A DNA stretch of 64,000 nt from an uncultured Candidatus Saccharibacteria bacterium (GTDB lineage: Bacteria; Patescibacteriota; Minisyncoccia; Phycocordibacterales; UBA9973). The notes under the pieces are model-generated. The model had not been told where the DNA came from. It ran no database searches and saw nothing but the letters and a program-made list of their open reading frames with translations. The stretch covers positions 26,064-90,063 of the forward strand of contig CAZDGL010000002.1 in assembly GCA_964505155.1 (NCBI GenBank), in the 5' to 3' direction. Position 1 is the first letter of the stretch, and the number at the start of each line of letters is the position of its first letter. A program made the position numbers and the translations under genes. This document shows positions 1 to 64,000 of the stretch, in pieces.

Positions 1-513
1 AACAGTCACAGTGTCTCCACCAGTTCGCCCTGGCATGCGCATCCCCATAACAACACGTCCTCCAGCACGTCCTGGTCCTCCACCTGAAGAACCTCGCTCT
101 CTTTCTGAGTGCTTCTGACCGTGAGATCTTGGTCCTCCCTTGAAATTGTATCTTTTAACAACACCCTGGAAACCTTTTGCTTTTGAAGTTCCAGTTACAG
201 TCACATCATCACCTTTTGCAAAAGATGCTACTGTCACTTCTTGCCCTGCTTCAGCAGAAAGAGCTTCTTCAGAACGAGCTTCAGCTACTATTTTGTAAGC
301 TTTGCCTCCTAGAGAACCAAGCTCTGCTTTTGATACACGAGAAGTCTTTTGGTCTTCTGAACCCAAAACAACAGCATTGTAGCCATCACTTTCGAGAGTT
401 TTAACGCGTGCCACAGTGTTTGGCATAGCTACGATAGCTGTCACAGGAGTAACAACCCCTTTATCATCAAAGAGTTGTGTCATTTTTAATTTTCTTCCTA
501 GGATGTATTTCAT
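1..513 (-). CDS. rplC: 50S ribosomal protein L3, runs off the window start
   Basis: Reverse-strand translation begins MKYILGRKLKMTQLFDDKGVVTPVTAIV and continues ...GFQGVVKRYNFKGGPRSHGQKHSERERGSSGGGPGRAGGRVVMGMRMPGRTGGDTVTV, a typical L3. It lies downstream of rpsJ. Confidence 0.85.
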   Translation of the reverse strand, partial: MKYILGRKLKMTQLFDDKGVVTPVTAIVAMPNTVARVKTLESDGYNAVVLGSEDQKTSRVSKAELGSLGGKAYKIVAEARSEEALSAEAGQEVTVASFAKGDDVTVTGTSKAKGFQGVVKRYNFKGGPRSHGQKHSERERGSSGGGPGRAGGRVVMGMRMPGRTGGDTVTV

Positions 514-677
514 AATGTTCTTGTCAGCCTTGGGCTGATATTGGACCATTTGTAAGCTTTTTAGGGCTATTTAATTGGTCCACAGATTATACACGAGTAT
601 CTATTTTGTGCAAGTCGGACATTAAGACAGTAAAAAAGCCCCTTATTAGGGGCTTAAATAAATTTCATAATTAAGAA

Positions 678-1295
678 TTATTTTGCTGAAATCTCAGGCA
701 TTGCAGGTAGAGATATGGCATCAAGTATTTTTTTAGAAAATTCATCTAAAACTGTTGCGTCATCTCTCTTATCACTGGCTTTCTTTTTGAAATGTTCAGA
801 CCTTTCTCTGATTTTTTGCTTAAAAAATTCAACCCATTTATGTACTGACCACTGTGACAATACAGCTAATACTCTCTGGTATTCAGATTTTAGTTGTTCT
901 TCGCTTATATAGACATCTATTGTGTCTATTTCTGCCCAGTCAGTAAAATCTAAATAAGGGCTATTAGGCCTTTTAGAGTGATGGCTAAATTGAACTATCC
1001 TATCACTACCGAGATATATGTAGCCCCACATTCTTTTTGGAATACCCAGACACTCATCTTTTTGGTTAACCTCAAATGATACTTTAATTTCAAACTGCTT
1101 AAGCTCACTTAGAGCCTCCAGGACATTTTTGTAGATTGTCTCTCTTCTTCCATCAGGATCATCAATCTTTTTTGTTGGTTCGCACATTATCGGCCATTTC
1201 AACATTTTTTTCTCAAAAGGAACTCCGGGGCTAAGTAAGCCATCAGTACCATGATTCTTAATAAGGATTAAAGAAGGTTTCTGCTTGTTTTCCAT
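678..1295 (-). CDS. Hypothetical protein (205 aa) inserted between rpsJ and rplC; C-terminus ...SLPAMPEISAK
   Basis: Long ORF with its own terminator hairpin at about 640-662 (AAGCCCCTAATAAGGGGCTT). No recognisable family motif. Shares a C-terminal LPxxPEIS motif with the neighbouring ORF. Confidence 0.55.
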   Translation of the reverse strand: MENKQKPSLILIKNHGTDGLLSPGVPFEKKMLKWPIMCEPTKKIDDPDGRRETIYKNVLEALSELKQFEIKVSFEVNQKDECLGIPKRMWGYIYLGSDRIVQFSHHSKRPNSPYLDFTDWAEIDTIDVYISEEQLKSEYQRVLAVLSQWSVHKWVEFFKQKIRERSEHFKKKASDKRDDATVLDEFSKKILDAISLPAMPEISAK

Positions 1296-1402
1296 CTTTT
1301 AAAGTTTTAAGTGAACAAAATAGTTTAATTCTTATAACACCCTATCATCCAACTTAACAAAGTCAAGTAAAAAGAAAATCCCCTGAAAGGGGATTTGAAT
1401 GA

Positions 1403-1948
1403 TTAATTAGTTTTTGAAATTTCTGGTAGCTGAAGAGTAGGTAATCCAGCAAAGCAGGCCATGGCCTGCAAGCCCTTGAAGAATAACTCTACCTCACGAG
1501 AAGTATTTACGGTTTCTTTCCATTCCCCACTCTTTCCCTCTACATTAATTTGAAAAACGGTTGTTTCGGGATCAGTAGGAACAATTACTGGATCAACAAC
1601 TACTTTTGGTAGAGTCTTAGGCGCTTGCGTTGAACCACCCCACCGTGAATTAAAATCTCTAAAAAATGGCCAGTCGTTACTAATATCTGATTCGAGAAGA
1701 AAATCGCAAAGTTCTAAATACCCTTTTTCGCCTGTACCGCGATACATGAATACTTTTAATGAATCGGTCTCAAGTACCTCTTTCAAAGATTTCCCTTTAA
1801 AGTAATTGTCAGAACTAGGAGAGATCATTGAACTCAGAAGTGCATTATATATTCTTGTTAGACTGTAATTGCCCTTACTTTTTGAAATAATCAGAACCTC
1901 TTTGAGAAAAGTATCAAATGGCTGATTCAAATCTATTTTCTTTTTCAT
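1403..1948 (-). CDS. Hypothetical protein (181 aa); C-terminus ...LQLPEISKTN; weakly similar to the 678-1295 product
   Basis: ORF flanked by terminator hairpins (1384-1402 AAATCCCCTTTCAGGGGATTT; 1995-2030 AAACTCCCCCAAAAGGGGAGTTTTTG). Weak similarity to its neighbour (IYKNVLEAL / IYNALLSSM) plus the shared C-terminal LP..PEIS motif. Confidence 0.55.
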   Translation of the reverse strand: MKKKIDLNQPFDTFLKEVLIISKSKGNYSLTRIYNALLSSMISPSSDNYFKGKSLKEVLETDSLKVFMYRGTGEKGYLELCDFLLESDISNDWPFFRDFNSRWGGSTQAPKTLPKVVVDPVIVPTDPETTVFQINVEGKSGEWKETVNTSREVELFFKGLQAMACFAGLPTLQLPEISKTN

Positions 1949-2064
1949 TGTGCATTATTTTTATACATTTTACATATATAAATCTATTTGTCAAGCAAAC
2001 AAAAACTCCCCTTTTGGGGGAGTTTTTGTTGTTTTTATTGAAGAGTTTTCGCAATTCTAGAGAA

Positions 2065-2421
2065 CTACATCATCTTCACATCTATATCGACACCGCTTGG
2101 CATAGATAGATTTGTGAGAGCTTCGATCACCTTCGCAGAAGGATTTTCGATATCGATGAGTCGCTTGTGTACACGCATCTCAAACTGCTCACGAGCATTT
2201 TTGTAAATGAACGCAGAGCGGTTGACTGTGTACTTTTTGATCTCTGTCGGAAGTGGTATAGGACCACGCACCTTAGCATCATAGCGAGTAGCAGTATCAA
2301 TGATTTGCTTGGTACTAACATCGAGAATCTTATTCTCATATGCTCGGACACGTATGCGAAGCATTGAAGCCACCTCATCTTTTGTAGCAGTCTTTTTTGT
2401 TACTTTTTTTGTAGTAGCCAT
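2065..2421 (-). CDS. rpsJ: 30S ribosomal protein S10
   Basis: Product ...LRIRVRAYENKILD...RGPIPLPTEIKKYTVNRSAFIYKNAREQFEMRVHKRLIDI. Sits directly downstream of tuf. Confidence 0.9.
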   Translation of the reverse strand: MATTKKVTKKTATKDEVASMLRIRVRAYENKILDVSTKQIIDTATRYDAKVRGPIPLPTEIKKYTVNRSAFIYKNAREQFEMRVHKRLIDIENPSAKVIEALTNLSMPSGVDIDVKMM

Positions 2422-2455
2422 AGTATTTTTTTCAGAAAGAGCAGTTAAGCTTAGT

Positions 2456-3649
2456 TTAGGCGATTATTTTTGTAACAACACCTGCACCAACTGTTCGGCC
2501 TCCTTCTCGGATAGCAAAGCGCATTTGCTCTTCCATCGCTACAGGAGCAACGAGCTCTACTTCAACCTTTACAGTGTCTCCTGGCATAACCATTTCTACA
2601 CCTGCTGGAAGAGTCACAGAACCAGTCACGTCTGTTGTACGAACGTAGAACTGAGGCTTGTAACCATTCATAAATGGAGTGTGTCGTCCACCTTCTTCTT
2701 TCTTAAGAACGTATACTTCACCTTCAAACTTTGTGTGAGGCTTCACAGAACCAGTCTTTGAAAGCACTTGTCCACGAGTAAGCTCTTCTTTTTTAACACC
2801 ACGGAGAAGGATACCTGCGTTGTCTCCAGCTTGACCTTGATCGAGTTGTTTGTTGAACATTTCGATACCAGTCACAGTTGTCTTCATAGTATCTTTGATA
2901 CCCACGATTTCAACTTCTTCACCAACCTTTACGATACCTCGCTCGATACGACCTGTAACCACAGTTCCACGTCCTTCGATAGAGAAAATGTCTTCGATAG
3001 GCATAAGGAATGGCTTGTCGAGATCACGAACTGGCATAGGGATGTATTCGTCGAGAGCCTTTGTAAGCTCAAGAACTTTTTGTGCCCATGGATCATCGAT
3101 AGAAGTAGATTCTAGCCCCTTGAGACCTGATCCACGAATAACAGGACAATCCTTGTCAAAACCTTGTTTTCCAAGGATTTCACGGATTTCTTCCTCAACG
3201 AGGTCAATCATTTCTGGGTCATCCACCATGTCGCACTTGTTTAGAAATACGATCATTTTTGGAACACCAACTTGTTTTGCAAGCAAAACGTGCTCACGAG
3301 TCTGAGGCATCGCTCCGTCTGTCGCTGCCACCACAAGGATAGCACCGTCCATTTGAGCGGCACCAGTAATCATGTTCTTGATGTAGTCCGCGTGACCTGG
3401 AGCATCAATGTGAGCATAGTGACGATTTGCTGTCGAATACTCGTTGTGAGAAATGTTGATTGTAATTCCACGTGCCTTTTCTTCAGGCGCTCCGTCGATT
3501 TCATCAACTCCTTTTAATTTAACTTGGTCCCCGTTCATAGAAAGAACGTGGAGGATAGCCGCTGTAAGAGTAGTCTTTCCGTGGTCAACGTGACCAATTG
3601 TTCCTACGTTTACGTGTGGCTTTGAACGATCAAATGTATCTGCTGCCAT
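2456..3649 (-). CDS. tuf: Elongation factor Tu
   Basis: [18 protein letters not shown] and NKCD GTPase motifs; 397 aa; follows fusA. Confidence 0.97.
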
Positions 3650-3838
3650 AATAATGAACTAATTAATTAATTTTGATAAATAAACTCTCGCAAATAAAAA
3701 CAAAACGCAACCATGCGATTGTGACCTATCATAGCATTTGGGCAGATATTGTCAATCCGGTAATGAGATTCTCTACTAACAGATCAAATAAAAAAGCCCC
3801 AAGAAAGCTTGGGGGTGAATTAAATAACAAATTCTAAG

Positions 3839-4264
3839 TCAGGCAATTTTCAAATGATCTATTTTGAGGTCAGTGACAGAGCCCTGTTCCAGGAACAATT
3901 CTGGAATTTCGTAATGACTACAGAATTCTTCAAAAAAGTCAGATAATGCTTCGTTTTTTACCACAGAAAGAACCTTGTTTTGTACAAAACCATCCTTACC
4001 TTCAGGACTTATATTTGCGCTCAAGAGTGCAAATATAGGTGTTTTCTGATCTTCAACAAAAAGGTTGATTATCATCGAGCCTTTTTGGCTAATCAGGCAA
4101 AACCTCATATCTAAACCTTTGAAAGAAGCAGGTAAAACAAGTAAGTCTCCTACTCCTCCCTTGATCTTTTCATGAGAGTAGTCAGTTTTGAACTTGTGAT
4201 GGGCAAATTTGAAAAGGGCTGCGGCCAAATATCTTTCGCCTTTGTTTAGTAAGTGTTTTGACAT
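3839..4264 (-). CDS. Hypothetical protein (about 141 aa), inserted between fusA and tuf
   Basis: ORF. A TTGACA-17-TAATTT promoter overlaps the annotated GTG start, so the second start (MSKHLL at 4264) is preferred. No family motif. Confidence 0.5.
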   Translation of the reverse strand: MSKHLLNKGERYLAAALFKFAHHKFKTDYSHEKIKGGVGDLLVLPASFKGLDMRFCLISQKGSMIINLFVEDQKTPIFALLSANISPEGKDGFVQNKVLSVVKNEALSDFFEEFCSHYEIPELFLEQGSVTDLKIDHLKIA

Positions 4265-4326
4265 AATATAAAAGATTTTTAATGAAATTAACACGATAAG
4301 AGCGTTTTGTCAAAAAAAATCGCTGT

Positions 4327-4995
4327 TTAGGCGATTTTTGATAAAACATTTTCTACATAATCCTCTGGAGATAATTCTTTCTGCCAGTCCGGGTCTTCAC
4401 CTATAGTTTCTGAGGTAAAAGACTTTTTTGCACTTTCTGTACCTATCCTACCGGGTTCCTCCAAAATGACTTGCTTGAAAATATTTTGTTCTTGTAAGTC
4501 TTTAGCGAGCTCTGAGACCTTCATCATACTCCTCACATAACCTTCTTCGCCTTTGCGAAATGGGTGGTTTTCGTCAAAATGAGCAGCGTGTGAACTAATA
4601 ATAATAAGAACGGTTTCCTTAAGACTTTTTTCAAAGACTTGTTTAAAGGCATTGAGTGCTACTTTTTTAGTCAAAAAATTATCTTTTGAAAGCTCGGCAA
4701 TGGCTTTTTCTTCACTTTCAAAATCCTTATCCCAAGCAAATCTACCGGCAGACAAAACTATAAGATCAACATGGTCTCGAACATCTTTTATCTCCTTCAA
4801 AAAATTGATAAAAGATTCTTCATTTTCCATATTTATCTCTTTTGCAAAGAAGTTGCCATGAAGACCTGTAATCTTGGTAATATTCCTAACTGGCAAAAAC
4901 AAATCATAACTTTTTTTCTCTAAAACTTTAGCAAATGCCCCGCCTATCCCTCCTGTAACACCTGTGATTAAAGCTGTTTTTTTCATAATGTTCAT
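4327..4995 (-). CDS. Short-chain dehydrogenase/reductase (SDR)-like NAD(P)-binding protein
   Basis: N-terminal Rossmann motif TALITGVTGGIGGAFA. The catalytic YxxxK is not canonical (GYVRSMMK). Terminator hairpin at 4296-4326. Confidence 0.6.
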   Translation of the reverse strand: MNIMKKTALITGVTGGIGGAFAKVLEKKSYDLFLPVRNITKITGLHGNFFAKEINMENEESFINFLKEIKDVRDHVDLIVLSAGRFAWDKDFESEEKAIAELSKDNFLTKKVALNAFKQVFEKSLKETVLIIISSHAAHFDENHPFRKGEEGYVRSMMKVSELAKDLQEQNIFKQVILEEPGRIGTESAKKSFTSETIGEDPDWQKELSPEDYVENVLSKIA

Positions 4996-5057
4996 TCTAC
5001 TCTTACCTCAGGACAAAAACAAAATCCGCTCTTTTTAAATTAAGCGGATTGATTGGT

Positions 5058-5252
5058 TTAATCTTCAAGTGATGACAACGCAAAGTTGGTAGCTCTTTCT
5101 CCGGAGACATCTCTGTCTGCCTTGGGTTCAGGGTTTTTGTTCTCTGGTATAACTGACCCCCTATTAACCTCGTTGTGCACGATTGGATGTGGGAATCCAA
5201 AATATGTTTGACCACCAACGATATACACCTTTGGCTTTTCTTTATTTTTCAT
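5058..5252 (-). CDS. Small hypothetical protein (64 aa)
   Basis: ORF sitting between the fusA terminator (5268-5295) and the SDR gene. No similarity recognised. Confidence 0.3.
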   Translation of the reverse strand: MKNKEKPKVYIVGGQTYFGFPHPIVHNEVNRGSVIPENKNPEPKADRDVSGERATNFALSSLED

Positions 5253-5304
5253 ATTTTTTCTTTAGTATAGCAAAAATCCCCAACATTGGGGATTTTTGAA
5301 TTTA

Positions 5305-7446
5305 TTAACTTCTTGATTTGATAATAGTGTCCGCGACGTTCTGAGGCACGATATCGTAACGCAAGAACTCCATGGTAAAACCAGCGCGTCCTTCAGTCAT
5401 AGAGCGAAGTGTTGTCATGTAACCAAACATTTCTGAAAGTGGCACCACAGCACTTACTGCTTGGTTGAGACCTCTTGTTTCCATACCTTCGATAAGACCT
5501 CGACGAGATGAGAGAGAGCCATTGACGTCTCCCATGAACTTGTCAGGAGTTACAACCTCTACCTTCATCATCGGCTCAAGGATCACAGGGCGAGCTGCCT
5601 TACATGCGTCTTGGATAGCCATAGAAGAAGCAATCTTGAACGCCATTTCGTTTGAGTCGACTTCGTGGAAGCTTCCATCATAAAGATCCACAGACACGTT
5701 CTCCATTTTAAACCCAGCCAAGATACCTCGATCGAGACCTTCTTTGAGACCTTTTTCGATAGCTGGGATGAATTCTCCTGGAATAGCTCCTCCTTTGATG
5801 TTGTTGATAAATTCAAATCCACTACTTCTCTTTGTGTTCTTTGGAAGATCTTTTTCATCCACAGACTGATCCATAGGTTTGATTTTGATTTTTACGTGAC
5901 CGTAGTTACCCTTACCACCGGATTGCTTGATGTATTTACCTTCTGCTTGTGCTTCACCAGTAATAGTTTCTCGGTAGGCTACTTGTGGTTTACCTACATT
6001 TGCCTCCACACCGAATTCTCGCTTCATACGATCCACGATAATTTCAAGGTGAAGTTCCCCCATACCTGCGATGATGGTTTCTTCTGTTTCTGGATCAGTA
6101 GAGACTTTGAAGGTTGGATCTTCATCAGCAAGCTTATTGAGAGCAAGACCCATTTTTTCTTGGTCAGCTTTTGTTTTTGGCTCAATACGAAGGTTGATAA
6201 CAGGCTCTGGGAACTTGATACGATCAAGTGCCACAGGATTTTTCTCATCACAGAGAGTGTCGGAAGTCTTGGTGTCTTTAAGTCCTACAGCAGCTGCGAT
6301 TTCTCCAGCAAAAACTTTCTTCACTTCTTCACGTTGATCGGCTTGCATACGCACGATACGAGAGAGACGTTCTTTGTTGCCAGTACGAGGATTGTAAACA
6401 TAAGAACCAGATTCGATAGTTCCAGAATAAACACGGAAAAAGACTAGCTGACCAACGAACGGATCCACCATACTCTTGAAAGCAAGAGCAGAAAACGGAG
6501 CATTGTCGTCTGCTGGAAGAGCAACTGCCTCTTCGGTATCTGGGTTGGTTCCAGTAACAGCCTTGATGTCTGTTGGAGCTGGTAGATAGTCCACCACAGC
6601 GTCAAGCACTAGCTGAACACCTTTGTTTTTCAAAGCACTTCCGGCATATACAGGGAAAATAGCGTTGGCGATGACAGCTTTTCGAAGTGTTTTCTTGAGT
6701 TCTGGTAGTGTTGGAACAGTCCCTTCTAGATAAGCTGACATTTGATCATCATCATTTTCTACGATACGTTCGATAAGCTCATCGTGATATTTTTGTGCAT
6801 CTGCCATCATGTCAGCTGGGATTTCTTTTTGAACTACTTTATTACCCATGTCGCCTTCAAAATAGTAAGCTTTCATTTCTAGAAGATCTACTACTCCTTC
6901 GTGCTTATCTTCAAGACCGATAGGGATTTGTACACGTACTGCTTTTTTAGAGAGTCGGTCGAGAATAGTTTTGTATGAGTGCTCAAATGAAGCACCAGTT
7001 CGGTCGAGCTTGTTTACAAAACAAATGCGGGGTACATTGGCTTCATCAGCATAACGCCAGTTGGTTTCTGATTGTGGCTCTACTCCAGCTACACCATCAA
7101 ACACCACCACAGCACCATCAAGCACACGAAGACTTCTCTTCACCTCAACAGTAAAGTCGATGTGTCCAGGAGTATCGATAATGTTAAATCTGTAAGAGTT
7201 CTTTTTGTCACCACCTGAATATGTCGGAATCCAGTTACAAGTCACAGCAGCAGCAGTGATAGTAATACCACGCTCACGCTCTTGTTCCATCCAGTCTGTA
7301 GTAGTCTCACCATCGTGCACCTCTCCTATCTTGTGGCTCATACCTGTATAGTAAAGGACGCGCTCTGAAGTGGTTGTCTTACCCGCATCAATATGGGCAA
7401 TGATTCCAAAGTTTCTTGTTCGCTCTAATGAATATTCTCGTTCCAT
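5305..7446 (-). CDS. fusA: Elongation factor G
   Basis: 713 aa; [10 protein letters not shown] and DTPGHIDF motifs; downstream of rpsG. Confidence 0.97.
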
Positions 7447-7711
7447 AAATTATTAATATTTGTTGTGTAAATTATAATTAAAAATAGAGCCCGACCGGGA
7501 CCTGCTTTTAGTGCAAATACTATACGATTAAACGATTATTTTTGCAACAAAAAACCCCGGTAGAAACCGGGGTTTTAATGAGACCAACTGCTTCTGTAAA
7601 GCCTCATTAAACCAAAACCAAATCCTTATGAGAACCTGTGTAAAGACTACCATAGCATAAATAAAAAACAAGCCCTAGCTGATAGTGTCAGCGAGGGCTT
7701 GTTTTTTGGGC

Positions 7712-8182
7712 TTACCAAGCAAAGTGAGCAAAAGCTTTGTTGGATTCTGCCATTTTGTGAGTATCCTTTTTCTTCTTAACAGCATTTCCTTCCCCTTTTG
7801 AAGCTTGGATAAACTCTTCAGCCAAAGCGTTGGCAATAGTGATGCCTTTGCGAGCTCGAGCGCTTTCGATGATCCATCTCATCGCTAGAGCAAGTCGGCG
7901 CTCATTGCGTACTTCTCTTGGAACTTGGTAGTTAGCTCCTCCAATACGTCGAGAACGTACTTCTACAAGTGGTCCTGCATTCTTGATAGCATTTTCAAAT
8001 ACTTCCATCGGATCTTCTACGCCTTCTTTTTCCTTCACGATATCTAGAGCATCATAAACCGCACTGCGAGCAGTGTTTTTCTTACCATCCCACATGATGC
8101 AGTTGATAAACTTCTCCAGCTTGAGTGAACCAAACTTGATATCAGGAGAAACCATATTTCTGTTTTTTACTGGTCTTCGCAT
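7712..8182 (-). CDS. rpsG: 30S ribosomal protein S7
   Basis: S7 signature ...KFINCIMWDGKKNTA...LVEVRSRRIGGANYQVP..; 156 aa. Confidence 0.92.
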   Translation of the reverse strand: MRRPVKNRNMVSPDIKFGSLKLEKFINCIMWDGKKNTARSAVYDALDIVKEKEGVEDPMEVFENAIKNAGPLVEVRSRRIGGANYQVPREVRNERRLALAMRWIIESARARKGITIANALAEEFIQASKGEGNAVKKKKDTHKMAESNKAFAHFAW

Positions 8183-8188
8183 AAAATT

Positions 8189-8611
8189 TTATTTCTTAGC
8201 TGCCTTAGGACGCTTTGTTCCATAAGCACTTCTACTCTTTCGACGCTTTTCGATACCTTGAGTATCAAGCACTCCACGAACTATGTGGTATCTCACTCCG
8301 ATCAAGTCCTTCACGCGACCACCACGGAGCATAACCACTGAGTGCTCTTGTAGATTGTGCCCTTCTCCTGGGATATAAGCTGTTACTTCTGTACCGTTTG
8401 TAAGTCTTACACGAGCAATCTTTCGAACCGCTGAGTTAGGCTTCTTTGGAGTAGTAGTAGATACCTTTACGCAAACTCCTCTCTTAAATGGAGATGGGTA
8501 AAATACTGGGCGGTTTTTGATGTGGTTCATGCCACGAGAAAGAGCCACAGCTTTGCTTTTGCGTGGAGCCTTTGATCTTGGCTTTTTTATAAGTTGGTTT
8601 ATTGTTGCCAT
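8189..8611 (-). CDS. rpsL: 30S ribosomal protein S12, with an internal N-terminal insertion
   Basis: [10 protein letters not shown]...[30 protein letters not shown]...[20 protein letters not shown]. The start was moved to MATINQ, which is downstream of the first ATG of the ORF. Confidence 0.92.
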
Positions 8612-8654
8612 TTGTCCCGCTATCCTACTATAGTTCTCAAGTAAACGCAAGCCC

Positions 8655-9305
8655 CTAGCTCAGTGTTATCCCCGTCAGAAGGGTAAAAATCTTAAAAGCC
8701 AGAGGAGCTACAAACTTCCAACCCCAAAATAAGAATATGATGAGTATCGGCAAAGAATACTTTTCCAAAGCACGCATTTGTCTTTCATATTTAAAAGGCA
8801 AAATAGCCCCAAGGAAACGAAAACCATCAAGTGGAGCGATAGGGATAGCATTGAAAAGCGCCAAAACTATATTGACTAGTACAACGATGCTTGCGATTTC
8901 AAAAAAACCAGTAGAGTAGATATGAGCAAATGGAGCAAGACGAATAAGAAGTCCGAAAAATATCGCAATAGAGAGGTTGACCACAATCCCAGCGATAGCA
9001 ACTATCGCTACACTTTTTTTACCCCTTTTTAAGTTATCTGGATTGTATGGCACTGGCTTGGCCCAACCAACGACAAAACCGGCCTTGGAGAGAATAAGTA
9101 CCAAAGGCAGTATCACAGAGCCAAACCATTCTATGTGCTTCAGTGGGTTAAGTGTGATGCGCCCAAGCATTCGAGCTGTCGGATCCCCTTCTCGCTCAGC
9201 CGCGATGCCGTGCGCTACTTCATGCACGATGATGGAGATGATGAGAACTAGGAAATAAAATATAGAAAGTGAACCAGTCATAAAAGTAGTTATTAATATT
9301 TCCAT
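8655..9305 (-). CDS. Site-2 protease family (peptidase M50) membrane zinc metalloprotease
   Basis: HEVAHG HExxH motif inside a transmembrane helix; [10 protein letters not shown] motif; multiple hydrophobic segments. Confidence 0.75.
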
Positions 9306-9495
9306 ATTATAACATTGTTTTTTATATCAAATCAGAATGCTCATATTATAAGTATGTCCTATCGCAGACTGACTGAGCCGAGGTGAGAGAAAATCAGTAG
9401 ATTTTAATCGTGACATACGAATAATATGAGTATTCTAATTAAGAATCTCTTAATATATTGCACAATACTATCTGCTGTGTTATTATCTCGGGACT

Positions 9496-9741
9496 ATGGC
9501 AAAAGAATGTGTAGTAACAAAAAAGAGCTCCCTCGTAGGTGGTAAATACGCCAACCGTACTCGTGCGACTGTTTTCACACCAGTAGGCTCAGTCCGCCGA
9601 TATGCAAACCTTCAAAAGAAGCGTGTTTTTGTGCCGGAACTTGGCAAAAGCGTGATAGTTACTATCTCCCCTCAAGGCCTCCGCACTATCAAGAAAAACG
9701 GTGCCTACGCCACCCTCAAAAAAGCCGGAGCGATAAAATAA
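9496..9741 (+). CDS. rpmB: 50S ribosomal protein L28
   Basis: 81 aa, basic. Pattern MAKECVVTKK...GGKYANRTRATVF...RVFVPELGKSV matches the L28 family. Terminator at 9752-9775. Confidence 0.7.
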   Translation: MAKECVVTKKSSLVGGKYANRTRATVFTPVGSVRRYANLQKKRVFVPELGKSVIVTISPQGLRTIKKNGAYATLKKAGAIK

Positions 9742-9773
9742 TCTCCAAATAAAAATCCCCAAACGGGGATTTT

Positions 9774-10310
9774 TTAATGCCACATGTGATGTAATTCTTC
9801 AGTAAAAGGATCAAAAAATGGATGATCGTGCTCTTCTTCTGGAGGAAGAAAATCTACAAACCCTGTCCATTCTCTATCAAAACCAATAATGACAATGTCC
9901 AGACCTGCCAATTCTTTTGCTTCTTTTGCAAGATTAAAAGATTTTTTGTTTTGCGCGACAATACAGTGAAGATTTGATTTATCAAATTCAAATATCTTAC
10001 CTATCTTGGTAGATATGTAATCTTCTTGAGTAGCAAATGATATGGTTTTGTATTTTGATAAATCATAAAGTTCTGGTTGGTCGTACAGATTAACATTGTG
10101 GTCAAAAGGTATTTTGAGTTGTTTCTCAAAAAAATCATTTATTTTCCAATCTATGTAACTTTGTGGTTTTCCTCCATCACATATAGCAATAGGTTGTTGT
10201 ATCAGGGAAATAAAATAACTAAGTGGATATCTTTTATCCATAAGAATATTTTTAGAATGAACAAATTTGTTTACTAGTGTAGATATTACAAGTATTAGCA
10301 CAAAAGTCAA
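9774..10310 (-). CDS. Hypothetical protein (178 aa)
   Basis: ORF; acidic His-rich C-terminus EEEHDHPFFDPF. No family recognised. Confidence 0.45.
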   Translation of the reverse strand: MTFVLILVISTLVNKFVHSKNILMDKRYPLSYFISLIQQPIAICDGGKPQSYIDWKINDFFEKQLKIPFDHNVNLYDQPELYDLSKYKTISFATQEDYISTKIGKIFEFDKSNLHCIVAQNKKSFNLAKEAKELAGLDIVIIGFDREWTGFVDFLPPEEEHDHPFFDPFTEELHHMWH

Positions 10311-10358
10311 AAGTTTTTAGTTTGACTTATATACTACAAATGCTAGTGTAAAGAAAAA

Positions 10359-11183
10359 TTGATCACCTTAAAAACTTATACTATGAGTAAGGCACTCGCT
10401 AAAAAAGGGGTTTCTGGTCTAGAAAAAAGCTCACCAGCTACAATTGTTGTTAGAATACTTGGAGCAACAATGGATAACCAAATCAAAAGACTTTTAAAGA
10501 TATTGGAAGAAAATAAGTCTAATGATGCTGTGGTATTCTGTGTGTTAAGTGGAATATTCTATGTTATTGCCAACAATGAAGAATCAAATCTCAATGAGCT
10601 CTTTGAACTAGGACATCATGGAGACGCCATGGAAGAACTTGATACTCTGATTGAAAGTTTAAAGCAGATTTTGACCAAAGACAATTATGGCGACTACCAT
10701 ATAGCCGTTATGCCTGGAGAAGAAATCAAAAAAGAAGATTTTTGGATTTATGTCTGGGATAAATTATTTTTAAGAGTTCTGGATGAGGCTTTTGTGACAC
10801 AGTACTATAAAGATCGAATGTTTATGAGAGTAAACATTGTTAACAAAGTTTTATCTATTACTTCACAGTACAATCTTTTTAATAAAGATTTGTTTTATAA
10901 AAAACATCTCAAAAAAGCTGTCTGTGAAAAAATAGATATTTATTATGTAAACGGGTTTTCAAACTCTGTAAACAAAATCTGGGATGCCGGCAGAGCCGCA
11001 TGGGAATATTTCATGAGAAAAATTGTACTGTTTAACCCTTCAATACCTGATATCGCCAAAAAAGATATCGAAAAGAGGTGGCGAGTCTGGTTTTTGCTTG
11101 AAGATAACTACAAGCAGACACAAAAGGTTGTAAAAAGAAAAGAGCTTTTAAAAGAGCTCGAAGCTTCCTTGAAACTCATTTAG
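10359..11183 (+). CDS. Hypothetical protein (274 aa)
   Basis: ORF arranged divergently from the 9774-10310 gene. No family recognised. Confidence 0.45.
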   Translation: MITLKTYTMSKALAKKGVSGLEKSSPATIVVRILGATMDNQIKRLLKILEENKSNDAVVFCVLSGIFYVIANNEESNLNELFELGHHGDAMEELDTLIESLKQILTKDNYGDYHIAVMPGEEIKKEDFWIYVWDKLFLRVLDEAFVTQYYKDRMFMRVNIVNKVLSITSQYNLFNKDLFYKKHLKKAVCEKIDIYYVNGFSNSVNKIWDAGRAAWEYFMRKIVLFNPSIPDIAKKDIEKRWRVWFLLEDNYKQTQKVVKRKELLKELEASLKLI

Positions 11184-11219
11184 CTTAATGGGTAGGATAT
11201 AAACATCCTGCCCATTTTT

Positions 11220-11648
11220 TTATTTATGATGGTCTTTTACTTGCACCTCTAGCTCTTCGAGTTTGCGAGAAATAGCACTCACAGTGTGTTTGATGTCAGA
11301 AATGGTAGAAACTTCTGTCTTGACGTCATCTTCTGTAGCTTTGGCCAAACGCTTTTCAGCTCGAAGTCCTGAGAGGATAAGTTCATTACCGATAAAACTA
11401 GAGACAAATGCTCGAGTAACATACAAAACTAGGCATCCAGCTAAAAAAGATGCTGGCCCATCCCACCAAGGATGATCAAGCAGGCTAGTACTCCCTGTAG
11501 AATAATAATGATTTATATAAAGGTGAAATGTATCCACGCTATGCCACACTCCTCGCCAAAAAAGCACTATCCCGATACCTACTATAGTTGCATATAGATA
11601 TGAGTGGTGACTAAGGAAGATGTGAAAACGATTGAATATTTTGGTCAT
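11220..11648 (-). CDS. Hypothetical membrane protein (142 aa)
   Basis: Two predicted transmembrane segments followed by a coiled-coil C-terminus. Confidence 0.45.
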   Translation of the reverse strand: MTKIFNRFHIFLSHHSYLYATIVGIGIVLFWRGVWHSVDTFHLYINHYYSTGSTSLLDHPWWDGPASFLAGCLVLYVTRAFVSSFIGNELILSGLRAEKRLAKATEDDVKTEVSTISDIKHTVSAISRKLEELEVQVKDHHK

Positions 11649-11665
11649 AATATTTAATAATTATA

Positions 11666-12520
11666 TCATCTTTTATACCACTTAAATCCATCAGTTTCAA
11701 AGATTACCGCGCCTTCGGTTTGAGTCGAAAGATATGGCACGTTGAATTGTTTCAAAAGATTGAGGACTTCTTTGTGCGGGTGACCATATCTGTTGTTTTT
11801 GCCGGCGCTGATGAGAGCTAGGCTTGGGGTTGTGGCTTTGAGATATGCTGATGTTGTAGAAGTCCTTGAGCCATGGTGTCCAAGCTTCAAAATATCTACG
11901 TCAAGATTTTTTGATTCCTTTTTTGCTAAGTATTGCTCAATAGGCGCCGGTGAGTCCCCAGTAAAAAGAATGCTTCGCTTGCCTGAGACAAACTTCCCTA
12001 CCACTGAACCAGTATTGGTCTCCCATCCTCCTACATCTCTATCTGGAAAAAGTACTTCAAAGTATTCTGTGTCAGAGAAATTTATCTTCATCCCGCTCCT
12101 TAAAAAGTAAGCAGGTATCTTTTTGCTCTGAACCAACTTCATCAAGCTTTTATACTCCGCTGTTTCTCCTCCGACTTCTGAGGTGACAAAGACTCTGACT
12201 TTATATCTTTTCAAAACTTCATCAAGTCCACCGATATGATCCATGTCGGGGTGTGTCGCCAAGACTATATCGATACTTCTGTCATTCAAAGGCATGACCT
12301 TTGAGAGCTCTCCGAGGACTGTTGCGTCTTTGCCTCCATCTATAAGCATCTGCTTGCCATTGGTCGTTTGTATAAGAAAACTATCTCCTTGTCCGACATC
12401 AAGCATTGAGACCTTTGTTAAAGCAATCTCTGGCTTGGTATTTCTAGAGAGAAAAAGTCCGAGTCCAAGCAAAATACTGACTATGAGAAGCACTACGAGT
12501 CGAGAGAGCTTTTTGTTCAT
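11666..12520 (-). CDS. ComEC/Rec2 C-terminal metallo-beta-lactamase-fold domain protein, encoded as a separate gene
   Basis: Signal/TM at the N-terminus. MBL motifs LDVGQGDS and ATHPDMDHIGGL plus HHGS. Directly downstream of the ComEC membrane-domain gene. Confidence 0.75.
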   Translation of the reverse strand: MNKKLSRLVVLLIVSILLGLGLFLSRNTKPEIALTKVSMLDVGQGDSFLIQTTNGKQMLIDGGKDATVLGELSKVMPLNDRSIDIVLATHPDMDHIGGLDEVLKRYKVRVFVTSEVGGETAEYKSLMKLVQSKKIPAYFLRSGMKINFSDTEYFEVLFPDRDVGGWETNTGSVVGKFVSGKRSILFTGDSPAPIEQYLAKKESKNLDVDILKLGHHGSRTSTTSAYLKATTPSLALISAGKNNRYGHPHKEVLNLLKQFNVPYLSTQTEGAVIFETDGFKWYKR

Positions 12521-12540
12521 ATTTTGAGTATACTAAAGCC

Positions 12541-13131
12541 ATGTTTACAGAACAAAAATTCAATATCCCAACATTGCACGGTATTAGCACAAAAACCATA
12601 GAAGAGCATGTGAAGCTCTATGCTGGCTATGTCAAAAATACAAATGCCATCATTGAAAAAATGAGCACAATAGATAGCGAAAAAGATGCTTATGCCTTAG
12701 GAGAACTCTTCCGCAGATTTAGCTTTGAGTACAATGGCATGCGCAACCATGAAGTGTATTTCTCTCTCTTTGAGGGTGGTGCAAAAGCTCTTGATCCAGA
12801 AAGTGCACTCGGCAAAACACTACTTGGACTATTCGGAAGTTATGAAAGATTTATCGAAGAATTCACTTCTCTTGCAACTACTCGCGGTATCGGCTGGGCA
12901 GTCCTCTGGTATGACAAAAAACAAAAGACTATCCTTGCGTCATGGGTAGATGAACAACACTTGGGCCAACTCAACGGTTGTGAAATGATTATCGGACTTG
13001 ATATGTGGGAGCACTCATATGTCGCAGATTATCAACCTTCTGGCAAAAAACAGTATGTTGCTGATTTCTTTGCAAATATTAACTGGTCAGTGGCTGAAAA
13101 ATATTTCTCAGATGCGCAAAGTAAAGCTTAA
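12541..13131 (+). CDS. sod: Fe/Mn-family superoxide dismutase-like protein
   Basis: C-terminal IGLDMWEHSYVADY (canonical D..WEHAYY) and a mid-protein NHEVYF. The N-terminal His pair is altered (KLYAGY instead of KHHQTY). Confidence 0.65.
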   Translation: MFTEQKFNIPTLHGISTKTIEEHVKLYAGYVKNTNAIIEKMSTIDSEKDAYALGELFRRFSFEYNGMRNHEVYFSLFEGGAKALDPESALGKTLLGLFGSYERFIEEFTSLATTRGIGWAVLWYDKKQKTILASWVDEQHLGQLNGCEMIIGLDMWEHSYVADYQPSGKKQYVADFFANINWSVAEKYFSDAQSKA

Positions 13132-14536
13132 TGTTTTTTCGGAAAATTATAGTAAACAAAACTACATAAAAAGACACAACACACCAAGCCGGCAAGCTTG
13201 GTGTTTGCCATTGTGGGAATGTCGAGAGCGAGGTTAGAAGTTTTATCGTCATTTCACCTATCACTGAAGTAATGCCTCCAAAGATACCAGCTAAAAACGG
13301 TATGAAAGAAATTGCCAAAGTAACAAGTCCACCAAGCATCAAGACAGGGATAATAGGAACTAGAACAATGTTGGCAATTGGCGAAACCAGCGGGAAAAGA
13401 CCAGAGAAATACATCATATAAGGAAGCATAAAGATAGGAAGCCCAACAGCCAAAATAATAGTCTCTAGCAGATTTGTTTTCCATTTAGGTTTTATTTCAT
13501 CATCGCCAGCAAATTTATTTTTTAAAATTGGAAGGATTGTGATGATAAACAGCGTAGCCAAAAAAGATAAATGTAGTCCAGGATCAACGAACACAATCTT
13601 GGGGTTTAGGAAAAAGAAAAACAGTCCTGAGATGATGAGCGCTCGCAAGGCTTGATAGTTTTGAAGCGTCATGCCAGCAAAAAGCGCGATGCTCCCCATA
13701 ATCCCAGCACGCACTGCCGCTACTCCTGCTCCACTTATAAGCACGAGCCCAGCGATACCGACACCTATGAGAACTGTCTTTATTCGAAATGGAAATCGTC
13801 TAAGCAACAGACCAAGGAATCCCGCCAAAACCGTGATGTTGTAACCAGAGAGCACCAAGGTATGTAGCGTCCCAGTATCTCGAAAAATATCCGAGAGGTA
13901 TTTGGGTATAGCGCCTTGAAATCCAACCAACATCCCCGCTACTATACCGTCTACCGGAAAGACTATGTGTCTAGATAAGGTACTAGCAATGAAGATGCGA
14001 GTTTGTGTTGCCAATCTTGTAAAAGAAAAGCTTCCAATTTCTACCAGACTAATTGTCGGACGACGCATGACTGCTTCCACTCCTCTACTTTCTAGATAGC
14101 CATCATAATCAAAAGTGCGCCCTGTCTCAGTCACAAAATCTTCTGGCTTCTCTACTATTCCTCGTACTGAGACTTTGTCTCCTGGCAAAAAGTTGGTCTC
14201 GCTATAAAGTGTAGCTTGCACATCAAAGTTTTCTTGATCTACCTTTAGAACCAAAAGCTCTCTATCAAGCCTTTGGTCTACGCTTTTGATGACACCCGTA
14301 AAAGCTCTGTTGCCAAATTCTATCTGTGGCTTTTCTACTACCCATAAACGCAAAGCTCCCAAACAAATGCTCATCAAGATAGCAAGTCCCAAGACCAAAG
14401 CCTTGCGACTACGAAAATACAAAACAAAAAACGCCCCCAAAAGAGCGCCCACCAAAACAACTTCCAAAATAGAAAATCCAAAGCTATGAAAAAGTACTGC
14501 CCCAAGCAACAAACTAATACAAAAAAGTATTAACAT
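13079..14536 (-). CDS. comEC: ComEC/Rec2 competence membrane channel domain protein
   Basis: 485 aa polytopic membrane protein with a DUF4131-like N-terminus. Followed by the MBL-domain gene. Its 3' end overlaps sod convergently. Confidence 0.7.
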   Translation of the reverse strand: MLILFCISLLLGAVLFHSFGFSILEVVLVGALLGAFFVLYFRSRKALVLGLAILMSICLGALRLWVVEKPQIEFGNRAFTGVIKSVDQRLDRELLVLKVDQENFDVQATLYSETNFLPGDKVSVRGIVEKPEDFVTETGRTFDYDGYLESRGVEAVMRRPTISLVEIGSFSFTRLATQTRIFIASTLSRHIVFPVDGIVAGMLVGFQGAIPKYLSDIFRDTGTLHTLVLSGYNITVLAGFLGLLLRRFPFRIKTVLIGVGIAGLVLISGAGVAAVRAGIMGSIALFAGMTLQNYQALRALIISGLFFFFLNPKIVFVDPGLHLSFLATLFIITILPILKNKFAGDDEIKPKWKTNLLETIILAVGLPIFMLPYMMYFSGLFPLVSPIANIVLVPIIPVLMLGGLVTLAISFIPFLAGIFGGITSVIGEMTIKLLTSLSTFPQWQTPSLPAWCVVSFYVVLFTIIFRKNIKLYFAHLRNIFQPLTS

Positions 14537-14554
14537 TTTTAAATTATACGAAGT

Positions 14555-14582
14555 TTGACAAAACTTTTCAAAAGGTTAGGAT
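14555..14582 (+). promoter_or_regulatory. Sigma70-like promoter module, copy 1 (TTGACA-16-TAGGAT)
   Basis: TTGACAaaacttttcaaaaggtTAGGAT; the same module recurs at 14977 and 15868. Confidence 0.55.
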
Positions 14583-14595
14583 GAGAGAAAAAAAT

Positions 14596-14919
14596 ATGAG
14601 CGATCCTTTAAGTGAAAATCTGAGAGAAGAGAAATTTAATGAGTTGTATCTAAATTATCTTCACAATCTCTTGCTGTACATAGAAATTGATTCAGTACAA
14701 AACCAAATCAATTTCTATGAATCTCTGATTGAAGTTGCCAAGGCAAAACCAACCCCTCACTTTATTGACCAAAAGATTGCTCGATTAAGAGCACTTAGGC
14801 GTGGTGACAGTAATGAGTGGTCTTCTTTATCAAAAGAGATACACGAGGGGTGTGTTGAAGAAAAACTTCTTAACATCTTCAAAAGAGTTAGCAAAAACAA
14901 ATTTGAGGAAAAACAGTGA
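14596..14919 (+). CDS. Cassette gene A, hypothetical (about 107 aa)
   Basis: ORF downstream of promoter module 1. The start is placed at the second ATG, the one conserved in position relative to the module. Terminator hairpin at 14945-14968. Confidence 0.5.
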   Translation: MSDPLSENLREEKFNELYLNYLHNLLLYIEIDSVQNQINFYESLIEVAKAKPTPHFIDQKIARLRALRRGDSNEWSSLSKEIHEGCVEEKLLNIFKRVSKNKFEEKQ

Positions 14920-14944
14920 GACATCACAAATTTCTCGTTTAAAC

Positions 14945-14968
14945 CAAAACCGGATAAAACCGGTTTTT
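14945..14968 (+). terminator. Intrinsic terminator AAAACCGG-ataaaa-CCGGTTTTTT
   Basis: Hairpin plus T-run; a near-identical copy sits at 15837-15860. Confidence 0.6.
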
Positions 14969-14976
14969 TCATTTGG

Positions 14977-15004
14977 TTTGACAAAATTTTTCAAAAAGGT
15001 AGGA
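14977..15004 (+). promoter_or_regulatory. Promoter module copy 2 (TTGACA-16-TAGGAT)
   Basis: TTGACAaaatttttcaaaaaggTAGGATGAAGAAAAAATAAAATATG. Confidence 0.55.
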
Positions 15005-15021
15005 TGAAGAAAAAATAAAAT

Positions 15022-15837
15022 ATGGTTAGAAAAAAACAAACAGAGCTTCACCGGCTGTGTATGTTTTACCCAGACCAGATGAAAGCAAGTGGAATCAAAA
15101 CATTCCAAGACCTAAAAAACAAGTTCATTAAAAATGGAAAATTTGTTCGTTTTTACGACAATAGCTTCAGACGTTATAAGCTGTGTAATTTTAATATTGC
15201 AGTTGCAGAATTATTGTTAGAAAAAAGATGTATCTCAAAAACAGAACGTTTGAAACAAAGCTCCTTGTATAGTTATCGCATTAGCGGTTGGAATCACAGA
15301 TTCTTCAAAAAGCATGGGCTTACTTATTTGGGAGAAGCAATAGATAGATGTATTGATAAAAAAGGGTCTTTCAAACCTATAGGTGGAAAAGATACCGCTA
15401 TCGCTACAAACCATCGCATCGCTGAAATACTAAATCAAACAGGCTTCCTTTCTGAAAAAGAGTTTTTAAAAGTTAGAAGACCTATATGGAAAAACCGAAA
15501 GTTAACAGATAAAGAACTTGGTGAATCAAAAGATGTCGTGGTCAATATTTCTAAATGGCCTTATGACACAAAAAGAATACTGAGTGTTCTCTGGAAACGG
15601 CGGCACAACTTCTCTTGGGATCGATACCAAACACCAACACCTGAAATAAAATCTGTAACTATTGGTTTTTTGGCAGAGGAGTTTATTCGCATTACTCCCT
15701 ATGACGATATACCTATATTTAAATCGAGAGGGCACAGACTAAATCATGCTTTTGCTCCCACTTGGACTGATAGAAACTTAGATGAAGCATTAGAAATCGT
15801 AGAGAAGACATTAAGAGAAAATAATCTACTTCCTTAA
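15022..15837 (+). CDS. Cassette gene B, hypothetical (271 aa)
   Basis: ORF between promoter module 2 and the terminator copy at 15837-15860. Basic; no family recognised. Confidence 0.5.
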   Translation: MVRKKQTELHRLCMFYPDQMKASGIKTFQDLKNKFIKNGKFVRFYDNSFRRYKLCNFNIAVAELLLEKRCISKTERLKQSSLYSYRISGWNHRFFKKHGLTYLGEAIDRCIDKKGSFKPIGGKDTAIATNHRIAEILNQTGFLSEKEFLKVRRPIWKNRKLTDKELGESKDVVVNISKWPYDTKRILSVLWKRRHNFSWDRYQTPTPEIKSVTIGFLAEEFIRITPYDDIPIFKSRGHRLNHAFAPTWTDRNLDEALEIVEKTLRENNLLP

Positions 15838-15860
15838 AAAACCGGCTAAAACCGGTTTTT
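15837..15860 (+). terminator. Intrinsic terminator AAAACCGG-ctaa-AACCGGTTTTT
   Basis: Hairpin plus T-run; a copy of the 14945 terminator. Confidence 0.6.
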
Positions 15861-15867
15861 GTTTTAT

Positions 15868-15895
15868 TTGACAAAGTTTCTCAAAAAGGTAGGAT
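15868..15895 (+). promoter_or_regulatory. Promoter module copy 3 (TTGACA-16-TAGGAT)
   Basis: TTGACAaagtttctcaaaaaggTAGGATGAAGGAAAAATAAAAATG. Confidence 0.55.
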
Positions 15896-15910
15896 GAAGG
15901 AAAAATAAAA

Positions 15911-16291
15911 ATGAGTACAATCAAGTATTTTAGTTTTGAGAAAAAATTAAAAGATATTGGCCTTAAAATGACCGATATTATAGCTCGGGTGACGATCGGC
16001 GAAAATGATATGGAGGAGACTCGGCTTAGCGTATCTATTGTTGGTGAGCATGGTGAAAGTGTTGTTTACTGCTCTGAATCAATAGGAGCAAATGTTTACG
16101 TAAATGGTGCTGATGACCTGCACAATCTGATGTATAGGCTTCATCAAATCATGCTAAACAACCTTGTTTGTCTTAATCCTTCTTCCCAAGAACCACAGAT
16201 TATTGAATGGTCTTCGGAAAAAAATGGTTATTTCAAAAAAAGACCAGCATTGAATGAAGAAATCATTCGCCTGCGAAAATTCTACACCTAA
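15911..16291 (+). CDS. Cassette gene C, hypothetical (126 aa)
   Basis: ORF following promoter module 3. A bidirectional terminator at 16296-16325 (TACTCCGCAttttGCGGAGTA plus T-run) is shared with the convergent rnhA. Confidence 0.5.
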   Translation: MSTIKYFSFEKKLKDIGLKMTDIIARVTIGENDMEETRLSVSIVGEHGESVVYCSESIGANVYVNGADDLHNLMYRLHQIMLNNLVCLNPSSQEPQIIEWSSEKNGYFKKRPALNEEIIRLRKFYT

Positions 16292-16324
16292 TTTACATAC
16301 TCCGCATTTTGCGGAGTATTTTTT

Positions 16325-17050
16325 TTATAAAAGTGTTTTGAGTGTATAGTCTTGAACCAAGCTAGTTTCCTCACCCTTTGAAAACACCTTTTGGTATTTT
16401 GCACCCTTTTTGCCTTTGACTCGTCTTTCACACTCTGCCCACGTTTTGTCCGCATACACCTTGCCATCAACTAGTGAAACATATGAATAAGCCGGGCCAG
16501 TTGTTTTTGACTTTTTCTTAGGAGAAGCTTTTTTTAGAGTCGTGCCAATATCCAAAAGAAATTTATCATAATCTTTTTGAGAGCCTTTGAAGAGCTGTTG
16601 TTTTTTGTGGAGCGCAGCATTGACCGCCAACTCATCACAGCGCTCATTGTAAAGCTCACCACCGTGGCCTTTGACCTTTTCTATGGAGAGTCTTTTGCCG
16701 TATTCTTTGAGGAGCGCCAAAAGCTTCACCCAGATATCTTTGTTTTCTACCGGAGTCTTGGTACTTGTGATCCAGCCTTTTTTCTCCCAACCCCAAATCC
16801 AAGAGTTCAGACCGTTTACTACATAAGCACTGTCAGAATAGACAATCACAGAGCCTTTATGAGCTCGAGCTGCACTATCAGAGAGCACCTCTAGCACTGC
16901 CTGAAGCTCCATTTGGTTGTTCGTGGCTTTCTTTGAAGCTCCGGCTATTTCCATTGCATAGTCTTGTACCAAAATAACTGCCCCCCACCCTCCCGGACCA
17001 GGATTCCCTCTCGACGCTCCATCTGTATAGACAATCAGTTTGTTTTTCAT
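16325..17050 (-). CDS. rnhA: Ribonuclease HI with a C-terminal RNA/DNA hybrid-binding (caulimovirus-VI-like) domain
   Basis: N-terminus IVYTDGASRGNPGPGGWGAVIL..., catalytic motifs and a basic linker. C-terminus AYSYVSLVDGKVYADKTWAECERRVKGKKGAKYQKVF resembles the HBD fold, which is normally N-terminal. Confidence 0.8.
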   Translation of the reverse strand: MKNKLIVYTDGASRGNPGPGGWGAVILVQDYAMEIAGASKKATNNQMELQAVLEVLSDSAARAHKGSVIVYSDSAYVVNGLNSWIWGWEKKGWITSTKTPVENKDIWVKLLALLKEYGKRLSIEKVKGHGGELYNERCDELAVNAALHKKQQLFKGSQKDYDKFLLDIGTTLKKASPKKKSKTTGPAYSYVSLVDGKVYADKTWAECERRVKGKKGAKYQKVFSKGEETSLVQDYTLKTLL

Positions 17051-17093
17051 TGTTTGATTATAACAAAAAACCCTCCTAAAAGGAGGGTTAAGA

Positions 17094-17693
17094 TTATTTT
17101 ACCTTAAAGAAAAAGGTGTCACCAACAAAGCCTGGAGCTTCATCTGCAAAAATCAACGGATAAACACTTAGTTTAAAATTTGCAGGAGTGAAATTAAACT
17201 CAGGGGCACCCCCATCATTTCTATCGGTGTAGCAAAAACGATAGAGGAAGATGTTGTTAAAAACTTTTTTCCAGCCATTAGGAATGACAAAAAAAGAAAA
17301 AGCTTTCTTAGAATTTAAATTAAGAAAAAGGCTTTTCAGATACTCTTCATTACTATTAAAGATCTGGTTAAGTCTTGCTTCTTCAAAAGTAAATTCCATA
17401 GAGCATCTTTCTCTTGAAAGACCATTGTTTAATTCATAAATTAAGTCTGAAAGCCTAAGGTTTTTTAAAAGTTTAACCTTATGGTGCTCATGGTTTATTT
17501 TCCTTGATTCAATTTTAGAAGCTTCTAATTCAACTTCTTCTGCCCCTGCTGATCTAAACCTCCAATCAAAATAGATTTGATCAAATTTTAGAGGAACACC
17601 ATTGATTATTCTTTCTGGTAAATAGTTTTGTGTTTTGTATTTATTTAGATTAAAACTAACACAATCAATAAATAACTCGTTATTAAATTCCAT
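17094..17693 (-). CDS. Hypothetical protein (199 aa)
   Basis: ORF lying between the two copies of the rnhA 5'-end sequence. No family recognised. Confidence 0.45.
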   Translation of the reverse strand: MEFNNELFIDCVSFNLNKYKTQNYLPERIINGVPLKFDQIYFDWRFRSAGAEEVELEASKIESRKINHEHHKVKLLKNLRLSDLIYELNNGLSRERCSMEFTFEEARLNQIFNSNEEYLKSLFLNLNSKKAFSFFVIPNGWKKVFNNIFLYRFCYTDRNDGGAPEFNFTPANFKLSVYPLIFADEAPGFVGDTFFFKVK

Positions 17694-17757
17694 AATAGAA
17701 GTTTTTTCTATAATACAAGAATGTATGTATATGTCAAATTTGTATATGCACCCTCAC

Positions 17758-17812
17758 TGCGTTGGCCCAGGATTCCTTCTCGACGCTCCGTCTGTATAAA
17801 CAATCAGTTTGA
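17758..17812 (-). pseudogene. Relic of the rnhA 5' end (encodes KLIVYTDGASRRNPGPTQ then a stop)
   Basis: About 45 of 48 nt identical to 16997-17044 (ccaggattccYtctcgacgctccRtctgtataRacaatcagtttg). There is no start codon. Confidence 0.7.
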
Positions 17813-17836
17813 CAAAAAAGGTTCTTAAGGTAATAT
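17809..17836 (+). promoter_or_regulatory. Promoter TTGACA-16-TAATAT for the HTH gene
   Basis: TTGACAaaaaaggttcttaaggTAATAT, placed directly at the end of the rnhA relic. Confidence 0.5.
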
Positions 17837-17860
17837 CAAGAAAAAACTTATGCCTAAAAA

Positions 17861-18154
17861 ATAAATTTTGGACTTGGAGACGTTATAGCCCAAACTAGAA
17901 AAGATAAAAATCTACTAGCAGAAGAAGTGGCTAGAAAAACCAAAATATGTGCTCCTTATTTGTCCTCGATAGAAAATAGCAGAAAGAAACCTTCTATCAA
18001 GGCGCTTAAAAGGCTTTCGAAAGTATTGGGCACAACTCCAGAGAAACTTTTGTTTGCTTGGTGGAGACATAACAATCCCAAAAAGTCTTATAACCTAAGA
18101 CAACAAATAGGGATACAAAATATCTTGAAAGAGGTTTTGGAGGTTATTAGCTAG
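17861..18154 (+). CDS. XRE-family helix-turn-helix transcriptional regulator with no canonical start codon
   Basis: In-frame translation ...NFGLGDVIAQTRKDKNLLAEEVARKTKICAPYLSSIENSRKKPSIKALKRLSKVLGTTPEKLL is a textbook HTH_3. There is no ATG/GTG/TTG upstream of helix 1. The first in-frame ATA is at 17861 and the first GTG is at 17927, inside the HTH. Confidence 0.55.
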   Translation: MNFGLGDVIAQTRKDKNLLAEEVARKTKICAPYLSSIENSRKKPSIKALKRLSKVLGTTPEKLLFAWWRHNNPKKSYNLRQQIGIQNILKEVLEVIS

Positions 18155-18215
18155 TTTTTAGTATAACAAAAAACCGCTCATAGAGCGGTTTTAATTATTG
18201 ACCTTAAAATACTAA

Positions 18216-19226
18216 TCACCTAAGTTCTCTTCTGGCATTAGCAAGAGCACTTACTGTTTCATGATTTATTTCAGATATCTTTAAGTCTAGCTGTAATGTT
18301 TTTTTCATTGAAGAAACTAATCGAAAACAAACTTCTTCTAAACTCTGAGACAATTCTAGGATTTGGAAAAACTCGTCATAACTAAACCAAAGGTAAGGGT
18401 TTTTTATATCAATAGATCTATGATTGACCCTAACTCCGATATAAGTAAAAGCGAGATTGATGTTTTCCTTGTCAAAAGTCTCCCCTTTTAATTCACCTAT
18501 AAAAAAATCTTTATAGATACTTATTAAGTCTTCTGGGCGATCTGTATTATCCTCAAAACTTAATACCCTTTCTTTGATTCCTAATCTTTTAGAGGGCATT
18601 TTTAAGTTTAGACTACTTATAAATTGTTTGTAGTTTTTAGGGAGAAATGGAATCGAGTTTTCATCAAAAGATTTTTCAAAGCTATCTGTAGGGTAAATGG
18701 ATGCAATCTGTTTAAACATGGCGATATTAGCCTGAAACATTTCTTCAATCCTTTGATCAAAAATACTTGTTCTCATTGAGTTGTTATGGCAGGAGATTGT
18801 TAAGTCTTTAATTTTAGAAAAAAAGAAAATCTTTATAAGATTAATTATATCCCTTGTATAATCACTCAAAAATCCTCTATTTTCTAAAAAAAGAAAAAGT
18901 TTAGCATTTGGGGCTTTTTCTTCTAGATATCTAAAATTTTCTTTTACAACCTTAGTGTCAAAAGGAAGCTTGATATTACAACCTAAACCACAGCCAATTT
19001 CTTCTATACCAAAAGAGAACCTTTTTAAGTCAACAAGAAGTTCAGATATATCGCTTTGCAACGAAAACACTACTTCATCTTTTTTAAACTTGTTCTTAAG
19101 CTTACTTGTAGCTTCAAACATTAAATCATAGTATGGCCCGCTATTTGGTCCAGATACAACATGGGGACAAGTAGGGCACTTTGCTTTACAGCCCTTAGAT
19201 CCATAGTTGAGTATTTCTATCTGCAT
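18216..19226 (-). CDS. CX3CX2C-motif protein, possibly a divergent radical-SAM/Fe-S enzyme (336 aa)
   Basis: N-terminal GCKAKCPTCPHV matches CxxxCxxC. The rest is too divergent for me to recognise the SAM-binding motifs. Convergent with the HTH gene. Confidence 0.45.
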   Translation of the reverse strand: MQIEILNYGSKGCKAKCPTCPHVVSGPNSGPYYDLMFEATSKLKNKFKKDEVVFSLQSDISELLVDLKRFSFGIEEIGCGLGCNIKLPFDTKVVKENFRYLEEKAPNAKLFLFLENRGFLSDYTRDIINLIKIFFFSKIKDLTISCHNNSMRTSIFDQRIEEMFQANIAMFKQIASIYPTDSFEKSFDENSIPFLPKNYKQFISSLNLKMPSKRLGIKERVLSFEDNTDRPEDLISIYKDFFIGELKGETFDKENINLAFTYIGVRVNHRSIDIKNPYLWFSYDEFFQILELSQSLEEVCFRLVSSMKKTLQLDLKISEINHETVSALANARRELR

Positions 19227-19343
19227 AATATTATATTTTAAAGTTAAAGAATTTAACTTTAAAATATAATATTACAATTACTATGTCAAGGATACCGAGT
19301 AAATCACCATCCTTGAGTAATCTAAATTTTTAACCTAAAAAAC

Positions 19344-20984
19344 TTATAAAACTTCTTGTATCCTCACTCTCACTCCTCCACGCCAGCCAGCTTCAAGGCT
19401 TCCGACAAATGAAATACTTTCCCCTTCTTTGATTTTCTCTTTCATTTCATCATCTACAAAAAAAGTAAACGCTGTTGCCTTGCCTGTTGCATCTTCAATG
19501 TTACATTCTAGATGTTCTTTGTTTTTGCCAAACATTTTTGTAGAAAGTACTCTCACATTTTCAAATAAAAAACTTGGTGCAATATTGCCAACACCAAAAG
19601 GCGCAAGGGCACGTAGCTTTTGTAAATGTCTAGTCGTCACTATACCTAGAGGCATTGGTATGGCATCAGTATTGTTTTTTTCTTCTGTAACATGATTAAC
19701 TTTTGAAATAGCTGTGTTGAGTTCTTGTTCTAAGAAATGTATCTTTTCTTTGGCAACTGCAAAACCTCCAGCTGCTTGGTGCCCACCGGCATGTAGTAGT
19801 ACTCCTTCAGGGAGAGCTTGGAAGATATAGGCTGCGTGATGCTCATCAAGCATGCGACATGAGCCTTTGATAACTCCATCTCCTGACTCACCCCAGACAA
19901 AGAAGCTCCGACTATATGTTTCTTGGAGCTTGGTAGCCACAAGTCCAAGCACTGCTGGTCGCCATGACAAGTCTCCAAGTACAACTATCTCTGGGAGATC
20001 TCTGCTATCGAGTTTTTTGTGAGCTTCTTTGACTATGCGTGCGACAAGGAGCTTTCTTTCAGCATTTATTTTTTCAAGCTCTTTTACTAAAGCAAGCGCT
20101 CGAGAAGGATTGTCAGTAGAAAGAAGCTCAAAGGCAAGCATAGGGGTATTCATGCGCGAAGCAGCATTTAATCGGGGCGCAACAGTAAAAGTCAGATCGG
20201 TCTCTGTCAGGGCATTCATATCCATCCTCTGCTCTCCAAAAAGCTCTCGCAGTCCAACTCGACGAGTCTTTTTCATAACCATCATGCCATATGTTACAAG
20301 CATTCTGTTCTCTCCCAAGAGTAGCACCATATCTGAAAGAGTCGCAAATCCTACGAGATCAAGCAACCATTTCTCCCAACCTTCTTTGATACCAAACTCT
20401 TCTCGATACTTTTCTAGAAAAGCGCAAACGAGATAAAAAGCGACTCCTGCTCCACACGGATCTTGGTTTGGATACGAGCTTTTTTTCGGATGCACTACCG
20501 CAAGGGCTGATGGATACTCTGCTAATGGCTCGTGGTGATCAGTCACTATGATATCCATCTCTCTACTGCGTGCATCAGCCACTTCAGCGATAGCGGTAAT
20601 ACCAAGATCAACAGTGATGACGAGCGAAACACCTTTGGCTTCAAGTGCATCTATACCTATCTTGCTAAGTCCATAACCTTCATCATGACGATCTGGTATA
20701 TAAACGTGTACTCTATCTTCTACTTTCAAAGCTTTAAATAAATCTAGAAGCACTACTGCTCCTGGTATACCATCACAATCATAGTCCGCATATATGCCTA
20801 TCTGCTCATCACCTTTAACTGCTTTGTAAATGCGCTCAACAGCGACACTCATGTCTTCAAACAAAGACAAATCTCCGAGTTTGTATTCTGGAAACAAAAA
20901 TGCCTTTTTTTGACTTTCATCAAGACCAAGTCTCTCTATCAGTATATCTTGCAACTGATCCGGTGTCGGAATAGTAGGGTTCAT
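19344..20984 (-). CDS. recJ: Single-stranded-DNA-specific exonuclease RecJ
   Basis: DHH motifs IYADYDCDG and VTDHH; DHHA1 region; 546 aa. Confidence 0.85.
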   Translation of the reverse strand: MNPTIPTPDQLQDILIERLGLDESQKKAFLFPEYKLGDLSLFEDMSVAVERIYKAVKGDEQIGIYADYDCDGIPGAVVLLDLFKALKVEDRVHVYIPDRHDEGYGLSKIGIDALEAKGVSLVITVDLGITAIAEVADARSREMDIIVTDHHEPLAEYPSALAVVHPKKSSYPNQDPCGAGVAFYLVCAFLEKYREEFGIKEGWEKWLLDLVGFATLSDMVLLLGENRMLVTYGMMVMKKTRRVGLRELFGEQRMDMNALTETDLTFTVAPRLNAASRMNTPMLAFELLSTDNPSRALALVKELEKINAERKLLVARIVKEAHKKLDSRDLPEIVVLGDLSWRPAVLGLVATKLQETYSRSFFVWGESGDGVIKGSCRMLDEHHAAYIFQALPEGVLLHAGGHQAAGGFAVAKEKIHFLEQELNTAISKVNHVTEEKNNTDAIPMPLGIVTTRHLQKLRALAPFGVGNIAPSFLFENVRVLSTKMFGKNKEHLECNIEDATGKATAFTFFVDDEMKEKIKEGESISFVGSLEAGWRGGVRVRIQEVL

Positions 20985-21274
20985 AGATTTGATTTTACCA
21001 TGATATACTGACCAAATGGATTTACTAATCTCTGTTGGGCTACCTATATTATTAATCTTAATCTGTAGTCTTTCTCTATCAAAAGCAAATTCTAAGGTCC
21101 TTAATCTTTTATTTTGGATTATAATAATTGCCTCTATAGGGTACTTATTATTTATAGGAATAGGAATTATTGCTTTAAAAAGTTTAGCTTAAATAAGACT
21201 AAGTAGTAATACTAAAAAAGATTTTATTAAAATAAAAATCTAAATTAAAAAGGCCAGCAACCGCTGGCCTTTTA

Positions 21275-21910
21275 TTACTGAGCTTGTCTGAGTAAAAGTT
21301 TTCCTTTGCGAAAATTAGGATCCTTTCCCTCAAAATAACAACTCCATCCTGCATGTACCAGCCAAGGCCTTTTGGAAAAAGTCCCTACAAACTCAACCTC
21401 TCCTGTAGGCAACATAAGTGGAAAAAAATTATAACCCTCAAAAAACAAAACTCCATTTTTCTTTTTTTCGTTCTTATGACGATTCAGAATTGAACAAATC
21501 TGTGAATAAGAGAAAGCTTGGGATGCCAAATCATTGGCGGATTTAATGCCTAACTCTTGAAACAGTTCATTAGGTTGGAGTGTGATATTTATATGCACAG
21601 ACTTGATTAAGCAATCTGGCTGAGGTGGTTGATGTTCAAGAACACACCTAACAAATTTATCATAGAGTACTCTATCAATTAATCTTTTCTTCCACAAAAC
21701 TTTTCTAGTTGTCGTCCTTACTGCTGGCAAAAAATAAGGTTTCGAGTCTGGAAAAGTAACTGGTTCAAAGTCTTTAACCTTATTCAAATGTTCAACTAAA
21801 AGCTCTTCGTTTCTAGCCCAAAAAAGTTGTACATTTTTGGGCAATTCTCTTAGTGCAGATATTACAGTTTGGCAAAGCTCAAGTGGTAGTTGATCTATTT
21901 CTGTTTTCAT
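21275..21910 (-). CDS. Hypothetical protein (211 aa)
   Basis: ORF followed by the terminator hairpin GGCCAGCGGTTGCTGGCC at 21253-21272. Confidence 0.45.
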   Translation of the reverse strand: MKTEIDQLPLELCQTVISALRELPKNVQLFWARNEELLVEHLNKVKDFEPVTFPDSKPYFLPAVRTTTRKVLWKKRLIDRVLYDKFVRCVLEHQPPQPDCLIKSVHINITLQPNELFQELGIKSANDLASQAFSYSQICSILNRHKNEKKKNGVLFFEGYNFFPLMLPTGEVEFVGTFSKRPWLVHAGWSCYFEGKDPNFRKGKLLLRQAQ

Positions 21911-21981
21911 AATTTACAATTTTCCTATAATCTACAGGTAAAAATTTATATGTCAATGCAAAAATCATATATAATATAAAA

Positions 21982-22377
21982 ATGGAAAATAACACAATAT
22001 TTGGCAAGATTATTCGGGGTGAGATACCAGCAACCAAGGTTTATGAGGACGAGAAGTTTTTGGCATTTCTCGACATTAACCCTGTAAAAAAAGGTCATAC
22101 CTTGCTTTTGCCTAAAGAGCACTTTGTTTGGGTTCAAGACTTACCAGATGAACTTATCTCTGAAATATTTATAAAAACAAAAGAAATTATTTTAGCAATT
22201 AAAAAAGCTACTTCTTGTGATTATGTCCAGGTTGTTATTGAAGGAATTCAGGTGCCTCATTTTCATATACATCTAATACCGAGTATGAATTTGAAAGAAA
22301 ATGCGAAATGGGAACATGTTTCCTATGAAGAAGGCGAAATAAACTCTTGGGCTGAAAAAATAAAAAATAGTTTATAA
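21982..22377 (+). CDS. HIT-family (histidine triad) nucleotide hydrolase
   Basis: HxHxHxx motif VPHFHIHLIP; 131 aa. Confidence 0.8.
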   Translation: MENNTIFGKIIRGEIPATKVYEDEKFLAFLDINPVKKGHTLLLPKEHFVWVQDLPDELISEIFIKTKEIILAIKKATSCDYVQVVIEGIQVPHFHIHLIPSMNLKENAKWEHVSYEEGEINSWAEKIKNSL

Positions 22378-22517
22378 AATAAAGGCCGGGTAGAAACCCA
22401 GCCTCGTTTTTTGTACCTTCTATGATAACTATCTTAAACTATAGCTTATCTAAGAAAAAAAAGCAAAACCTGACTTAAAGTCAGGTTTTAGAGATATGTT
22501 TGGTTTTTCAATAGTCA

Positions 22518-23633
22518 CTATTTTAGATATTGTATACCTGGAAGTGTACCCTTCGCAAGATACTCGAGAGTTGCTCCACCACCAGTAGAGACAAAAACAT
22601 TTTTGGAATTACCAGCTATTTTTTCAACAAGAGCTCCAGTGTCCCCGCCTCCAACAACAGCAAAGCCTTTATTCTTTGCTACCTCTTGTGCCAAATCTTT
22701 TGTGGCTTTTACAAAGCCTTTTTCATACCAACCAGTTGGACCGTTCCAAACAATGAGTTTGGATTTTTGTATTTTTTGTTTTATGAGATCTGTACTTTGT
22801 TTGCCAATATCCACTATCACATCGCCTTTTTGCACTTCATTGGCCATTACAAGTTTCTTGGCACCAGAGCGAAGTACAATGACATCGACAGGAAGTAAAA
22901 GGTTTGGCAAAGAAAGTAGTTTTTTTATCTCTCTTTCATAACCCTCTTCTACTACAGAGCTCCCTACCTCAAAACCAGCAGTCTTATAAAAAGAGTTGAG
23001 TATTGCTCCACAAACAACTATTTGGTCAGCACTTGTAGCAAACCTTTTTATCAAGGGGATTTTGGTAGCAAACTTTGCTCCACCCAAAATAAAAAGAAAT
23101 GGATGCTTTTTGATAGTCAAAAGACTTGAAAGATTCTTGATTTCCTTTTCCATCTGTATACCAGCATAACTAGGCAGATACTTTGCTACCCCTACCACAC
23201 TTGCATGTTTTCGATGTGAGACAGAAAAAGCATCGTTTACATATACATCTCCGAGCTTTGATAATGCCTTGGCAAATTTTGGATCGTTTTTTTCTTCACC
23301 TTCATAGTGACGAATGTTTTCAAATAAAACAACTGTGTCTTTTTCTATTTGTCCTAAATCTTCTGTTATATCTTTAACAAATTTAACCTTGAAATACTTG
23401 GCCAAAAACTTGGCAATTGGAGCAAGAGACGCTGAAGCATCACCCAAATGAGCCAAAAGCCTTACTTGGAAACCTTTTTTTTGTAAAGTCCTGATAGTTT
23501 CAAAGGATGCTTCTATACGCCTAGTATCCAAAATCTTGTTGCCTTTCATTGGCACATTGTAGTCGACACGCACAAGAACTCTTTGTAATGAATTTTTTTG
23601 TTTTGTTGGTTTTAAATCTTTTAGAGTTTGCAT
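22518..23633 (-). CDS. pgk: Phosphoglycerate kinase
   Basis: 371 aa; ...VRVDYNVP...; GGGA/GGGD nucleotide-binding motifs in the C-terminal half; adjacent to tpiA. Confidence 0.9.
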   Translation of the reverse strand: MQTLKDLKPTKQKNSLQRVLVRVDYNVPMKGNKILDTRRIEASFETIRTLQKKGFQVRLLAHLGDASASLAPIAKFLAKYFKVKFVKDITEDLGQIEKDTVVLFENIRHYEGEEKNDPKFAKALSKLGDVYVNDAFSVSHRKHASVVGVAKYLPSYAGIQMEKEIKNLSSLLTIKKHPFLFILGGAKFATKIPLIKRFATSADQIVVCGAILNSFYKTAGFEVGSSVVEEGYEREIKKLLSLPNLLLPVDVIVLRSGAKKLVMANEVQKGDVIVDIGKQSTDLIKQKIQKSKLIVWNGPTGWYEKGFVKATKDLAQEVAKNKGFAVVGGGDTGALVEKIAGNSKNVFVSTGGGATLEYLAKGTLPGIQYLK

Positions 23634-23634
23634 A

Positions 23635-24396
23635 TTAAGAAATCATTGATAAAGCTTTCATAAGAGAGGTAAATCTTTTGGCATCCAGACTAACTCTGCC
23701 CACCAAAAGCCCTTGGGCTCCACCTTCAAGTATAAAAGCTGGAGCATTTTGTTCATTTACTGATCCGCCGTACAAAATGTTGATGTTTTTTGCTGTTTTT
23801 TCGTCTTTGATATCAGCAATAACTTTACGTATGAACATTATCATTTCTCGAGATTCAGCTACCGTTGCTTCTCGAGCAGCATTTTTTCCTATTGCCCAAA
23901 CTGGTTCATAAGCAAAGACGAGTTTTTTGACTTGGTTTTTAGCGACACCTAGGACTACCTTTTCAACTTGTTCTTTTACAGAACTAAGATACCAACCATG
24001 GCCATCACGCTCCTTCTCCCCTACACAAACTATAGGAGTGATGTTTTTTTGTAAAAGAGAAACTGTAGAAGCAAGGATTTGTTCATCATTTTCACCCCGA
24101 GCTCTGACTTCTGAGTGCCCAACTATACAGTGGTTTGCTCCATAACTCTTTAACATAGCAGAGTTTATAAGGCCAGTTTGTGCAATCTCTTCACTGGGCG
24201 CGACTGACTGTCCTCCAAAACAAACATTGGTCTTTATGTTTTTAATCAAAGCTGGCAAATGTATAGCTGGAGCACAAACAACAGTGGTGATGCTTTTTTT
24301 GTAAGCTTTGGCTGATAGCGAGATTTTTTTGGCGAGATTTATGGCTTCAGTATCTTTGTTTGGCGCCATTTTCCAGTTTCCAACAAGTAATATCAT
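23635..24396 (-). CDS. tpiA: Triosephosphate isomerase
   Basis: MILLVGNWKM start; AYEPVWAIG and GGSV motifs. Confidence 0.9.
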   Translation of the reverse strand: MILLVGNWKMAPNKDTEAINLAKKISLSAKAYKKSITTVVCAPAIHLPALIKNIKTNVCFGGQSVAPSEEIAQTGLINSAMLKSYGANHCIVGHSEVRARGENDEQILASTVSLLQKNITPIVCVGEKERDGHGWYLSSVKEQVEKVVLGVAKNQVKKLVFAYEPVWAIGKNAAREATVAESREMIMFIRKVIADIKDEKTAKNINILYGGSVNEQNAPAFILEGGAQGLLVGRVSLDAKRFTSLMKALSMIS

Positions 24397-24424
24397 TTTG
24401 ATATTATAGCATGTCCAAAAACCC

Positions 24425-25906
24425 TTAGCTTTCAAGCTCTTCCCAGAGAATTATCTGATATTTGTCTGAGGCGAGAGGAAAGTTTGGTGGCGGAGCATAA
24501 AGAAGATTTGTATCATAAGTAATAACACGATCGTCATAACCAGTGCCGTCTGTATAAGCAAAACCATAACGACCATTTGTACCCAACATCCCATAAAGAG
24601 AAATGCTGTTTCTATAAACATTTACACCGCAACGATTTGTTCCTCCGCCATTTGTTGGTGGGTCATAATAATACCTACCGATGCGTCCATTTTGAGCAAC
24701 TAAGGCTGCATCTATTTGCAAGTTATTGTCTGAAAATAACCCTACATTTATATTGTTTTGGGCAATTAAGGCGATAACGTCTGTCCCATCATAGTTTGTA
24801 TACTTCAAATCATTATTAACTGTTATATTTTTTCGGGTTGCAACAGTGTCTGGGAACCTAGCAGCCGCGATAGTGACTCTTGCCGAATTTATTTGTCCCT
24901 CAACCCATAGATTATCTTCCACAAAGATAAGTCCGTTGGCAGGGATAGCATAGTTGGCTAGCAAAGTTTTTGCTCCAACACTCCAAGACCCCCATGTAGA
25001 GTCACTTGTTACATCAGAACAACCACTAGGTGGAGCGGTCAAACTTGTAACACGATATAAATCAAAAGTATCATTGGTCTTTAAAACTATTTGGTATCCT
25101 TGATATCCTGAAGGGGCAAAATATCTACCAGAAGAAACTGCCTGAGTTTTTATGGTTGCCAAATCGTTAGTAATACCTGCAAAATCAGCCGCTGGTACAG
25201 GAAAAGTTCTACCTGCCTTAAAAACATCATTTCTGTTTGCCAAAGTTGAAGGTGGGGCTTCTGCTGGGCGAAAACTATTGTTAACACTTGTACTTCCAGT
25301 ATTAACATGGGTATGAACACCAAACTCTACTGCACCACTATGATCAGGATCATCATAACTGGTCTTTGAGCTTGTAATTTGGTTCCAAATAACACCATCA
25401 AATCTTATTCCTCCATTTGAATGAATAGGTCCATAAACAACAGTCCCCTCACCAAAGCGCATATCAGCATTTGCTAAAACAGAGTATTTGGCTAGAGAAG
25501 GGATAGCTAGATTGACATTTATGCTTCGAGTTACAGTAGGATCTGCAAGTGTTGCTCCTGTTGATTTTACCTTAACCAAGGTTGAACCAGACGGAGGAGG
25601 TGTAACAGTTAGTGTATAAGAGCCTATCTGGTTTCCGTCTTTGTCATTAAAAGGGTATACATATGGACTAGCACCATTATTACCCAGTGTGTAACCAGTT
25701 TGGTAGTGAGCCAAATACCAGCGAGCATACTCAATCCCAGCTTCAGCTATCTGTAGTGCCAACTCTCTTGATTGAACTCTTTTGGCCAATCTTGAGCTTG
25801 TACTAGCCCAAGAAACAAAAGCAGTTATAGTAACAATACTAACTGCTGAAAAAACAAGAACTCCTATCAATAAAAAACCTTTTTGTTGTTTATTTTTTTT
25901 AAACAT
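24425..25906 (-). CDS. Type IV pilus assembly protein PilX-like minor pilin
   Basis: PilX_N-type N-terminus QKGFLLIGVLVFSAV...LALQIAEAGIEYA; 493 aa. Confidence 0.65.
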   Translation of the reverse strand: MFKKNKQQKGFLLIGVLVFSAVSIVTITAFVSWASTSSRLAKRVQSRELALQIAEAGIEYARWYLAHYQTGYTLGNNGASPYVYPFNDKDGNQIGSYTLTVTPPPSGSTLVKVKSTGATLADPTVTRSINVNLAIPSLAKYSVLANADMRFGEGTVVYGPIHSNGGIRFDGVIWNQITSSKTSYDDPDHSGAVEFGVHTHVNTGSTSVNNSFRPAEAPPSTLANRNDVFKAGRTFPVPAADFAGITNDLATIKTQAVSSGRYFAPSGYQGYQIVLKTNDTFDLYRVTSLTAPPSGCSDVTSDSTWGSWSVGAKTLLANYAIPANGLIFVEDNLWVEGQINSARVTIAAARFPDTVATRKNITVNNDLKYTNYDGTDVIALIAQNNINVGLFSDNNLQIDAALVAQNGRIGRYYYDPPTNGGGTNRCGVNVYRNSISLYGMLGTNGRYGFAYTDGTGYDDRVITYDTNLLYAPPPNFPLASDKYQIILWEELES

Positions 25907-25908
25907 GA

Positions 25909-26556
25909 TTATTGTTGAACTTTTAAGTTACGTATTGCAACTTGTGTACTAACCTCAACAGTAGTTGGTGACTGATTTGGATCTGGATCAAGTCTTATTT
26001 TAACACTAATAAGTCTAATACTCGAAAGTGAGCCAGTTGTAGGAGAGACTACTCCGCCACTACCTCCAGTATAAGTACTGTCATAATAAGTAAAAACTGG
26101 TATACCATCTGTAATATTGCGAACACCTGTCATAAAAGTTTTTGTTATTTTGTTTGCAGAATTATAAGTCAAAGGATTGCCTGATGGTTTTATTGTTTCT
26201 TTGGAAAGTGTTGTGCCAGATAGTGTGTACTTGACCCACTCTTTTAGTCCGTCATTATCAATATCGCTATAAAAAGAAAAACTATTGTCTGCTATTGAGT
26301 CTATCGGGTAAGCACCGTTACTAGAAGGACTAGCCGACCTAATCTCTGCTGTCATCGGACGAAGAAGTTTTTGAGCACTATCCCCAACAGAAAGACTGTT
26401 ACTAAAATACCTGTTGAAAGAAAAAACGTCTCCTTGAAACTTAGAAATAGTGATTCCTAAAACTCCGACAATGGCCATAACTACAAGAACCTCTATAAAA
26501 GTATATCCGCCACTAAAGATCTTTTTTCTTTTATGGGTTGAGCTGTATTGTTTCAT
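25909..26556 (-). CDS. Prepilin-type N-terminal cleavage/methylation domain protein (minor pilin)
   Basis: GGYTFIEVLVVMAIVGVLG class III signal peptide. Confidence 0.75.
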   Translation of the reverse strand: MKQYSSTHKRKKIFSGGYTFIEVLVVMAIVGVLGITISKFQGDVFSFNRYFSNSLSVGDSAQKLLRPMTAEIRSASPSSNGAYPIDSIADNSFSFYSDIDNDGLKEWVKYTLSGTTLSKETIKPSGNPLTYNSANKITKTFMTGVRNITDGIPVFTYYDSTYTGGSGGVVSPTTGSLSSIRLISVKIRLDPDPNQSPTTVEVSTQVAIRNLKVQQ

Positions 26557-28318
26557 AAGTATTACTATCTATTGTAATTGTTTTCTCCGAAGTAGTATAG
26601 CCACTCTTGCTGACAGTAACAGTATAACTACCAGAAGAAAGTCCTGAGAAGTCTATCTGCCCTGGTGGTAAACATCCAGAAGTGTAAGTGATGGCTATAT
26701 CACTGATACTAGGAGTAAAAGAAGTATCATCTGTTGATAGTATTGCCTTATACCTTACATATCTATCACCATTGTGAATATCAGCTATATCGCTAGTTGG
26801 ATTTGTATAGTAGCTACTATCTGTTCCGTCTGGTCCCAAAAAGTCCCAGGTAGCATTATCGTTGTTGGTTGCAATTTGAAATTTTACTGACTGAGAACCT
26901 GTTTGAGCTGGCTGGTTTATAGGGCTCCAAGAGAGTTGTTGAAATACCGATGCCTCTCCAAGATCGATACTAGAAGATACGAGCTCTCCACTACTTATAT
27001 AACTAGCTCCTAAAAGTAAAAGCTCTAACTCTCCTTGGTTGGTAGAATAATCGACCCCTCCATCAGTACTAAAGAACATTGCTTGGTCTGTATAATTATC
27101 TTGTCCACTGCCTCCAATCCAACTTGTTTGAGAAACAGATCCTACACTGGTTTGATTTGTAAATGTACCAGAAGGACCAGAGACACTAACATCGGCACCA
27201 GCAACAGGAAGCCCGGCAACATCGGAGGCAGCGACAACCAATCGACTACCTGAGGTAGCGGGTTTTAGGGTTAAAGTGACCTGTTGACTTGATCCTGGAG
27301 AGATAGATAATGGGAAAATAGGATTTGTGCCTGCGATATCATAACTAGTACCAGAGAGTTCTACGTTATAAGTATCCCATTCTATATTTGCAATATTGTT
27401 GGAGGCGCTACTTAAACTAAAAGGAATTGTATTTTTTATAACGTCTGGATTTGTTCCAATGATTTTTGAACCTACTAGATTGCCACTCTCACCTGTGATG
27501 CTAGAGCACTGAGCAGATTGACCTTTTAGATCTATAGAGCTTGATTGGTCTATAGCAAAAGTACCTTGGCTTACAGTGTTGGCCACAATAGTTATGTGCG
27601 GTTTTGTTGGGTTTGGGTTACCGACACCACCTACAACATAAGTTTGCTCAGAAGAATATCCATTTTTTGTAACAGTAATATGATAACTCTCTGTAGAAGG
27701 TGGAGCATCAACGATAGTCAAAACACCAAAACTATCTGTGATATCGGTAAAATCAATAGCTGGATTGAGGGTGTCGTTTTGTATTCGTATAGTTGCATTT
27801 TGTACTGGCAAACCACTTGCATCGATAACTTTTATAACCAAAGCACCGTTTCCATTTTCTGTTTCCAAACTCTTGGGAGCAACGTTTGTTGTGTACTCTA
27901 TAGAAGTCTGGCTTTTGCAATCAACACAAGCGACTTCTATAACTACCAGCTTATTATCTGCAGGAGAAAGATCGTTAGGATTACCGCCCAATGTGCCATC
28001 TGCTGGTAGGTCTATGTTACGTATTGTTGTATTGACAACAAAACTAACACCGGCCCTTGAGATTGTCTTTGAAGCTGGGACAACACCAAGAGGAATACCA
28101 GAGACTATCCCAACGTCTGAGTATTGTAGGTTGCGGATAAACTCTATTTGTTCACTAGCAATCTGGTTGGCAATAGTTTTTATTCTGATTCGAGCAGAGA
28201 TCTCAATAACTTTTGCATAAAGCTGATATATCGCCAAAGAAAAAACAACAAAAAATGCCGCCGCAACCAATTTCTCTATTAAAGTTGTCCCTGCTTGATG
28301 ATTCTTACTCTTTATCAT
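26531..28318 (-). CDS. Large prepilin-like pseudopilin (595 aa)
   Basis: N-terminus AGTTLIEKLVAAAFFVVF, followed by a long Ser/Thr/Gly-rich beta-type extracellular region. Confidence 0.65.
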   Translation of the reverse strand: MIKSKNHQAGTTLIEKLVAAAFFVVFSLAIYQLYAKVIEISARIRIKTIANQIASEQIEFIRNLQYSDVGIVSGIPLGVVPASKTISRAGVSFVVNTTIRNIDLPADGTLGGNPNDLSPADNKLVVIEVACVDCKSQTSIEYTTNVAPKSLETENGNGALVIKVIDASGLPVQNATIRIQNDTLNPAIDFTDITDSFGVLTIVDAPPSTESYHITVTKNGYSSEQTYVVGGVGNPNPTKPHITIVANTVSQGTFAIDQSSSIDLKGQSAQCSSITGESGNLVGSKIIGTNPDVIKNTIPFSLSSASNNIANIEWDTYNVELSGTSYDIAGTNPIFPLSISPGSSQQVTLTLKPATSGSRLVVAASDVAGLPVAGADVSVSGPSGTFTNQTSVGSVSQTSWIGGSGQDNYTDQAMFFSTDGGVDYSTNQGELELLLLGASYISSGELVSSSIDLGEASVFQQLSWSPINQPAQTGSQSVKFQIATNNDNATWDFLGPDGTDSSYYTNPTSDIADIHNGDRYVRYKAILSTDDTSFTPSISDIAITYTSGCLPPGQIDFSGLSSGSYTVTVSKSGYTTSEKTITIDSNTYETIQLNP

Positions 28319-28323
28319 AAAAA

Positions 28324-29541
28324 CTATTTTATAGAGTCCATTATGGAGTACATCGGGGAGAGCATTGAAACAGCAAAGAATCCAACTGCCACTCCGATAA
28401 ATATCATAAGGACTGGTTCTATGATAGTAGAGAGGTCTTTGGTTTTGCTATCCACCTCTCCTTCATAAAATGTCGCCACATCTAGAAGCATACTACCGAG
28501 CTTTCCTGTCTCTTCACCGACCTCTATCATCTCTCCGACCATGACTGGATAGATTTTGGTATTTTCTTTGAAGATACTAGACATAGTGCCCCCTTTTTCT
28601 ATAGCTAAAGAAATATCATCCATGACTTTTTTATAATAAACATTTTGCAAAACTTCCTTGGTTATAGATATGGCCCGACCGATATTTACCCCCGAAGATA
28701 GTAGTGAGCTCATGGTTCTAGTTGTTCTAGCTGCATTCATTTCTTTTATTATTACACCGACAACAGGTAGTCTAACGACAAGCCAATCTATAGCCTTTTT
28801 GGTTCTTGGTATCTTCAAGATCATTATTACAATAAAAACTATAAAGATTATCCCCGCAACTAGTAAGAGCAAATGGTTGGAAATGAGATCACTGAGACCT
28901 ATAACAAACTTGGTAGATGAAGGAAGTTCTGTGCCGAGCTCTTTGAAAGTTTTGGTAAGAGTAGGTACCACATAAATAAACATCAGTATTCCAATAATAA
29001 AAATAGCTGCCAAAATAATACTCGGATACATCATGGCGCTTTTGACTTTTTTGTTCAAAGCGTAGCTTTTTTCAAGGTTTATACCTATCTCTGTCAGAGT
29101 ACTTGGCAATCCACCGGACTCTTCTCCTGCTCTAACCATCGAAACAAAGAGGGCTGAGAAGACTTTGGGATACTTGGCTAGTCCATCCGAAAAAGTCCCT
29201 CCGCGATCGATAGTCTCTGAAAGAGTTTGTATCACCTTTTGCAAAAATTTATTTTTGGTTTGACGAGACAAAACAGACAAAGCTCTAGTGAGAGGTAGTC
29301 CAGCCTTAAGCATTCCCGAGAGGTTTTTGGTAAAGAGAATCTTTTCACTAAGCTTAACCTTCCCGCCTCCGATAGAAAAAGACCCGAGCTTGGACAAAAA
29401 TCCGTTTGAAGTTTGATTAACAAAAAGCGGAACAACACCAAGATTGCGAAGTTCATTTATAGCCTCTACTCTATCTCGCGCCTCAACAATGCCTGTTGCT
29501 ATAGCTCCTTCTTTATTTCTTCCTTTATAAGAAAATTTCAT
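28324..29541 (-). CDS. pilC: Type IV pilus platform protein PilC (GspF family)
   Basis: 405 aa with duplicated GspF domains and three transmembrane segments. Confidence 0.85.
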   Translation of the reverse strand: MKFSYKGRNKEGAIATGIVEARDRVEAINELRNLGVVPLFVNQTSNGFLSKLGSFSIGGGKVKLSEKILFTKNLSGMLKAGLPLTRALSVLSRQTKNKFLQKVIQTLSETIDRGGTFSDGLAKYPKVFSALFVSMVRAGEESGGLPSTLTEIGINLEKSYALNKKVKSAMMYPSIILAAIFIIGILMFIYVVPTLTKTFKELGTELPSSTKFVIGLSDLISNHLLLLVAGIIFIVFIVIMILKIPRTKKAIDWLVVRLPVVGVIIKEMNAARTTRTMSSLLSSGVNIGRAISITKEVLQNVYYKKVMDDISLAIEKGGTMSSIFKENTKIYPVMVGEMIEVGEETGKLGSMLLDVATFYEGEVDSKTKDLSTIIEPVLMIFIGVAVGFFAVSMLSPMYSIMDSIK

Positions 29542-29744
29542 TCTTATATTGTATCAAATATTTAGTTTGTTTGTGAGTAAGGAATATTTTTTAGAACACC
29601 CTTTTGGCGAGCTCAGGACGAGTATTATCAAATTCGGATCAAAATATATATAAAAAATACACTAAGACAATCCTAATAAAGAAATTTTTTTAAAGCGTAT
29701 GTATACCATTAAAAAGAAAAAGGCCTCAATAGAGGCCTTTAATA

Positions 29745-30209
29745 TTATTTCACATTTACCACTGCGTTGAATATACCTCTTTTAAAGGTTTCAAGGCGCG
29801 GCAGGTCTGGATAGGCTGAGAGTACTTCAAACTCTATGGTACCGTTACTGTACCTGGCTTCTCTGATCCAAATTTGTGAATCAAGCCTTGATGAATTGAT
29901 AACGATGTTCCCATATTGAACTCCCCATCTTTTATCGTTGTTCCATTTGTCATCTCTCTCCAAAGTAAATCCGAAATTCAAATCAACTTGGAGTTCTTTG
30001 AAAATGACTATTAACGTAACCTTCGCCTGTTTTGTAGTTCTAATAGTACCGAAAACATCCTCTTTTCTTGGTAAGGAGAAAACGATCTTTTGTTCTACAA
30101 AGTCAAATTGTTTTGATTCAAGTAACCATTCAGTTACAAGAGTGGCAATGTGTATTGCCTTAGCTGACGATATGTTCATCGACAGCCTTTCTTCTTTTTT
30201 AAAGTACAT
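29745..30209 (-). CDS. Hypothetical protein (154 aa) between pilC and pilB
   Basis: ORF; no family recognised. Confidence 0.4.
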   Translation of the reverse strand: MYFKKEERLSMNISSAKAIHIATLVTEWLLESKQFDFVEQKIVFSLPRKEDVFGTIRTTKQAKVTLIVIFKELQVDLNFGFTLERDDKWNNDKRWGVQYGNIVINSSRLDSQIWIREARYSNGTIEFEVLSAYPDLPRLETFKRGIFNAVVNVK

Positions 30210-30379
30210 AAATTCCTGTATTAGGATTTTGGCAAGAAATACTCAATGCCAAATAGCCTTTAAGACTATATTAATTATAATATCACAAATACTAGATTAT
30301 GTCAAGTAATAATTATCAACAAACAAAACTATTTTCTAACTATTAGATTCCGAAATCCTCCAATGTTTGGATAAAAACC

Positions 30380-32128
30380 TTACTCACTCACCACACGCAA
30401 GACTTCATCTATCGTAGTGTTCCCTTGGATAGCTTGGAAAATACCGTCTTCGATCATGGTCATCATTCCCTCTTTTTTGGCTTGAGCTTCTACTTCATCG
30501 GCTGAACCACCGCGCAGGATTATTTCTTTGATTGTCGCTGAGACTTTGAGCGCTTCGTGAATACCGACACGTCCTTTGTATCCATCTTCTGATTCTTCAC
30601 TTTTTACAGGTTTATAAAAAGGTATTTCTTTCCAAGGAGTACCTGGCTTAATCAGGTTTTCGGCTTCTATAAATACTCGAGCATGATCTAGATCAACAAC
30701 ATCAGAGAGGGCTTTGAGTTCTCCGTCAGAGAGGAAGTATTTTTCTTTGGTAGCAGTCAATCTTCGCACCAAACGCTGAGCGACTATGACCTTGGCAGTT
30801 GAAACGATAAGGAATGGCTCCACTCCCATATCGATAAGTCTAGGAATCGCGCCGGCTGCTGAGTTGGTGTGGATAGTCGAAAGCACCAAGTGGCCAGTAA
30901 GAGCAGCGTTCACGGCAAGAGATGCTGTTTCGCCGTCACGGATCTCTCCCACCATGATGATGTTTGGGTCTTGTCGCAGAAGTGCGCGCAGACCATTGGC
31001 AAAGGTCATACCTATTTCACTTTTTACTTGAGTTTGGTTGATGCGTGGCATTTGATACTCTATCGGATCTTCGACAGTAGAGATGTTGACACTTGGAGTG
31101 TTCAAGATATCGAGCATGGTATAGAGAGTTGTAGTTTTACCAGAGCCAGTTGGTCCTGAAGCAAGCACGATACCTGAGTGTTGTTTCATACCTTCGTGAA
31201 TACGCTCCAGACTCTCTCCGTGAAATCCAAGCCCTTCGAGAGTAAAACCATGGGAGGATTCTCTTAAAATACGAATCACAGTTTTTTCACCAAAGTATGT
31301 CGGTAGTGTTGAGACACGGAAGGACACCGGAGTATCATCTAGGACTATTTTAAATCTTCCGTCTTGTGGAAGGCGCTTTTCGTCGAGTTTGAGATTTGAA
31401 AGCACTTTGATACGAGCAGTGATAGCTGGGGCTGCATCCTTGGGCAAGGTCATAGCGTCGTGCAAGATACCGTCAATACGATAGCGAACAATAAGAGCCT
31501 CTTCTCCAGGCTCAATGTGTATATCAGAAGTGTTTTGCAAGATGGCATGAGAAATCAAAGAGTCTACTATCTTTACCACTGGCAAATCCTCCGCCATTTG
31601 CTTCAAATCTTTTTCAGTGGTTTCGTCGTTTTTTTCATCCACCTTTTGAATGCTACCAACTTCTTTTTGGATTATTGAGTCAAACTCAGCTTGCAAGCTC
31701 TTTTTGTATTGAACCAAAACACTCTTGATAGAGTCACTATCTGTGAGACGTGGCAAGATACGAAGTCCTGTCTTTTTCTTTACGAAATCAATAGCCGGAA
31801 GATTGTCGATATCAAGTATACAAACTTCCAAGTCATTGCCTCTTTTTTTATAAGCAACAATGTTATATTTGCGAGCGATAGGCTCAGGTATCATCTGCAA
31901 GACATCTCTTTCTATCTTTTCTTTTTCAAGACTGAGATATGGTATACCCAAAACATAAGCTTGTAGCTTACGCAATTCTGGCTCTTTTACTTTACCTAGA
32001 GACAATACAAAGTCAGAAAGATTTGTATCCTTTTGTTTTTTTAACTTTTCAAAATTAGTAATATCATCTATTGATATTATTTTTGTATCGATCAAAAGAT
32101 TTTTGAGTTTTTCCTCATCAATAACCAT
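30380..32128 (-). CDS. pilB: Type IV pilus assembly ATPase PilB (GspE family)
   Basis: GSPII_E N-terminal domain, Walker A GPTGSGKTTTLY, Asp and His boxes. The start was placed at MVIDEEK, just after the upstream terminator. Confidence 0.9.
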   Translation of the reverse strand: MVIDEEKLKNLLIDTKIISIDDITNFEKLKKQKDTNLSDFVLSLGKVKEPELRKLQAYVLGIPYLSLEKEKIERDVLQMIPEPIARKYNIVAYKKRGNDLEVCILDIDNLPAIDFVKKKTGLRILPRLTDSDSIKSVLVQYKKSLQAEFDSIIQKEVGSIQKVDEKNDETTEKDLKQMAEDLPVVKIVDSLISHAILQNTSDIHIEPGEEALIVRYRIDGILHDAMTLPKDAAPAITARIKVLSNLKLDEKRLPQDGRFKIVLDDTPVSFRVSTLPTYFGEKTVIRILRESSHGFTLEGLGFHGESLERIHEGMKQHSGIVLASGPTGSGKTTTLYTMLDILNTPSVNISTVEDPIEYQMPRINQTQVKSEIGMTFANGLRALLRQDPNIIMVGEIRDGETASLAVNAALTGHLVLSTIHTNSAAGAIPRLIDMGVEPFLIVSTAKVIVAQRLVRRLTATKEKYFLSDGELKALSDVVDLDHARVFIEAENLIKPGTPWKEIPFYKPVKSEESEDGYKGRVGIHEALKVSATIKEIILRGGSADEVEAQAKKEGMMTMIEDGIFQAIQGNTTIDEVLRVVSE

Positions 32129-32191
32129 ATGTGCTTTTATTGTAACATGACCAAAAACAAAAACCCGCACCTCTGGGGTGCGGGTTTTTGT

Positions 32192-33412
32192 TTAAAATTC
32201 TATGAACAAGAACTTTCTTCTAAGAGAAACTGTTGCTTGATCTGAGGCCGAACTAGATCCATCAGTACAAGAAACTGTATAGGTTGTGTTCACTGTTGGT
32301 GAAACTGGAGTTGAGCCAGAAATAAGTCCACCTGTTGAAAATCCTATACCTGAACAAGAAGTCGCATTGTTAGATGACCAAGAAAGTGTTGATGACTCAC
32401 CCAAAGCTATTCTCTCTGGATTTGCTGTCAAAACAGCAGCCACCTCCGAACCTGTATCTTGTAAGACTTGCACTGTCTCTGAATCACTAGCACTACCATT
32501 TACTCCGGTACAAGATAGAGTAAAGGTTGTATTTGCGTAGAGATTGCCTGTTGATTCATGAGGATAAGAGCTACTTGTTGATCTACTGCCTGTCCAAGAA
32601 GCGCTTGCAGGGCTGGCACTAGCAGTACAAGAAGAGACGTTAGCTGAAGTCCAAGAAAGTGTTGACGAATTACCACTGAAAACACTTGAAGGAGAGACAT
32701 TTAGAGAAACAGACGGCGTAACCACGGTTGTTTGACAAACAGATCCGTTCCAAGAAGAGCCACTAGCACAACTAGTAGTAGCAGTATCTTGGTCGAGCAA
32801 AACGCTATTGTGATAAAGATAAAAGTCAGTATTTCCATATCCAAGCGTTACTGACTGAGAGCCACTAGAGAGCGGACTTGGAGTAAATGAGCTAGGTACT
32901 CCGGTACTACGAGTGATGCTTGTTGGGTTTATTGTGAGATTTGAAGTAGTCCAAGCAACAGAGCCGTTACAACTAGATGCTCCAGAACTTATAGTACAAC
33001 TTGTAGCTGAAAGAGATCCGGAAGGAACAGGAGCACTACTTACAACAACAAGTACTGAGTCTGTAGCATCAGACGAACCTGCTTTTGAACAAGTTATTTC
33101 AAAAACATAGTTACCAGCTACAAGTCCTGATACTATCTCAGAGCTACCACTAGCACTTTTTGCTCCTGACCAGTCAAGACTAGCAACACATGAATCTGGC
33201 GAACCACTAGTAGTCCAAGACAGGGTTGTTGTATTTGTCGGTAGTGTCATAGAAGAAGGAGAAGCTGTTATGTCTACACCGATAACTATAGGTGAACTCG
33301 ATGCCACAGTATAAGTCTCTGAGTGAGTATAGTATGTCCAGGCAGCCGAGCTTACAGACGGTATTGATACTGTTAGCAAACTTACAAATATTAGGGAAAT
33401 TATTTTTTTCAT
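32192..33412 (-). CDS. Secreted Ser/Thr-rich repeat protein (406 aa)
   Basis: Signal peptide, then three Ig-like repeats each carrying an LSWT(S/T)...SC(S/T)AS motif. Confidence 0.6.
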   Translation of the reverse strand: MKKIISLIFVSLLTVSIPSVSSAAWTYYTHSETYTVASSSPIVIGVDITASPSSMTLPTNTTTLSWTTSGSPDSCVASLDWSGAKSASGSSEIVSGLVAGNYVFEITCSKAGSSDATDSVLVVVSSAPVPSGSLSATSCTISSGASSCNGSVAWTTSNLTINPTSITRSTGVPSSFTPSPLSSGSQSVTLGYGNTDFYLYHNSVLLDQDTATTSCASGSSWNGSVCQTTVVTPSVSLNVSPSSVFSGNSSTLSWTSANVSSCTASASPASASWTGSRSTSSSYPHESTGNLYANTTFTLSCTGVNGSASDSETVQVLQDTGSEVAAVLTANPERIALGESSTLSWSSNNATSCSGIGFSTGGLISGSTPVSPTVNTTYTVSCTDGSSSASDQATVSLRRKFLFIEF

Positions 33413-33441
33413 AAACTTTAATAAATACTTAATAATTACTA

Positions 33442-35409
33442 CTAAAAGTTCTCAACTATATCTTGTGGACAAGTCCAACCATCGCATGCAACTGCTGAAC
33501 AATAGCCTCCTATATCGTGATCAATTTTACTAACTTCTAAATCGACCTCAAGTTGCCCTGGTAAAAACCTAGCTGTAAATTCTGACGTCTGTGGGACATC
33601 CTCATTGTCTGTTCTTATACGGAATGTAAAGTCTACTGAAGTGACCCCTCTAGCAGTGGCACTTGCTTCTGTAGCAACATCTCTTATTGCCTTAAGATAA
33701 CCAGTTTCACCAGAATAAGGATCGGGCATGATATTACAAATACCCATAATAGCTGCTAGATTAGTTTCATTGCCATAATTTTGAACAATAGCCGCATCAT
33801 TGTCTACCCCGGCAGTAAAATCTACATTATAGTTACCAGCAATAGGTTGGCCGTTTTGTGTCGGAACACTAACTTGAAAATCTCTCTGATCCCCCATAAA
33901 AGATGGTTGTGAAGGTCCTAGAGCAACTACGGTAGGGAAAATATCTTTTGAAATATTACCAATTGTGATAGCACTCAAGCTAACATCTCTAGTTAGAGAA
34001 GAAGCCGTATCCATATAGCCATCTACTAACAAAGTATCTCCTTGATTAAAAACAGTACTGCCTGGATTTAATGGATTAGAAATATTTACTATAACTCTTA
34101 TATCATTTTGAGCACCTATCCAGTAGGTCGCAGCCTGCGCTTTTGCACTAGGCAAGAAAGCTAAGACCAAAAACACTGCTATCCCTCCTATGGTAGTTAC
34201 TTTTTTTCTTTTCATAATGATTCCTATAGTTGCTATTATTATCAAAAGCAAGACTAGTAAGATAGCACCCTTCTTGCCAGAGAATATTCCAGAGTCTTTT
34301 GAAACTGATGTAGTCGGGATAGAAACATATCTCTCCACTATAGTTTCCCCGTCGACATCCTTGAGAGTAAGCGCTATCTTTGGATCATAACAATTCTTTT
34401 TTATAGAAACCAAAACACTTTGGTTAAAAACTGGCTTTTCAAAACTAGAAGATCCACAAACCACCCCTCTACCAGAAGAGATTTTGACTTCCATCGAAGC
34501 TACCTCTTTGGCATTTGATGTCCACAAAGTAGTGATATTTGCCACTTCGTTTTTCATATAAACATCTTTATCAGAAGAAATGTTGAAAATATTGGCGCTA
34601 AATCCGTAAGTGTTATAACTGATGATTATCTCATTTGTATTATTTGTGCCGTCAAAAAAAGATAGCTTGGTTTTGTAAACACCTGCATTTTGTGCAGTTG
34701 GTATCTTTAGAGAAAAAGCTTTTTTCTCTAAAGGCTTTAGGTTTACAGTATCAGAGATACTACTTACCTCTACAATATCTCCATATATACTTTGCGCTCG
34801 TGTTTCAAGATTTGGAGAAAGTGACAAGTCTTTTATACTAGGATTTGTTATAGAACAATCCAAAGTCAAACTCTGCCCAGCAAAAACTACAGGAGAGGCG
34901 CTTATAGCGTATTTCTTTTTCTCTCCCTTGCCTTCAACCAAAAGCGAACAAGTACTACTATCTAAAAACAGAGACTTTTGACTAGAGACAAGCTTGATAT
35001 CTCCCAGAGAATAATACCCGAGCATCAAACCAGAAGTATTTCCAACAAATAGATAAAGTGAATAATCTCCAGAGAGAGTCTTGGGTGCTTCATAAACTAT
35101 TGTTTTTCTGGTGGTGGAGTTTTCAAGTAGAGTTAAGTTTTCATCATAGACCTTTTCTTCCAAGATAGTGTTGGGTTTACCTTTGGGTGAGAGTCTGACA
35201 CTGTAGTAGACATTGTTCTGCGCACTCTTACCGTTTGTAAGCACAAAAGATATGTTGAATACTGAACCGACCTGGTCAACTATTTTTGCGCCGGAGATGT
35301 TAACATCGGCAACCATTGTTACGTTTGAAGTATTTTGCGCATTGGCAATATTTGCTAAGACAAAAAATAATAAAAGAGTGATTATAGAAAAATATTTGTT
35401 TAGTTTCAT
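33442..35409 (-). CDS. Large surface protein (655 aa) with a signal peptide and an internal TM/second signal-like segment
   Basis: N-terminal signal MKLNKYFSIITLLLFFVLANIANA. Internal GAILLVLLLIIIATIGIIMKRKK is followed by VTTIGGIAVFLVLAFLPSAKAQA. Confidence 0.55.
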   Translation of the reverse strand: MKLNKYFSIITLLLFFVLANIANAQNTSNVTMVADVNISGAKIVDQVGSVFNISFVLTNGKSAQNNVYYSVRLSPKGKPNTILEEKVYDENLTLLENSTTRKTIVYEAPKTLSGDYSLYLFVGNTSGLMLGYYSLGDIKLVSSQKSLFLDSSTCSLLVEGKGEKKKYAISASPVVFAGQSLTLDCSITNPSIKDLSLSPNLETRAQSIYGDIVEVSSISDTVNLKPLEKKAFSLKIPTAQNAGVYKTKLSFFDGTNNTNEIIISYNTYGFSANIFNISSDKDVYMKNEVANITTLWTSNAKEVASMEVKISSGRGVVCGSSSFEKPVFNQSVLVSIKKNCYDPKIALTLKDVDGETIVERYVSIPTTSVSKDSGIFSGKKGAILLVLLLIIIATIGIIMKRKKVTTIGGIAVFLVLAFLPSAKAQAATYWIGAQNDIRVIVNISNPLNPGSTVFNQGDTLLVDGYMDTASSLTRDVSLSAITIGNISKDIFPTVVALGPSQPSFMGDQRDFQVSVPTQNGQPIAGNYNVDFTAGVDNDAAIVQNYGNETNLAAIMGICNIMPDPYSGETGYLKAIRDVATEASATARGVTSVDFTFRIRTDNEDVPQTSEFTARFLPGQLEVDLEVSKIDHDIGGYCSAVACDGWTCPQDIVENF

Positions 35410-35506
35410 TTTGAATAAAAGTACTTAACTTGTACAGATATAAGTATAACAATATAAACAATAAAAAAATACCCTCCTGTGCGATGCACAAAGAGGGTAC
35501 ATTGAT

Positions 35507-36142
35507 TTAATGCCTGTAGCTTGTGACAACTAACTCGTTGTCTGCGTTAATCCTGGAAAGGACTAAGTCTGTTTCGGTAAGTGTTACCACATTCCAGGTC
35601 TTTGCTGAGAAAGTCAGAAGCATATTTCCTTCGTCAAAGTTAAACGGAGATGGTACTCCGTCAACACCTCCGACCGGTGTTACAACTGATTTTAAATCAG
35701 TTCTAAATGTTACACCATACAGCCAGGCGGATGGGATTCCGTTACCAATATTAATAGTGGTACCGTTCCATTTTCCGTTTTTAGACAGAAGTGAAAACTT
35801 CTGAGACCAGCAGTCAGCCACTACAGTAGTTTCTGCAGTTTGGCCAGAGCCTGAGGCACTAAGCTTAACAGGTGTTTGACCAGTTACACTGGAAACAGTA
35901 TAGCTACCGCCGGTAACAATGCCTGGATTGGCAGTTATTGTAGCCGGCAAATTGGTAGTTACAGACCCAGAAGCTGGATCACCGAACCACACCTTTGTTG
36001 GCGCAGTTGCAGAAATCTGTAACTTAGTTGCCGGTGGTGGAGGTGGTTCAGGTGGAGGTGTTGGAGAAGAACTCCTTCCGCAAGATACAATAAGGATGGC
36101 AAATACGCTCACCATCCCCAAGGCGTTTTTTAAATTTTTCAT
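35507..36142 (-). CDS. Lipoprotein with a Pro-rich linker (211 aa)
   Basis: Lipobox LIVSCG, then PTPPPEPPPPP. Confidence 0.55.
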   Translation of the reverse strand: MKNLKNALGMVSVFAILIVSCGRSSSPTPPPEPPPPPATKLQISATAPTKVWFGDPASGSVTTNLPATITANPGIVTGGSYTVSSVTGQTPVKLSASGSGQTAETTVVADCWSQKFSLLSKNGKWNGTTINIGNGIPSAWLYGVTFRTDLKSVVTPVGGVDGVPSPFNFDEGNMLLTFSAKTWNVVTLTETDLVLSRINADNELVVTSYRH

Positions 36143-36419
36143 TTTAAAAAATTAAAAGGATGAGGGCAATATCGCCAAAAAATCAATTTGAATGTACTCT
36201 CGTACGTTTGAGCATATTATATACCCAAAAGGGGTGTTTTGTCAATGTAAATACCCCAAAATGGGGATAATATGTGGATATTTGCCTATACAATATATAT
36301 ATGCTATATTCCCTAGTAGTAAATGTCCGGCCCAAAAAGCTCGGACATTTCTGTTAAAAAGCGATAAAAACCCTTACAAACGTGCCCCGCAATAGCGGGG
36401 AAAATAAAAATACAAATAT

Positions 36420-37631
36420 ATGTTAGATATAAAAGCCCTAAAAATAGCTATAGAACAGCTCGAAAATGAGCGTCGCATCGGTCGCGATAAGCTCGTTGAT
36501 GCTATCGAGCAATCTCTGGCTGCTGCTTACAAAAAAGAATACGGCAAAAAAGGCCAAGTAGTGCGTGCCCACATCGATCTCGATGCTGGTAGTGTTTCCT
36601 TTGACCAAGTCAAAACCGTTGTAGACGATACTTTGGTGTACTTTGAAGACGAGGTGGACACTCTTTCAGAAACAGACGAAAGAGAATCCTACAACGAAGA
36701 AAAGCATATTCTCCTAGAAGACGCCAAGATTATGAGAAGTGGTGCGCAGGTAGGAGATGAGATAATCTTCAACCTAGAACCAAAGGATGACTTTGGACGC
36801 ATCGCCGCTCAAACTGCCAAACAGGTTATTATTCAACGTATCCGAGAAGCGGAACGTGGCTCTATCATGGAAGAGTTTGGTGGCAAGGAAGGCGACATAG
36901 TCTCAGGACATATTCAAAAAGTAGACAAGGGTACTGTTTTTATCGACTTTAACAGAGCTACAGGTATAATCCCGCCAGCAGAGCAAATCCCGGGAGAGCG
37001 TTATGCTCGTGGAGCTCGTGTACGTGGTTATCTATACCATGTCGAAGAATCTCCTCGCGGTATCAACCTTCGCATCTCTCGCACTCATCCCAAGTTTATG
37101 GAAAAGCTCTTCGCGCAAGAGTCTCCAGAGATAGCTACCGGTGTTGTAGAGATCAAATCCATAGCTCGAGAGCCAGGCGCAAGAAGCAAAATGGCTGTCT
37201 ATACTGCCGATCCAAACATCGATCCAGTAGGATCATGTGTTGGTCAGCGTGGTGTCAGAGTCTCGACTGTTATGAATGAGCTTGGTGGCGAAAAGATAGA
37301 CATCATCGAATGGTCAGAAGATCCAAACGAATTTGTTCGCAAGGCTCTCTCTCCAGCAAAAGTCTTGGATGTAGTGCTCGACGAAGCTGAGCACAAAGCT
37401 CTGATAGAAGTCACCCCAGACCAACTCTCGCTCGCTATCGGAAAAGGTGGTCAAAACGTTCGCCTTGCAGCTAAGCTCACTGGGTGGAAGATAGATATCA
37501 AAGGCGCAGAAGTTCCAGAAACTGAAAGCCAAGAAAGTGCTGAAGGTGAAGACTTCAAACCACTAACTGAACTAACTACTGAGCCTCAAGCGCAAGAAAC
37601 TACAGAAGCAACTCAAGAAGAGACTGAATAA
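36420..37631 (+). CDS. nusA: Transcription termination/antitermination factor NusA
   Basis: NusA N-terminal, S1 and KH domains (GKGGQNVRLAAKLTGWKIDI), plus an acidic tail. Confidence 0.9.
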   Translation: MLDIKALKIAIEQLENERRIGRDKLVDAIEQSLAAAYKKEYGKKGQVVRAHIDLDAGSVSFDQVKTVVDDTLVYFEDEVDTLSETDERESYNEEKHILLEDAKIMRSGAQVGDEIIFNLEPKDDFGRIAAQTAKQVIIQRIREAERGSIMEEFGGKEGDIVSGHIQKVDKGTVFIDFNRATGIIPPAEQIPGERYARGARVRGYLYHVEESPRGINLRISRTHPKFMEKLFAQESPEIATGVVEIKSIAREPGARSKMAVYTADPNIDPVGSCVGQRGVRVSTVMNELGGEKIDIIEWSEDPNEFVRKALSPAKVLDVVLDEAEHKALIEVTPDQLSLAIGKGGQNVRLAAKLTGWKIDIKGAEVPETESQESAEGEDFKPLTELTTEPQAQETTEATQEETE

Positions 37632-37656
37632 TTTATCAACTTAAAATACAAAAACT

Positions 37657-38208
37657 ATGATGAACCTTTGGCACGATATTACTTTAGGCAAAAATCCAAC
37701 AGAATCTTTTAACTGTATTGTAGAAATACCAAAAGGTTCTCACAACAAATACGAGATAGATAAAGAGACAGGTTTGATAGCTCTCGATAGAGCCAACTAT
37801 AATTCTGCGCCTTATCCATTTGACTACGCTTTTGCTCCACAAACTCTCTGGGAAGACGGAGATGCACTAGATGTAGTTATCATAACTACATATCCGCTAA
37901 ATGTCGGTGTGATGGTCAATGTTAGACCGATAGCAATCATGAATATGGTTGATTCTGGAGAAAGTGATGACAAGATCATAGCTGTTCCAACAAATGATAG
38001 ACGTTTTGAACATATCCATGATTTAGCTGATCTCAACAAACACCTTCTCAAAGAATTCACTCACTTTTTTGAAACTTACAAAAATCTCAAAAGTGACGAC
38101 GGGCACATCGCTCATCCTGTAAAGATAAATGGTATTGAAGGCAAAGAAAAAGCAGTCGAAGCCATCAAAAAATCTATCGAACTCTACAAAGCAAAGTTTC
38201 AAAAGTAA
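37657..38208 (+). CDS. ppa: Inorganic pyrophosphatase
   Basis: Family I PPase motifs ...DGDALDVVI...; 183 aa. Confidence 0.85.
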   Translation: MMNLWHDITLGKNPTESFNCIVEIPKGSHNKYEIDKETGLIALDRANYNSAPYPFDYAFAPQTLWEDGDALDVVIITTYPLNVGVMVNVRPIAIMNMVDSGESDDKIIAVPTNDRRFEHIHDLADLNKHLLKEFTHFFETYKNLKSDDGHIAHPVKINGIEGKEKAVEAIKKSIELYKAKFQK

Positions 38209-38583
38209 TCTCAAAAAGAAATGCCTCCCATACGGGAGGCGTTTTTTTAATTAATGACCACTGATATCAACAATGTCTTTGTCCAGGGCACGAGCAATGA
38301 GCAGGCAAAGGCACGAGAAAATAAGTGGTGCAACAAACCCAAAATAACTCATATCAGGGTCACCGAAGGATATGCTTCCAAAGACAAAGGATGCTACCGA
38401 TGCAAATATCCTGACAACAACAAACATAACAGCGACGATTATCAAAGCTTTTGAACTTTTCAAGAAAAAAAGAGCAAATTTAGCTTTCAAGGCTATAAAT
38501 TTTATTTTCATATATTGATTTTTCAATCACTATACCGTAATAAACGCTCTAGTCAATCGTCAAAAAATGTGTATAATAAGCAT

Positions 38584-39072
38584 ATGATAAAAAAGATTCT
38601 AATCCTTAGTTTTATAGCTATTTTGGCACTAAGTGCTCCTGTATCTGCGCAGATTGCTAGCCAAGCCCCTACTACTCCAAAAGAGGTAAAGGCTGAACCC
38701 CTAACCAAAAAACAAAAAATAGAGGCTGATTTGCGCTCTACTTCAAACAAGCTAAAAGTTGCCATCAACAAAACTCAAAAGCTTCTAGACCTTTTGAACA
38801 AAAATGACAAAGACACATCTTTGGCCCAAGAATCTCTCGACTCTGCCAATACTTCTTTAGAAGAGGCCAGTGAAGCCATCGACCAATACGCGGGTATTTT
38901 ACCTGAAATAAATCCAAGCGAAAAAGCTGACAAAAAATCAAAAGAAGTGGTCCTTATCAAAGAGCCTCTCAAAAAAGCTCAAGAATCTCTCAAGAGCGCT
39001 AAGGCTTCTTTGATAGAGAGCATCAAAATATTAAAAGAAGGTCTTGCTCCAAAAGAGGGCTCTGAAGAATAA
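38584..39072 (+). CDS. Secreted coiled-coil protein
   Basis: Signal peptide MIKKILILSFIAILALSAPVSA, followed by a charged helical region. Confidence 0.45.
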   Translation: MIKKILILSFIAILALSAPVSAQIASQAPTTPKEVKAEPLTKKQKIEADLRSTSNKLKVAINKTQKLLDLLNKNDKDTSLAQESLDSANTSLEEASEAIDQYAGILPEINPSEKADKKSKEVVLIKEPLKKAQESLKSAKASLIESIKILKEGLAPKEGSEE

Positions 39073-39074
39073 AA

Positions 39075-39275
39075 ATGGAAGAGCCACGCAAAAGTCCATG
39101 GGCGATTGTAATCATACTGTTGGTTATAATCACTTGTGGACTTTTTTGGTTTAGCCAAAAACCAGAACAAATAACTCCTGTAAATATAACCAAACCCTCT
39201 TTTAGTGACAATGCGCAAGCACTAGAAGCTTCTGTAGAAGGTATCATTATCCCCGACTATTCTGAGGAGATGTAA
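39075..39275 (+). CDS. Small membrane protein (66 aa)
   Basis: One transmembrane segment; tightly spaced with its neighbours. Confidence 0.35.
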   Translation: MEEPRKSPWAIVIILLVIITCGLFWFSQKPEQITPVNITKPSFSDNAQALEASVEGIIIPDYSEEM

Positions 39276-39316
39276 CTTTTGGCATCAAAAGCATAGTGTG
39301 TTAGACTGCGCTAACT

Positions 39317-40357
39317 ATGATCAAAAATATCGACAATTTGGAAATAAAAAGCCTAGAAAATGGGCAGGTAGAGATAAAGGCAGAAATCGCTTGGGAAGCT
39401 TTTTCTAGCTTTGAAAAAAAAGCCTTAGAGAGACTTTTGCCACATGTAGAAGTACAAGGTTTTAGAAAAGGTAACGTTCCAGAAGCTATAGCCAAAAAAC
39501 AGCTCGGTGAAGAACTCATCCTCTCTGATATGGCAGAGCTCATTATCCAAGAATTTTATCCTCAAATCCTAGAGGAAAAAAAGATAGATGCTATCGGCCG
39601 TCCTAATGTCCTTATCACTAAACTAGCTAGAGAAAATGCTTTGGGCTTTACTATCACTACAGAAGTTTTACCAGAAATAGCACTACCCAACTACAAAAAG
39701 ATTGCCAAAGATGCGCCCAAGGTAGATGAAGTTTCAGTCTCTGAAGAAGAGATAGACAAAGTCATAGAAGACCTACGCCAAATGCGTGCTTATGGTCACG
39801 TCCATCACCACGAAGACCACGGACACTCACACGAAGAGCCTCTTCCAGAAGTAAACGATGAATTTGCCAAAAGCTTTGGTGCCTTTGAGAGTGTCGCTGA
39901 TCTTCGAAACAAAATCAAAGAAAACACTTTGAAAGAAAAAGAGCAAAATGAAAAAGACAAACGTCGCATCGCTATCATGGATGGCATTATCGCCGAGGCT
40001 AAGTTTATAGTTCCATCTATCATCTTAAAATCTGAACAAGAAAAAATGCTTGCTCAAATAGAGGCCGATGTATCTAGAAGTGGCATGGAGTTTGAAGAAT
40101 ACCTAAAACACACCAGTAAAACTCGCGAAGGTATCATGGAAGAGTTTAAAGGTGAAGCTGAGCGTCGTGCTAGATTTCAAATGTGCATCAATGCTATCGC
40201 CAAAGATATGGCTCTCAAAGTAACTGATGAAGAAGTAAATGCGGAAGCGCAAAAGCTTATGCAGATGTACCCTGGTGCCGACCTCGCCCGCACTACTGCC
40301 TACGCTGATATGCTACTGACAAATGAAAAAACCCTTTCGACACTAGAGAGTTTATAA
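39317..40357 (+). CDS. tig: Trigger factor, short form lacking an obvious PPIase domain
   Basis: Ribosome-binding motif GFRKGNVP; lies upstream of clpP. At 346 aa it is shorter than the typical 430 aa. Confidence 0.75.
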   Translation: MIKNIDNLEIKSLENGQVEIKAEIAWEAFSSFEKKALERLLPHVEVQGFRKGNVPEAIAKKQLGEELILSDMAELIIQEFYPQILEEKKIDAIGRPNVLITKLARENALGFTITTEVLPEIALPNYKKIAKDAPKVDEVSVSEEEIDKVIEDLRQMRAYGHVHHHEDHGHSHEEPLPEVNDEFAKSFGAFESVADLRNKIKENTLKEKEQNEKDKRRIAIMDGIIAEAKFIVPSIILKSEQEKMLAQIEADVSRSGMEFEEYLKHTSKTREGIMEEFKGEAERRARFQMCINAIAKDMALKVTDEEVNAEAQKLMQMYPGADLARTTAYADMLLTNEKTLSTLESL

Positions 40358-40405
40358 AAAGAAAAGCCTTTACGAAAATTTGTAAAGGCTTTCTGTTTGA
40401 TCTTG

Positions 40406-40648
40406 TTAGCACTTCGTCATTGAACACTCTTCAGCTCCAAATACAATCTCAAGAATTGTTTTATCTTCAATTATTTTTGCTGCTTTTTCTTTATGATCTC
40501 TTCTAAGGGCAGAGATAATATCGTCCTTTTGTGCAACAAACTTGCCCTTAACGTTCCTGGACCAAACCTTGAGATTTTTGAAAGCTTTTTTAAGAACAGT
40601 GTCTTTTTGTATTTCAGGAGGAAATGCTTTGATTTCTATAAGTATCAT
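40406..40648 (-). CDS. Hypothetical protein (80 aa)
   Basis: ORF sitting convergent between tig and clpP. Confidence 0.35.
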   Translation of the reverse strand: MILIEIKAFPPEIQKDTVLKKAFKNLKVWSRNVKGKFVAQKDDIISALRRDHKEKAAKIIEDKTILEIVFGAEECSMTKC

Positions 40649-40860
40649 ATTTAACTATTTTACTTAATATACAACTTATACGATTTTAGTCAACTCAGTA
40701 ATAGATCTTGTTTGCAAAACTCCCTACTGGGTCAAATCATTTTTGCTTTTCGGGCAAAATACCGTTATAGTAGATACATTCTGAACTACTGTTTTCTGCC
40801 TAGTCTGCACCCTGGTCCTTCTTTATAAATTTACAAACTTTATAACTTTAAACTAACTCT

Positions 40861-41451
40861 ATGTTAATCCCAACCGTACTCGAAAAAACACCGCAAGGTG
40901 AGCGTGCTTATGATATTTATTCTCGCCTTTTAAAAGATAGAATTATTTTCTTAAATGATGAGATCAACGACCACAATGCCAACCTTGTCATTGCTCAGCT
41001 TCTATTTTTAGCCAACGAAGATCCAAAAAAAGATATTTACCTTTATATCAATTCCCCTGGTGGCTCAGTCACCTCTACTATGGCAATGTATGACACTATC
41101 CAGTTCATCAAGCCTGATGTCGTTACTGTTTGTGTTGGTCTCGCTGCTTCTGGTGGAGCCATGCTACTACTATCTGGCTCAAAGGGCAAAAGATATGCAT
41201 TACCAAACTCTCGTATCATGATTCACCAACCACTAGGAGGTGCTCAAGGGCAAGTGAGTGATTTGGAAATAATTACCAAAGAATATCTAAGAACAAAAGA
41301 AAATCTCAATAAACTTATTGCCAAGCATACAGGTCAAAAGCTAGAAAAAATAGTAATAGATACAGACAGAGACTTCTTTATGTCTGCTGACGAAGCCAAA
41401 AAGTACGGCATTATTGACGCTGTTATTACCAAAAACCCTGGGGTAAATTAA
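40861..41451 (+). CDS. clpP: ATP-dependent Clp protease proteolytic subunit
   Basis: YINSPGGSV...GLAASGGAM...IMIHQPLGG, carrying the catalytic Ser and His. Confidence 0.92.
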
Positions 41452-41458
41452 TCGTGGT

Positions 41459-42946
41459 ATGAATCCTTTTTTATTGGCTATAGGAATGCTCTTGGCAGGA
41501 GGCATTATCGGCTATAGCATTCGTGCTGTTATATTTATACTTCGCAAAAATTCCCTAGAGCTCACAATCGGTGAGCGTTTGATGCATGCCAAAGAGCAAG
41601 CCCAAAAGATATTGGATGAAGCTCGCGAAATAGAAAAACAAAAAGAACATGAGTTAAAAAGCTTTGAAGATAGACTAATCAAAAAAGAGTCTCTCTTGGA
41701 CCAAAGACAATTAGAACTAGATGGCAAATCAAAATCTATAGAAGAAAAAGAAAGCAAAACAAATGCTCTCAAAAACCAAGCTGAAATCTTGGTAAAAGAA
41801 AGACTATCAATCTTAGAAAGTATTTCTGGATTTTCTTTGGAAGATGCTAGAGATGCCCTCATCATCGAAGCTGAGAGAAAATACGCCGAAGACTTGTCAG
41901 TGCGAATGAACAAACTAGAAAATCAAATGGATGAGAGTTTGCAAAATCGTGCCAAAGAGATCTTGATGACCGCCATCCAGAGACTCTCTGTCCCAACAAC
42001 CAACGCACTCACTACTACCAGTGTCGCTATCCCAAACGAAGAAACCAAAGGCAAAGTGATAGGTAAAGAAGGTCGCAACATCAGAGTATTTGAAAAGGCT
42101 TCTGGAGTAGAGCTCTTGATGGATGAGGCTCCTGGCTACATCGTGCTTTCTTGTTTTGATCCTGTCAGGCGTGCTATCGCCTCCTTGGCGCTCGAAGCCC
42201 TTATCAAAGACGGACGCATCCAACCAGCAAAGATTGAAGAAGAACTCGAAACTGCCAAAAACAGTATTCACGAAGTTATCAAACAAAAAGGCTCTGATGC
42301 TGTCTTTGAGTGTGGCATCTTCAATCTCGACCCTAGAGTCGTGGCAATACTTGGCAGACTACACTATCGCACTAGTTATGGACAAAATGTTTTACAGCAT
42401 TCCATAGAAATGGCACACGTCGCTGGCATGCTCGCTACAGAACTTGGCGCTGACGCTTATATAGCCAAAGCTGGCGCACTTGTTCACGATATTGGCAAAG
42501 CGCTGGATCATGAGTTTGAAGGCACTCATGTCGAGATAGGAGTCAAAATGCTTAGACGCTTTGGCACTGATGAGAGGATAATCTCTGCTATGAAAAGTCA
42601 TCATGATGATTGTCCACATGAGAGTTTGGAAGCCGTCATAGTGCAAACTGCTGACATGATCAGTGGTTCACGCCCTGGTGCTCGTCGAGATACTACCGAG
42701 ATGTACCTTAAACGTCTCACTGAACTTGAAAACTTAGCGGGCAGTTTCGATGGTGTAGAGAAAGCCTTCGTCCTCCAAGCTGGACGCGAAGTACGCATCT
42801 TTGTCTCCCCTTCTGACATCTCTGATTTAGAGTCCAAAACCTTAGCGCGCAACATCGCCCTTTCTATCGAGCGAGACTTACGTTACCCCGGCCAAATCCG
42901 TGTAACAGTTATCCGAGAAACAAGAGTTATAGACTACGCCCGGTAA
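41459..42946 (+). CDS. rny: Ribonuclease Y
   Basis: N-terminal TM, coiled coil, KH domain (GKVIGKEGRNIRVFE) and HD domain (HDIGK). Confidence 0.88.
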   Translation: MNPFLLAIGMLLAGGIIGYSIRAVIFILRKNSLELTIGERLMHAKEQAQKILDEAREIEKQKEHELKSFEDRLIKKESLLDQRQLELDGKSKSIEEKESKTNALKNQAEILVKERLSILESISGFSLEDARDALIIEAERKYAEDLSVRMNKLENQMDESLQNRAKEILMTAIQRLSVPTTNALTTTSVAIPNEETKGKVIGKEGRNIRVFEKASGVELLMDEAPGYIVLSCFDPVRRAIASLALEALIKDGRIQPAKIEEELETAKNSIHEVIKQKGSDAVFECGIFNLDPRVVAILGRLHYRTSYGQNVLQHSIEMAHVAGMLATELGADAYIAKAGALVHDIGKALDHEFEGTHVEIGVKMLRRFGTDERIISAMKSHHDDCPHESLEAVIVQTADMISGSRPGARRDTTEMYLKRLTELENLAGSFDGVEKAFVLQAGREVRIFVSPSDISDLESKTLARNIALSIERDLRYPGQIRVTVIRETRVIDYAR

Positions 42947-42952
42947 TATAAC

Positions 42953-43513
42953 CTATTCAACAAATGGTTTTGCTTTTTCGTATTTAATAAAATAATACTT
43001 AGTACTATGATGGCTCCTATCATCATCCCCTCCGCCTCTGTGCTCACTGAGACGAATGTACTTTTGGCCATTTTTTTTGTTTATAACAACATCTACACTG
43101 TTGCCACTTCGAGTGATAAGGACATCCCCTGTTTTTGAAAAACTATCATTTGATCTAAAAATTCTACTACCAAAAGAGTCTTGTAGCTTGAGAAGCTTTC
43201 GTTTTTCTTCGTACATAGTATCTGTTGATGGCTGTTTACCGTTCTCTTCCCATAGTTTTTTCTCCCATGTATACCTAACAGGAGTTTCTTTTTTTTCTGT
43301 TGAATCAAAAACTTTCTGAGTAATAATTTCATCTTTAAGATGGTTAATGGTAGGCTGTTCTGCCGATTCTCTTTCCTCTTTCATTTTTTTGTAGAGCATT
43401 TCTTGAGCTTGTGCTTCTCTTTCAAAAAAACTTTTATTATGGGCATCATTCCAAGAAAGTTTCTCTTCCCCGCCTAATTCCTCATTGTTATCAGTAACCA
43501 TTTTTTCTGTCAT
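42953..43513 (-). CDS. Hypothetical acidic protein (186 aa)
   Basis: ORF; no family recognised. Confidence 0.4.
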   Translation of the reverse strand: MTEKMVTDNNEELGGEEKLSWNDAHNKSFFEREAQAQEMLYKKMKEERESAEQPTINHLKDEIITQKVFDSTEKKETPVRYTWEKKLWEENGKQPSTDTMYEEKRKLLKLQDSFGSRIFRSNDSFSKTGDVLITRSGNSVDVVINKKNGQKYIRLSEHRGGGDDDRSHHSTKYYFIKYEKAKPFVE

Positions 43514-43631
43514 ATGTCATAAGTATAACCTTTTTAAGGAAAAGTTAAAATTATGCCTTAAACAGAGCCTCTATGCCAAGCATGTCCAGTTATTAAAATA
43601 AAAAATCCCCGCTAATTGCGGGGATTTTTTA

Positions 43632-43841
43632 TTATTTGTTGTGTAGATCTTCTCTTTTTTCTGCCATTCTTTTAGCAATCTCTGCTTCACTACCAAAGAA
43701 AACCTCTCCGTCACCAAGATCTTTTGAGTATCTTGGATTTCCTTTAGCGTCATACATTTCTTTGTTGCCACCTGAACCACGTTCTGGGGCATCAGCCATC
43801 TCTTCTAAAGCATTTTTTTCCATTTCGTTTTCTATTGACAT
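43632..43841 (-). CDS. Small acidic hypothetical protein (69 aa)
   Basis: ORF followed by a terminator at 43600-43630. Confidence 0.35.
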   Translation of the reverse strand: MSIENEMEKNALEEMADAPERGSGGNKEMYDAKGNPRYSKDLGDGEVFFGSEAEIAKRMAEKREDLHNK

Positions 43842-43893
43842 AATTTGACAAAATATTATTTATATGATACAATTGTATTAAATTGCAACAAAA

Positions 43894-44391
43894 ATGTCAA
43901 GCATTATCCCTATTTATGGGGAAATCAACAAACAAACAGTTGCTGAAGTAAAGAGTTTTTTAAAAAAAGTATTAGCAAATCCTACAGATAAAAATATTAT
44001 TTTTGAATTTAATTCTGAAGGTGGCGATCTAGAGAGCATAAGAAGAATCAAGACTTTTATGTACGCTATGAATAAATGGGGGTTTAAAATAATCGGTAGG
44101 ATTATTTACGCCGAATCAGCCGCTTTGCTTTTATTCCTTAATTGTGAAGAAAGGCAGGTTACAAAAGAAAGTATAGGTGTAATTCATATACCGGTACTCA
44201 ACCGCCAATATAGCCTCAAAAAACTTGAAGAAGAAAGGGGTGATCAAGCGTCTTTCATCATGAGAAGATGTAAAATGAAAATAATGTGGAAACAGATTTT
44301 TGAACTTGAGGGCAAGAAGCTTAGTTGCCAAGAACTCATTGATCTCGGATTTGCTAATAAGTTGGTACAAACTTTTACTTTAGTAGCATGA
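43894..44391 (+). CDS. ClpP-like (S14/ClpP-crotonase fold) peptidase paralog, 165 aa
   Basis: FNSEGGDL...MYAM..., IYAESAALLL and VIHIP align with the ClpP blocks INSPGG / GxAAS / MIHQP. Its stop overlaps the start of the downstream ATPase (ATGA). Confidence 0.6.
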   Translation: MSSIIPIYGEINKQTVAEVKSFLKKVLANPTDKNIIFEFNSEGGDLESIRRIKTFMYAMNKWGFKIIGRIIYAESAALLLFLNCEERQVTKESIGVIHIPVLNRQYSLKKLEEERGDQASFIMRRCKMKIMWKQIFELEGKKLSCQELIDLGFANKLVQTFTLVA

Positions 44392-47165
44392 GGTTGGACA
44401 TTTTGTTCAACCTTTTTTATTTTTCAAGTTATACTATAACCATGTTCACCCCCAAAGAAACATTTGTCTCTCAAGAAGCTGAGATTGGTCACATCGCTAG
44501 CGAATCACAGCGCTCTTATATATTGCAAGAAGGCGGTATCAGGACCAGAGAACAAGCTACTCACAAAACTATCGAGGAGTACGCCCAAGTAGAAGCCAAA
44601 GACTTTTTACATGAAACTCGCGCCCTTCCCGCTCACGAAGCAGAGCGCATCGTCCTCAAACTAAAACCAGAAACACATGACCAAAAGATAGAAGAGCTCT
44701 TTGGGCTAATGCTAGAGAAAGGTATCAAAAACGCTTTGGATATCGCCCACAAACTAGCTGACCCACACCTCGAAGATGACTTCCATAGATTTTTGGTTCA
44801 ATATTTACACACTATCGGCGCTATCCCAGGACTAAAAGAAAAGGATGACACTTATAAACATTTAAATCACACCCTCTTTTCTATCGCCCTGCCACCAGAG
44901 AGCGAGGAGTCTGACTTCAAAAAGAAAGTCGGGGCTATGGGGCAGTTTTATACTAGCTTGATTAGTCTTGTGGGTATCGAAAACACCATCTCTATCGAAC
45001 TAGCTGTTGAGCAACAAACCAAAAACATCACTATCTATACAGCAATCCCTCGTGACAATATCGATGGCTTTGAAAAGTTGGTTCATTCTTTTTTCCCTGG
45101 GTCAGCTGTTGAGGAAGTAGTTGATGACTTCAATATTTTTGGAGATAAGACTAGTGCTATATCTGTAAGCTTAGCGAAGCTCAAAGAAGATCCTTACAAA
45201 CCACTCAAAACCTACAACGATTTTGACAACGATCCTTTTTCAGCTACCCTTGGAGCTTTGTCACAAATAGCTGAGACCGGCGAAGGTTGCGCGTTACAAA
45301 TCATCCTCTCAGAGAGTCTTCATCGTATCGCCGAGCGCAACAACCACATCCTAGCCGAAGCCCAAAACGGATCTGGCAAAGTCAAAGACTTGTACAAAAA
45401 TGCTGTCGAAGACTTAGGAAAAGGCTTGGCCAAAGAAGTCTTTAGTCTTTTCAAAAAATCAAAAGAAGAAAAGGAAGGTCAAGAGAAAAATATAGACACT
45501 GAAGGCGTCGAGCTTCTCAAAAAGAAAAACGATTCTCGGATAGTTGAAGCTTCTATTCGTATCATCGCTTCTTCTAAAGACCTCACTCGTGCCAACCAAA
45601 TGCGCTCTAGTGTAGAGGCAAGCTTTAGTCAGTATAGCCTTGTTGGAGGCAACGCTTTGGAGTGGCAAGAAGTCAAAGGCACCAAAATTTTGGAAGAGTG
45701 CAGGTCGTTTTCTTTCCGAACACACTCTGACAACAAAATGGAACTCTCTTTAAACGAAGTCTCTTCTCTTGTTCACTTCCCTACAAATGCCAAGGGCCCT
45801 AGCGAACTACAAAACAATGACAGCGCAAGTGCTCCAGCCCCTCTTAACGCTTCCAAAAATGTTGAGGGTGTCTATCTAGGGACCAATACTTTCCGAGGTA
45901 GAACCAGCGATGTTTTCTTGGCCAAAGAAGACCGAGTGCGTCACTGCTATGTCGTCGGACAAACAGGTACTGGTAAAACCACTATCTTAAAAAACATGGC
46001 TATCCAAGATATCCAAGCTGGCAACGGTATCTGTTTTATCGATCCACACGGCAATGACATAGAAGACATCCTCGCCAACATTCCAGCCGAGAGACTCGAT
46101 GACGTTATCTACTTTGATCCAGCTTATACTGCTCGACCAATGGGGCTCAACATGCTCGAATACGACATAAACTATCCAGAGCAAAAAATATTTGTTATCA
46201 ATGAACTCCTCGGTATCTTCAACAAACTCTTTGATATGAAAACAGCTGGAGGTCCGGCCTTTGAACAATACTTCCGCAACTCTGCTGGGCTGGTCATGGA
46301 AGATCCAGAAAGTGGCTCTACACTACTTGAGATCAGTCGTGTCATGAGTGACAAAGCCTTTCGAGCTCTCAAACTTTCAAGATGTAAGAACCCAATCATC
46401 AAACAATTCTGGGAAAATGCCGAAAAGACTACCGGCGAAGCATCTCTTGCCAACTTTGTGCCCTACATCACCAACAAGTTTGACCCCTTTGTTTCCAACG
46501 ACATCATGCGCCCAGTGATAGCTCAGCAACACAGTGTACTTAACTTCCGCGAAATCATGGATGGCAGAAAAATCCTTCTAGTAAATCTATCGAAGGGTCG
46601 CCTCGGGGACATCAACTCTCACCTTATCGGACTTTTGTTAGTAGGCAAGATAACTATGGCAGCACTTTCTCGTGTAGACATTGTCGGCAAAGAAAAGATA
46701 AATGACTTCTATCTTTATATCGATGAATTCCAAAACGTCACTACTGATTCTATTGCTACTATCCTCTCTGAGGCTCGAAAATATCGCCTAGCACTCACTG
46801 TCGCCCATCAATACATCGAACAGCTTGAAGAAAAAATCAAAAACGCAGTCTTTGGCAACGTCGGCAACATGATCATCTATCGCGTCAGTCCAGAAAATGC
46901 TTCTGTCTTTGAAAAACAACTTGCGCCGACATTTACGCCAGATGACGTCCTTAAACTTCAAAACTTCAATGCCTATGCCAAGATACTTGTTGGCGGTGTA
47001 CCTGAAAAACCATTCAATCTACGCATCCCTCCTCCACCAAAGGGCAACTTAGCTATTTCCGAGAAGATCAAAGAGCTTTCATACCTCAAATACGGCCGTC
47101 CGAGAGAAGAAGTAGAAGCTGAAATCCTCTCTAGATATAAACCAAAAGAAGAGCTAACTAGTTAA
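44388..47165 (+). CDS. FtsK/HerA/VirB4-superfamily P-loop ATPase (925 aa) with an N-terminal domain of unknown function
   Basis: Walker A VVGQTGTGKTT (about 45950). Walker B LYIDEFQNV followed by ARKYRLALTVAHQ (about 46715-46800), a pattern resembling HerA/VirB4/TraD. The N-terminal 450 aa are unassigned. Confidence 0.65.
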   Translation: MRLDILFNLFYFSSYTITMFTPKETFVSQEAEIGHIASESQRSYILQEGGIRTREQATHKTIEEYAQVEAKDFLHETRALPAHEAERIVLKLKPETHDQKIEELFGLMLEKGIKNALDIAHKLADPHLEDDFHRFLVQYLHTIGAIPGLKEKDDTYKHLNHTLFSIALPPESEESDFKKKVGAMGQFYTSLISLVGIENTISIELAVEQQTKNITIYTAIPRDNIDGFEKLVHSFFPGSAVEEVVDDFNIFGDKTSAISVSLAKLKEDPYKPLKTYNDFDNDPFSATLGALSQIAETGEGCALQIILSESLHRIAERNNHILAEAQNGSGKVKDLYKNAVEDLGKGLAKEVFSLFKKSKEEKEGQEKNIDTEGVELLKKKNDSRIVEASIRIIASSKDLTRANQMRSSVEASFSQYSLVGGNALEWQEVKGTKILEECRSFSFRTHSDNKMELSLNEVSSLVHFPTNAKGPSELQNNDSASAPAPLNASKNVEGVYLGTNTFRGRTSDVFLAKEDRVRHCYVVGQTGTGKTTILKNMAIQDIQAGNGICFIDPHGNDIEDILANIPAERLDDVIYFDPAYTARPMGLNMLEYDINYPEQKIFVINELLGIFNKLFDMKTAGGPAFEQYFRNSAGLVMEDPESGSTLLEISRVMSDKAFRALKLSRCKNPIIKQFWENAEKTTGEASLANFVPYITNKFDPFVSNDIMRPVIAQQHSVLNFREIMDGRKILLVNLSKGRLGDINSHLIGLLLVGKITMAALSRVDIVGKEKINDFYLYIDEFQNVTTDSIATILSEARKYRLALTVAHQYIEQLEEKIKNAVFGNVGNMIIYRVSPENASVFEKQLAPTFTPDDVLKLQNFNAYAKILVGGVPEKPFNLRIPPPPKGNLAISEKIKELSYLKYGRPREEVEAEILSRYKPKEELTS

Positions 47166-47182
47166 ATCAAAAGATTTTATGT

Positions 47183-48148
47183 GTGGTATTATATGGCTAT
47201 ATGACAGAAAAAATACCACCAGCAAATGAGATCTTACAAGAAAATTTAAATCCAGATCAAGAAAAAGGAAAGGATGTTAAGGTAGACCCTGTAGCCATGG
47301 AAGATTTAGAAAAATTAAACTCAGAAATTGAGTTTCGTGGCACAGAAACGGCAGAAATAATAAGAGATGCTCAGGCTAAAAAAGAGCTTGGTACTGAGTC
47401 TTGGAATAGTGAACCAGTGACTGTTTACAGCGCCTCACCAAAACAATCTCCTTCTAATAAATTTCGTAACGGTATTATGGGTCTTAAAATAGCTCTTGCA
47501 GGACTTCTAGGCCTTGGGGCAACAAAAGAATCCAAAGCCAGCACCCCAGAAGATAGTCTTGGTAAAAAGCCTTTGATAGAAAAAGTAAATACTGGTGGTA
47601 TTGAAATAAAAGAAGGCCTAAAAATCAGAGAGATCACTCCTTCAGAAAGAAATGATTGGAATAATTTTATAGATTTTGTTGAATCAAAAGGTCTTAAAGG
47701 TTCTGAAAAGTTAGACAAAGGTAGCGATGCTTTAGCTCGAAGTTTATTTACTGAATACAAAAAACTCCACCCAAATACAACTATAAACTACGAATCAGTT
47801 CCATCTTTCCAGTATGAAATGCAAAAACTAAAACAACAAGCTCAAGGTTTTGCCAAGAGAAGAAATGACCCTAATGCAGATAAAATAATGAGTTTTGTTT
47901 CTAAGGTTGATGGCTGGTTTGGCAAACAAACTTCTCAATCAAAATTTCCTTTTATGGTCGAAAATACTTACCACAATGACGCACTTATTTCTTCTGAAAA
48001 CCTCGGACTTATAGGTGCAGATATGACTCCTGAAAAAAGAGAGCAGATTATGAAAAAAGTTCCTGCAGGAAAACAACTAGAAGAATTAGCTGACGGCTTT
48101 TATTATCAAAACGATGATGGAGATTTTATAAAAGTCTCTAATAAATAA
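47183..48148 (+). CDS. Hypothetical protein with a central TM segment (321 aa)
   Basis: GIMGLKIALAGLLGLGA hydrophobic helix; last gene before the terminator at 48155-48185. Confidence 0.45.
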   Translation: MVLYGYMTEKIPPANEILQENLNPDQEKGKDVKVDPVAMEDLEKLNSEIEFRGTETAEIIRDAQAKKELGTESWNSEPVTVYSASPKQSPSNKFRNGIMGLKIALAGLLGLGATKESKASTPEDSLGKKPLIEKVNTGGIEIKEGLKIREITPSERNDWNNFIDFVESKGLKGSEKLDKGSDALARSLFTEYKKLHPNTTINYESVPSFQYEMQKLKQQAQGFAKRRNDPNADKIMSFVSKVDGWFGKQTSQSKFPFMVENTYHNDALISSENLGLIGADMTPEKREQIMKKVPAGKQLEELADGFYYQNDDGDFIKVSNK

Positions 48149-48507
48149 AAATAAACCGCCTCTCATAACTGAGGCGGTTTTTCATAGAACATTTTTCTTT
48201 TTTATAACAGCAACGTTTTGATTATTTGTTTTTTGATTCTTTCAAGAAGGATCGGTGGATCAAGATAGCTACAACCGAAACTACAACAAGGAAAGAATTA
48301 AAACAAATAATGATCAGATTTAACGTTGCTTGGTTCATAAAGTATTGGTTATTTGCTTATAGTATAGCATATATGAATCTATATGTCAATTTTGCATCAA
48401 AAAACCCTTGATATATAATGGTGTTAGCGTAAAGCTAGCCAAATAGCTTACACGCTCTGACGAGAATTATCAGACGCAATCCCTAAAAAGGATAAAAAAG
48501 AACAACT

Positions 48508-48780
48508 ATGAACAAATCAGCACTTGTTGAACTAGTACACGGTATCGTTGGTGGTACAAAAGTACAAGCAGAAGAAGTAGTAGAAAGTATCATCAGTGGT
48601 ATCACTAAAACCCTCAAAAAGGGCGAGGAGGTATCTATCGCTGGTCTTGGAATCTTCTCTGTAAAGACTCGCGCAGCTCGTACTGCTCGCAACCCAAAAA
48701 CTGGGGAACCAGTAAAGGTAGCAGCAGCTCGCGTGCCTCGTTTCCGAGCAGCTAAGGCTCTAAAGGACGCAGTTAAATAA
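48508..48780 (+). CDS. hup: DNA-binding protein HU
   Basis: 90 aa; ...GLGIFSVKTRAARTARNPKTGEPVKVAAARVPRF.AAKALKDAV. Confidence 0.9.
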   Translation: MNKSALVELVHGIVGGTKVQAEEVVESIISGITKTLKKGEEVSIAGLGIFSVKTRAARTARNPKTGEPVKVAAARVPRFRAAKALKDAVK

Positions 48781-48914
48781 GCATTTTCCCGAGCTCGGGT
48801 ATATGCAAATCAAAAGTCCCCTTTTAGGGGGCTTTTGATTTTTGCTTGCAAAATATAGATAATTTGATATAGTTTTACCTAAACCCATTTTGTTTACATT
48901 AAAAAACTTAGCCA

Positions 48915-49277
48915 ATGCCAAAAGTACTTGTGATTTGCCCCAATGAAATTAAAAAATCTTTTTTAAAAATGCTTAAAAAATGCGGTGTTTTTAAAGAAGA
49001 TAACGAAATCCAGGCAATAAACCCTCATGTTCCACCCGATAAAGTGGCCGAAAAAAGATTTTTATTCGGCGCAACAAGAGTAATTTATGTGGGTGTTGAA
49101 GCTCGCAGGCTTGGTGACTACCAGGCATATATGGCCTCAAGAAGAAGGCCTGATGAAAAAATTATTCAATGTGCTGTTGAATGCAAAGAACCTGGCAGAA
49201 AACCACCAGATGCAAAAGAAGTCATATTATTTAATTCTGCAGAAAAAATGACAGAATATCTGAGAGTGGCAATCTAA
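48915..49277 (+). CDS. Hypothetical protein (120 aa)
   Basis: ORF with a terminator at 49293-49315. Confidence 0.4.
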   Translation: MPKVLVICPNEIKKSFLKMLKKCGVFKEDNEIQAINPHVPPDKVAEKRFLFGATRVIYVGVEARRLGDYQAYMASRRRPDEKIIQCAVECKEPGRKPPDAKEVILFNSAEKMTEYLRVAI

Positions 49278-49347
49278 AACAAAATTAAAACCCCGCTTAA
49301 AGCGGGGTTTATTTTTTCATAAGGAACAAAAAAATACAACTGCGACA

Positions 49348-50412
49348 TTACTTCTGACCCAGATCTTTTAGTTTACCAACATGGCTTTTTAAAGCTGCTA
49401 AGAAGCTTGGAAAAATAACAATCTTGAAACTATACTTTTCACAAACAGATTTTATTATCTTATGTATCACAGGATAGTGAACATGAGATATCTTTCTAAA
49501 AACATGGTGCTCAATTTGAAAATTAAGCCCCCCTACCCAACAAGTAATAAACCTGTTGTTCGGAGCAAAATTTGCTGTGTGAAGTAATTGGTGTTCTGTT
49601 ATATCCTCACCTTTTGTCTCTTCTATAAATGAATTTTTTACTCCGCGCACAATATGCGCAGGTTGAAACACGACAGAAAGAAGAAAACCTAAAGGCATAG
49701 CAAAAAGTAGGAAGCCTACTAACCATTGCTGAAAACCTAGCTGGTAAATTGGAATCCAAAAAAACATTACCCCAAAGAAAACCTTTCCACCCCAGAAAAG
49801 TATGTGGTCAGAGAATTTAAACCGCAACCGCTCACCCATCACCTTGCCACTAAAGTATTTGAAAAAATCTTTAATCGGCCAAATAATGTAGAGCAAACTA
49901 TAGGCAAGTGGCCAGTACCAGTGCTGATATTTATGAATACGGTACCACTTTTGACCTTCATGAAGTCTCAGAAGCGGGCGAGCTTCAATATCCTCATCTA
50001 CACCCAATACATTGACACCATCATGATGCACTCTGTCGTGTTTTGTATCCCAAATACTACAACTAACACCTAGGCACTCTGATGTTGCCTTTGCCACATT
50101 GTTAAGCCAGGCATGTTCTGAAAACGCGCCATGATTACCATCGTGCATAATGCAAAATCCTATGCCTGCTGCGAAAAAAGCATCGATGGGACATAAGAAA
50201 ATCTTAATTAAGACTGGTAGGTCAGAATAAATTATTAGATACCAAATAAACCAGAAACCGAAGAAAAAGAAAAATGCCTTTAAGAAGAGTTTCCAATTTC
50301 CTTTTTTTGACAAATTGTTGTCTTTGAAATAATTATTTACCCTGGCTATTATTTCTTGGGCCATGGCACTTTTGTTTTTTAACCCTAGTTCTTTGATAGA
50401 ATAAGTTTGCAT
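49348..50412 (-). CDS. Membrane fatty-acid desaturase (front-end/Des-like, three His boxes)
   Basis: His boxes HDGNH, HDRVHH and QIEHH; four or more transmembrane helices. Confidence 0.8.
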   Translation of the reverse strand: MQTYSIKELGLKNKSAMAQEIIARVNNYFKDNNLSKKGNWKLFLKAFFFFFGFWFIWYLIIYSDLPVLIKIFLCPIDAFFAAGIGFCIMHDGNHGAFSEHAWLNNVAKATSECLGVSCSIWDTKHDRVHHDGVNVLGVDEDIEARPLLRLHEGQKWYRIHKYQHWYWPLAYSLLYIIWPIKDFFKYFSGKVMGERLRFKFSDHILFWGGKVFFGVMFFWIPIYQLGFQQWLVGFLLFAMPLGFLLSVVFQPAHIVRGVKNSFIEETKGEDITEHQLLHTANFAPNNRFITCWVGGLNFQIEHHVFRKISHVHYPVIHKIIKSVCEKYSFKIVIFPSFLAALKSHVGKLKDLGQK

Positions 50413-50528
50413 GGCTAAAGTTTTAAGCTGTTTTTAAATAACGATGTTTGTTATAAGTTTAACAATTTGATACCAAAAAGCTATTTGACATAGGTTTTTA
50501 AAGTAGTTAGTATAAAGAAAAATGCACC

Positions 50529-50864
50529 ATGATAGATAACACGCTTACACAAAAGGTTCTGATTCTCACCTTCAATCAAGACAGTTTTCCTTTGGCGACA
50601 GGCATACCTCCAGAAGAGGTAAAATTAACTGACCCAAAAAACATCTCAAAAATAAAAGAGATTGTTGATAAACAAAATCCAAAACTAGTCATTATTGATG
50701 GCTGTATCGAAGTCGAAAGTATTGTAAGATCTGTAGTTGCTGTATCAGCAGTACGCAACAGGAAAAGGCTGGACTTAAACATCTATATAGTCAACCAAGA
50801 CAAGCTTTTGATAAGAGGAGCTCGTTGGATACAAAATCCAGAAGACGTAAAACAATACGCCTAA
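50529..50864 (+). CDS. Hypothetical protein (111 aa)
   Basis: ORF; no family recognised. Confidence 0.4.
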   Translation: MIDNTLTQKVLILTFNQDSFPLATGIPPEEVKLTDPKNISKIKEIVDKQNPKLVIIDGCIEVESIVRSVVAVSAVRNRKRLDLNIYIVNQDKLLIRGARWIQNPEDVKQYA

Positions 50865-50886
50865 AATAAAGCCCGAAAGGGCTTTA

Positions 50887-50908
50887 TTGTTTTGGTAGTG
50901 TGCGGGAT
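50887..50908 (-). repeat. Copy of the tRNA-Gly(TCC) 3' end (att-like 20-21 nt repeat)
   Basis: gtgtgcgggataagggagtc is identical to the 3' end of the tRNA at 51779-51800. Confidence 0.6.
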
Positions 50909-51110
50909 AAGGGAGTCTCCCTCGACTCTTTTGCTAAGCAACGAAGTCAGAACTAAACTGAGGTAATAACTTTTTTATTCAAACCTGTTTCATATACAAA
51001 GACAAGGATTTTATCCTTGTATATAAAAGGTTATTTTGTCTTGACAAATATATAACAATATGCTACTATTATATAACAGTAAACAAGTACATTAACCAAA
51101 AAAAATAAGT

Positions 51111-51461
51111 ATGAAAAGTTTTTTTGTTTTTCTCGCAACAGCTTTGTTGTCAATTTCTTTATTTATGACAAGCTGCCAACCAAAACCTGATCTACAGTAT
51201 AAAGTGGAAGAAGATTCTACAGGAGCAATAAGTAATATTCTTGCCTGGGAAATAAACCACGAAACTAATTACGATGTTGGTAACAAAGTATATTACTGTA
51301 TAGGAGGCATAGATGCTTCTGTTAGGATCTATGAATCCCACGATATCAGGATCGACACCATTAATGGTAAGCCGACCAAGGTCGTCTATACCGGGATTGA
51401 TGGGTGGCAACCTGTTCACTATGGGGAAATTGTTTCCAAAACAAACCTGAAAAAGGATTAA
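51111..51461 (+). CDS. Small lipoprotein (116 aa)
   Basis: Signal plus lipobox LFMTSCQP. Confidence 0.5.
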   Translation: MKSFFVFLATALLSISLFMTSCQPKPDLQYKVEEDSTGAISNILAWEINHETNYDVGNKVYYCIGGIDASVRIYESHDIRIDTINGKPTKVVYTGIDGWQPVHYGEIVSKTNLKKD

Positions 51462-51633
51462 GTTAAAGAACTATCAGTTAGAAAGCGGAGTTACTCCGCT
51501 TTTTTATTTTGAGCCTAGTCTCGAAGGTTGTCTGGCTCTAAAAATTAAAACTCAAATAGACATTCGGATTGATAAAAATCTAGACAATGTTTTTCAATTC
51601 CATAAAGACAGAATTTTTTCGTATTAAGCAAAT

Positions 51634-51656
51634 TTGTGCGGGATAAGGGAGTCGGT
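51634..51656 (-). repeat. Second copy of the tRNA-Gly(TCC) 3' end
   Basis: tgtgcgggataagggagtcgg; the 5' half of the tRNA is absent. Confidence 0.6.
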
Positions 51657-51778
51657 CACGAGTATTTTTCTGCTGAAAAATCTCGCTACCCTGCCTCGCG
51701 CCAGTCGCGCTCCGGCTTTCTCCTCCCTGCCTTCACAAACAAAAACACCCAGAGAAAATCTGAGTGTTTTTGTTTGTG

Positions 51779-51849
51779 TGCGGGATAAGGGAGTCGAACC
51801 CTTCACCACAGTTTGGAAAACTGTTATTTTACCGATAAACTAATCCCGC
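51779..51849 (-). tRNA. tRNA-Gly (anticodon TCC)
   Basis: Reverse strand reads GCGGGATTAGTTTATCGGTAAAATAACAGTTTTCCAAACTGTGGTGAAGGGTTCGACTCCCTTATCCCGCA. The cloverleaf has a 7-nt anticodon loop TTTCCAA. Confidence 0.7.
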
Positions 51850-51894
51850 AATATTTATATTATAACAAGCATCTTTAGGCTCTTCAAAACTGAG

Positions 51895-51965
51895 TCGGGG
51901 TGCCGGGAATCGAACCCGGCCCTCATGTTCCCAAAACATGTATACTACCGATATACTACACCCCG
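51895..51965 (-). tRNA. tRNA-Pro (anticodon TGG)
   Basis: Reverse strand reads CGGGGTGTAGTATATCGGTAGTATACATGTTTTGGGAACATGAGGGCCGGGTTCGATTCCCGGCACCCCGA. Confidence 0.75.
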
Positions 51966-52059
51966 ACTCAGTTTTTAAGATTCAAAGATCGCACACTCCC
52001 CAAAAGTGTCTATAACAAAGGACACTATACTATAACTTTACCTTTTTTGCTATAGAAAA

Positions 52060-52428
52060 CTAATTTATATCTATCAGCTCTACCTTAGAAGGGCTTTGGG
52101 GGTCTATCTTTTCAAGGATGACCACTATCCCCTGCGCATTATAGTCCTTGATTCCTTTAAGTAGGCAATAATGCTCCACAGAGATCAAAAATTTACGAAG
52201 CTTTTCTTTAGTCAGGTTTTCAGCTGGATTAAGCCATCCACCCTTGCGACCAGTTTTGACCTCAAAGAAATAGTGCGTACCATGACTTTTGGCTACTATA
52301 TCTATCTCGCCAAACTTGTTGGCTATGTTGCGCTCCAAAACGGTAAAACCGTGTTTCATCAGAAATTCACAGGCTTTTTCTTCACCTATTTCCCCTATTT
52401 TTTGTGTTTTTGAGGTAAACTGTTTCAC
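52060..52428 (-). CDS. YraN-family (UPF0102) predicted endonuclease
   Basis: GEIGEEKACEFLMKHGFTVLERN...GEIDIVA pattern. Confidence 0.7.
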   Translation of the reverse strand: MKQFTSKTQKIGEIGEEKACEFLMKHGFTVLERNIANKFGEIDIVAKSHGTHYFFEVKTGRKGGWLNPAENLTKEKLRKFLISVEHYCLLKGIKDYNAQGIVVILEKIDPQSPSKVELIDIN

Positions 52429-52722
52429 GTGAAACTTTTATTGCAGTTTCATGTGTAACTGCAATAAAAAATGTTGTTAATGCTAGATATTTTATCAAAA
52501 AGACATAAACATTACCAATTTTATAAGCCACAAAAAGTCGTCGTTTATCCCACTTACACACACACTTATCCACAGTTTTGTCAAAAATCCACTCTTTTAA
52601 GGCTTCAAACACACTAAAAAGGAGTTTTGTCTAAAGGACATTATACAAACACAAAAGTCCCTAACATTAGGGACTTTTGTGTTTGTTATACACCGCTAAG
52701 TCGCGCCTGACTCCACGAAGTG

Positions 52723-52793
52723 TGCGGGTACAGGGACTCGAACCCTGGTCTACTCGTTGGCAACGAGTTATTCTACCCCTAAACCATACCCGC
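52723..52793 (-). tRNA. tRNA-Gly (anticodon GCC)
   Basis: Reverse strand reads GCGGGTATGGTTTAGGGGTAGAATAACTCGTTGCCAACGAGTAGACCAGGGTTCGAGTCCCTGTACCCGCA. Confidence 0.8.
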
Positions 52794-53455
52794 TAGTTTT
52801 TAAAACTTTCATTTACCGCCAAAGAAAGCCACTTTAGAAGCTTTTTCTTTTGTGCAGTACTCGATATTATACTGATACAGGTTCCATATTGCAATCTTTT
52901 TATTACTTCTCGGCCCTGTATAACCTGAGGTTCATAAAATAAGCTTTCTTCAACTCCTAGCTCTTGAGACCACTGCTCTATACACTCATTTGGGTTATTA
53001 TCAGGGTATATTATAAGGCTATAACGGAAATTTTCCCTAGAAAGAAGTAGGTATTTACAAATAAAATCAACCGCTATCCTGTGAATATATGGCTCACAGT
53101 TACTAATTCGAATTTGATGAGGTGATTTTCTATCTCCCTCACCAGCATAAAGCATCAATCCTGCCCAAAACAAAGGTTCTTTCTTATAAGTTTCATACTC
53201 TTTTTCAGCCTCTTTTTCTATCAAAGCGTACTGATACTGGAGCTTTAGTTTGCGTACCATATTCATTCGTTCCATCCTCTCTTTGGAGGCTCCAAGGTTT
53301 TTCTTTGAATGCTCCAAAGAAAGATGCCTAGACCAATCCTGATCTTTAAACCAAAGAGAAAGTGTTGCACGTGAAACTCCGGTATCACGCTGTATTTCGC
53401 GATATGTTCTACCTTCTCTGCGTAATTGAAAAATTCTATCTTTGTCCTGTCTCAT
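52793..53455 (-). CDS. HTH plus LAGLIDADG-like homing-endonuclease-family protein
   Basis: N-terminal resolvase/sigma-r4-type HTH (RTYREIQRDTGVSRATLSLW). Motif FWAGLMLYAGEGD resembles LAGLIDADG. Its stop abuts the 5' end of tRNA-Gly(GCC). Confidence 0.55.
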   Translation of the reverse strand: MRQDKDRIFQLRREGRTYREIQRDTGVSRATLSLWFKDQDWSRHLSLEHSKKNLGASKERMERMNMVRKLKLQYQYALIEKEAEKEYETYKKEPLFWAGLMLYAGEGDRKSPHQIRISNCEPYIHRIAVDFICKYLLLSRENFRYSLIIYPDNNPNECIEQWSQELGVEESLFYEPQVIQGREVIKRLQYGTCISIISSTAQKKKLLKWLSLAVNESFKN

Positions 53456-53521
53456 CCTATATAAGTATAATACGTCGGTTTAATTTTACAAATAGCTTAT
53501 AAAATAGTATTATCTAAACAC

Positions 53522-53596
53522 GCACCCGTGGTGAAATGGATATCACAACGGTCTTCGGAACCGTCGTTCCAGGTTCGAATCCTGGCGGGTGCACCA
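53522..53596 (+). tRNA. tRNA-Arg (anticodon TCG), CCA encoded
   Basis: GCACCCGTGGTGAAATGGATATCACAACGGTCTTCGGAACCGTCGTTCCAGGTTCGAATCCTGGCGGGTGCACCA. Confidence 0.85.
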
Positions 53597-53632
53597 CTAC
53601 GCTAAAGCTTCGCGGTGCGAGCACAAAAATTA

Positions 53633-55161
53633 TGGACAAATCCAAAATCCCTCCATTTGTTTCACATGTAACACAAACCCTGCAAAATGCGGGTTTTGAA
53701 GCATATTTGGTAGGTGGATGTGTAAGAGACTTGCTTATGTCCAAGGAACCCAAAGATTGGGACCTGACAACAAATGCTCACCCAGAGCAAATACAAGAAG
53801 TCTTCAAAGATCTGAAAACTGTGTGTGAAAACAACTTTGGAACTGTAACAGTTTTAAATATGACCCCTGTTTCACATGAAAATGTTACACCCGACGACAC
53901 TGAAGCTGTGCCGGGCAGGCGCCAAACACCAGACCAAGACAACACTGTCCAAGTAACAACCTACCGTTCAGAGGCTGGTTATTCAGACAATAGGCGCCCA
54001 GATAGTGTTTCATATGAAACAAAACTTGAAAAAGATCTAGAAAGGAGAGACTTTACTATGAATGCTATAGCCTACGACCCTATAAAAGACGTTATAAAGG
54101 ACAGTTTTGAGGGTATAAAGGACATAAAGGACAAAATAGTAAGATGTGTCCTTGATCCAGAAATACGCTTCTCAGAAGACGCCCTACGCATCATGAGAGC
54201 TATAAGGTTTTCCACAACCTTGGGTTTTGTTATAGAAAGCGAGACTTTCGATGCTATTTTGAAAAAAGCAGATTCTATTCAAAACATCTCTGCCGAAAGA
54301 ATACGGGATGAATTTATGAAAATCATAGACTCTGATGCTCCAGCAGTAGGTATAGATATGATGCAAAAAGCTGGTATTTTGAAACACATAATCCCAGAAC
54401 TAGAAGAGGGTATAGGTTGTGATCAAAAAGGAGCTCATATATATGATGTTTATCAGCACTTGTTACACGCTCTTCAGCACTCGGCTGACAAGGGCTTTTC
54501 TCGCGCTATCCGTCTTTCAGCCCTTTTTCACGATATAGGTAAACCTGCCACCCGTAGATATGATGCCAAAAAAGACAAATATACCTTTTTTGGGCACGAA
54601 GTAGTTGGTGCTCGCATGACCAAAAAGATACTAGAGAGGCTAAAAGTTCCACGTGAAACAGTAGATATAGTTGTTTCTATGGTTAGAAACCATATGTTTT
54701 TCTCTGATACTGAGCAAATCACGCTCTCAGCCGTCAGAAGAATTATCCAAAAGGTTGGTCCAGAGCATATTTGGGAGCTTATGCAGGTGCGTGAGTCTGA
54801 TAGGGTAGGGATGAAAAAAGCTGAAGCACCATACCGACTACGCAAATACCATGCCATGATAGAAGAAGCGCTCCGAGATCCAATCTCAGTTTCACAGCTG
54901 GCCATCGATGGTGCCTATCTAATCAACGAATTGAAAATGAAACCCGGACCACGAATGGGCTGGATACTCCACGCACTCCTTGAGGAAGTCCTTGAAGATC
55001 CGAGTCTAAACACTATTGAAGCTCTTACAGAGCGAGTAAAAGACCTCGATGAACTTGAAGATAAAGACTTGAAGATATTGGGGGAGAAAGGAAAGGAGAA
55101 AAAGGAAACTCTAGATCAAGAAGAGGTCAAAAAACTCCGAACCAAACATAGCGTAAAGTAG
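53633..55161 (+). CDS. cca: CCA-adding tRNA nucleotidyltransferase with HD domain
   Basis: LVGGCVRDLLM...DWDL head domain, then the HD motif FHDIGK. The true start MDKSKIPP lies after the tRNA. Confidence 0.85.
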
Positions 55162-55289
55162 GGAGGCCTGCCACGCTGGAAGCGCTAGCTTTCCTGCGGG
55201 GTGAAACAGCTTCATGCAAAACATAATGTAAAGAAATAAAAAACTCCGTGAAGATCACGGAGTAAATTAAAAAACTTAGAAAAACTAGC

Positions 55290-56063
55290 CTACAAAACCA
55301 TTTGGGCATGGACCTGCTCGATTTTTTCTTGCCACCAAAGGTCAATAATTGGGGCTTGAGGACCATCAGCTTCAAAGTTAGGAACAAATGCTTCTATCTC
55401 TGATCGCTTTGTTTTTGTAAAAGAAACAAGAAAATTGATTTCTTCTTTTTTTACCTCTTCCTCTGTAGTGTACTTTGGTCTCAACATTACTTGTTGACTT
55501 TCTAAACCAAACCCTTTTGTTTTTGCCATTTCTTCATGTTCTTTTCCAACAAGCACCCCAACGACAACACTTGGAATATTGTATAACACAAAATCATACA
55601 TGAACATTTCAAAAGATTGAGTTTTGATTGCTGTAACAATAAACCCGATAAAGGAAATGACTACTATAGTACATACTACTAGTTTGTACTGCCACCCGTG
55701 CCTTGCTTCATGTTCATATATTTCATTAGCCACATTTGATCCCAGGAAAAATACAGCGATAATACCTGCAAAAAACAATAAGATTGTGTCTACATAATCA
55801 CCGTTATTTGATGAGTCATAGTTTGGCAGGCGCTTTACCTCTTCAGAAACAGAAATCCCTGATGTTTGTTTCTGATAAAGTTCCTCGATCTTTTTATTAA
55901 GCAAATAAAACCTTCGTATAGATATCCATACGAGCAGTGACACCACGAGAAGCACACCGGTAATTTGAAGGGGGTTGAGCTGAAAATAAGATGCTGGACC
56001 AAAGATTAGTAGGAAGCTAAGGAACAGGAAATACATAGCTTTTCTCAAAATAACTTTTTTCAT
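55290..56063 (-). CDS. Hypothetical polytopic membrane protein (257 aa)
   Basis: Five or more hydrophobic helices. Confidence 0.45.
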   Translation of the reverse strand: MKKVILRKAMYFLFLSFLLIFGPASYFQLNPLQITGVLLVVSLLVWISIRRFYLLNKKIEELYQKQTSGISVSEEVKRLPNYDSSNNGDYVDTILLFFAGIIAVFFLGSNVANEIYEHEARHGWQYKLVVCTIVVISFIGFIVTAIKTQSFEMFMYDFVLYNIPSVVVGVLVGKEHEEMAKTKGFGLESQQVMLRPKYTTEEEVKKEEINFLVSFTKTKRSEIEAFVPNFEADGPQAPIIDLWWQEKIEQVHAQMVL

Positions 56064-56525
56064 CGTTATAGTTTAAGGTTAAAGAAATCGATTTTTTATT
56101 ACTATACTTATTTATATAGAGAAGTCAATCCGTCTCTCACAGGATTTTCATATGAAAATCCCCCGTGGATATAGTTACCTACGGGGGAAGATTGATCGGT
56201 GGATTTTTTGTATGTGCAAAAGCCAAATGATAGACAGGCCTGCGAATAAAACTATTAGTATCTGTATATCCAAAACAAGGAGACCTACCAGCTTGAGCTC
56301 TACAGGCATATGGTTACCACGACTGCTGCGAAGAAAACCAAAATCAAGGATAAGCAATCCGACAACGATCCATTTAGCGAGACCCTTTTCAAACTCATTT
56401 TTTTCCATATGGAAGCATTTGTTTGCATCCTAACAAAAAACAAAACAAAAAGCCATCCCCTGAAATACTTCTGAAATCGAAAGGGGATGGCGTAGGCTTT
56501 AAGCGACGTTACCGCTTAAAAGATT

Positions 56526-56774
56526 TTAGGCTCTGGCACCAACGACCAGACGCCTCTGTTTTTTCTTTTCTAAAAAATAGTTTCTTATACCATTGATCGC
56601 AAAATATAAAGCGACCAAAGCAAACACTATTCTAGCAATCCAGCTACATATCACCACATAGTGCAATGTCGCTTCTGCTGGGGCAAAACCTGATAAGATT
56701 TTGGGGGCTAGGGCAGTAATAACTGCGAAAACAAAAAAAACAGTAGTCTCAAGAACATAGTATTTTTTATCCAT
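56526..56774 (-). CDS. Small membrane protein (82 aa)
   Basis: Two transmembrane helices. Confidence 0.3.
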   Translation of the reverse strand: MDKKYYVLETTVFFVFAVITALAPKILSGFAPAEATLHYVVICSWIARIVFALVALYFAINGIRNYFLEKKKQRRLVVGARA

Positions 56775-56807
56775 AACGGATTAGTTTTGTTTTATACTAA
56801 CACATCC

Positions 56808-57581
56808 CTACGATAAATCAAGTTCTATAGAAATAGGACAGTGGTCGCTACCGTAGTAATCCTCAAGTGTCGAGAACTTTTTAACCTTGGTAAATATATC
56901 TGCAGTACAAAAAAAGTAATCTATTCTCCAGCCCACATTGCGCTCTCTGGCACGAGTCTTTTGATCCCAGTACGTATAAACGTCTTTTTCTGTGGGATGC
57001 AAGGTTCGATATATGTCTATCCAACCTTTTTTGACGAGTTTGTCCATCCAAGCTCTTTCGATAGGGAGAAATCCGGTATTTTCGCTATTTTCTTTTGGTC
57101 GAGCTAGGTCTATCTCGTTGTGAGCAGTATTTACGTCCCCACAAAATATAACAGGCTTCTTCTTTTTGAGTTTCTCAATGTAAGAAAGAAACGCATCATA
57201 AAATCGAAGTTTATAGTCCAGTCTCTCTGGTCCACCGCCACCATTAGGGAAGTAGCAAGTAATAAGATAAAAGTCTTCATACTCAGACACTATAGTACGC
57301 CCTTCAGCATCAAACTCTTCTATACCAAATCCTAGTTTGGTAGAGATAGGCTCCTCTTTGCTATAAATAGCGACACCACTATAACCTTTGCGGGTACGAC
57401 AATAAGAGAGTGCTAGGTTGTAACCACGAAAGTTTTGCAGTTCTTCTGGGAGTTGATCTAGTTCGCTCTTTGTCTCCTGTAAACAAACGATATCTGGCTT
57501 ATATTTATCAAAAAGAGGCTCAAAAAAGCCTTGTTTGGCTGTGGCACGCAGGCCGTTGGTATTCCAGCTAATAATTTTCAT
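56808..57581 (-). CDS. xth: Exodeoxyribonuclease III
   Basis: MKIISWNTNGLRA...DIVCLQETK...SDHCPI motifs. Confidence 0.88.
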   Translation of the reverse strand: MKIISWNTNGLRATAKQGFFEPLFDKYKPDIVCLQETKSELDQLPEELQNFRGYNLALSYCRTRKGYSGVAIYSKEEPISTKLGFGIEEFDAEGRTIVSEYEDFYLITCYFPNGGGGPERLDYKLRFYDAFLSYIEKLKKKKPVIFCGDVNTAHNEIDLARPKENSENTGFLPIERAWMDKLVKKGWIDIYRTLHPTEKDVYTYWDQKTRARERNVGWRIDYFFCTADIFTKVKKFSTLEDYYGSDHCPISIELDLS

Positions 57582-58009
57582 ACAAAGATTATAGCAACCC
57601 TGCTTCGCCAAGGCTATGCAGGGCAAAAAAAAGCCATCCAGGAAGGATGACTTTATGAGGTTTGTCCCGAAGGACTATAGAGAGTTGTTTTTGCTTGTTT
57701 TTATTTGAGAGCAAATTGTGGAAAGAACATCTTAAAAGTACAGAGTTCGTTTTTTGTTTTATCTAACTACCGAAGCAGTGAGAGTGTGCCTTGATGGCAG
57801 ATACAATCCGAAGATTGTTTTAAAAAAATATTTATTTGTATATCGCCGTGTACCTGACGAGAAATACACATTGATAAAAGATCATCTGTGTTTATTATAC
57901 ATCAATAAAAATTTTGCAACAATAGTGGATAACTCCTTTATTCAAAAAACAAAAAAGCCCTGGTCTTACGACTCAGGGCTCTCACTAATCACTCTTCACA
58001 AAATCAAAA

Positions 58010-58681
58010 TTACGACTGGTTGTCTTTTGTTTCTGCAGGAGATTTTTTATCCTCTTTTTTCACAGGAGGAACAATTCTGAAACCACCATCAGGATAAACT
58101 ATAACAGTAGAACCTGATGCTTCTGCTCTCGCATAAACATCTTTCAGGTCTACGGCAGGTGCAACTGGTGCGCGATACCCCGGAGTAGCAGGTGGCGTTG
58201 GTGGAACATGCACTGTTACTGAAGGCGCTGTTTGCGACCTTGTAGCAAGATACACCAACAAAACAATCAAGCCCAGCAGAAGGAGAGCTGCTAACCAGGA
58301 CCAATCATCATTGTAGCAATGATGATTTACCGGTACAGGAGGTATCTTTTTAATACTGATGTGCCGATTAAAACTTCCATTTACCTCTTTCAAATTTGAA
58401 ACGGCTGGAGGAAAAAACCTTTCAGGAATATTCGCTACAACAGGAAGGGTTATGGCATCACTGTAATCCTCAATAACAATTGAGTCATTGAAGCTCTTGG
58501 TGATGAGCCCTTTCCCGTCTGTTTCCACATATCTCCACGGACGCGGAGAGGGGAAGGTTTTTTTAACCGGCTTCTGTGTTTCCGCTTTCGGACAGGAGCA
58601 GGTATCTTTGAGATTCTGGCCTGATGAACTCAAGGAAAACATAATGGTGCTGACAATAGCCAGCATAATAATTTTCTTCAT
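58010..58681 (-). CDS. Secreted/membrane-anchored Pro-rich protein (223 aa)
   Basis: Signal peptide, a TM helix LAALLLLGLIVLLVYL and PPTPPATPG. The locus has higher local GC than the surrounding sequence. Confidence 0.45.
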   Translation of the reverse strand: MKKIIMLAIVSTIMFSLSSSGQNLKDTCSCPKAETQKPVKKTFPSPRPWRYVETDGKGLITKSFNDSIVIEDYSDAITLPVVANIPERFFPPAVSNLKEVNGSFNRHISIKKIPPVPVNHHCYNDDWSWLAALLLLGLIVLLVYLATRSQTAPSVTVHVPPTPPATPGYRAPVAPAVDLKDVYARAEASGSTVIVYPDGGFRIVPPVKKEDKKSPAETKDNQS

Positions 58682-58836
58682 TGTAACTGATTTTGTGTGT
58701 TTTAAAGATCAATCCTCTTATATTTAGGCGGGACTGTTTTGCCTTTGTTTATTTATATATATAATAGCATATTTAAAGTATTTTGTCAAGCAAAACCCCT
58801 CCATAATAAGGAGGGGTGAAGTTAGGAACTAAACAA

Positions 58837-59163
58837 TCAAGCTGCAGAAGCTGTTACCAACTGAAGGAAAGTGCATTCTTCAGAGTCCGAAAATTCTTTA
58901 ACGTAGATTATAGAACCACCGTCTTTGTGAATGTAGCGTCTTTTCAGATTGCCACTCAAATTAAACTCAGCATGAACATGTTGCCTTGAAATTTCCAATT
59001 TATCAATGCATTCATGTATCTGTCGAACCAATTCTTCAATTGATTCTCCACGGCACGGGGTAAAATCTTCTCTTTTTTCATAGCTTTTAGCAAACCTTGC
59101 AAAGTATGTCCATGGACCATTTATGGTTGATCCGACCTTATAAATTGAATATAAGAAGTACAT
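58837..59163 (-). CDS. Hypothetical protein, possibly HicB/UPF0150-like
   Basis: DFTPCRGESIEELVRQIHECI resembles the PGC..G.T.eEAl core of UPF0150. The assignment is weak. Confidence 0.3.
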   Translation of the reverse strand: MYFLYSIYKVGSTINGPWTYFARFAKSYEKREDFTPCRGESIEELVRQIHECIDKLEISRQHVHAEFNLSGNLKRRYIHKDGGSIIYVKEFSDSEECTFLQLVTASAA

Positions 59164-59335
59164 AATAAATAGTTTTCTATAATTATACAGAAATATAGAA
59201 AAAAGTCAAGTTATCTTTTGCTATGGTATTTCTGGTGTATTTCGCGGAGTTTGGCATCAGTCACGTGGGTATAAACCCCGCTGTAAAATCTATTGCCGAG
59301 TGCGCAATAAATTTACTACGGGGCGAGATGTGGCT

Positions 59336-60265
59336 TTATCTCTTGCTGTGATACCTCTTATGTACCTCTCTCAGTTGACTGTCTGTAACATGAGTGTAAA
59401 TCTGAGTAGTAGCAATATTGGCATGTCCAAGCATGACTTGAACTGAGCGGATGTCGGCGCCGTTTGAGAGGAGATCAGTAGCAAAGCAGTGTCGGATGAC
59501 GTGGGGAGTGACCTTTTTGGAGATACCGGCTTTGACAGCGCACTGTTTGACGATGCGCTCGACAGAACGACGAGTGAGGGGTTTGATATCCATGTTGTTT
59601 TTGTTGCTCTTTTCGCCAGTGCCAAGCTGGACAAAGAGTGCATCAGACATATCTTTGCGAAGTTTCAAATATTTTTTGAGTGTCTCACGAGCCTCTTCGG
59701 AGATAAAAACCACTCTGATCTTGCCACCTTTTCCGCGGATAGAAAATTCGCCTTGAGTAAAGTCGATGTCGTTGGTGAGTGAACAAAGCTCAGAGACACG
59801 CAGTCCTGTCGAGAAGAGTAGCTCAAGTATCGCCTTGTCGCGCAAGCTTTTGATATCGTCGCCTTCTGAAGACTTGAGCAATCTGCTGAGCTCACCCTGA
59901 GAAATCAAATCCAAATGTCGCTCGGGGACTTTGGCGAGATCTATCTCTTCGGCCGACATGCTCTTAATCTTTTTGCGAGTGAGGTACTTGAGAAATACAC
60001 GCAGGGCTATCATGTAGTAGTTTTGAGTTTTACGAGAGACGGTTTTGCCGGTAGACTTGTTGTTGCCCATGCTTTGGCGGTTGAGCCAGAGACGGAATTC
60101 TCGAACCTTATCTGCATTGATGTCTTGTGGGTTTTCAACTTTTGAAAAGCTCAAAAAGCGAGTGATGTAGTGATCATAATTTTCGACAGTCTTTAAACTA
60201 CGACCTTTTTCTATCTCTATGTGTTCTAAGAATTCTCTCTTAAGTTGTTCTATTTGTGTTGCCAT
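59336..60265 (-). CDS. xerC: Tyrosine recombinase, XerC/XerD family
   Basis: C-terminal HVIRHCFATDLL...GHANIATTQIYTHV containing the R..HxxR..Y catalytic residues, plus the N-terminal SAM-like domain. Confidence 0.85.
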   Translation of the reverse strand: MATQIEQLKREFLEHIEIEKGRSLKTVENYDHYITRFLSFSKVENPQDINADKVREFRLWLNRQSMGNNKSTGKTVSRKTQNYYMIALRVFLKYLTRKKIKSMSAEEIDLAKVPERHLDLISQGELSRLLKSSEGDDIKSLRDKAILELLFSTGLRVSELCSLTNDIDFTQGEFSIRGKGGKIRVVFISEEARETLKKYLKLRKDMSDALFVQLGTGEKSNKNNMDIKPLTRRSVERIVKQCAVKAGISKKVTPHVIRHCFATDLLSNGADIRSVQVMLGHANIATTQIYTHVTDSQLREVHKRYHSKR

Positions 60266-60363
60266 TTGTATATAGAGTCGCACAATAATTGTAGCACTAC
60301 TCATAAATATTAAGGTAAATATAGTACTTGCATTTTTTTGGTATTTATGTTATGATGACTATT

Positions 60364-60624
60364 ATGTTAACAAGCAAGAAAAAACAAGCAATTATCAAAA
60401 AGCACCAAATCCACGACAAAGACACTGGTAGCAAGGTTGTCCAAGTAGGAGTGCTTTCTGAAACTATTGATAAGTTGGCTGATCACTTGAAGAAACACAA
60501 GAAAGACAACCACTCTCGAAGAGGTCTTATCAAAATGGTGGCAGATCGAAGAAGTCATCTCAAGGCACTAGAGAAGAGCAATCCAAAGCAACACGCAGCT
60601 GCTCTAAAAATAGTAAAACAATAA
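60364..60624 (+). CDS. rpsO: 30S ribosomal protein S15
   Basis: [40 protein letters not shown]. Confidence 0.9.
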
Positions 60625-60693
60625 TTTCACTATAAATAAAATCTCTCCATTCGGAGAGATTTTATTTATATATGAGTTATACTTAATACATAT

Positions 60694-60808
60694 GGTCCCG
60701 TTAGAAACCGCGGTCACGAACGAGATCATAATTTTTACATACGAAAAGTTTATTAAATAATTTTATTTTAACAGGGCGAATAGACCGCGACCTGTTTCTA
60801 ACGGGATG
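60694..60808 (+). promoter_or_regulatory. Long imperfect inverted repeat (leader hairpin) overlapping the start codon of the NYN gene
   Basis: Left arm GGTCCCGTTAGAAACCGCGGTC (60694-60715) pairs with right arm GACCGCGACCTGTTTCTAACGGGA (60783-60806). The ATG at 60806 lies inside the stem. Confidence 0.5.
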
Positions 60809-61318
60809 GCAATCATTAAACAAAAAGAGCAACGCGTAGGAGTATTTATCGATACTCAAAACCTTTACCACACCGCAAAGGCTTTGTATAAGAAAAAGGT
60901 AAACTTTGGAGCAGTACTCAAAGACGCTGTTTCTAGTCGACAACTCATCCGAGCTATCGCTTATGTTATCACTACTGAAAACGAAGATGAAAAAGCTTTT
61001 CTAGAAGCTCTTGGCAAAGCTGGTATAGAGACCAAAGCCAAAGATCTTCAGATATTTTATGATGGAAGCAAAAAGGCAGACTGGGATATCGGACTTGCTA
61101 TCGATGCAGTCACCATGGCACCCAAGCTCGACGCTATCGTGATAGTCTCTGGGGACGGGGACTTTGTACCACTTTGCAACTTTCTTCGTTATCACCATGG
61201 AGTACAAGTCGAGGTCATGACCTTTGGCAAAAGCGCCTCAGCATCACTCAAAGATGTAGCGGATGAATTTATCGATCTATCTGCCAACCCAAAAAAGTAT
61301 TTGATAGGCTATCATTAA
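60806..61318 (+). CDS. NYN-domain (LabA-like PIN) protein
   Basis: VGVFIDTQNLYH...DWDIGLAIDAV...IVSGDGDF motifs. Confidence 0.7.
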   Translation: MAIIKQKEQRVGVFIDTQNLYHTAKALYKKKVNFGAVLKDAVSSRQLIRAIAYVITTENEDEKAFLEALGKAGIETKAKDLQIFYDGSKKADWDIGLAIDAVTMAPKLDAIVIVSGDGDFVPLCNFLRYHHGVQVEVMTFGKSASASLKDVADEFIDLSANPKKYLIGYH

Positions 61319-61321
61319 AAT

Positions 61322-62167
61322 ATGGAGAATTCTGAGAACAAAAAACCTTTGATGCACACCTTTGAGCAAGATCTCGGCAAAGCTATGGATGCGACAGATG
61401 CAAAAGTAGTGCAAGAAATCTTGGAGCGTGGTAGAGAAAAGGAGTTTATCGAAAAAGAAAACCGAACAAGAACCAAACAAAAGTCTTGGTATAAACTTGG
61501 AGCTATTGTTTTTATAATTTGTGCCTTAGCATCGGGAGCTTATGGTTTTTATTATTACAAACGTTTGACTGTCCCAGCTGAAAAGTCTGTTTCTATAGGC
61601 GTCTTTCCTAGCACCCAAGCTATAACTATAGACTCCTTTGATATACGCAAAGCTATTCTAACCATAAAAAACGATTCGACTTTGGAAAAAGATAAACCTT
61701 ATCTCATCCCTCTAGTTGAAAGCGCTGAAAATCCTTCGCTACTAAGTACAAACAAGATGTTTGCTTTTTTTGAATCTGGTGCTAGTGAACCTTTTATTAA
61801 CTCTTTCAACATCGTTCGTCTTGGTGCGATAAATACAAATGATGGCAACATCCCTTTTGTTATCGCTGGTGTCAAAGATCCTGAAATAGCCAACAAAGAA
61901 CTCCTTATCGCTGAAAAAAGTCTTTTGCAGTATTTTTATAAAAGCTTAGATATAGATTTGGCACTACACAAAGAAGAAGTAGGTAAGGGTTTTGTCTCAG
62001 AATTTCTATACAACATTCCTATAAAATCTCTAAAGTACAAAGATGCAGAAGGTGTAGAGAAAAATCTGTTTTTCTATGCTCGAGTTACCGACAATGTCAT
62101 TTTATTTTCTACTTCACCGAATGCCCTAAAAGCTATATATGACAGCCTTATTCGGCAAGGACTTTAG
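61322..62167 (+). CDS. Hypothetical single-pass membrane protein (281 aa)
   Basis: TM helix LGAIVFIICALASGAYGFYYY; the start is 4 nt after the NYN stop. Confidence 0.45.
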   Translation: MENSENKKPLMHTFEQDLGKAMDATDAKVVQEILERGREKEFIEKENRTRTKQKSWYKLGAIVFIICALASGAYGFYYYKRLTVPAEKSVSIGVFPSTQAITIDSFDIRKAILTIKNDSTLEKDKPYLIPLVESAENPSLLSTNKMFAFFESGASEPFINSFNIVRLGAINTNDGNIPFVIAGVKDPEIANKELLIAEKSLLQYFYKSLDIDLALHKEEVGKGFVSEFLYNIPIKSLKYKDAEGVEKNLFFYARVTDNVILFSTSPNALKAIYDSLIRQGL

Positions 62168-62239
62168 TCTTTAAAACAAGCTTGCCCCGCCAAAAAAGCG
62201 GGGCTTGCTCTTTGAGCTAGCCGTGGTACCATATGAGCC

Positions 62240-62593
62240 ATGAATACATCAAAAGCCAAAGAAACATTGCTCGCTGAAAAAAGCCTTCTAGAAGGGGAGC
62301 TTGGCAACATTGCGCGCTTCAATTCTGAAACAAATCTCTGGGAAGCTACTCCTGATACTGAAATGATGCATGAATCAGATGACAACGATGCAGCTGATAG
62401 ATTTGAAGACTTCGAAGAGCGCACAAGTATGCTCAAGACTCTCCAAGCTCGTCTCTCTGATATCGAAAGCTCTCTCAAAAAAATAGAAGACGGTTCTTAT
62501 GGAAAGTGTGTTGTTTGCGGAAAATCTATAGAAGCTGACAGACTAAATGCCAACAGCGCCGCTCAAACTTGTAAGGAGCATATGAATGGATAG
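62240..62593 (+). CDS. dksA: DksA/TraR-family C4 zinc-finger protein
   Basis: Coiled-coil N-terminus, then CVVCGKSI...C..C. Confidence 0.7.
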   Translation: MNTSKAKETLLAEKSLLEGELGNIARFNSETNLWEATPDTEMMHESDDNDAADRFEDFEERTSMLKTLQARLSDIESSLKKIEDGSYGKCVVCGKSIEADRLNANSAAQTCKEHMNG

Positions 62594-62672
62594 TTCGACA
62601 AGCTCACTATAAATAATAAAAGAAAAAACCGCCTTCACATAACGTGAGGCGGTTTTTTGTTACAATAGATAC

Positions 62673-62990
62673 ATGAAAACATTTAGCGAAAGAGTTTTAG
62701 AATGTGCGCTCATGATACCGAGCGGGAGAGTGACGACTTATGGCCACATTGCAAAAGCAAGTGGTGGCGGAGGGCAATCAGCTCGCAGTGTCACAGCGAT
62801 ACTTGGTAAAGCTTACCAAAACGGAGAAACGAAAATACCTTTTCACCGAATTGTTTATGCTGGTGGCAAAGTCTGGCTTTCGAGTGGATACGAAAAGAAA
62901 CGACTTGCACTTTATAAAAAAGAAAAGATAGAAATAGATGCAAAAGGAAAAATCAAAAACTTTGAAAAAATACTGTTTGAGTTTAAATAA
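62673..62990 (+). CDS. Alkyltransferase-like (MGMT DNA-binding domain) protein lacking the active-site Cys
   Basis: VTTYGHIA..., with IPFHRIV where canonical MGMT has IPCHRV. Confidence 0.6.
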   Translation: MKTFSERVLECALMIPSGRVTTYGHIAKASGGGGQSARSVTAILGKAYQNGETKIPFHRIVYAGGKVWLSSGYEKKRLALYKKEKIEIDAKGKIKNFEKILFEFK

Positions 62991-63011
62991 AATTGATATA
63001 CTTTTATTATT

Positions 63012-64000
63012 ATGTTTTCACGCATTCAGAGCGCGCAACTCTCTGGACTCGGAGCTACCGGTGTAACGGTGGAAGTCGACATTTCTCGTGGATTGTATTT
63101 GTTTCAAATAGTAGGCTTACCTGACAAAGCAGTCGAAGAGTCTCGCGAACGAGTAATCTCAGCGCTACGAAATAGTCTCGATATCAATCCAAAATCTCAA
63201 AATGAAAAAGTGATAGTATCACTGTCTCCCGCAGAACTCAAAAAAGAAGGGGCTTATTTTGATCTGGCTATCGCTCTCGGATACCTCAAGTCTACCGGAG
63301 TGGTAAAGGGTGAAACTGACGGCAAACTTTTCCTCGGAGAACTATCTCTCAATGGTGATGTACAACCAATACGCGGACTTCTCTCTATCGCGCAGTGGGC
63401 AAGGGAAGCTGGTTACACAGAGATTTTTATCCCAAAAGGCAACGAAGTAGAAGCCACACTCATAAGTGGGATAGATTTTTATTTGGTACCGACACTTAGT
63501 GACCTGCTCATGCATATCAACGGCGGGTCACAACTTGATCAAAGCGAGTTTGTACCATTTGAGCACAAAGAGCACACCATAGAAATGGACTTTGGTGATG
63601 TGCGAGGCCAGTCAGCAGCCAAGCGTGCTCTCACTATCGCTGCTGCCGGTGGGCACAACATCGTGCTTTATGGACCACCTGGTACTGGTAAGACAATGCT
63701 TGCCAAAGCATTTCACGGCATCTTGCCAGCACCACAAAATGAACATTTCTTGGAAGTAGCTACTATCTACTCAAGTGTCGGGCTGGTAGAAGATGCACTA
63801 AAGACACCGGTACCACTTCGCTCTCCACACCACAGCGCTTCACATGTCGCTATCATCGGTGGAGGACAAGGACAAATCCGTCCAGGAGATATCACACTCG
63901 CACATCGAGGGGTTTTGTATATGGATGAATTTCCAGAATTTGATAGAAGAGTTTTGGAAGCACTGCGCGAACCTCTCGAAGAAGGCTCTATCACTGTCGC
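63012..64000 (+). CDS. comM: ComM/YifB Mg-chelatase-like AAA ATPase, runs off the window end
   Basis: Lon-like N-terminal domain, then Walker [14 protein letters not shown] and Walker [11 protein letters not shown]. Confidence 0.85.

Follow-up and report, generated by a model that had tools for sequence, protein, structure and literature searches.

A core Patescibacteria ATPase of the VirB4/VirD4 superfamily and its accessory neighbours, one of them ClpP-like

The large P-loop ATPase that is encoded between the genes for a truncated ClpP-like protein (165 aa) and a putative membrane protein (c20) is the product of a chromosomal core gene in Patescibacteria of the Paceibacteria type. It combines an N-terminal domain of the VirB4 type with a P-loop half that is coupling-protein-like (TraD/TrwB/DotL-like) and has its Walker motifs intact. 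What is found here is thus a known, uncharacterised ATPase family together with lineage-specific accessory genes. On balance we favour, as the fairly probable explanation of the trio, a core ATPase of the VirB4/VirD4 superfamily with accessory neighbours, and not a defence system, a prophage remnant or a fragment of a type IV secretion system (T4SS). That the trio is neither a defence system nor the remnant of a mobile element follows from the ATPase being a slowly evolving chromosomal gene, and from its two neighbours evolving fast and being present only in some lineages.

The locus and its DNA signals

The window, which is the whole stretch of 64,000 nucleotides analysed, also encodes EF-Tu, EF-G, NusA, tig, clpP, rny and HU, as found in Pfam scans of the main ORFs, and the G+C content of the trio is that of the surrounding sequence. 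The features considered are the following (ATPase residues are counted from Met19 of the ORF):

40861-41451: genuine clpP, 3 kb upstream of the trio (Pfam E = 2e-83)
43597-43633: terminator hairpin of the 69-aa acidic ORF
43632..43841, minus strand: small, conserved, acidic ORF (69 aa), divergent from the ClpP-like gene
43845..43873, plus strand: promoter-like site, TTGACA-17-TACAAT with TG, ending 20 nt before the ClpP-like start codon
43894-44391, plus strand: ClpP-like ORF, 165 aa, truncated ClpP-fold protein
44388-47165, plus strand: ATPase ORF, 925 aa counted from the first ATG
44390..44414, plus strand: hairpin, then TTTTATTTTT, lying between the stop codon of the ClpP-like gene and the probable start of the ATPase gene
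44442..47165, plus strand: likely extent of the ATPase (DUF8128/coupling-protein-like), 907 aa counted from Met19
44442..44831, plus strand: helical N-terminal extension of the ATPase, residues 1-130, with an invariant DDFHRFLVQY motif (AF2 secondary structure)
44832..45815, plus strand: alpha/beta domain of the ATPase, residues 131-458, folded like the N-terminal domain of VirB4
45816..47165, plus strand: RecA-type ATPase half
45957-45980: Walker A, residues 506-513
46710-46727: Walker B, residues 757-762, then ARKYRLALTVAHQ
47183-48148, plus strand: c20 ORF, 321 aa; probable start at Met7 (47201), giving 315 aa
48153..48180, no strand assigned: G+C-rich hairpin of 10 pairs with A/T runs on either side

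The lengths of the three ORFs and the span of the unit are those given by the original prediction, which had also placed a genuine clpP 3 kb upstream, where it is indeed found, and a terminator at the end of the unit, where the G+C-rich hairpin at 48153-48180 looks like a bidirectional one. The prediction also had the ClpP-like gene and the ATPase gene overlap by 4 nt (ATGA). This overlap rests on the upstream ATG, which sits at the base of the hairpin at 44390-44414; homologs of the ATPase are 895-915 aa long and their alignment begins at Met19, and the ATPase genes called on related contigs encode 907 aa and are separated from the ClpP-like gene by 45-55 nt. Since the homologs start at Met19 and a hairpin with a T-run separates the two genes, the overlap is probably an artefact. 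By its form the hairpin with its T-run looks like a terminator or attenuator, which argues against tight co-translation of the two genes and is compatible with read-through.

A second promoter-like site is found between the ClpP-like gene and the ATPase gene. It should be noted that the site at 43845..43873 is known only from its agreement with the consensus at 11 of 12 positions and that the total of promoter-like sites in the region is not above that in shuffled sequence. The divergent acidic ORF has homologous ORFs of 67-71 aa at the same position in L031, L087 and L089.

The ATPase, its family and its relation to known motors

The ATPase belongs to the Pfam family DUF8128 (PF26449), as known from precomputed matches on the 99%-identical protein P0001. 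PF26449 is also recorded on most of 120 listed homologs and on the called genes of related contigs, and the ortholog in L080 is named "DUF8128 domain-containing protein" in UniRef. More than 964 homologs with PF26449 were found, named Paceibacterota, Minisyncoccia or Nomurabacteria, and a relative, a single conserved gene, is carried by at least 432 species genomes of Patescibacteria. All related genomes examined have the gene once and at a fixed position, in one of two conserved housekeeping contexts: clpP-rny-...-ATPase-HU or SecY-Adk-Map-ATPase-Ndk. Its identity to the window's copy is 61-89%, as compared to 68-89% for RNase Y and 65-75% for ClpP. The ATPase is therefore under a constraint as strong as that on RNase Y and is a slowly evolving chromosomal core gene. 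This disagrees with the view, taken when the locus was first described, that the trio is not a housekeeping module.

Membership of the FtsK/HerA/VirB4/VirD4 clade, which had been predicted from the motifs, is supported: Walker A (GQTGTGKT), Walker B (YLYIDEF) and the ARKYRLxLTVAHQ block are all present and invariant among 28 homologs. Walker A and Walker B are separated by a long, mostly helical insert. From its sequence the ATPase is predicted to be soluble. No TM helix is predicted, the highest 19-residue Kyte-Doolittle mean (1.54) lying within the ATPase core, and an N-terminal TM anchor is absent, with a Kyte-Doolittle maximum of 0.51 over the first 135 residues. In a subfamily with an ATPase of 823 aa the N-terminal extension is a separate gene of 129-135 aa, which overlaps the start of the ATPase gene by 4-8 nt; there are representative search matches that begin at profile position 131. 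The likeness of the extension to the separate small gene has an E value of 1e-4 in a pairwise alignment and was not significant in a second comparison, by hhalign.

The best sequence matches of the P-loop half are type IV coupling proteins (T4CP; VirD4/TrwB/TraD/DotL). For example, NCBIfam gives SXT_TraD with E = 3e-17 and TOL TraD with E = 1e-11 for this half, PDB searches retrieved TrwB and DotL, and two Pfam models score just above their gathering scores, TraG-D_C with 23.2 (22) and TrwB_AAD_bind with 26.5 (20.5), the latter over just 46 residues. The NCBIfam T4CP models reach 35-62 bits where the cut-offs are 250-800 (best, 62 versus 366). The ATPase differs from the coupling proteins in having no N-terminal TM helices and in having instead an N-terminal region that is soluble, about 460 aa long and of VirB4-type fold. 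It differs also in being a core chromosomal gene unlinked to relaxase or T4SS genes: none was found when the window's main ORFs were scanned with Pfam, and the neighbours in the 84 related loci are housekeeping genes.

The term "VirB4-like" of the original prediction was a fair guess in so far as the N-terminal domain, when modelled, has the fold of the N-terminal domain of VirB4 (TrwK, TraC, CagE); it does not hold for the sequence models, by which the ATPase is no clean VirB4. TIGR00929 gives only 19.6 bits (E = 2e-4; cut-off 643), and with CagE_TrbE_VirB of Pfam there is no match at E up to 0.1. The small upstream partner differs from VirB3 in lacking a TM helix, and no genes for VirB3, VirB6 or VirB8 are nearby, the neighbours being clpP, rny and HU, or Map and Ndk. 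From translocases of the HerA/FtsK type the ATPase is distinguished by the absence of a HAS barrel, in place of which there is the VirB4-like N-terminal fold; DUF87 of Pfam scores 21.1, below its gathering score of 23.2, and neither NurA nor Sir2 nor another effector partner of the HerA type is encoded beside the ATPase.

The ortholog in L079 (51% identity with the window's ATPase) has the same sequence as KKP60121.1, a protein listed as T4CP in Table S3 of a 2025 survey (CONJscan profile t4cp1, 88% coverage, not near virB4) (PMC12102498). By this identity the ATPase is assigned to the family that appears in the survey as T4CP homologues with genes away from virB4. Of the 3,035 Patescibacteria genomes in the survey, 2,918 have T4CP homologs, 5,713 homologs in all, of which only 148 are near virB4 (PMC12102498). 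In the genome with KKP60121.1 (GCA_000990275.1) there is a separate VirB4, 471 genes away from the ATPase ortholog.

The two accessory neighbours

The ClpP-like protein matches CLP_protease of Pfam with E = 9e-5 (22.8 bits; gathering score 20.2), and its family aligns with the window's genuine ClpP over 152 columns (hhalign probability 96%, E = 3e-9). As in ClpP (peptidase family S14), the xSxGG loop, the Ser at the start of a helix and the His of the IH.P block are retained; unlike the genuine ClpP of the window, the protein evolves far faster. A word-seeded search yielded only nine homologs. In the alignment of the ten sequences the only invariant residues are Met1, Gly43, Gly44, Ser75, Arg87, His98 and Leu138, Ser75 and His98 being kept even as overall identity drops to 16-31%. 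The alignments thus support the prediction of an extra, truncated ClpP paralog that has kept Ser and His. They do not show an intact catalytic triad: the position of ClpP's Asp is occupied by Gly or Asn, there is no conserved Asp in the family, and no acidic residue is conserved around this position. The alignment methods disagree by two residues on how Ser75 lines up with ClpP's Ser.

Assembly of the ClpP tetradecamer and docking of a Clp ATPase require the axial loops and the full handle region. The ClpP-like protein lacks the approximately 25 N-terminal residues of the axial loops (residue 28 is the first ClpP residue in the hhalign alignment) and its handle region is about 7 residues short (gaps of 2 and 5). 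As judged from these alignments, the 165-aa ClpP-fold protein is not expected to be a Clp-ATPase-dependent chamber; it is probably a Ser-His peptidase that works by itself, or the decayed form of one.

c20 has an N-terminal tail of some 90 residues, a single hydrophobic segment rich in Ala and Gly, and about 200 residues in its C-terminal part, and finds no family match in Pfam, NCBIfam, PADLOC or PHROG. Of the earlier description as a single-TM protein of 321 aa the ORF stands; the start is probably Met7, because the 100%-identical database protein has 315 aa, and the hydrophobic segment is weak (Kyte-Doolittle 1.33), though all 17 family members have it at the same position.

Both neighbours are fast-evolving, with identities of 21-71% for c20 and 26-34% for the ClpP-like gene. 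Among 84 loci related to the window's ATPase, c20 is found directly 3' of the ATPase gene in 17, all in the type A clade, of which they are about half, and the ClpP-like gene 5' of it in six, each of which also has c20; the ATPase gene stands without either neighbour in every type B locus and in roughly half of those of type A. The trio is therefore not the co-occurring unit that had been proposed for checking, and c20 and the ClpP-like gene are accessories of some lineages. Probably both flanking genes were present at the origin of one clade and were then lost repeatedly. Where the ClpP-like gene occurs, its arrangement is strict: in nine of nine contexts seen it lies immediately upstream of the ATPase gene, on the same strand and with a gap of 36-70 nt, and wherever the sequence shows what comes after the ATPase gene, this is a gene for 290-390 aa (6/6 GTDB loci and two metagenome contigs). 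With such strict adjacency and a nested distribution, the trio could be a real functional unit in this clade.

Alternative explanations and a possible function

In such a unit the ClpP-like peptidase would mature or degrade c20 or a cargo, and the ATPase would hand the substrate to or through the membrane; the proposed pairing of a protease with a motor would loosely resemble that of mycosin with EccC/EccE in type VII secretion. We regard this as unlikely, though it is the alternative that best survives. The constant order of the genes and the invariance of Ser75 and His98 speak for it. However, most lineages keep the ATPase without either neighbour, the hairpin with its T-run and the separate promoter-like site split the ClpP-like gene from the ATPase gene, the nested distribution is confounded by shared ancestry, and c20 has no known domain that would point to the role of a substrate.

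The original prediction had considered a remnant of a conjugative or phage apparatus or a compact defence system; among the main ORFs scanned, the trio has neither phage nor T4SS genes beside it, and the ATPase is core-like. Of the two outcomes by which that prediction was to fail, an ATPase that falls cleanly into VirB4 and a prohead protease next to a terminase, neither is clearly seen. A decayed mobile element, either a prophage remnant with prohead protease and packaging ATPase or a conjugative T4SS fragment with the ATPase as VirB4, is in our opinion very improbable. The ClpP-like protein does weakly match the ClpP-related head maturation proteases of phages (NF045542, E = 1e-4, 22 bits where the cut-off is 120; phrog_53, E = 3.5e-4), the ATPase matches phrog_5156 (E = 1e-74) and has relatives of 21-24% identity in Bacillus and Geobacillus phages and in Gram-positive and archaeal plasmids, and its N-terminal domain is VirB4-like. 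But the ClpP-like protein has no tblastn match among 50,697 phage records and, in contrast to the head maturation proteases, no capsid or terminase genes near its gene; the main ORFs of the window gave no Pfam match to terminase, portal, capsid, relaxase, VirB3, VirB6 or VirB8, and there is no shift in G+C; core-gene synteny is kept across hundreds of species; and VirB4 is poorly matched by the ATPase and separately encoded far off in a related genome. A mobile-element origin, if any, would be ancient and followed by domestication. One of the phage and plasmid relatives of the ATPase adjoins TcpD/TcpE-like conjugation genes.

Still slightly less probable is compact anti-phage defence by a HerA-type ATPase with a protease effector, for which one could cite the PADLOC-DB 2.0 matches of the ATPase (mad8, E = 8e-13; HerA models, E = 1e-5 to 3e-4) and the variable spacer between rny and the ATPase gene (59 nt to 2.7 kb), but these matches are partial (P-loop half only and Walker A stretch, respectively), the ClpP-like protein has only chance-level Cas2 matches and c20 none in this database, MADS, Dnd and Sir2 genes are otherwise missing, the N-terminal domain resembles that of VirB4 and is no HAS barrel, most ATPase-bearing genomes lack the proposed effector, and an ATPase of single copy, fixed position and RNase Y-like identity shows the opposite of the patchy, fast turnover of defence genes.

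For the core ATPase with accessory neighbours, which we prefer, a function can be outlined. The ATPase may assemble into a ring that, on the cytoplasmic side of a membrane machine, spends ATP on driving or gating the transit of a polymer, either DNA or protein. It would dock to that machine via its VirB4-like N-terminal domain and not via membrane helices of its own. In the clade with the accessory genes, c20 would be a plausible local, single-pass membrane dock or a substrate, and the ClpP-fold protein would probably act as a peptidase on the partner or cargo of the ATPase. The likeliest partner would be the chromosomal T4SS-like apparatus of the Patescibacteria, encoded elsewhere. Against this, the T4SS cluster of S. 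epibionticum has no recognisable coupling protein (Wang et al., 2023), and the t4cp homolog of this organism is dispensable for epibiotic growth, exaptation to another role being possible (PMC12102498). The tie of the DUF8128 family to the T4SS of the Patescibacteria is one suggested by homology.

The ATPase gene and the architecture of its product

The three genes of the trio, encoding a ClpP-like protein, the ATPase and the fast-evolving protein c20, lie where the original prediction placed them, the unit is closed by a hairpin as proposed, and the ClpP-like gene is indeed an extra copy (Pfam CLP_protease match just over the gathering score, E 9e-5) besides the genuine clpP.

Elements of the trio and the genuine clpP in the window
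40861-41451, genuine clpP (Pfam E 2e-83)
43894-44391, (+), ClpP-like gene (165 aa)
44390-44414, hairpin with a T-run, between the ClpP-like gene and the ATPase gene
47201, (+), probable start of c20
48153-48180, closing hairpin of the unit

The 4-nt overlap (ATGA) that had been read between the first two genes is probably not real: the homologs of the ATPase are 895-915 aa long and align from Met19, and in related contigs the called ATPase genes encode 907 aa and begin after a gap of 45-55 nt to the upstream gene. These lengths and gene calls, together with the hairpin between the two genes, make 44442 the likely start of the ATPase gene. The G+C content of the trio is unremarkable.

The ATPase (Pfam DUF8128, PF26449) carries the predicted Walker A (GQTGTGKT) and Walker B (YLYIDEF) motifs, which are invariant across 28 homologs, as is the stretch ARKYRLxLTVAHQ. 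Its C-terminal half is closest to coupling proteins (NCBIfam SXT_TraD, E 3e-17; TOL TraD, E 1e-11), with Pfam TrwB_AAD_bind and TraG-D_C scoring marginally over their gathering scores; VirB4 and HerA models give much poorer scores. TrwB and DotL were the only meaningful matches in a sequence search of the PDB, and a 28-sequence profile found nothing past these two at the Walker A stretch. PADLOC returned a partial mad8 match and HerA matches at the level of the Walker A motif, nothing more.

PF26449 is annotated on the N-terminal half in precomputed homolog records. Residues 1-458, modelled from a 14-sequence alignment (pLDDT 81, pTM 0.74), gave in Foldseek TrwK chains as all of the best twelve matches (probability 1.00), and on these matches the region that the original prediction had left unassigned is taken to be a VirB4-type N-terminal domain, preceded in the model by a helical extension of approximately 130 residues. 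No transmembrane helix is predicted along the entire ATPase. Compared with canonical coupling proteins, the architecture departs in two defining features.

The helical extension may have a counterpart elsewhere in the family. A subfamily of 790-840 aa is missing the first ~130 residues, and at two of its loci, L084 and L086, a separate gene for a protein of 129-135 aa overlaps the start of the ATPase gene.

The N-terminal extension and the separate small genes
Window, 44442-44831, (+), first 130 residues of the ATPase
L084, 7615-8004, separate small gene
L086, 7601-8008, separate small gene

The small protein of L084 aligns co-linearly with residues 89-122 of the window ATPase (E 1e-4), and that of L086 gave no significant match to the N-terminal alignment in hhalign. 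The one pairwise match and the gene position suggest that the N-terminal 130 residues are the equivalent of a small helical protein, which would make this a gene fusion or fission. Since neither small upstream protein has a predicted transmembrane helix, the likeness to VirB3-VirB4 fusions is positional only.

Distribution, gene contexts and rates of evolution

When one genome of each GTDB species was scanned by pattern, a relative of the ATPase turned up in at least 432 species genomes, and a profile of the N-terminal region matched 1,614 clusters at 50% identity (E up to 1e-3). Named homologs come from Paceibacterota, Minisyncoccia and Nomurabacteria (Patescibacteria/CPR). When genes were called and neighbours clustered at 84 loci, two housekeeping contexts emerged: type B, with the order L15-SecY-Adk-(PyrH-like)-Map-ATPase-Ndk, and type A, with the order tig-clpP-rny-[variable spacer]-ATPase-(c20)-HU, to which the window belongs. 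In a neighbour-joining tree of the ATPase, type A forms a single clade nested in type B. The c20 gene directly follows the ATPase gene at 17 loci, every one of type A, within which it is patchy; the ClpP-like gene occurs at only six (five in the window's seven-member subclade, plus L019), in every context directly upstream of the ATPase and at all six accompanied by c20. Most simply, the three genes came together at the root of type A, and both flanking genes were later lost on several occasions.

Identity of homologs to the window copy
ATPase, 61-89%
RNase Y, 68-89%
ClpP, 65-75%
ClpP-like, 21-71%
c20, 26-34%

The ATPase thus behaves like a core gene, and the ClpP-like gene and c20 behave like accessory genes. 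The window itself is core chromosome: it encodes EF-Tu, EF-G, ComEC, RecJ, PGK, TIM, NusA, pyrophosphatase and trigger factor, and further carries ClpP, RNase Y, HU, the CCA-adding enzyme, tRNAs and a type IV pilus cluster (24425-35409, (-)), which lies beside the PGK and TIM genes.

Assigned genes of the type IV pilus cluster in the window
25909-26556, (-), pilin-like protein with an N-methylation motif
28324-29541, (-), PilC
30380-32170, (-), PilB-type ATPase (T2SSE, E 3e-120)

The cluster also encodes large proteins with CarboxypepD_reg/PEGA or PKD-like domains, and a pilus cluster is likewise found ~2 kb downstream of the ATPase gene in L084, a locus of the 823-aa DUF8128 subfamily. ComEC (Competence domain, E 1e-38) and RecJ are encoded at 13079-14536 (-) and 19344-20984 (-), 25-30 kb from the ATPase gene, and no evidence was found that ties them to it. 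A XerC/XerD-type tyrosine recombinase (59336-60304, (-); Phage_integrase, E 2e-45) is encoded 11 kb from the trio and shows no sign of bounding an element with it. The longest ORF of the CCA-adding enzyme (53536-55161, (+)) overlaps a tRNA-Arg(TCG) gene (53522-53596); its true start is probably further downstream.

What separates rny from the ATPase gene in type A (L001-L059; window 42947-44441) is a variable spot of 59 nt to 2.7 kb with small genes that differ from genome to genome and lie on either strand. In the window it includes a 186-aa ORF (42953-43513, (-)) with no family match and, divergent from the ClpP-like gene, a conserved small acidic ORF of 69 aa (43632-43841, (-); MSxEN...DAPERG...MYD...EVFFGS) with a 16-pair hairpin after its stop codon (43597-43633). 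L031, L087 and L089 have homologs of it (67-71 aa) at the equivalent place, and the more distant L004 and L033 have another small acidic ORF there. Just upstream of the ATPase gene, between the PyrH-like gene and Map, several type B loci (L036, L040, L042, L046, L051, L053, L060, L077, L079, L082 and L083) carry one to three copies of a gene for a Cys-rich protein of ~570 aa with many CxxC pairs.

Relatives of the ATPase at 21-24% identity are encoded by Bacillus and Geobacillus phages, in their early regions, as well as by Gram-positive and archaeal plasmids, and phrog_5156 matches residues 178-898 (E 1e-74). For example, a B. subtilis plasmid (CP120602.1, 6449-9190) encodes a 913-aa homolog with TcpD/TcpE-like conjugation genes downstream. 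In Geobacillus phage TP-84 (5212-7476) the homolog is found among hypothetical early genes that give no functional hint; a small gene annotated as "putative membrane protein" overlaps its start. The pattern is consistent with a gene that arose long ago on mobile elements of single-membrane (monoderm) bacteria and was later domesticated in the chromosome.

The family is known already, though uncharacterised. Among 2,918 Patescibacteria genomes 5,713 VirD4-type T4CP homologs were counted, of which only 148 lie near virB4, VirB4 being found in 2,417 of 3,035 genomes, and the authors allow that these homologs may have been exapted (Quinonero-Coronel et al., 2025; PMC12102498). The ortholog of locus L079, 51% identical to the window ATPase, is sequence-identical to KKP60121.1, which is listed there as a T4CP not near virB4 (Table S3; profile t4cp1, 88% coverage). 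The family had thus already been catalogued as an orphan T4CP homolog, and it is not the VirB4 of that genome, which is encoded 471 genes away. The term "DUF8128" is absent from the searchable literature.

The ClpP-like protein and c20

A profile of ten ClpP-like members aligns with the genuine ClpP of the window over 152 columns (hhalign probability 96%, E 3e-9). Although the sequences are down to 16% identical, Met1, Gly43, Gly44, Ser75, Arg87, His98 and Leu138, and only these, are invariant. The prediction that the candidate catalytic Ser and His are kept stands, with Ser75 and His98; the triad is incomplete, the position of the Asp being Gly or Asn. Apart from Met1 and Leu138 the invariant columns are those that a ClpP-type serine peptidase needs, which speaks in favour of retained Ser-His chemistry. 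It should be noted that the register of Ser75 against the Ser of ClpP differs by two residues between methods. Unlike ClpP, the protein is without the first ~25 residues and ~7 residues of the handle, and a tetradecamer driven by ClpX or ClpC is for this reason unlikely. Matches to head maturation proteases are weak, no phage genes are near the ClpP-like gene, and tblastn found no relative in phage records. It is a small curiosity that a few lineages keep the gene of such a minimal ClpP-fold protein beside that of the motor.

The c20 protein has no family match in any library searched. Its stretch "VDGWFGKQT" resembles a PG_binding_1 motif, a lead that was dropped since Pfam scans of 10 members (E up to 1) gave no such match. 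Nearly all members share a weak hydrophobic segment rich in Ala and Gly (residues 87-125), from which a single-pass topology is suggested, with ~90 residues as a cytoplasmic tail and ~200 residues on the outer side.

Interpretation and meaning

Family identity, domain architecture, the lack of a membrane anchor, synteny, distribution and relative rates of change are results of the analysis, from which ring assembly, translocation, the partner and any peptidase role are deduced. The reading we consider fairly probable is that the ATPase is a core protein of the VirB4/VirD4 superfamily that works as a soluble ring, probably docked on a membrane machine, and that the flanking genes are lineage-specific accessories. 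Docking would occur via the VirB4-like N-terminal domain, most likely on the patescibacterial T4SS-like apparatus, and c20 and the ClpP-like protein, with whatever peptidase role the latter may have, would be the accessories. The main alternative, that the trio is a true functional module in the clade of the window, is rather unlikely. As originally proposed, the trio is real in this lineage, but it is not a conserved system. We regard as quite improbable the further reading that the ATPase is a hybrid not recognised before, in which a VirB4-type N-terminal domain and a coupling-protein-type motor without anchor make up a near-universal, housekeeping-grade translocation motor of Patescibacteria, to which the window's clade adds a dedicated minimal ClpP-fold Ser-His peptidase and a single-pass membrane adaptor. 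A prophage remnant, a T4SS fragment and a MADS/HerA defence system were considered and are each unlikely; a chromosome-segregation FtsK substitute was considered and not adopted.

The essential T4SS cluster of S. epibionticum is reported to be without a recognisable coupling protein (Wang et al., 2023). A t4cp homolog of S. epibionticum ML1 is noted to be dispensable for epibiotic growth (Quinonero-Coronel et al., 2025). If the hybrid held, it might supply the coupling or energising activity that is missing from the essential, relaxase-less T4SS of Patescibacteria; alternatively, it could drive translocation by a separate, undescribed route.

Patescibacteria cannot do without host cells, and in the sole genetically tractable species the T4SS-like machine has proved essential. 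For annotation, the presence of the soluble ATPase is not evidence for a conjugative element, a prophage or a defence island. Nearly every genome of the phylum has orphan T4CP homologs without an assigned role, and two results give a testable handle on these: in one such family the N-terminal domain, as modelled, is of the VirB4 type and a membrane anchor is lacking, and the evolution of this family is like that of a core gene.
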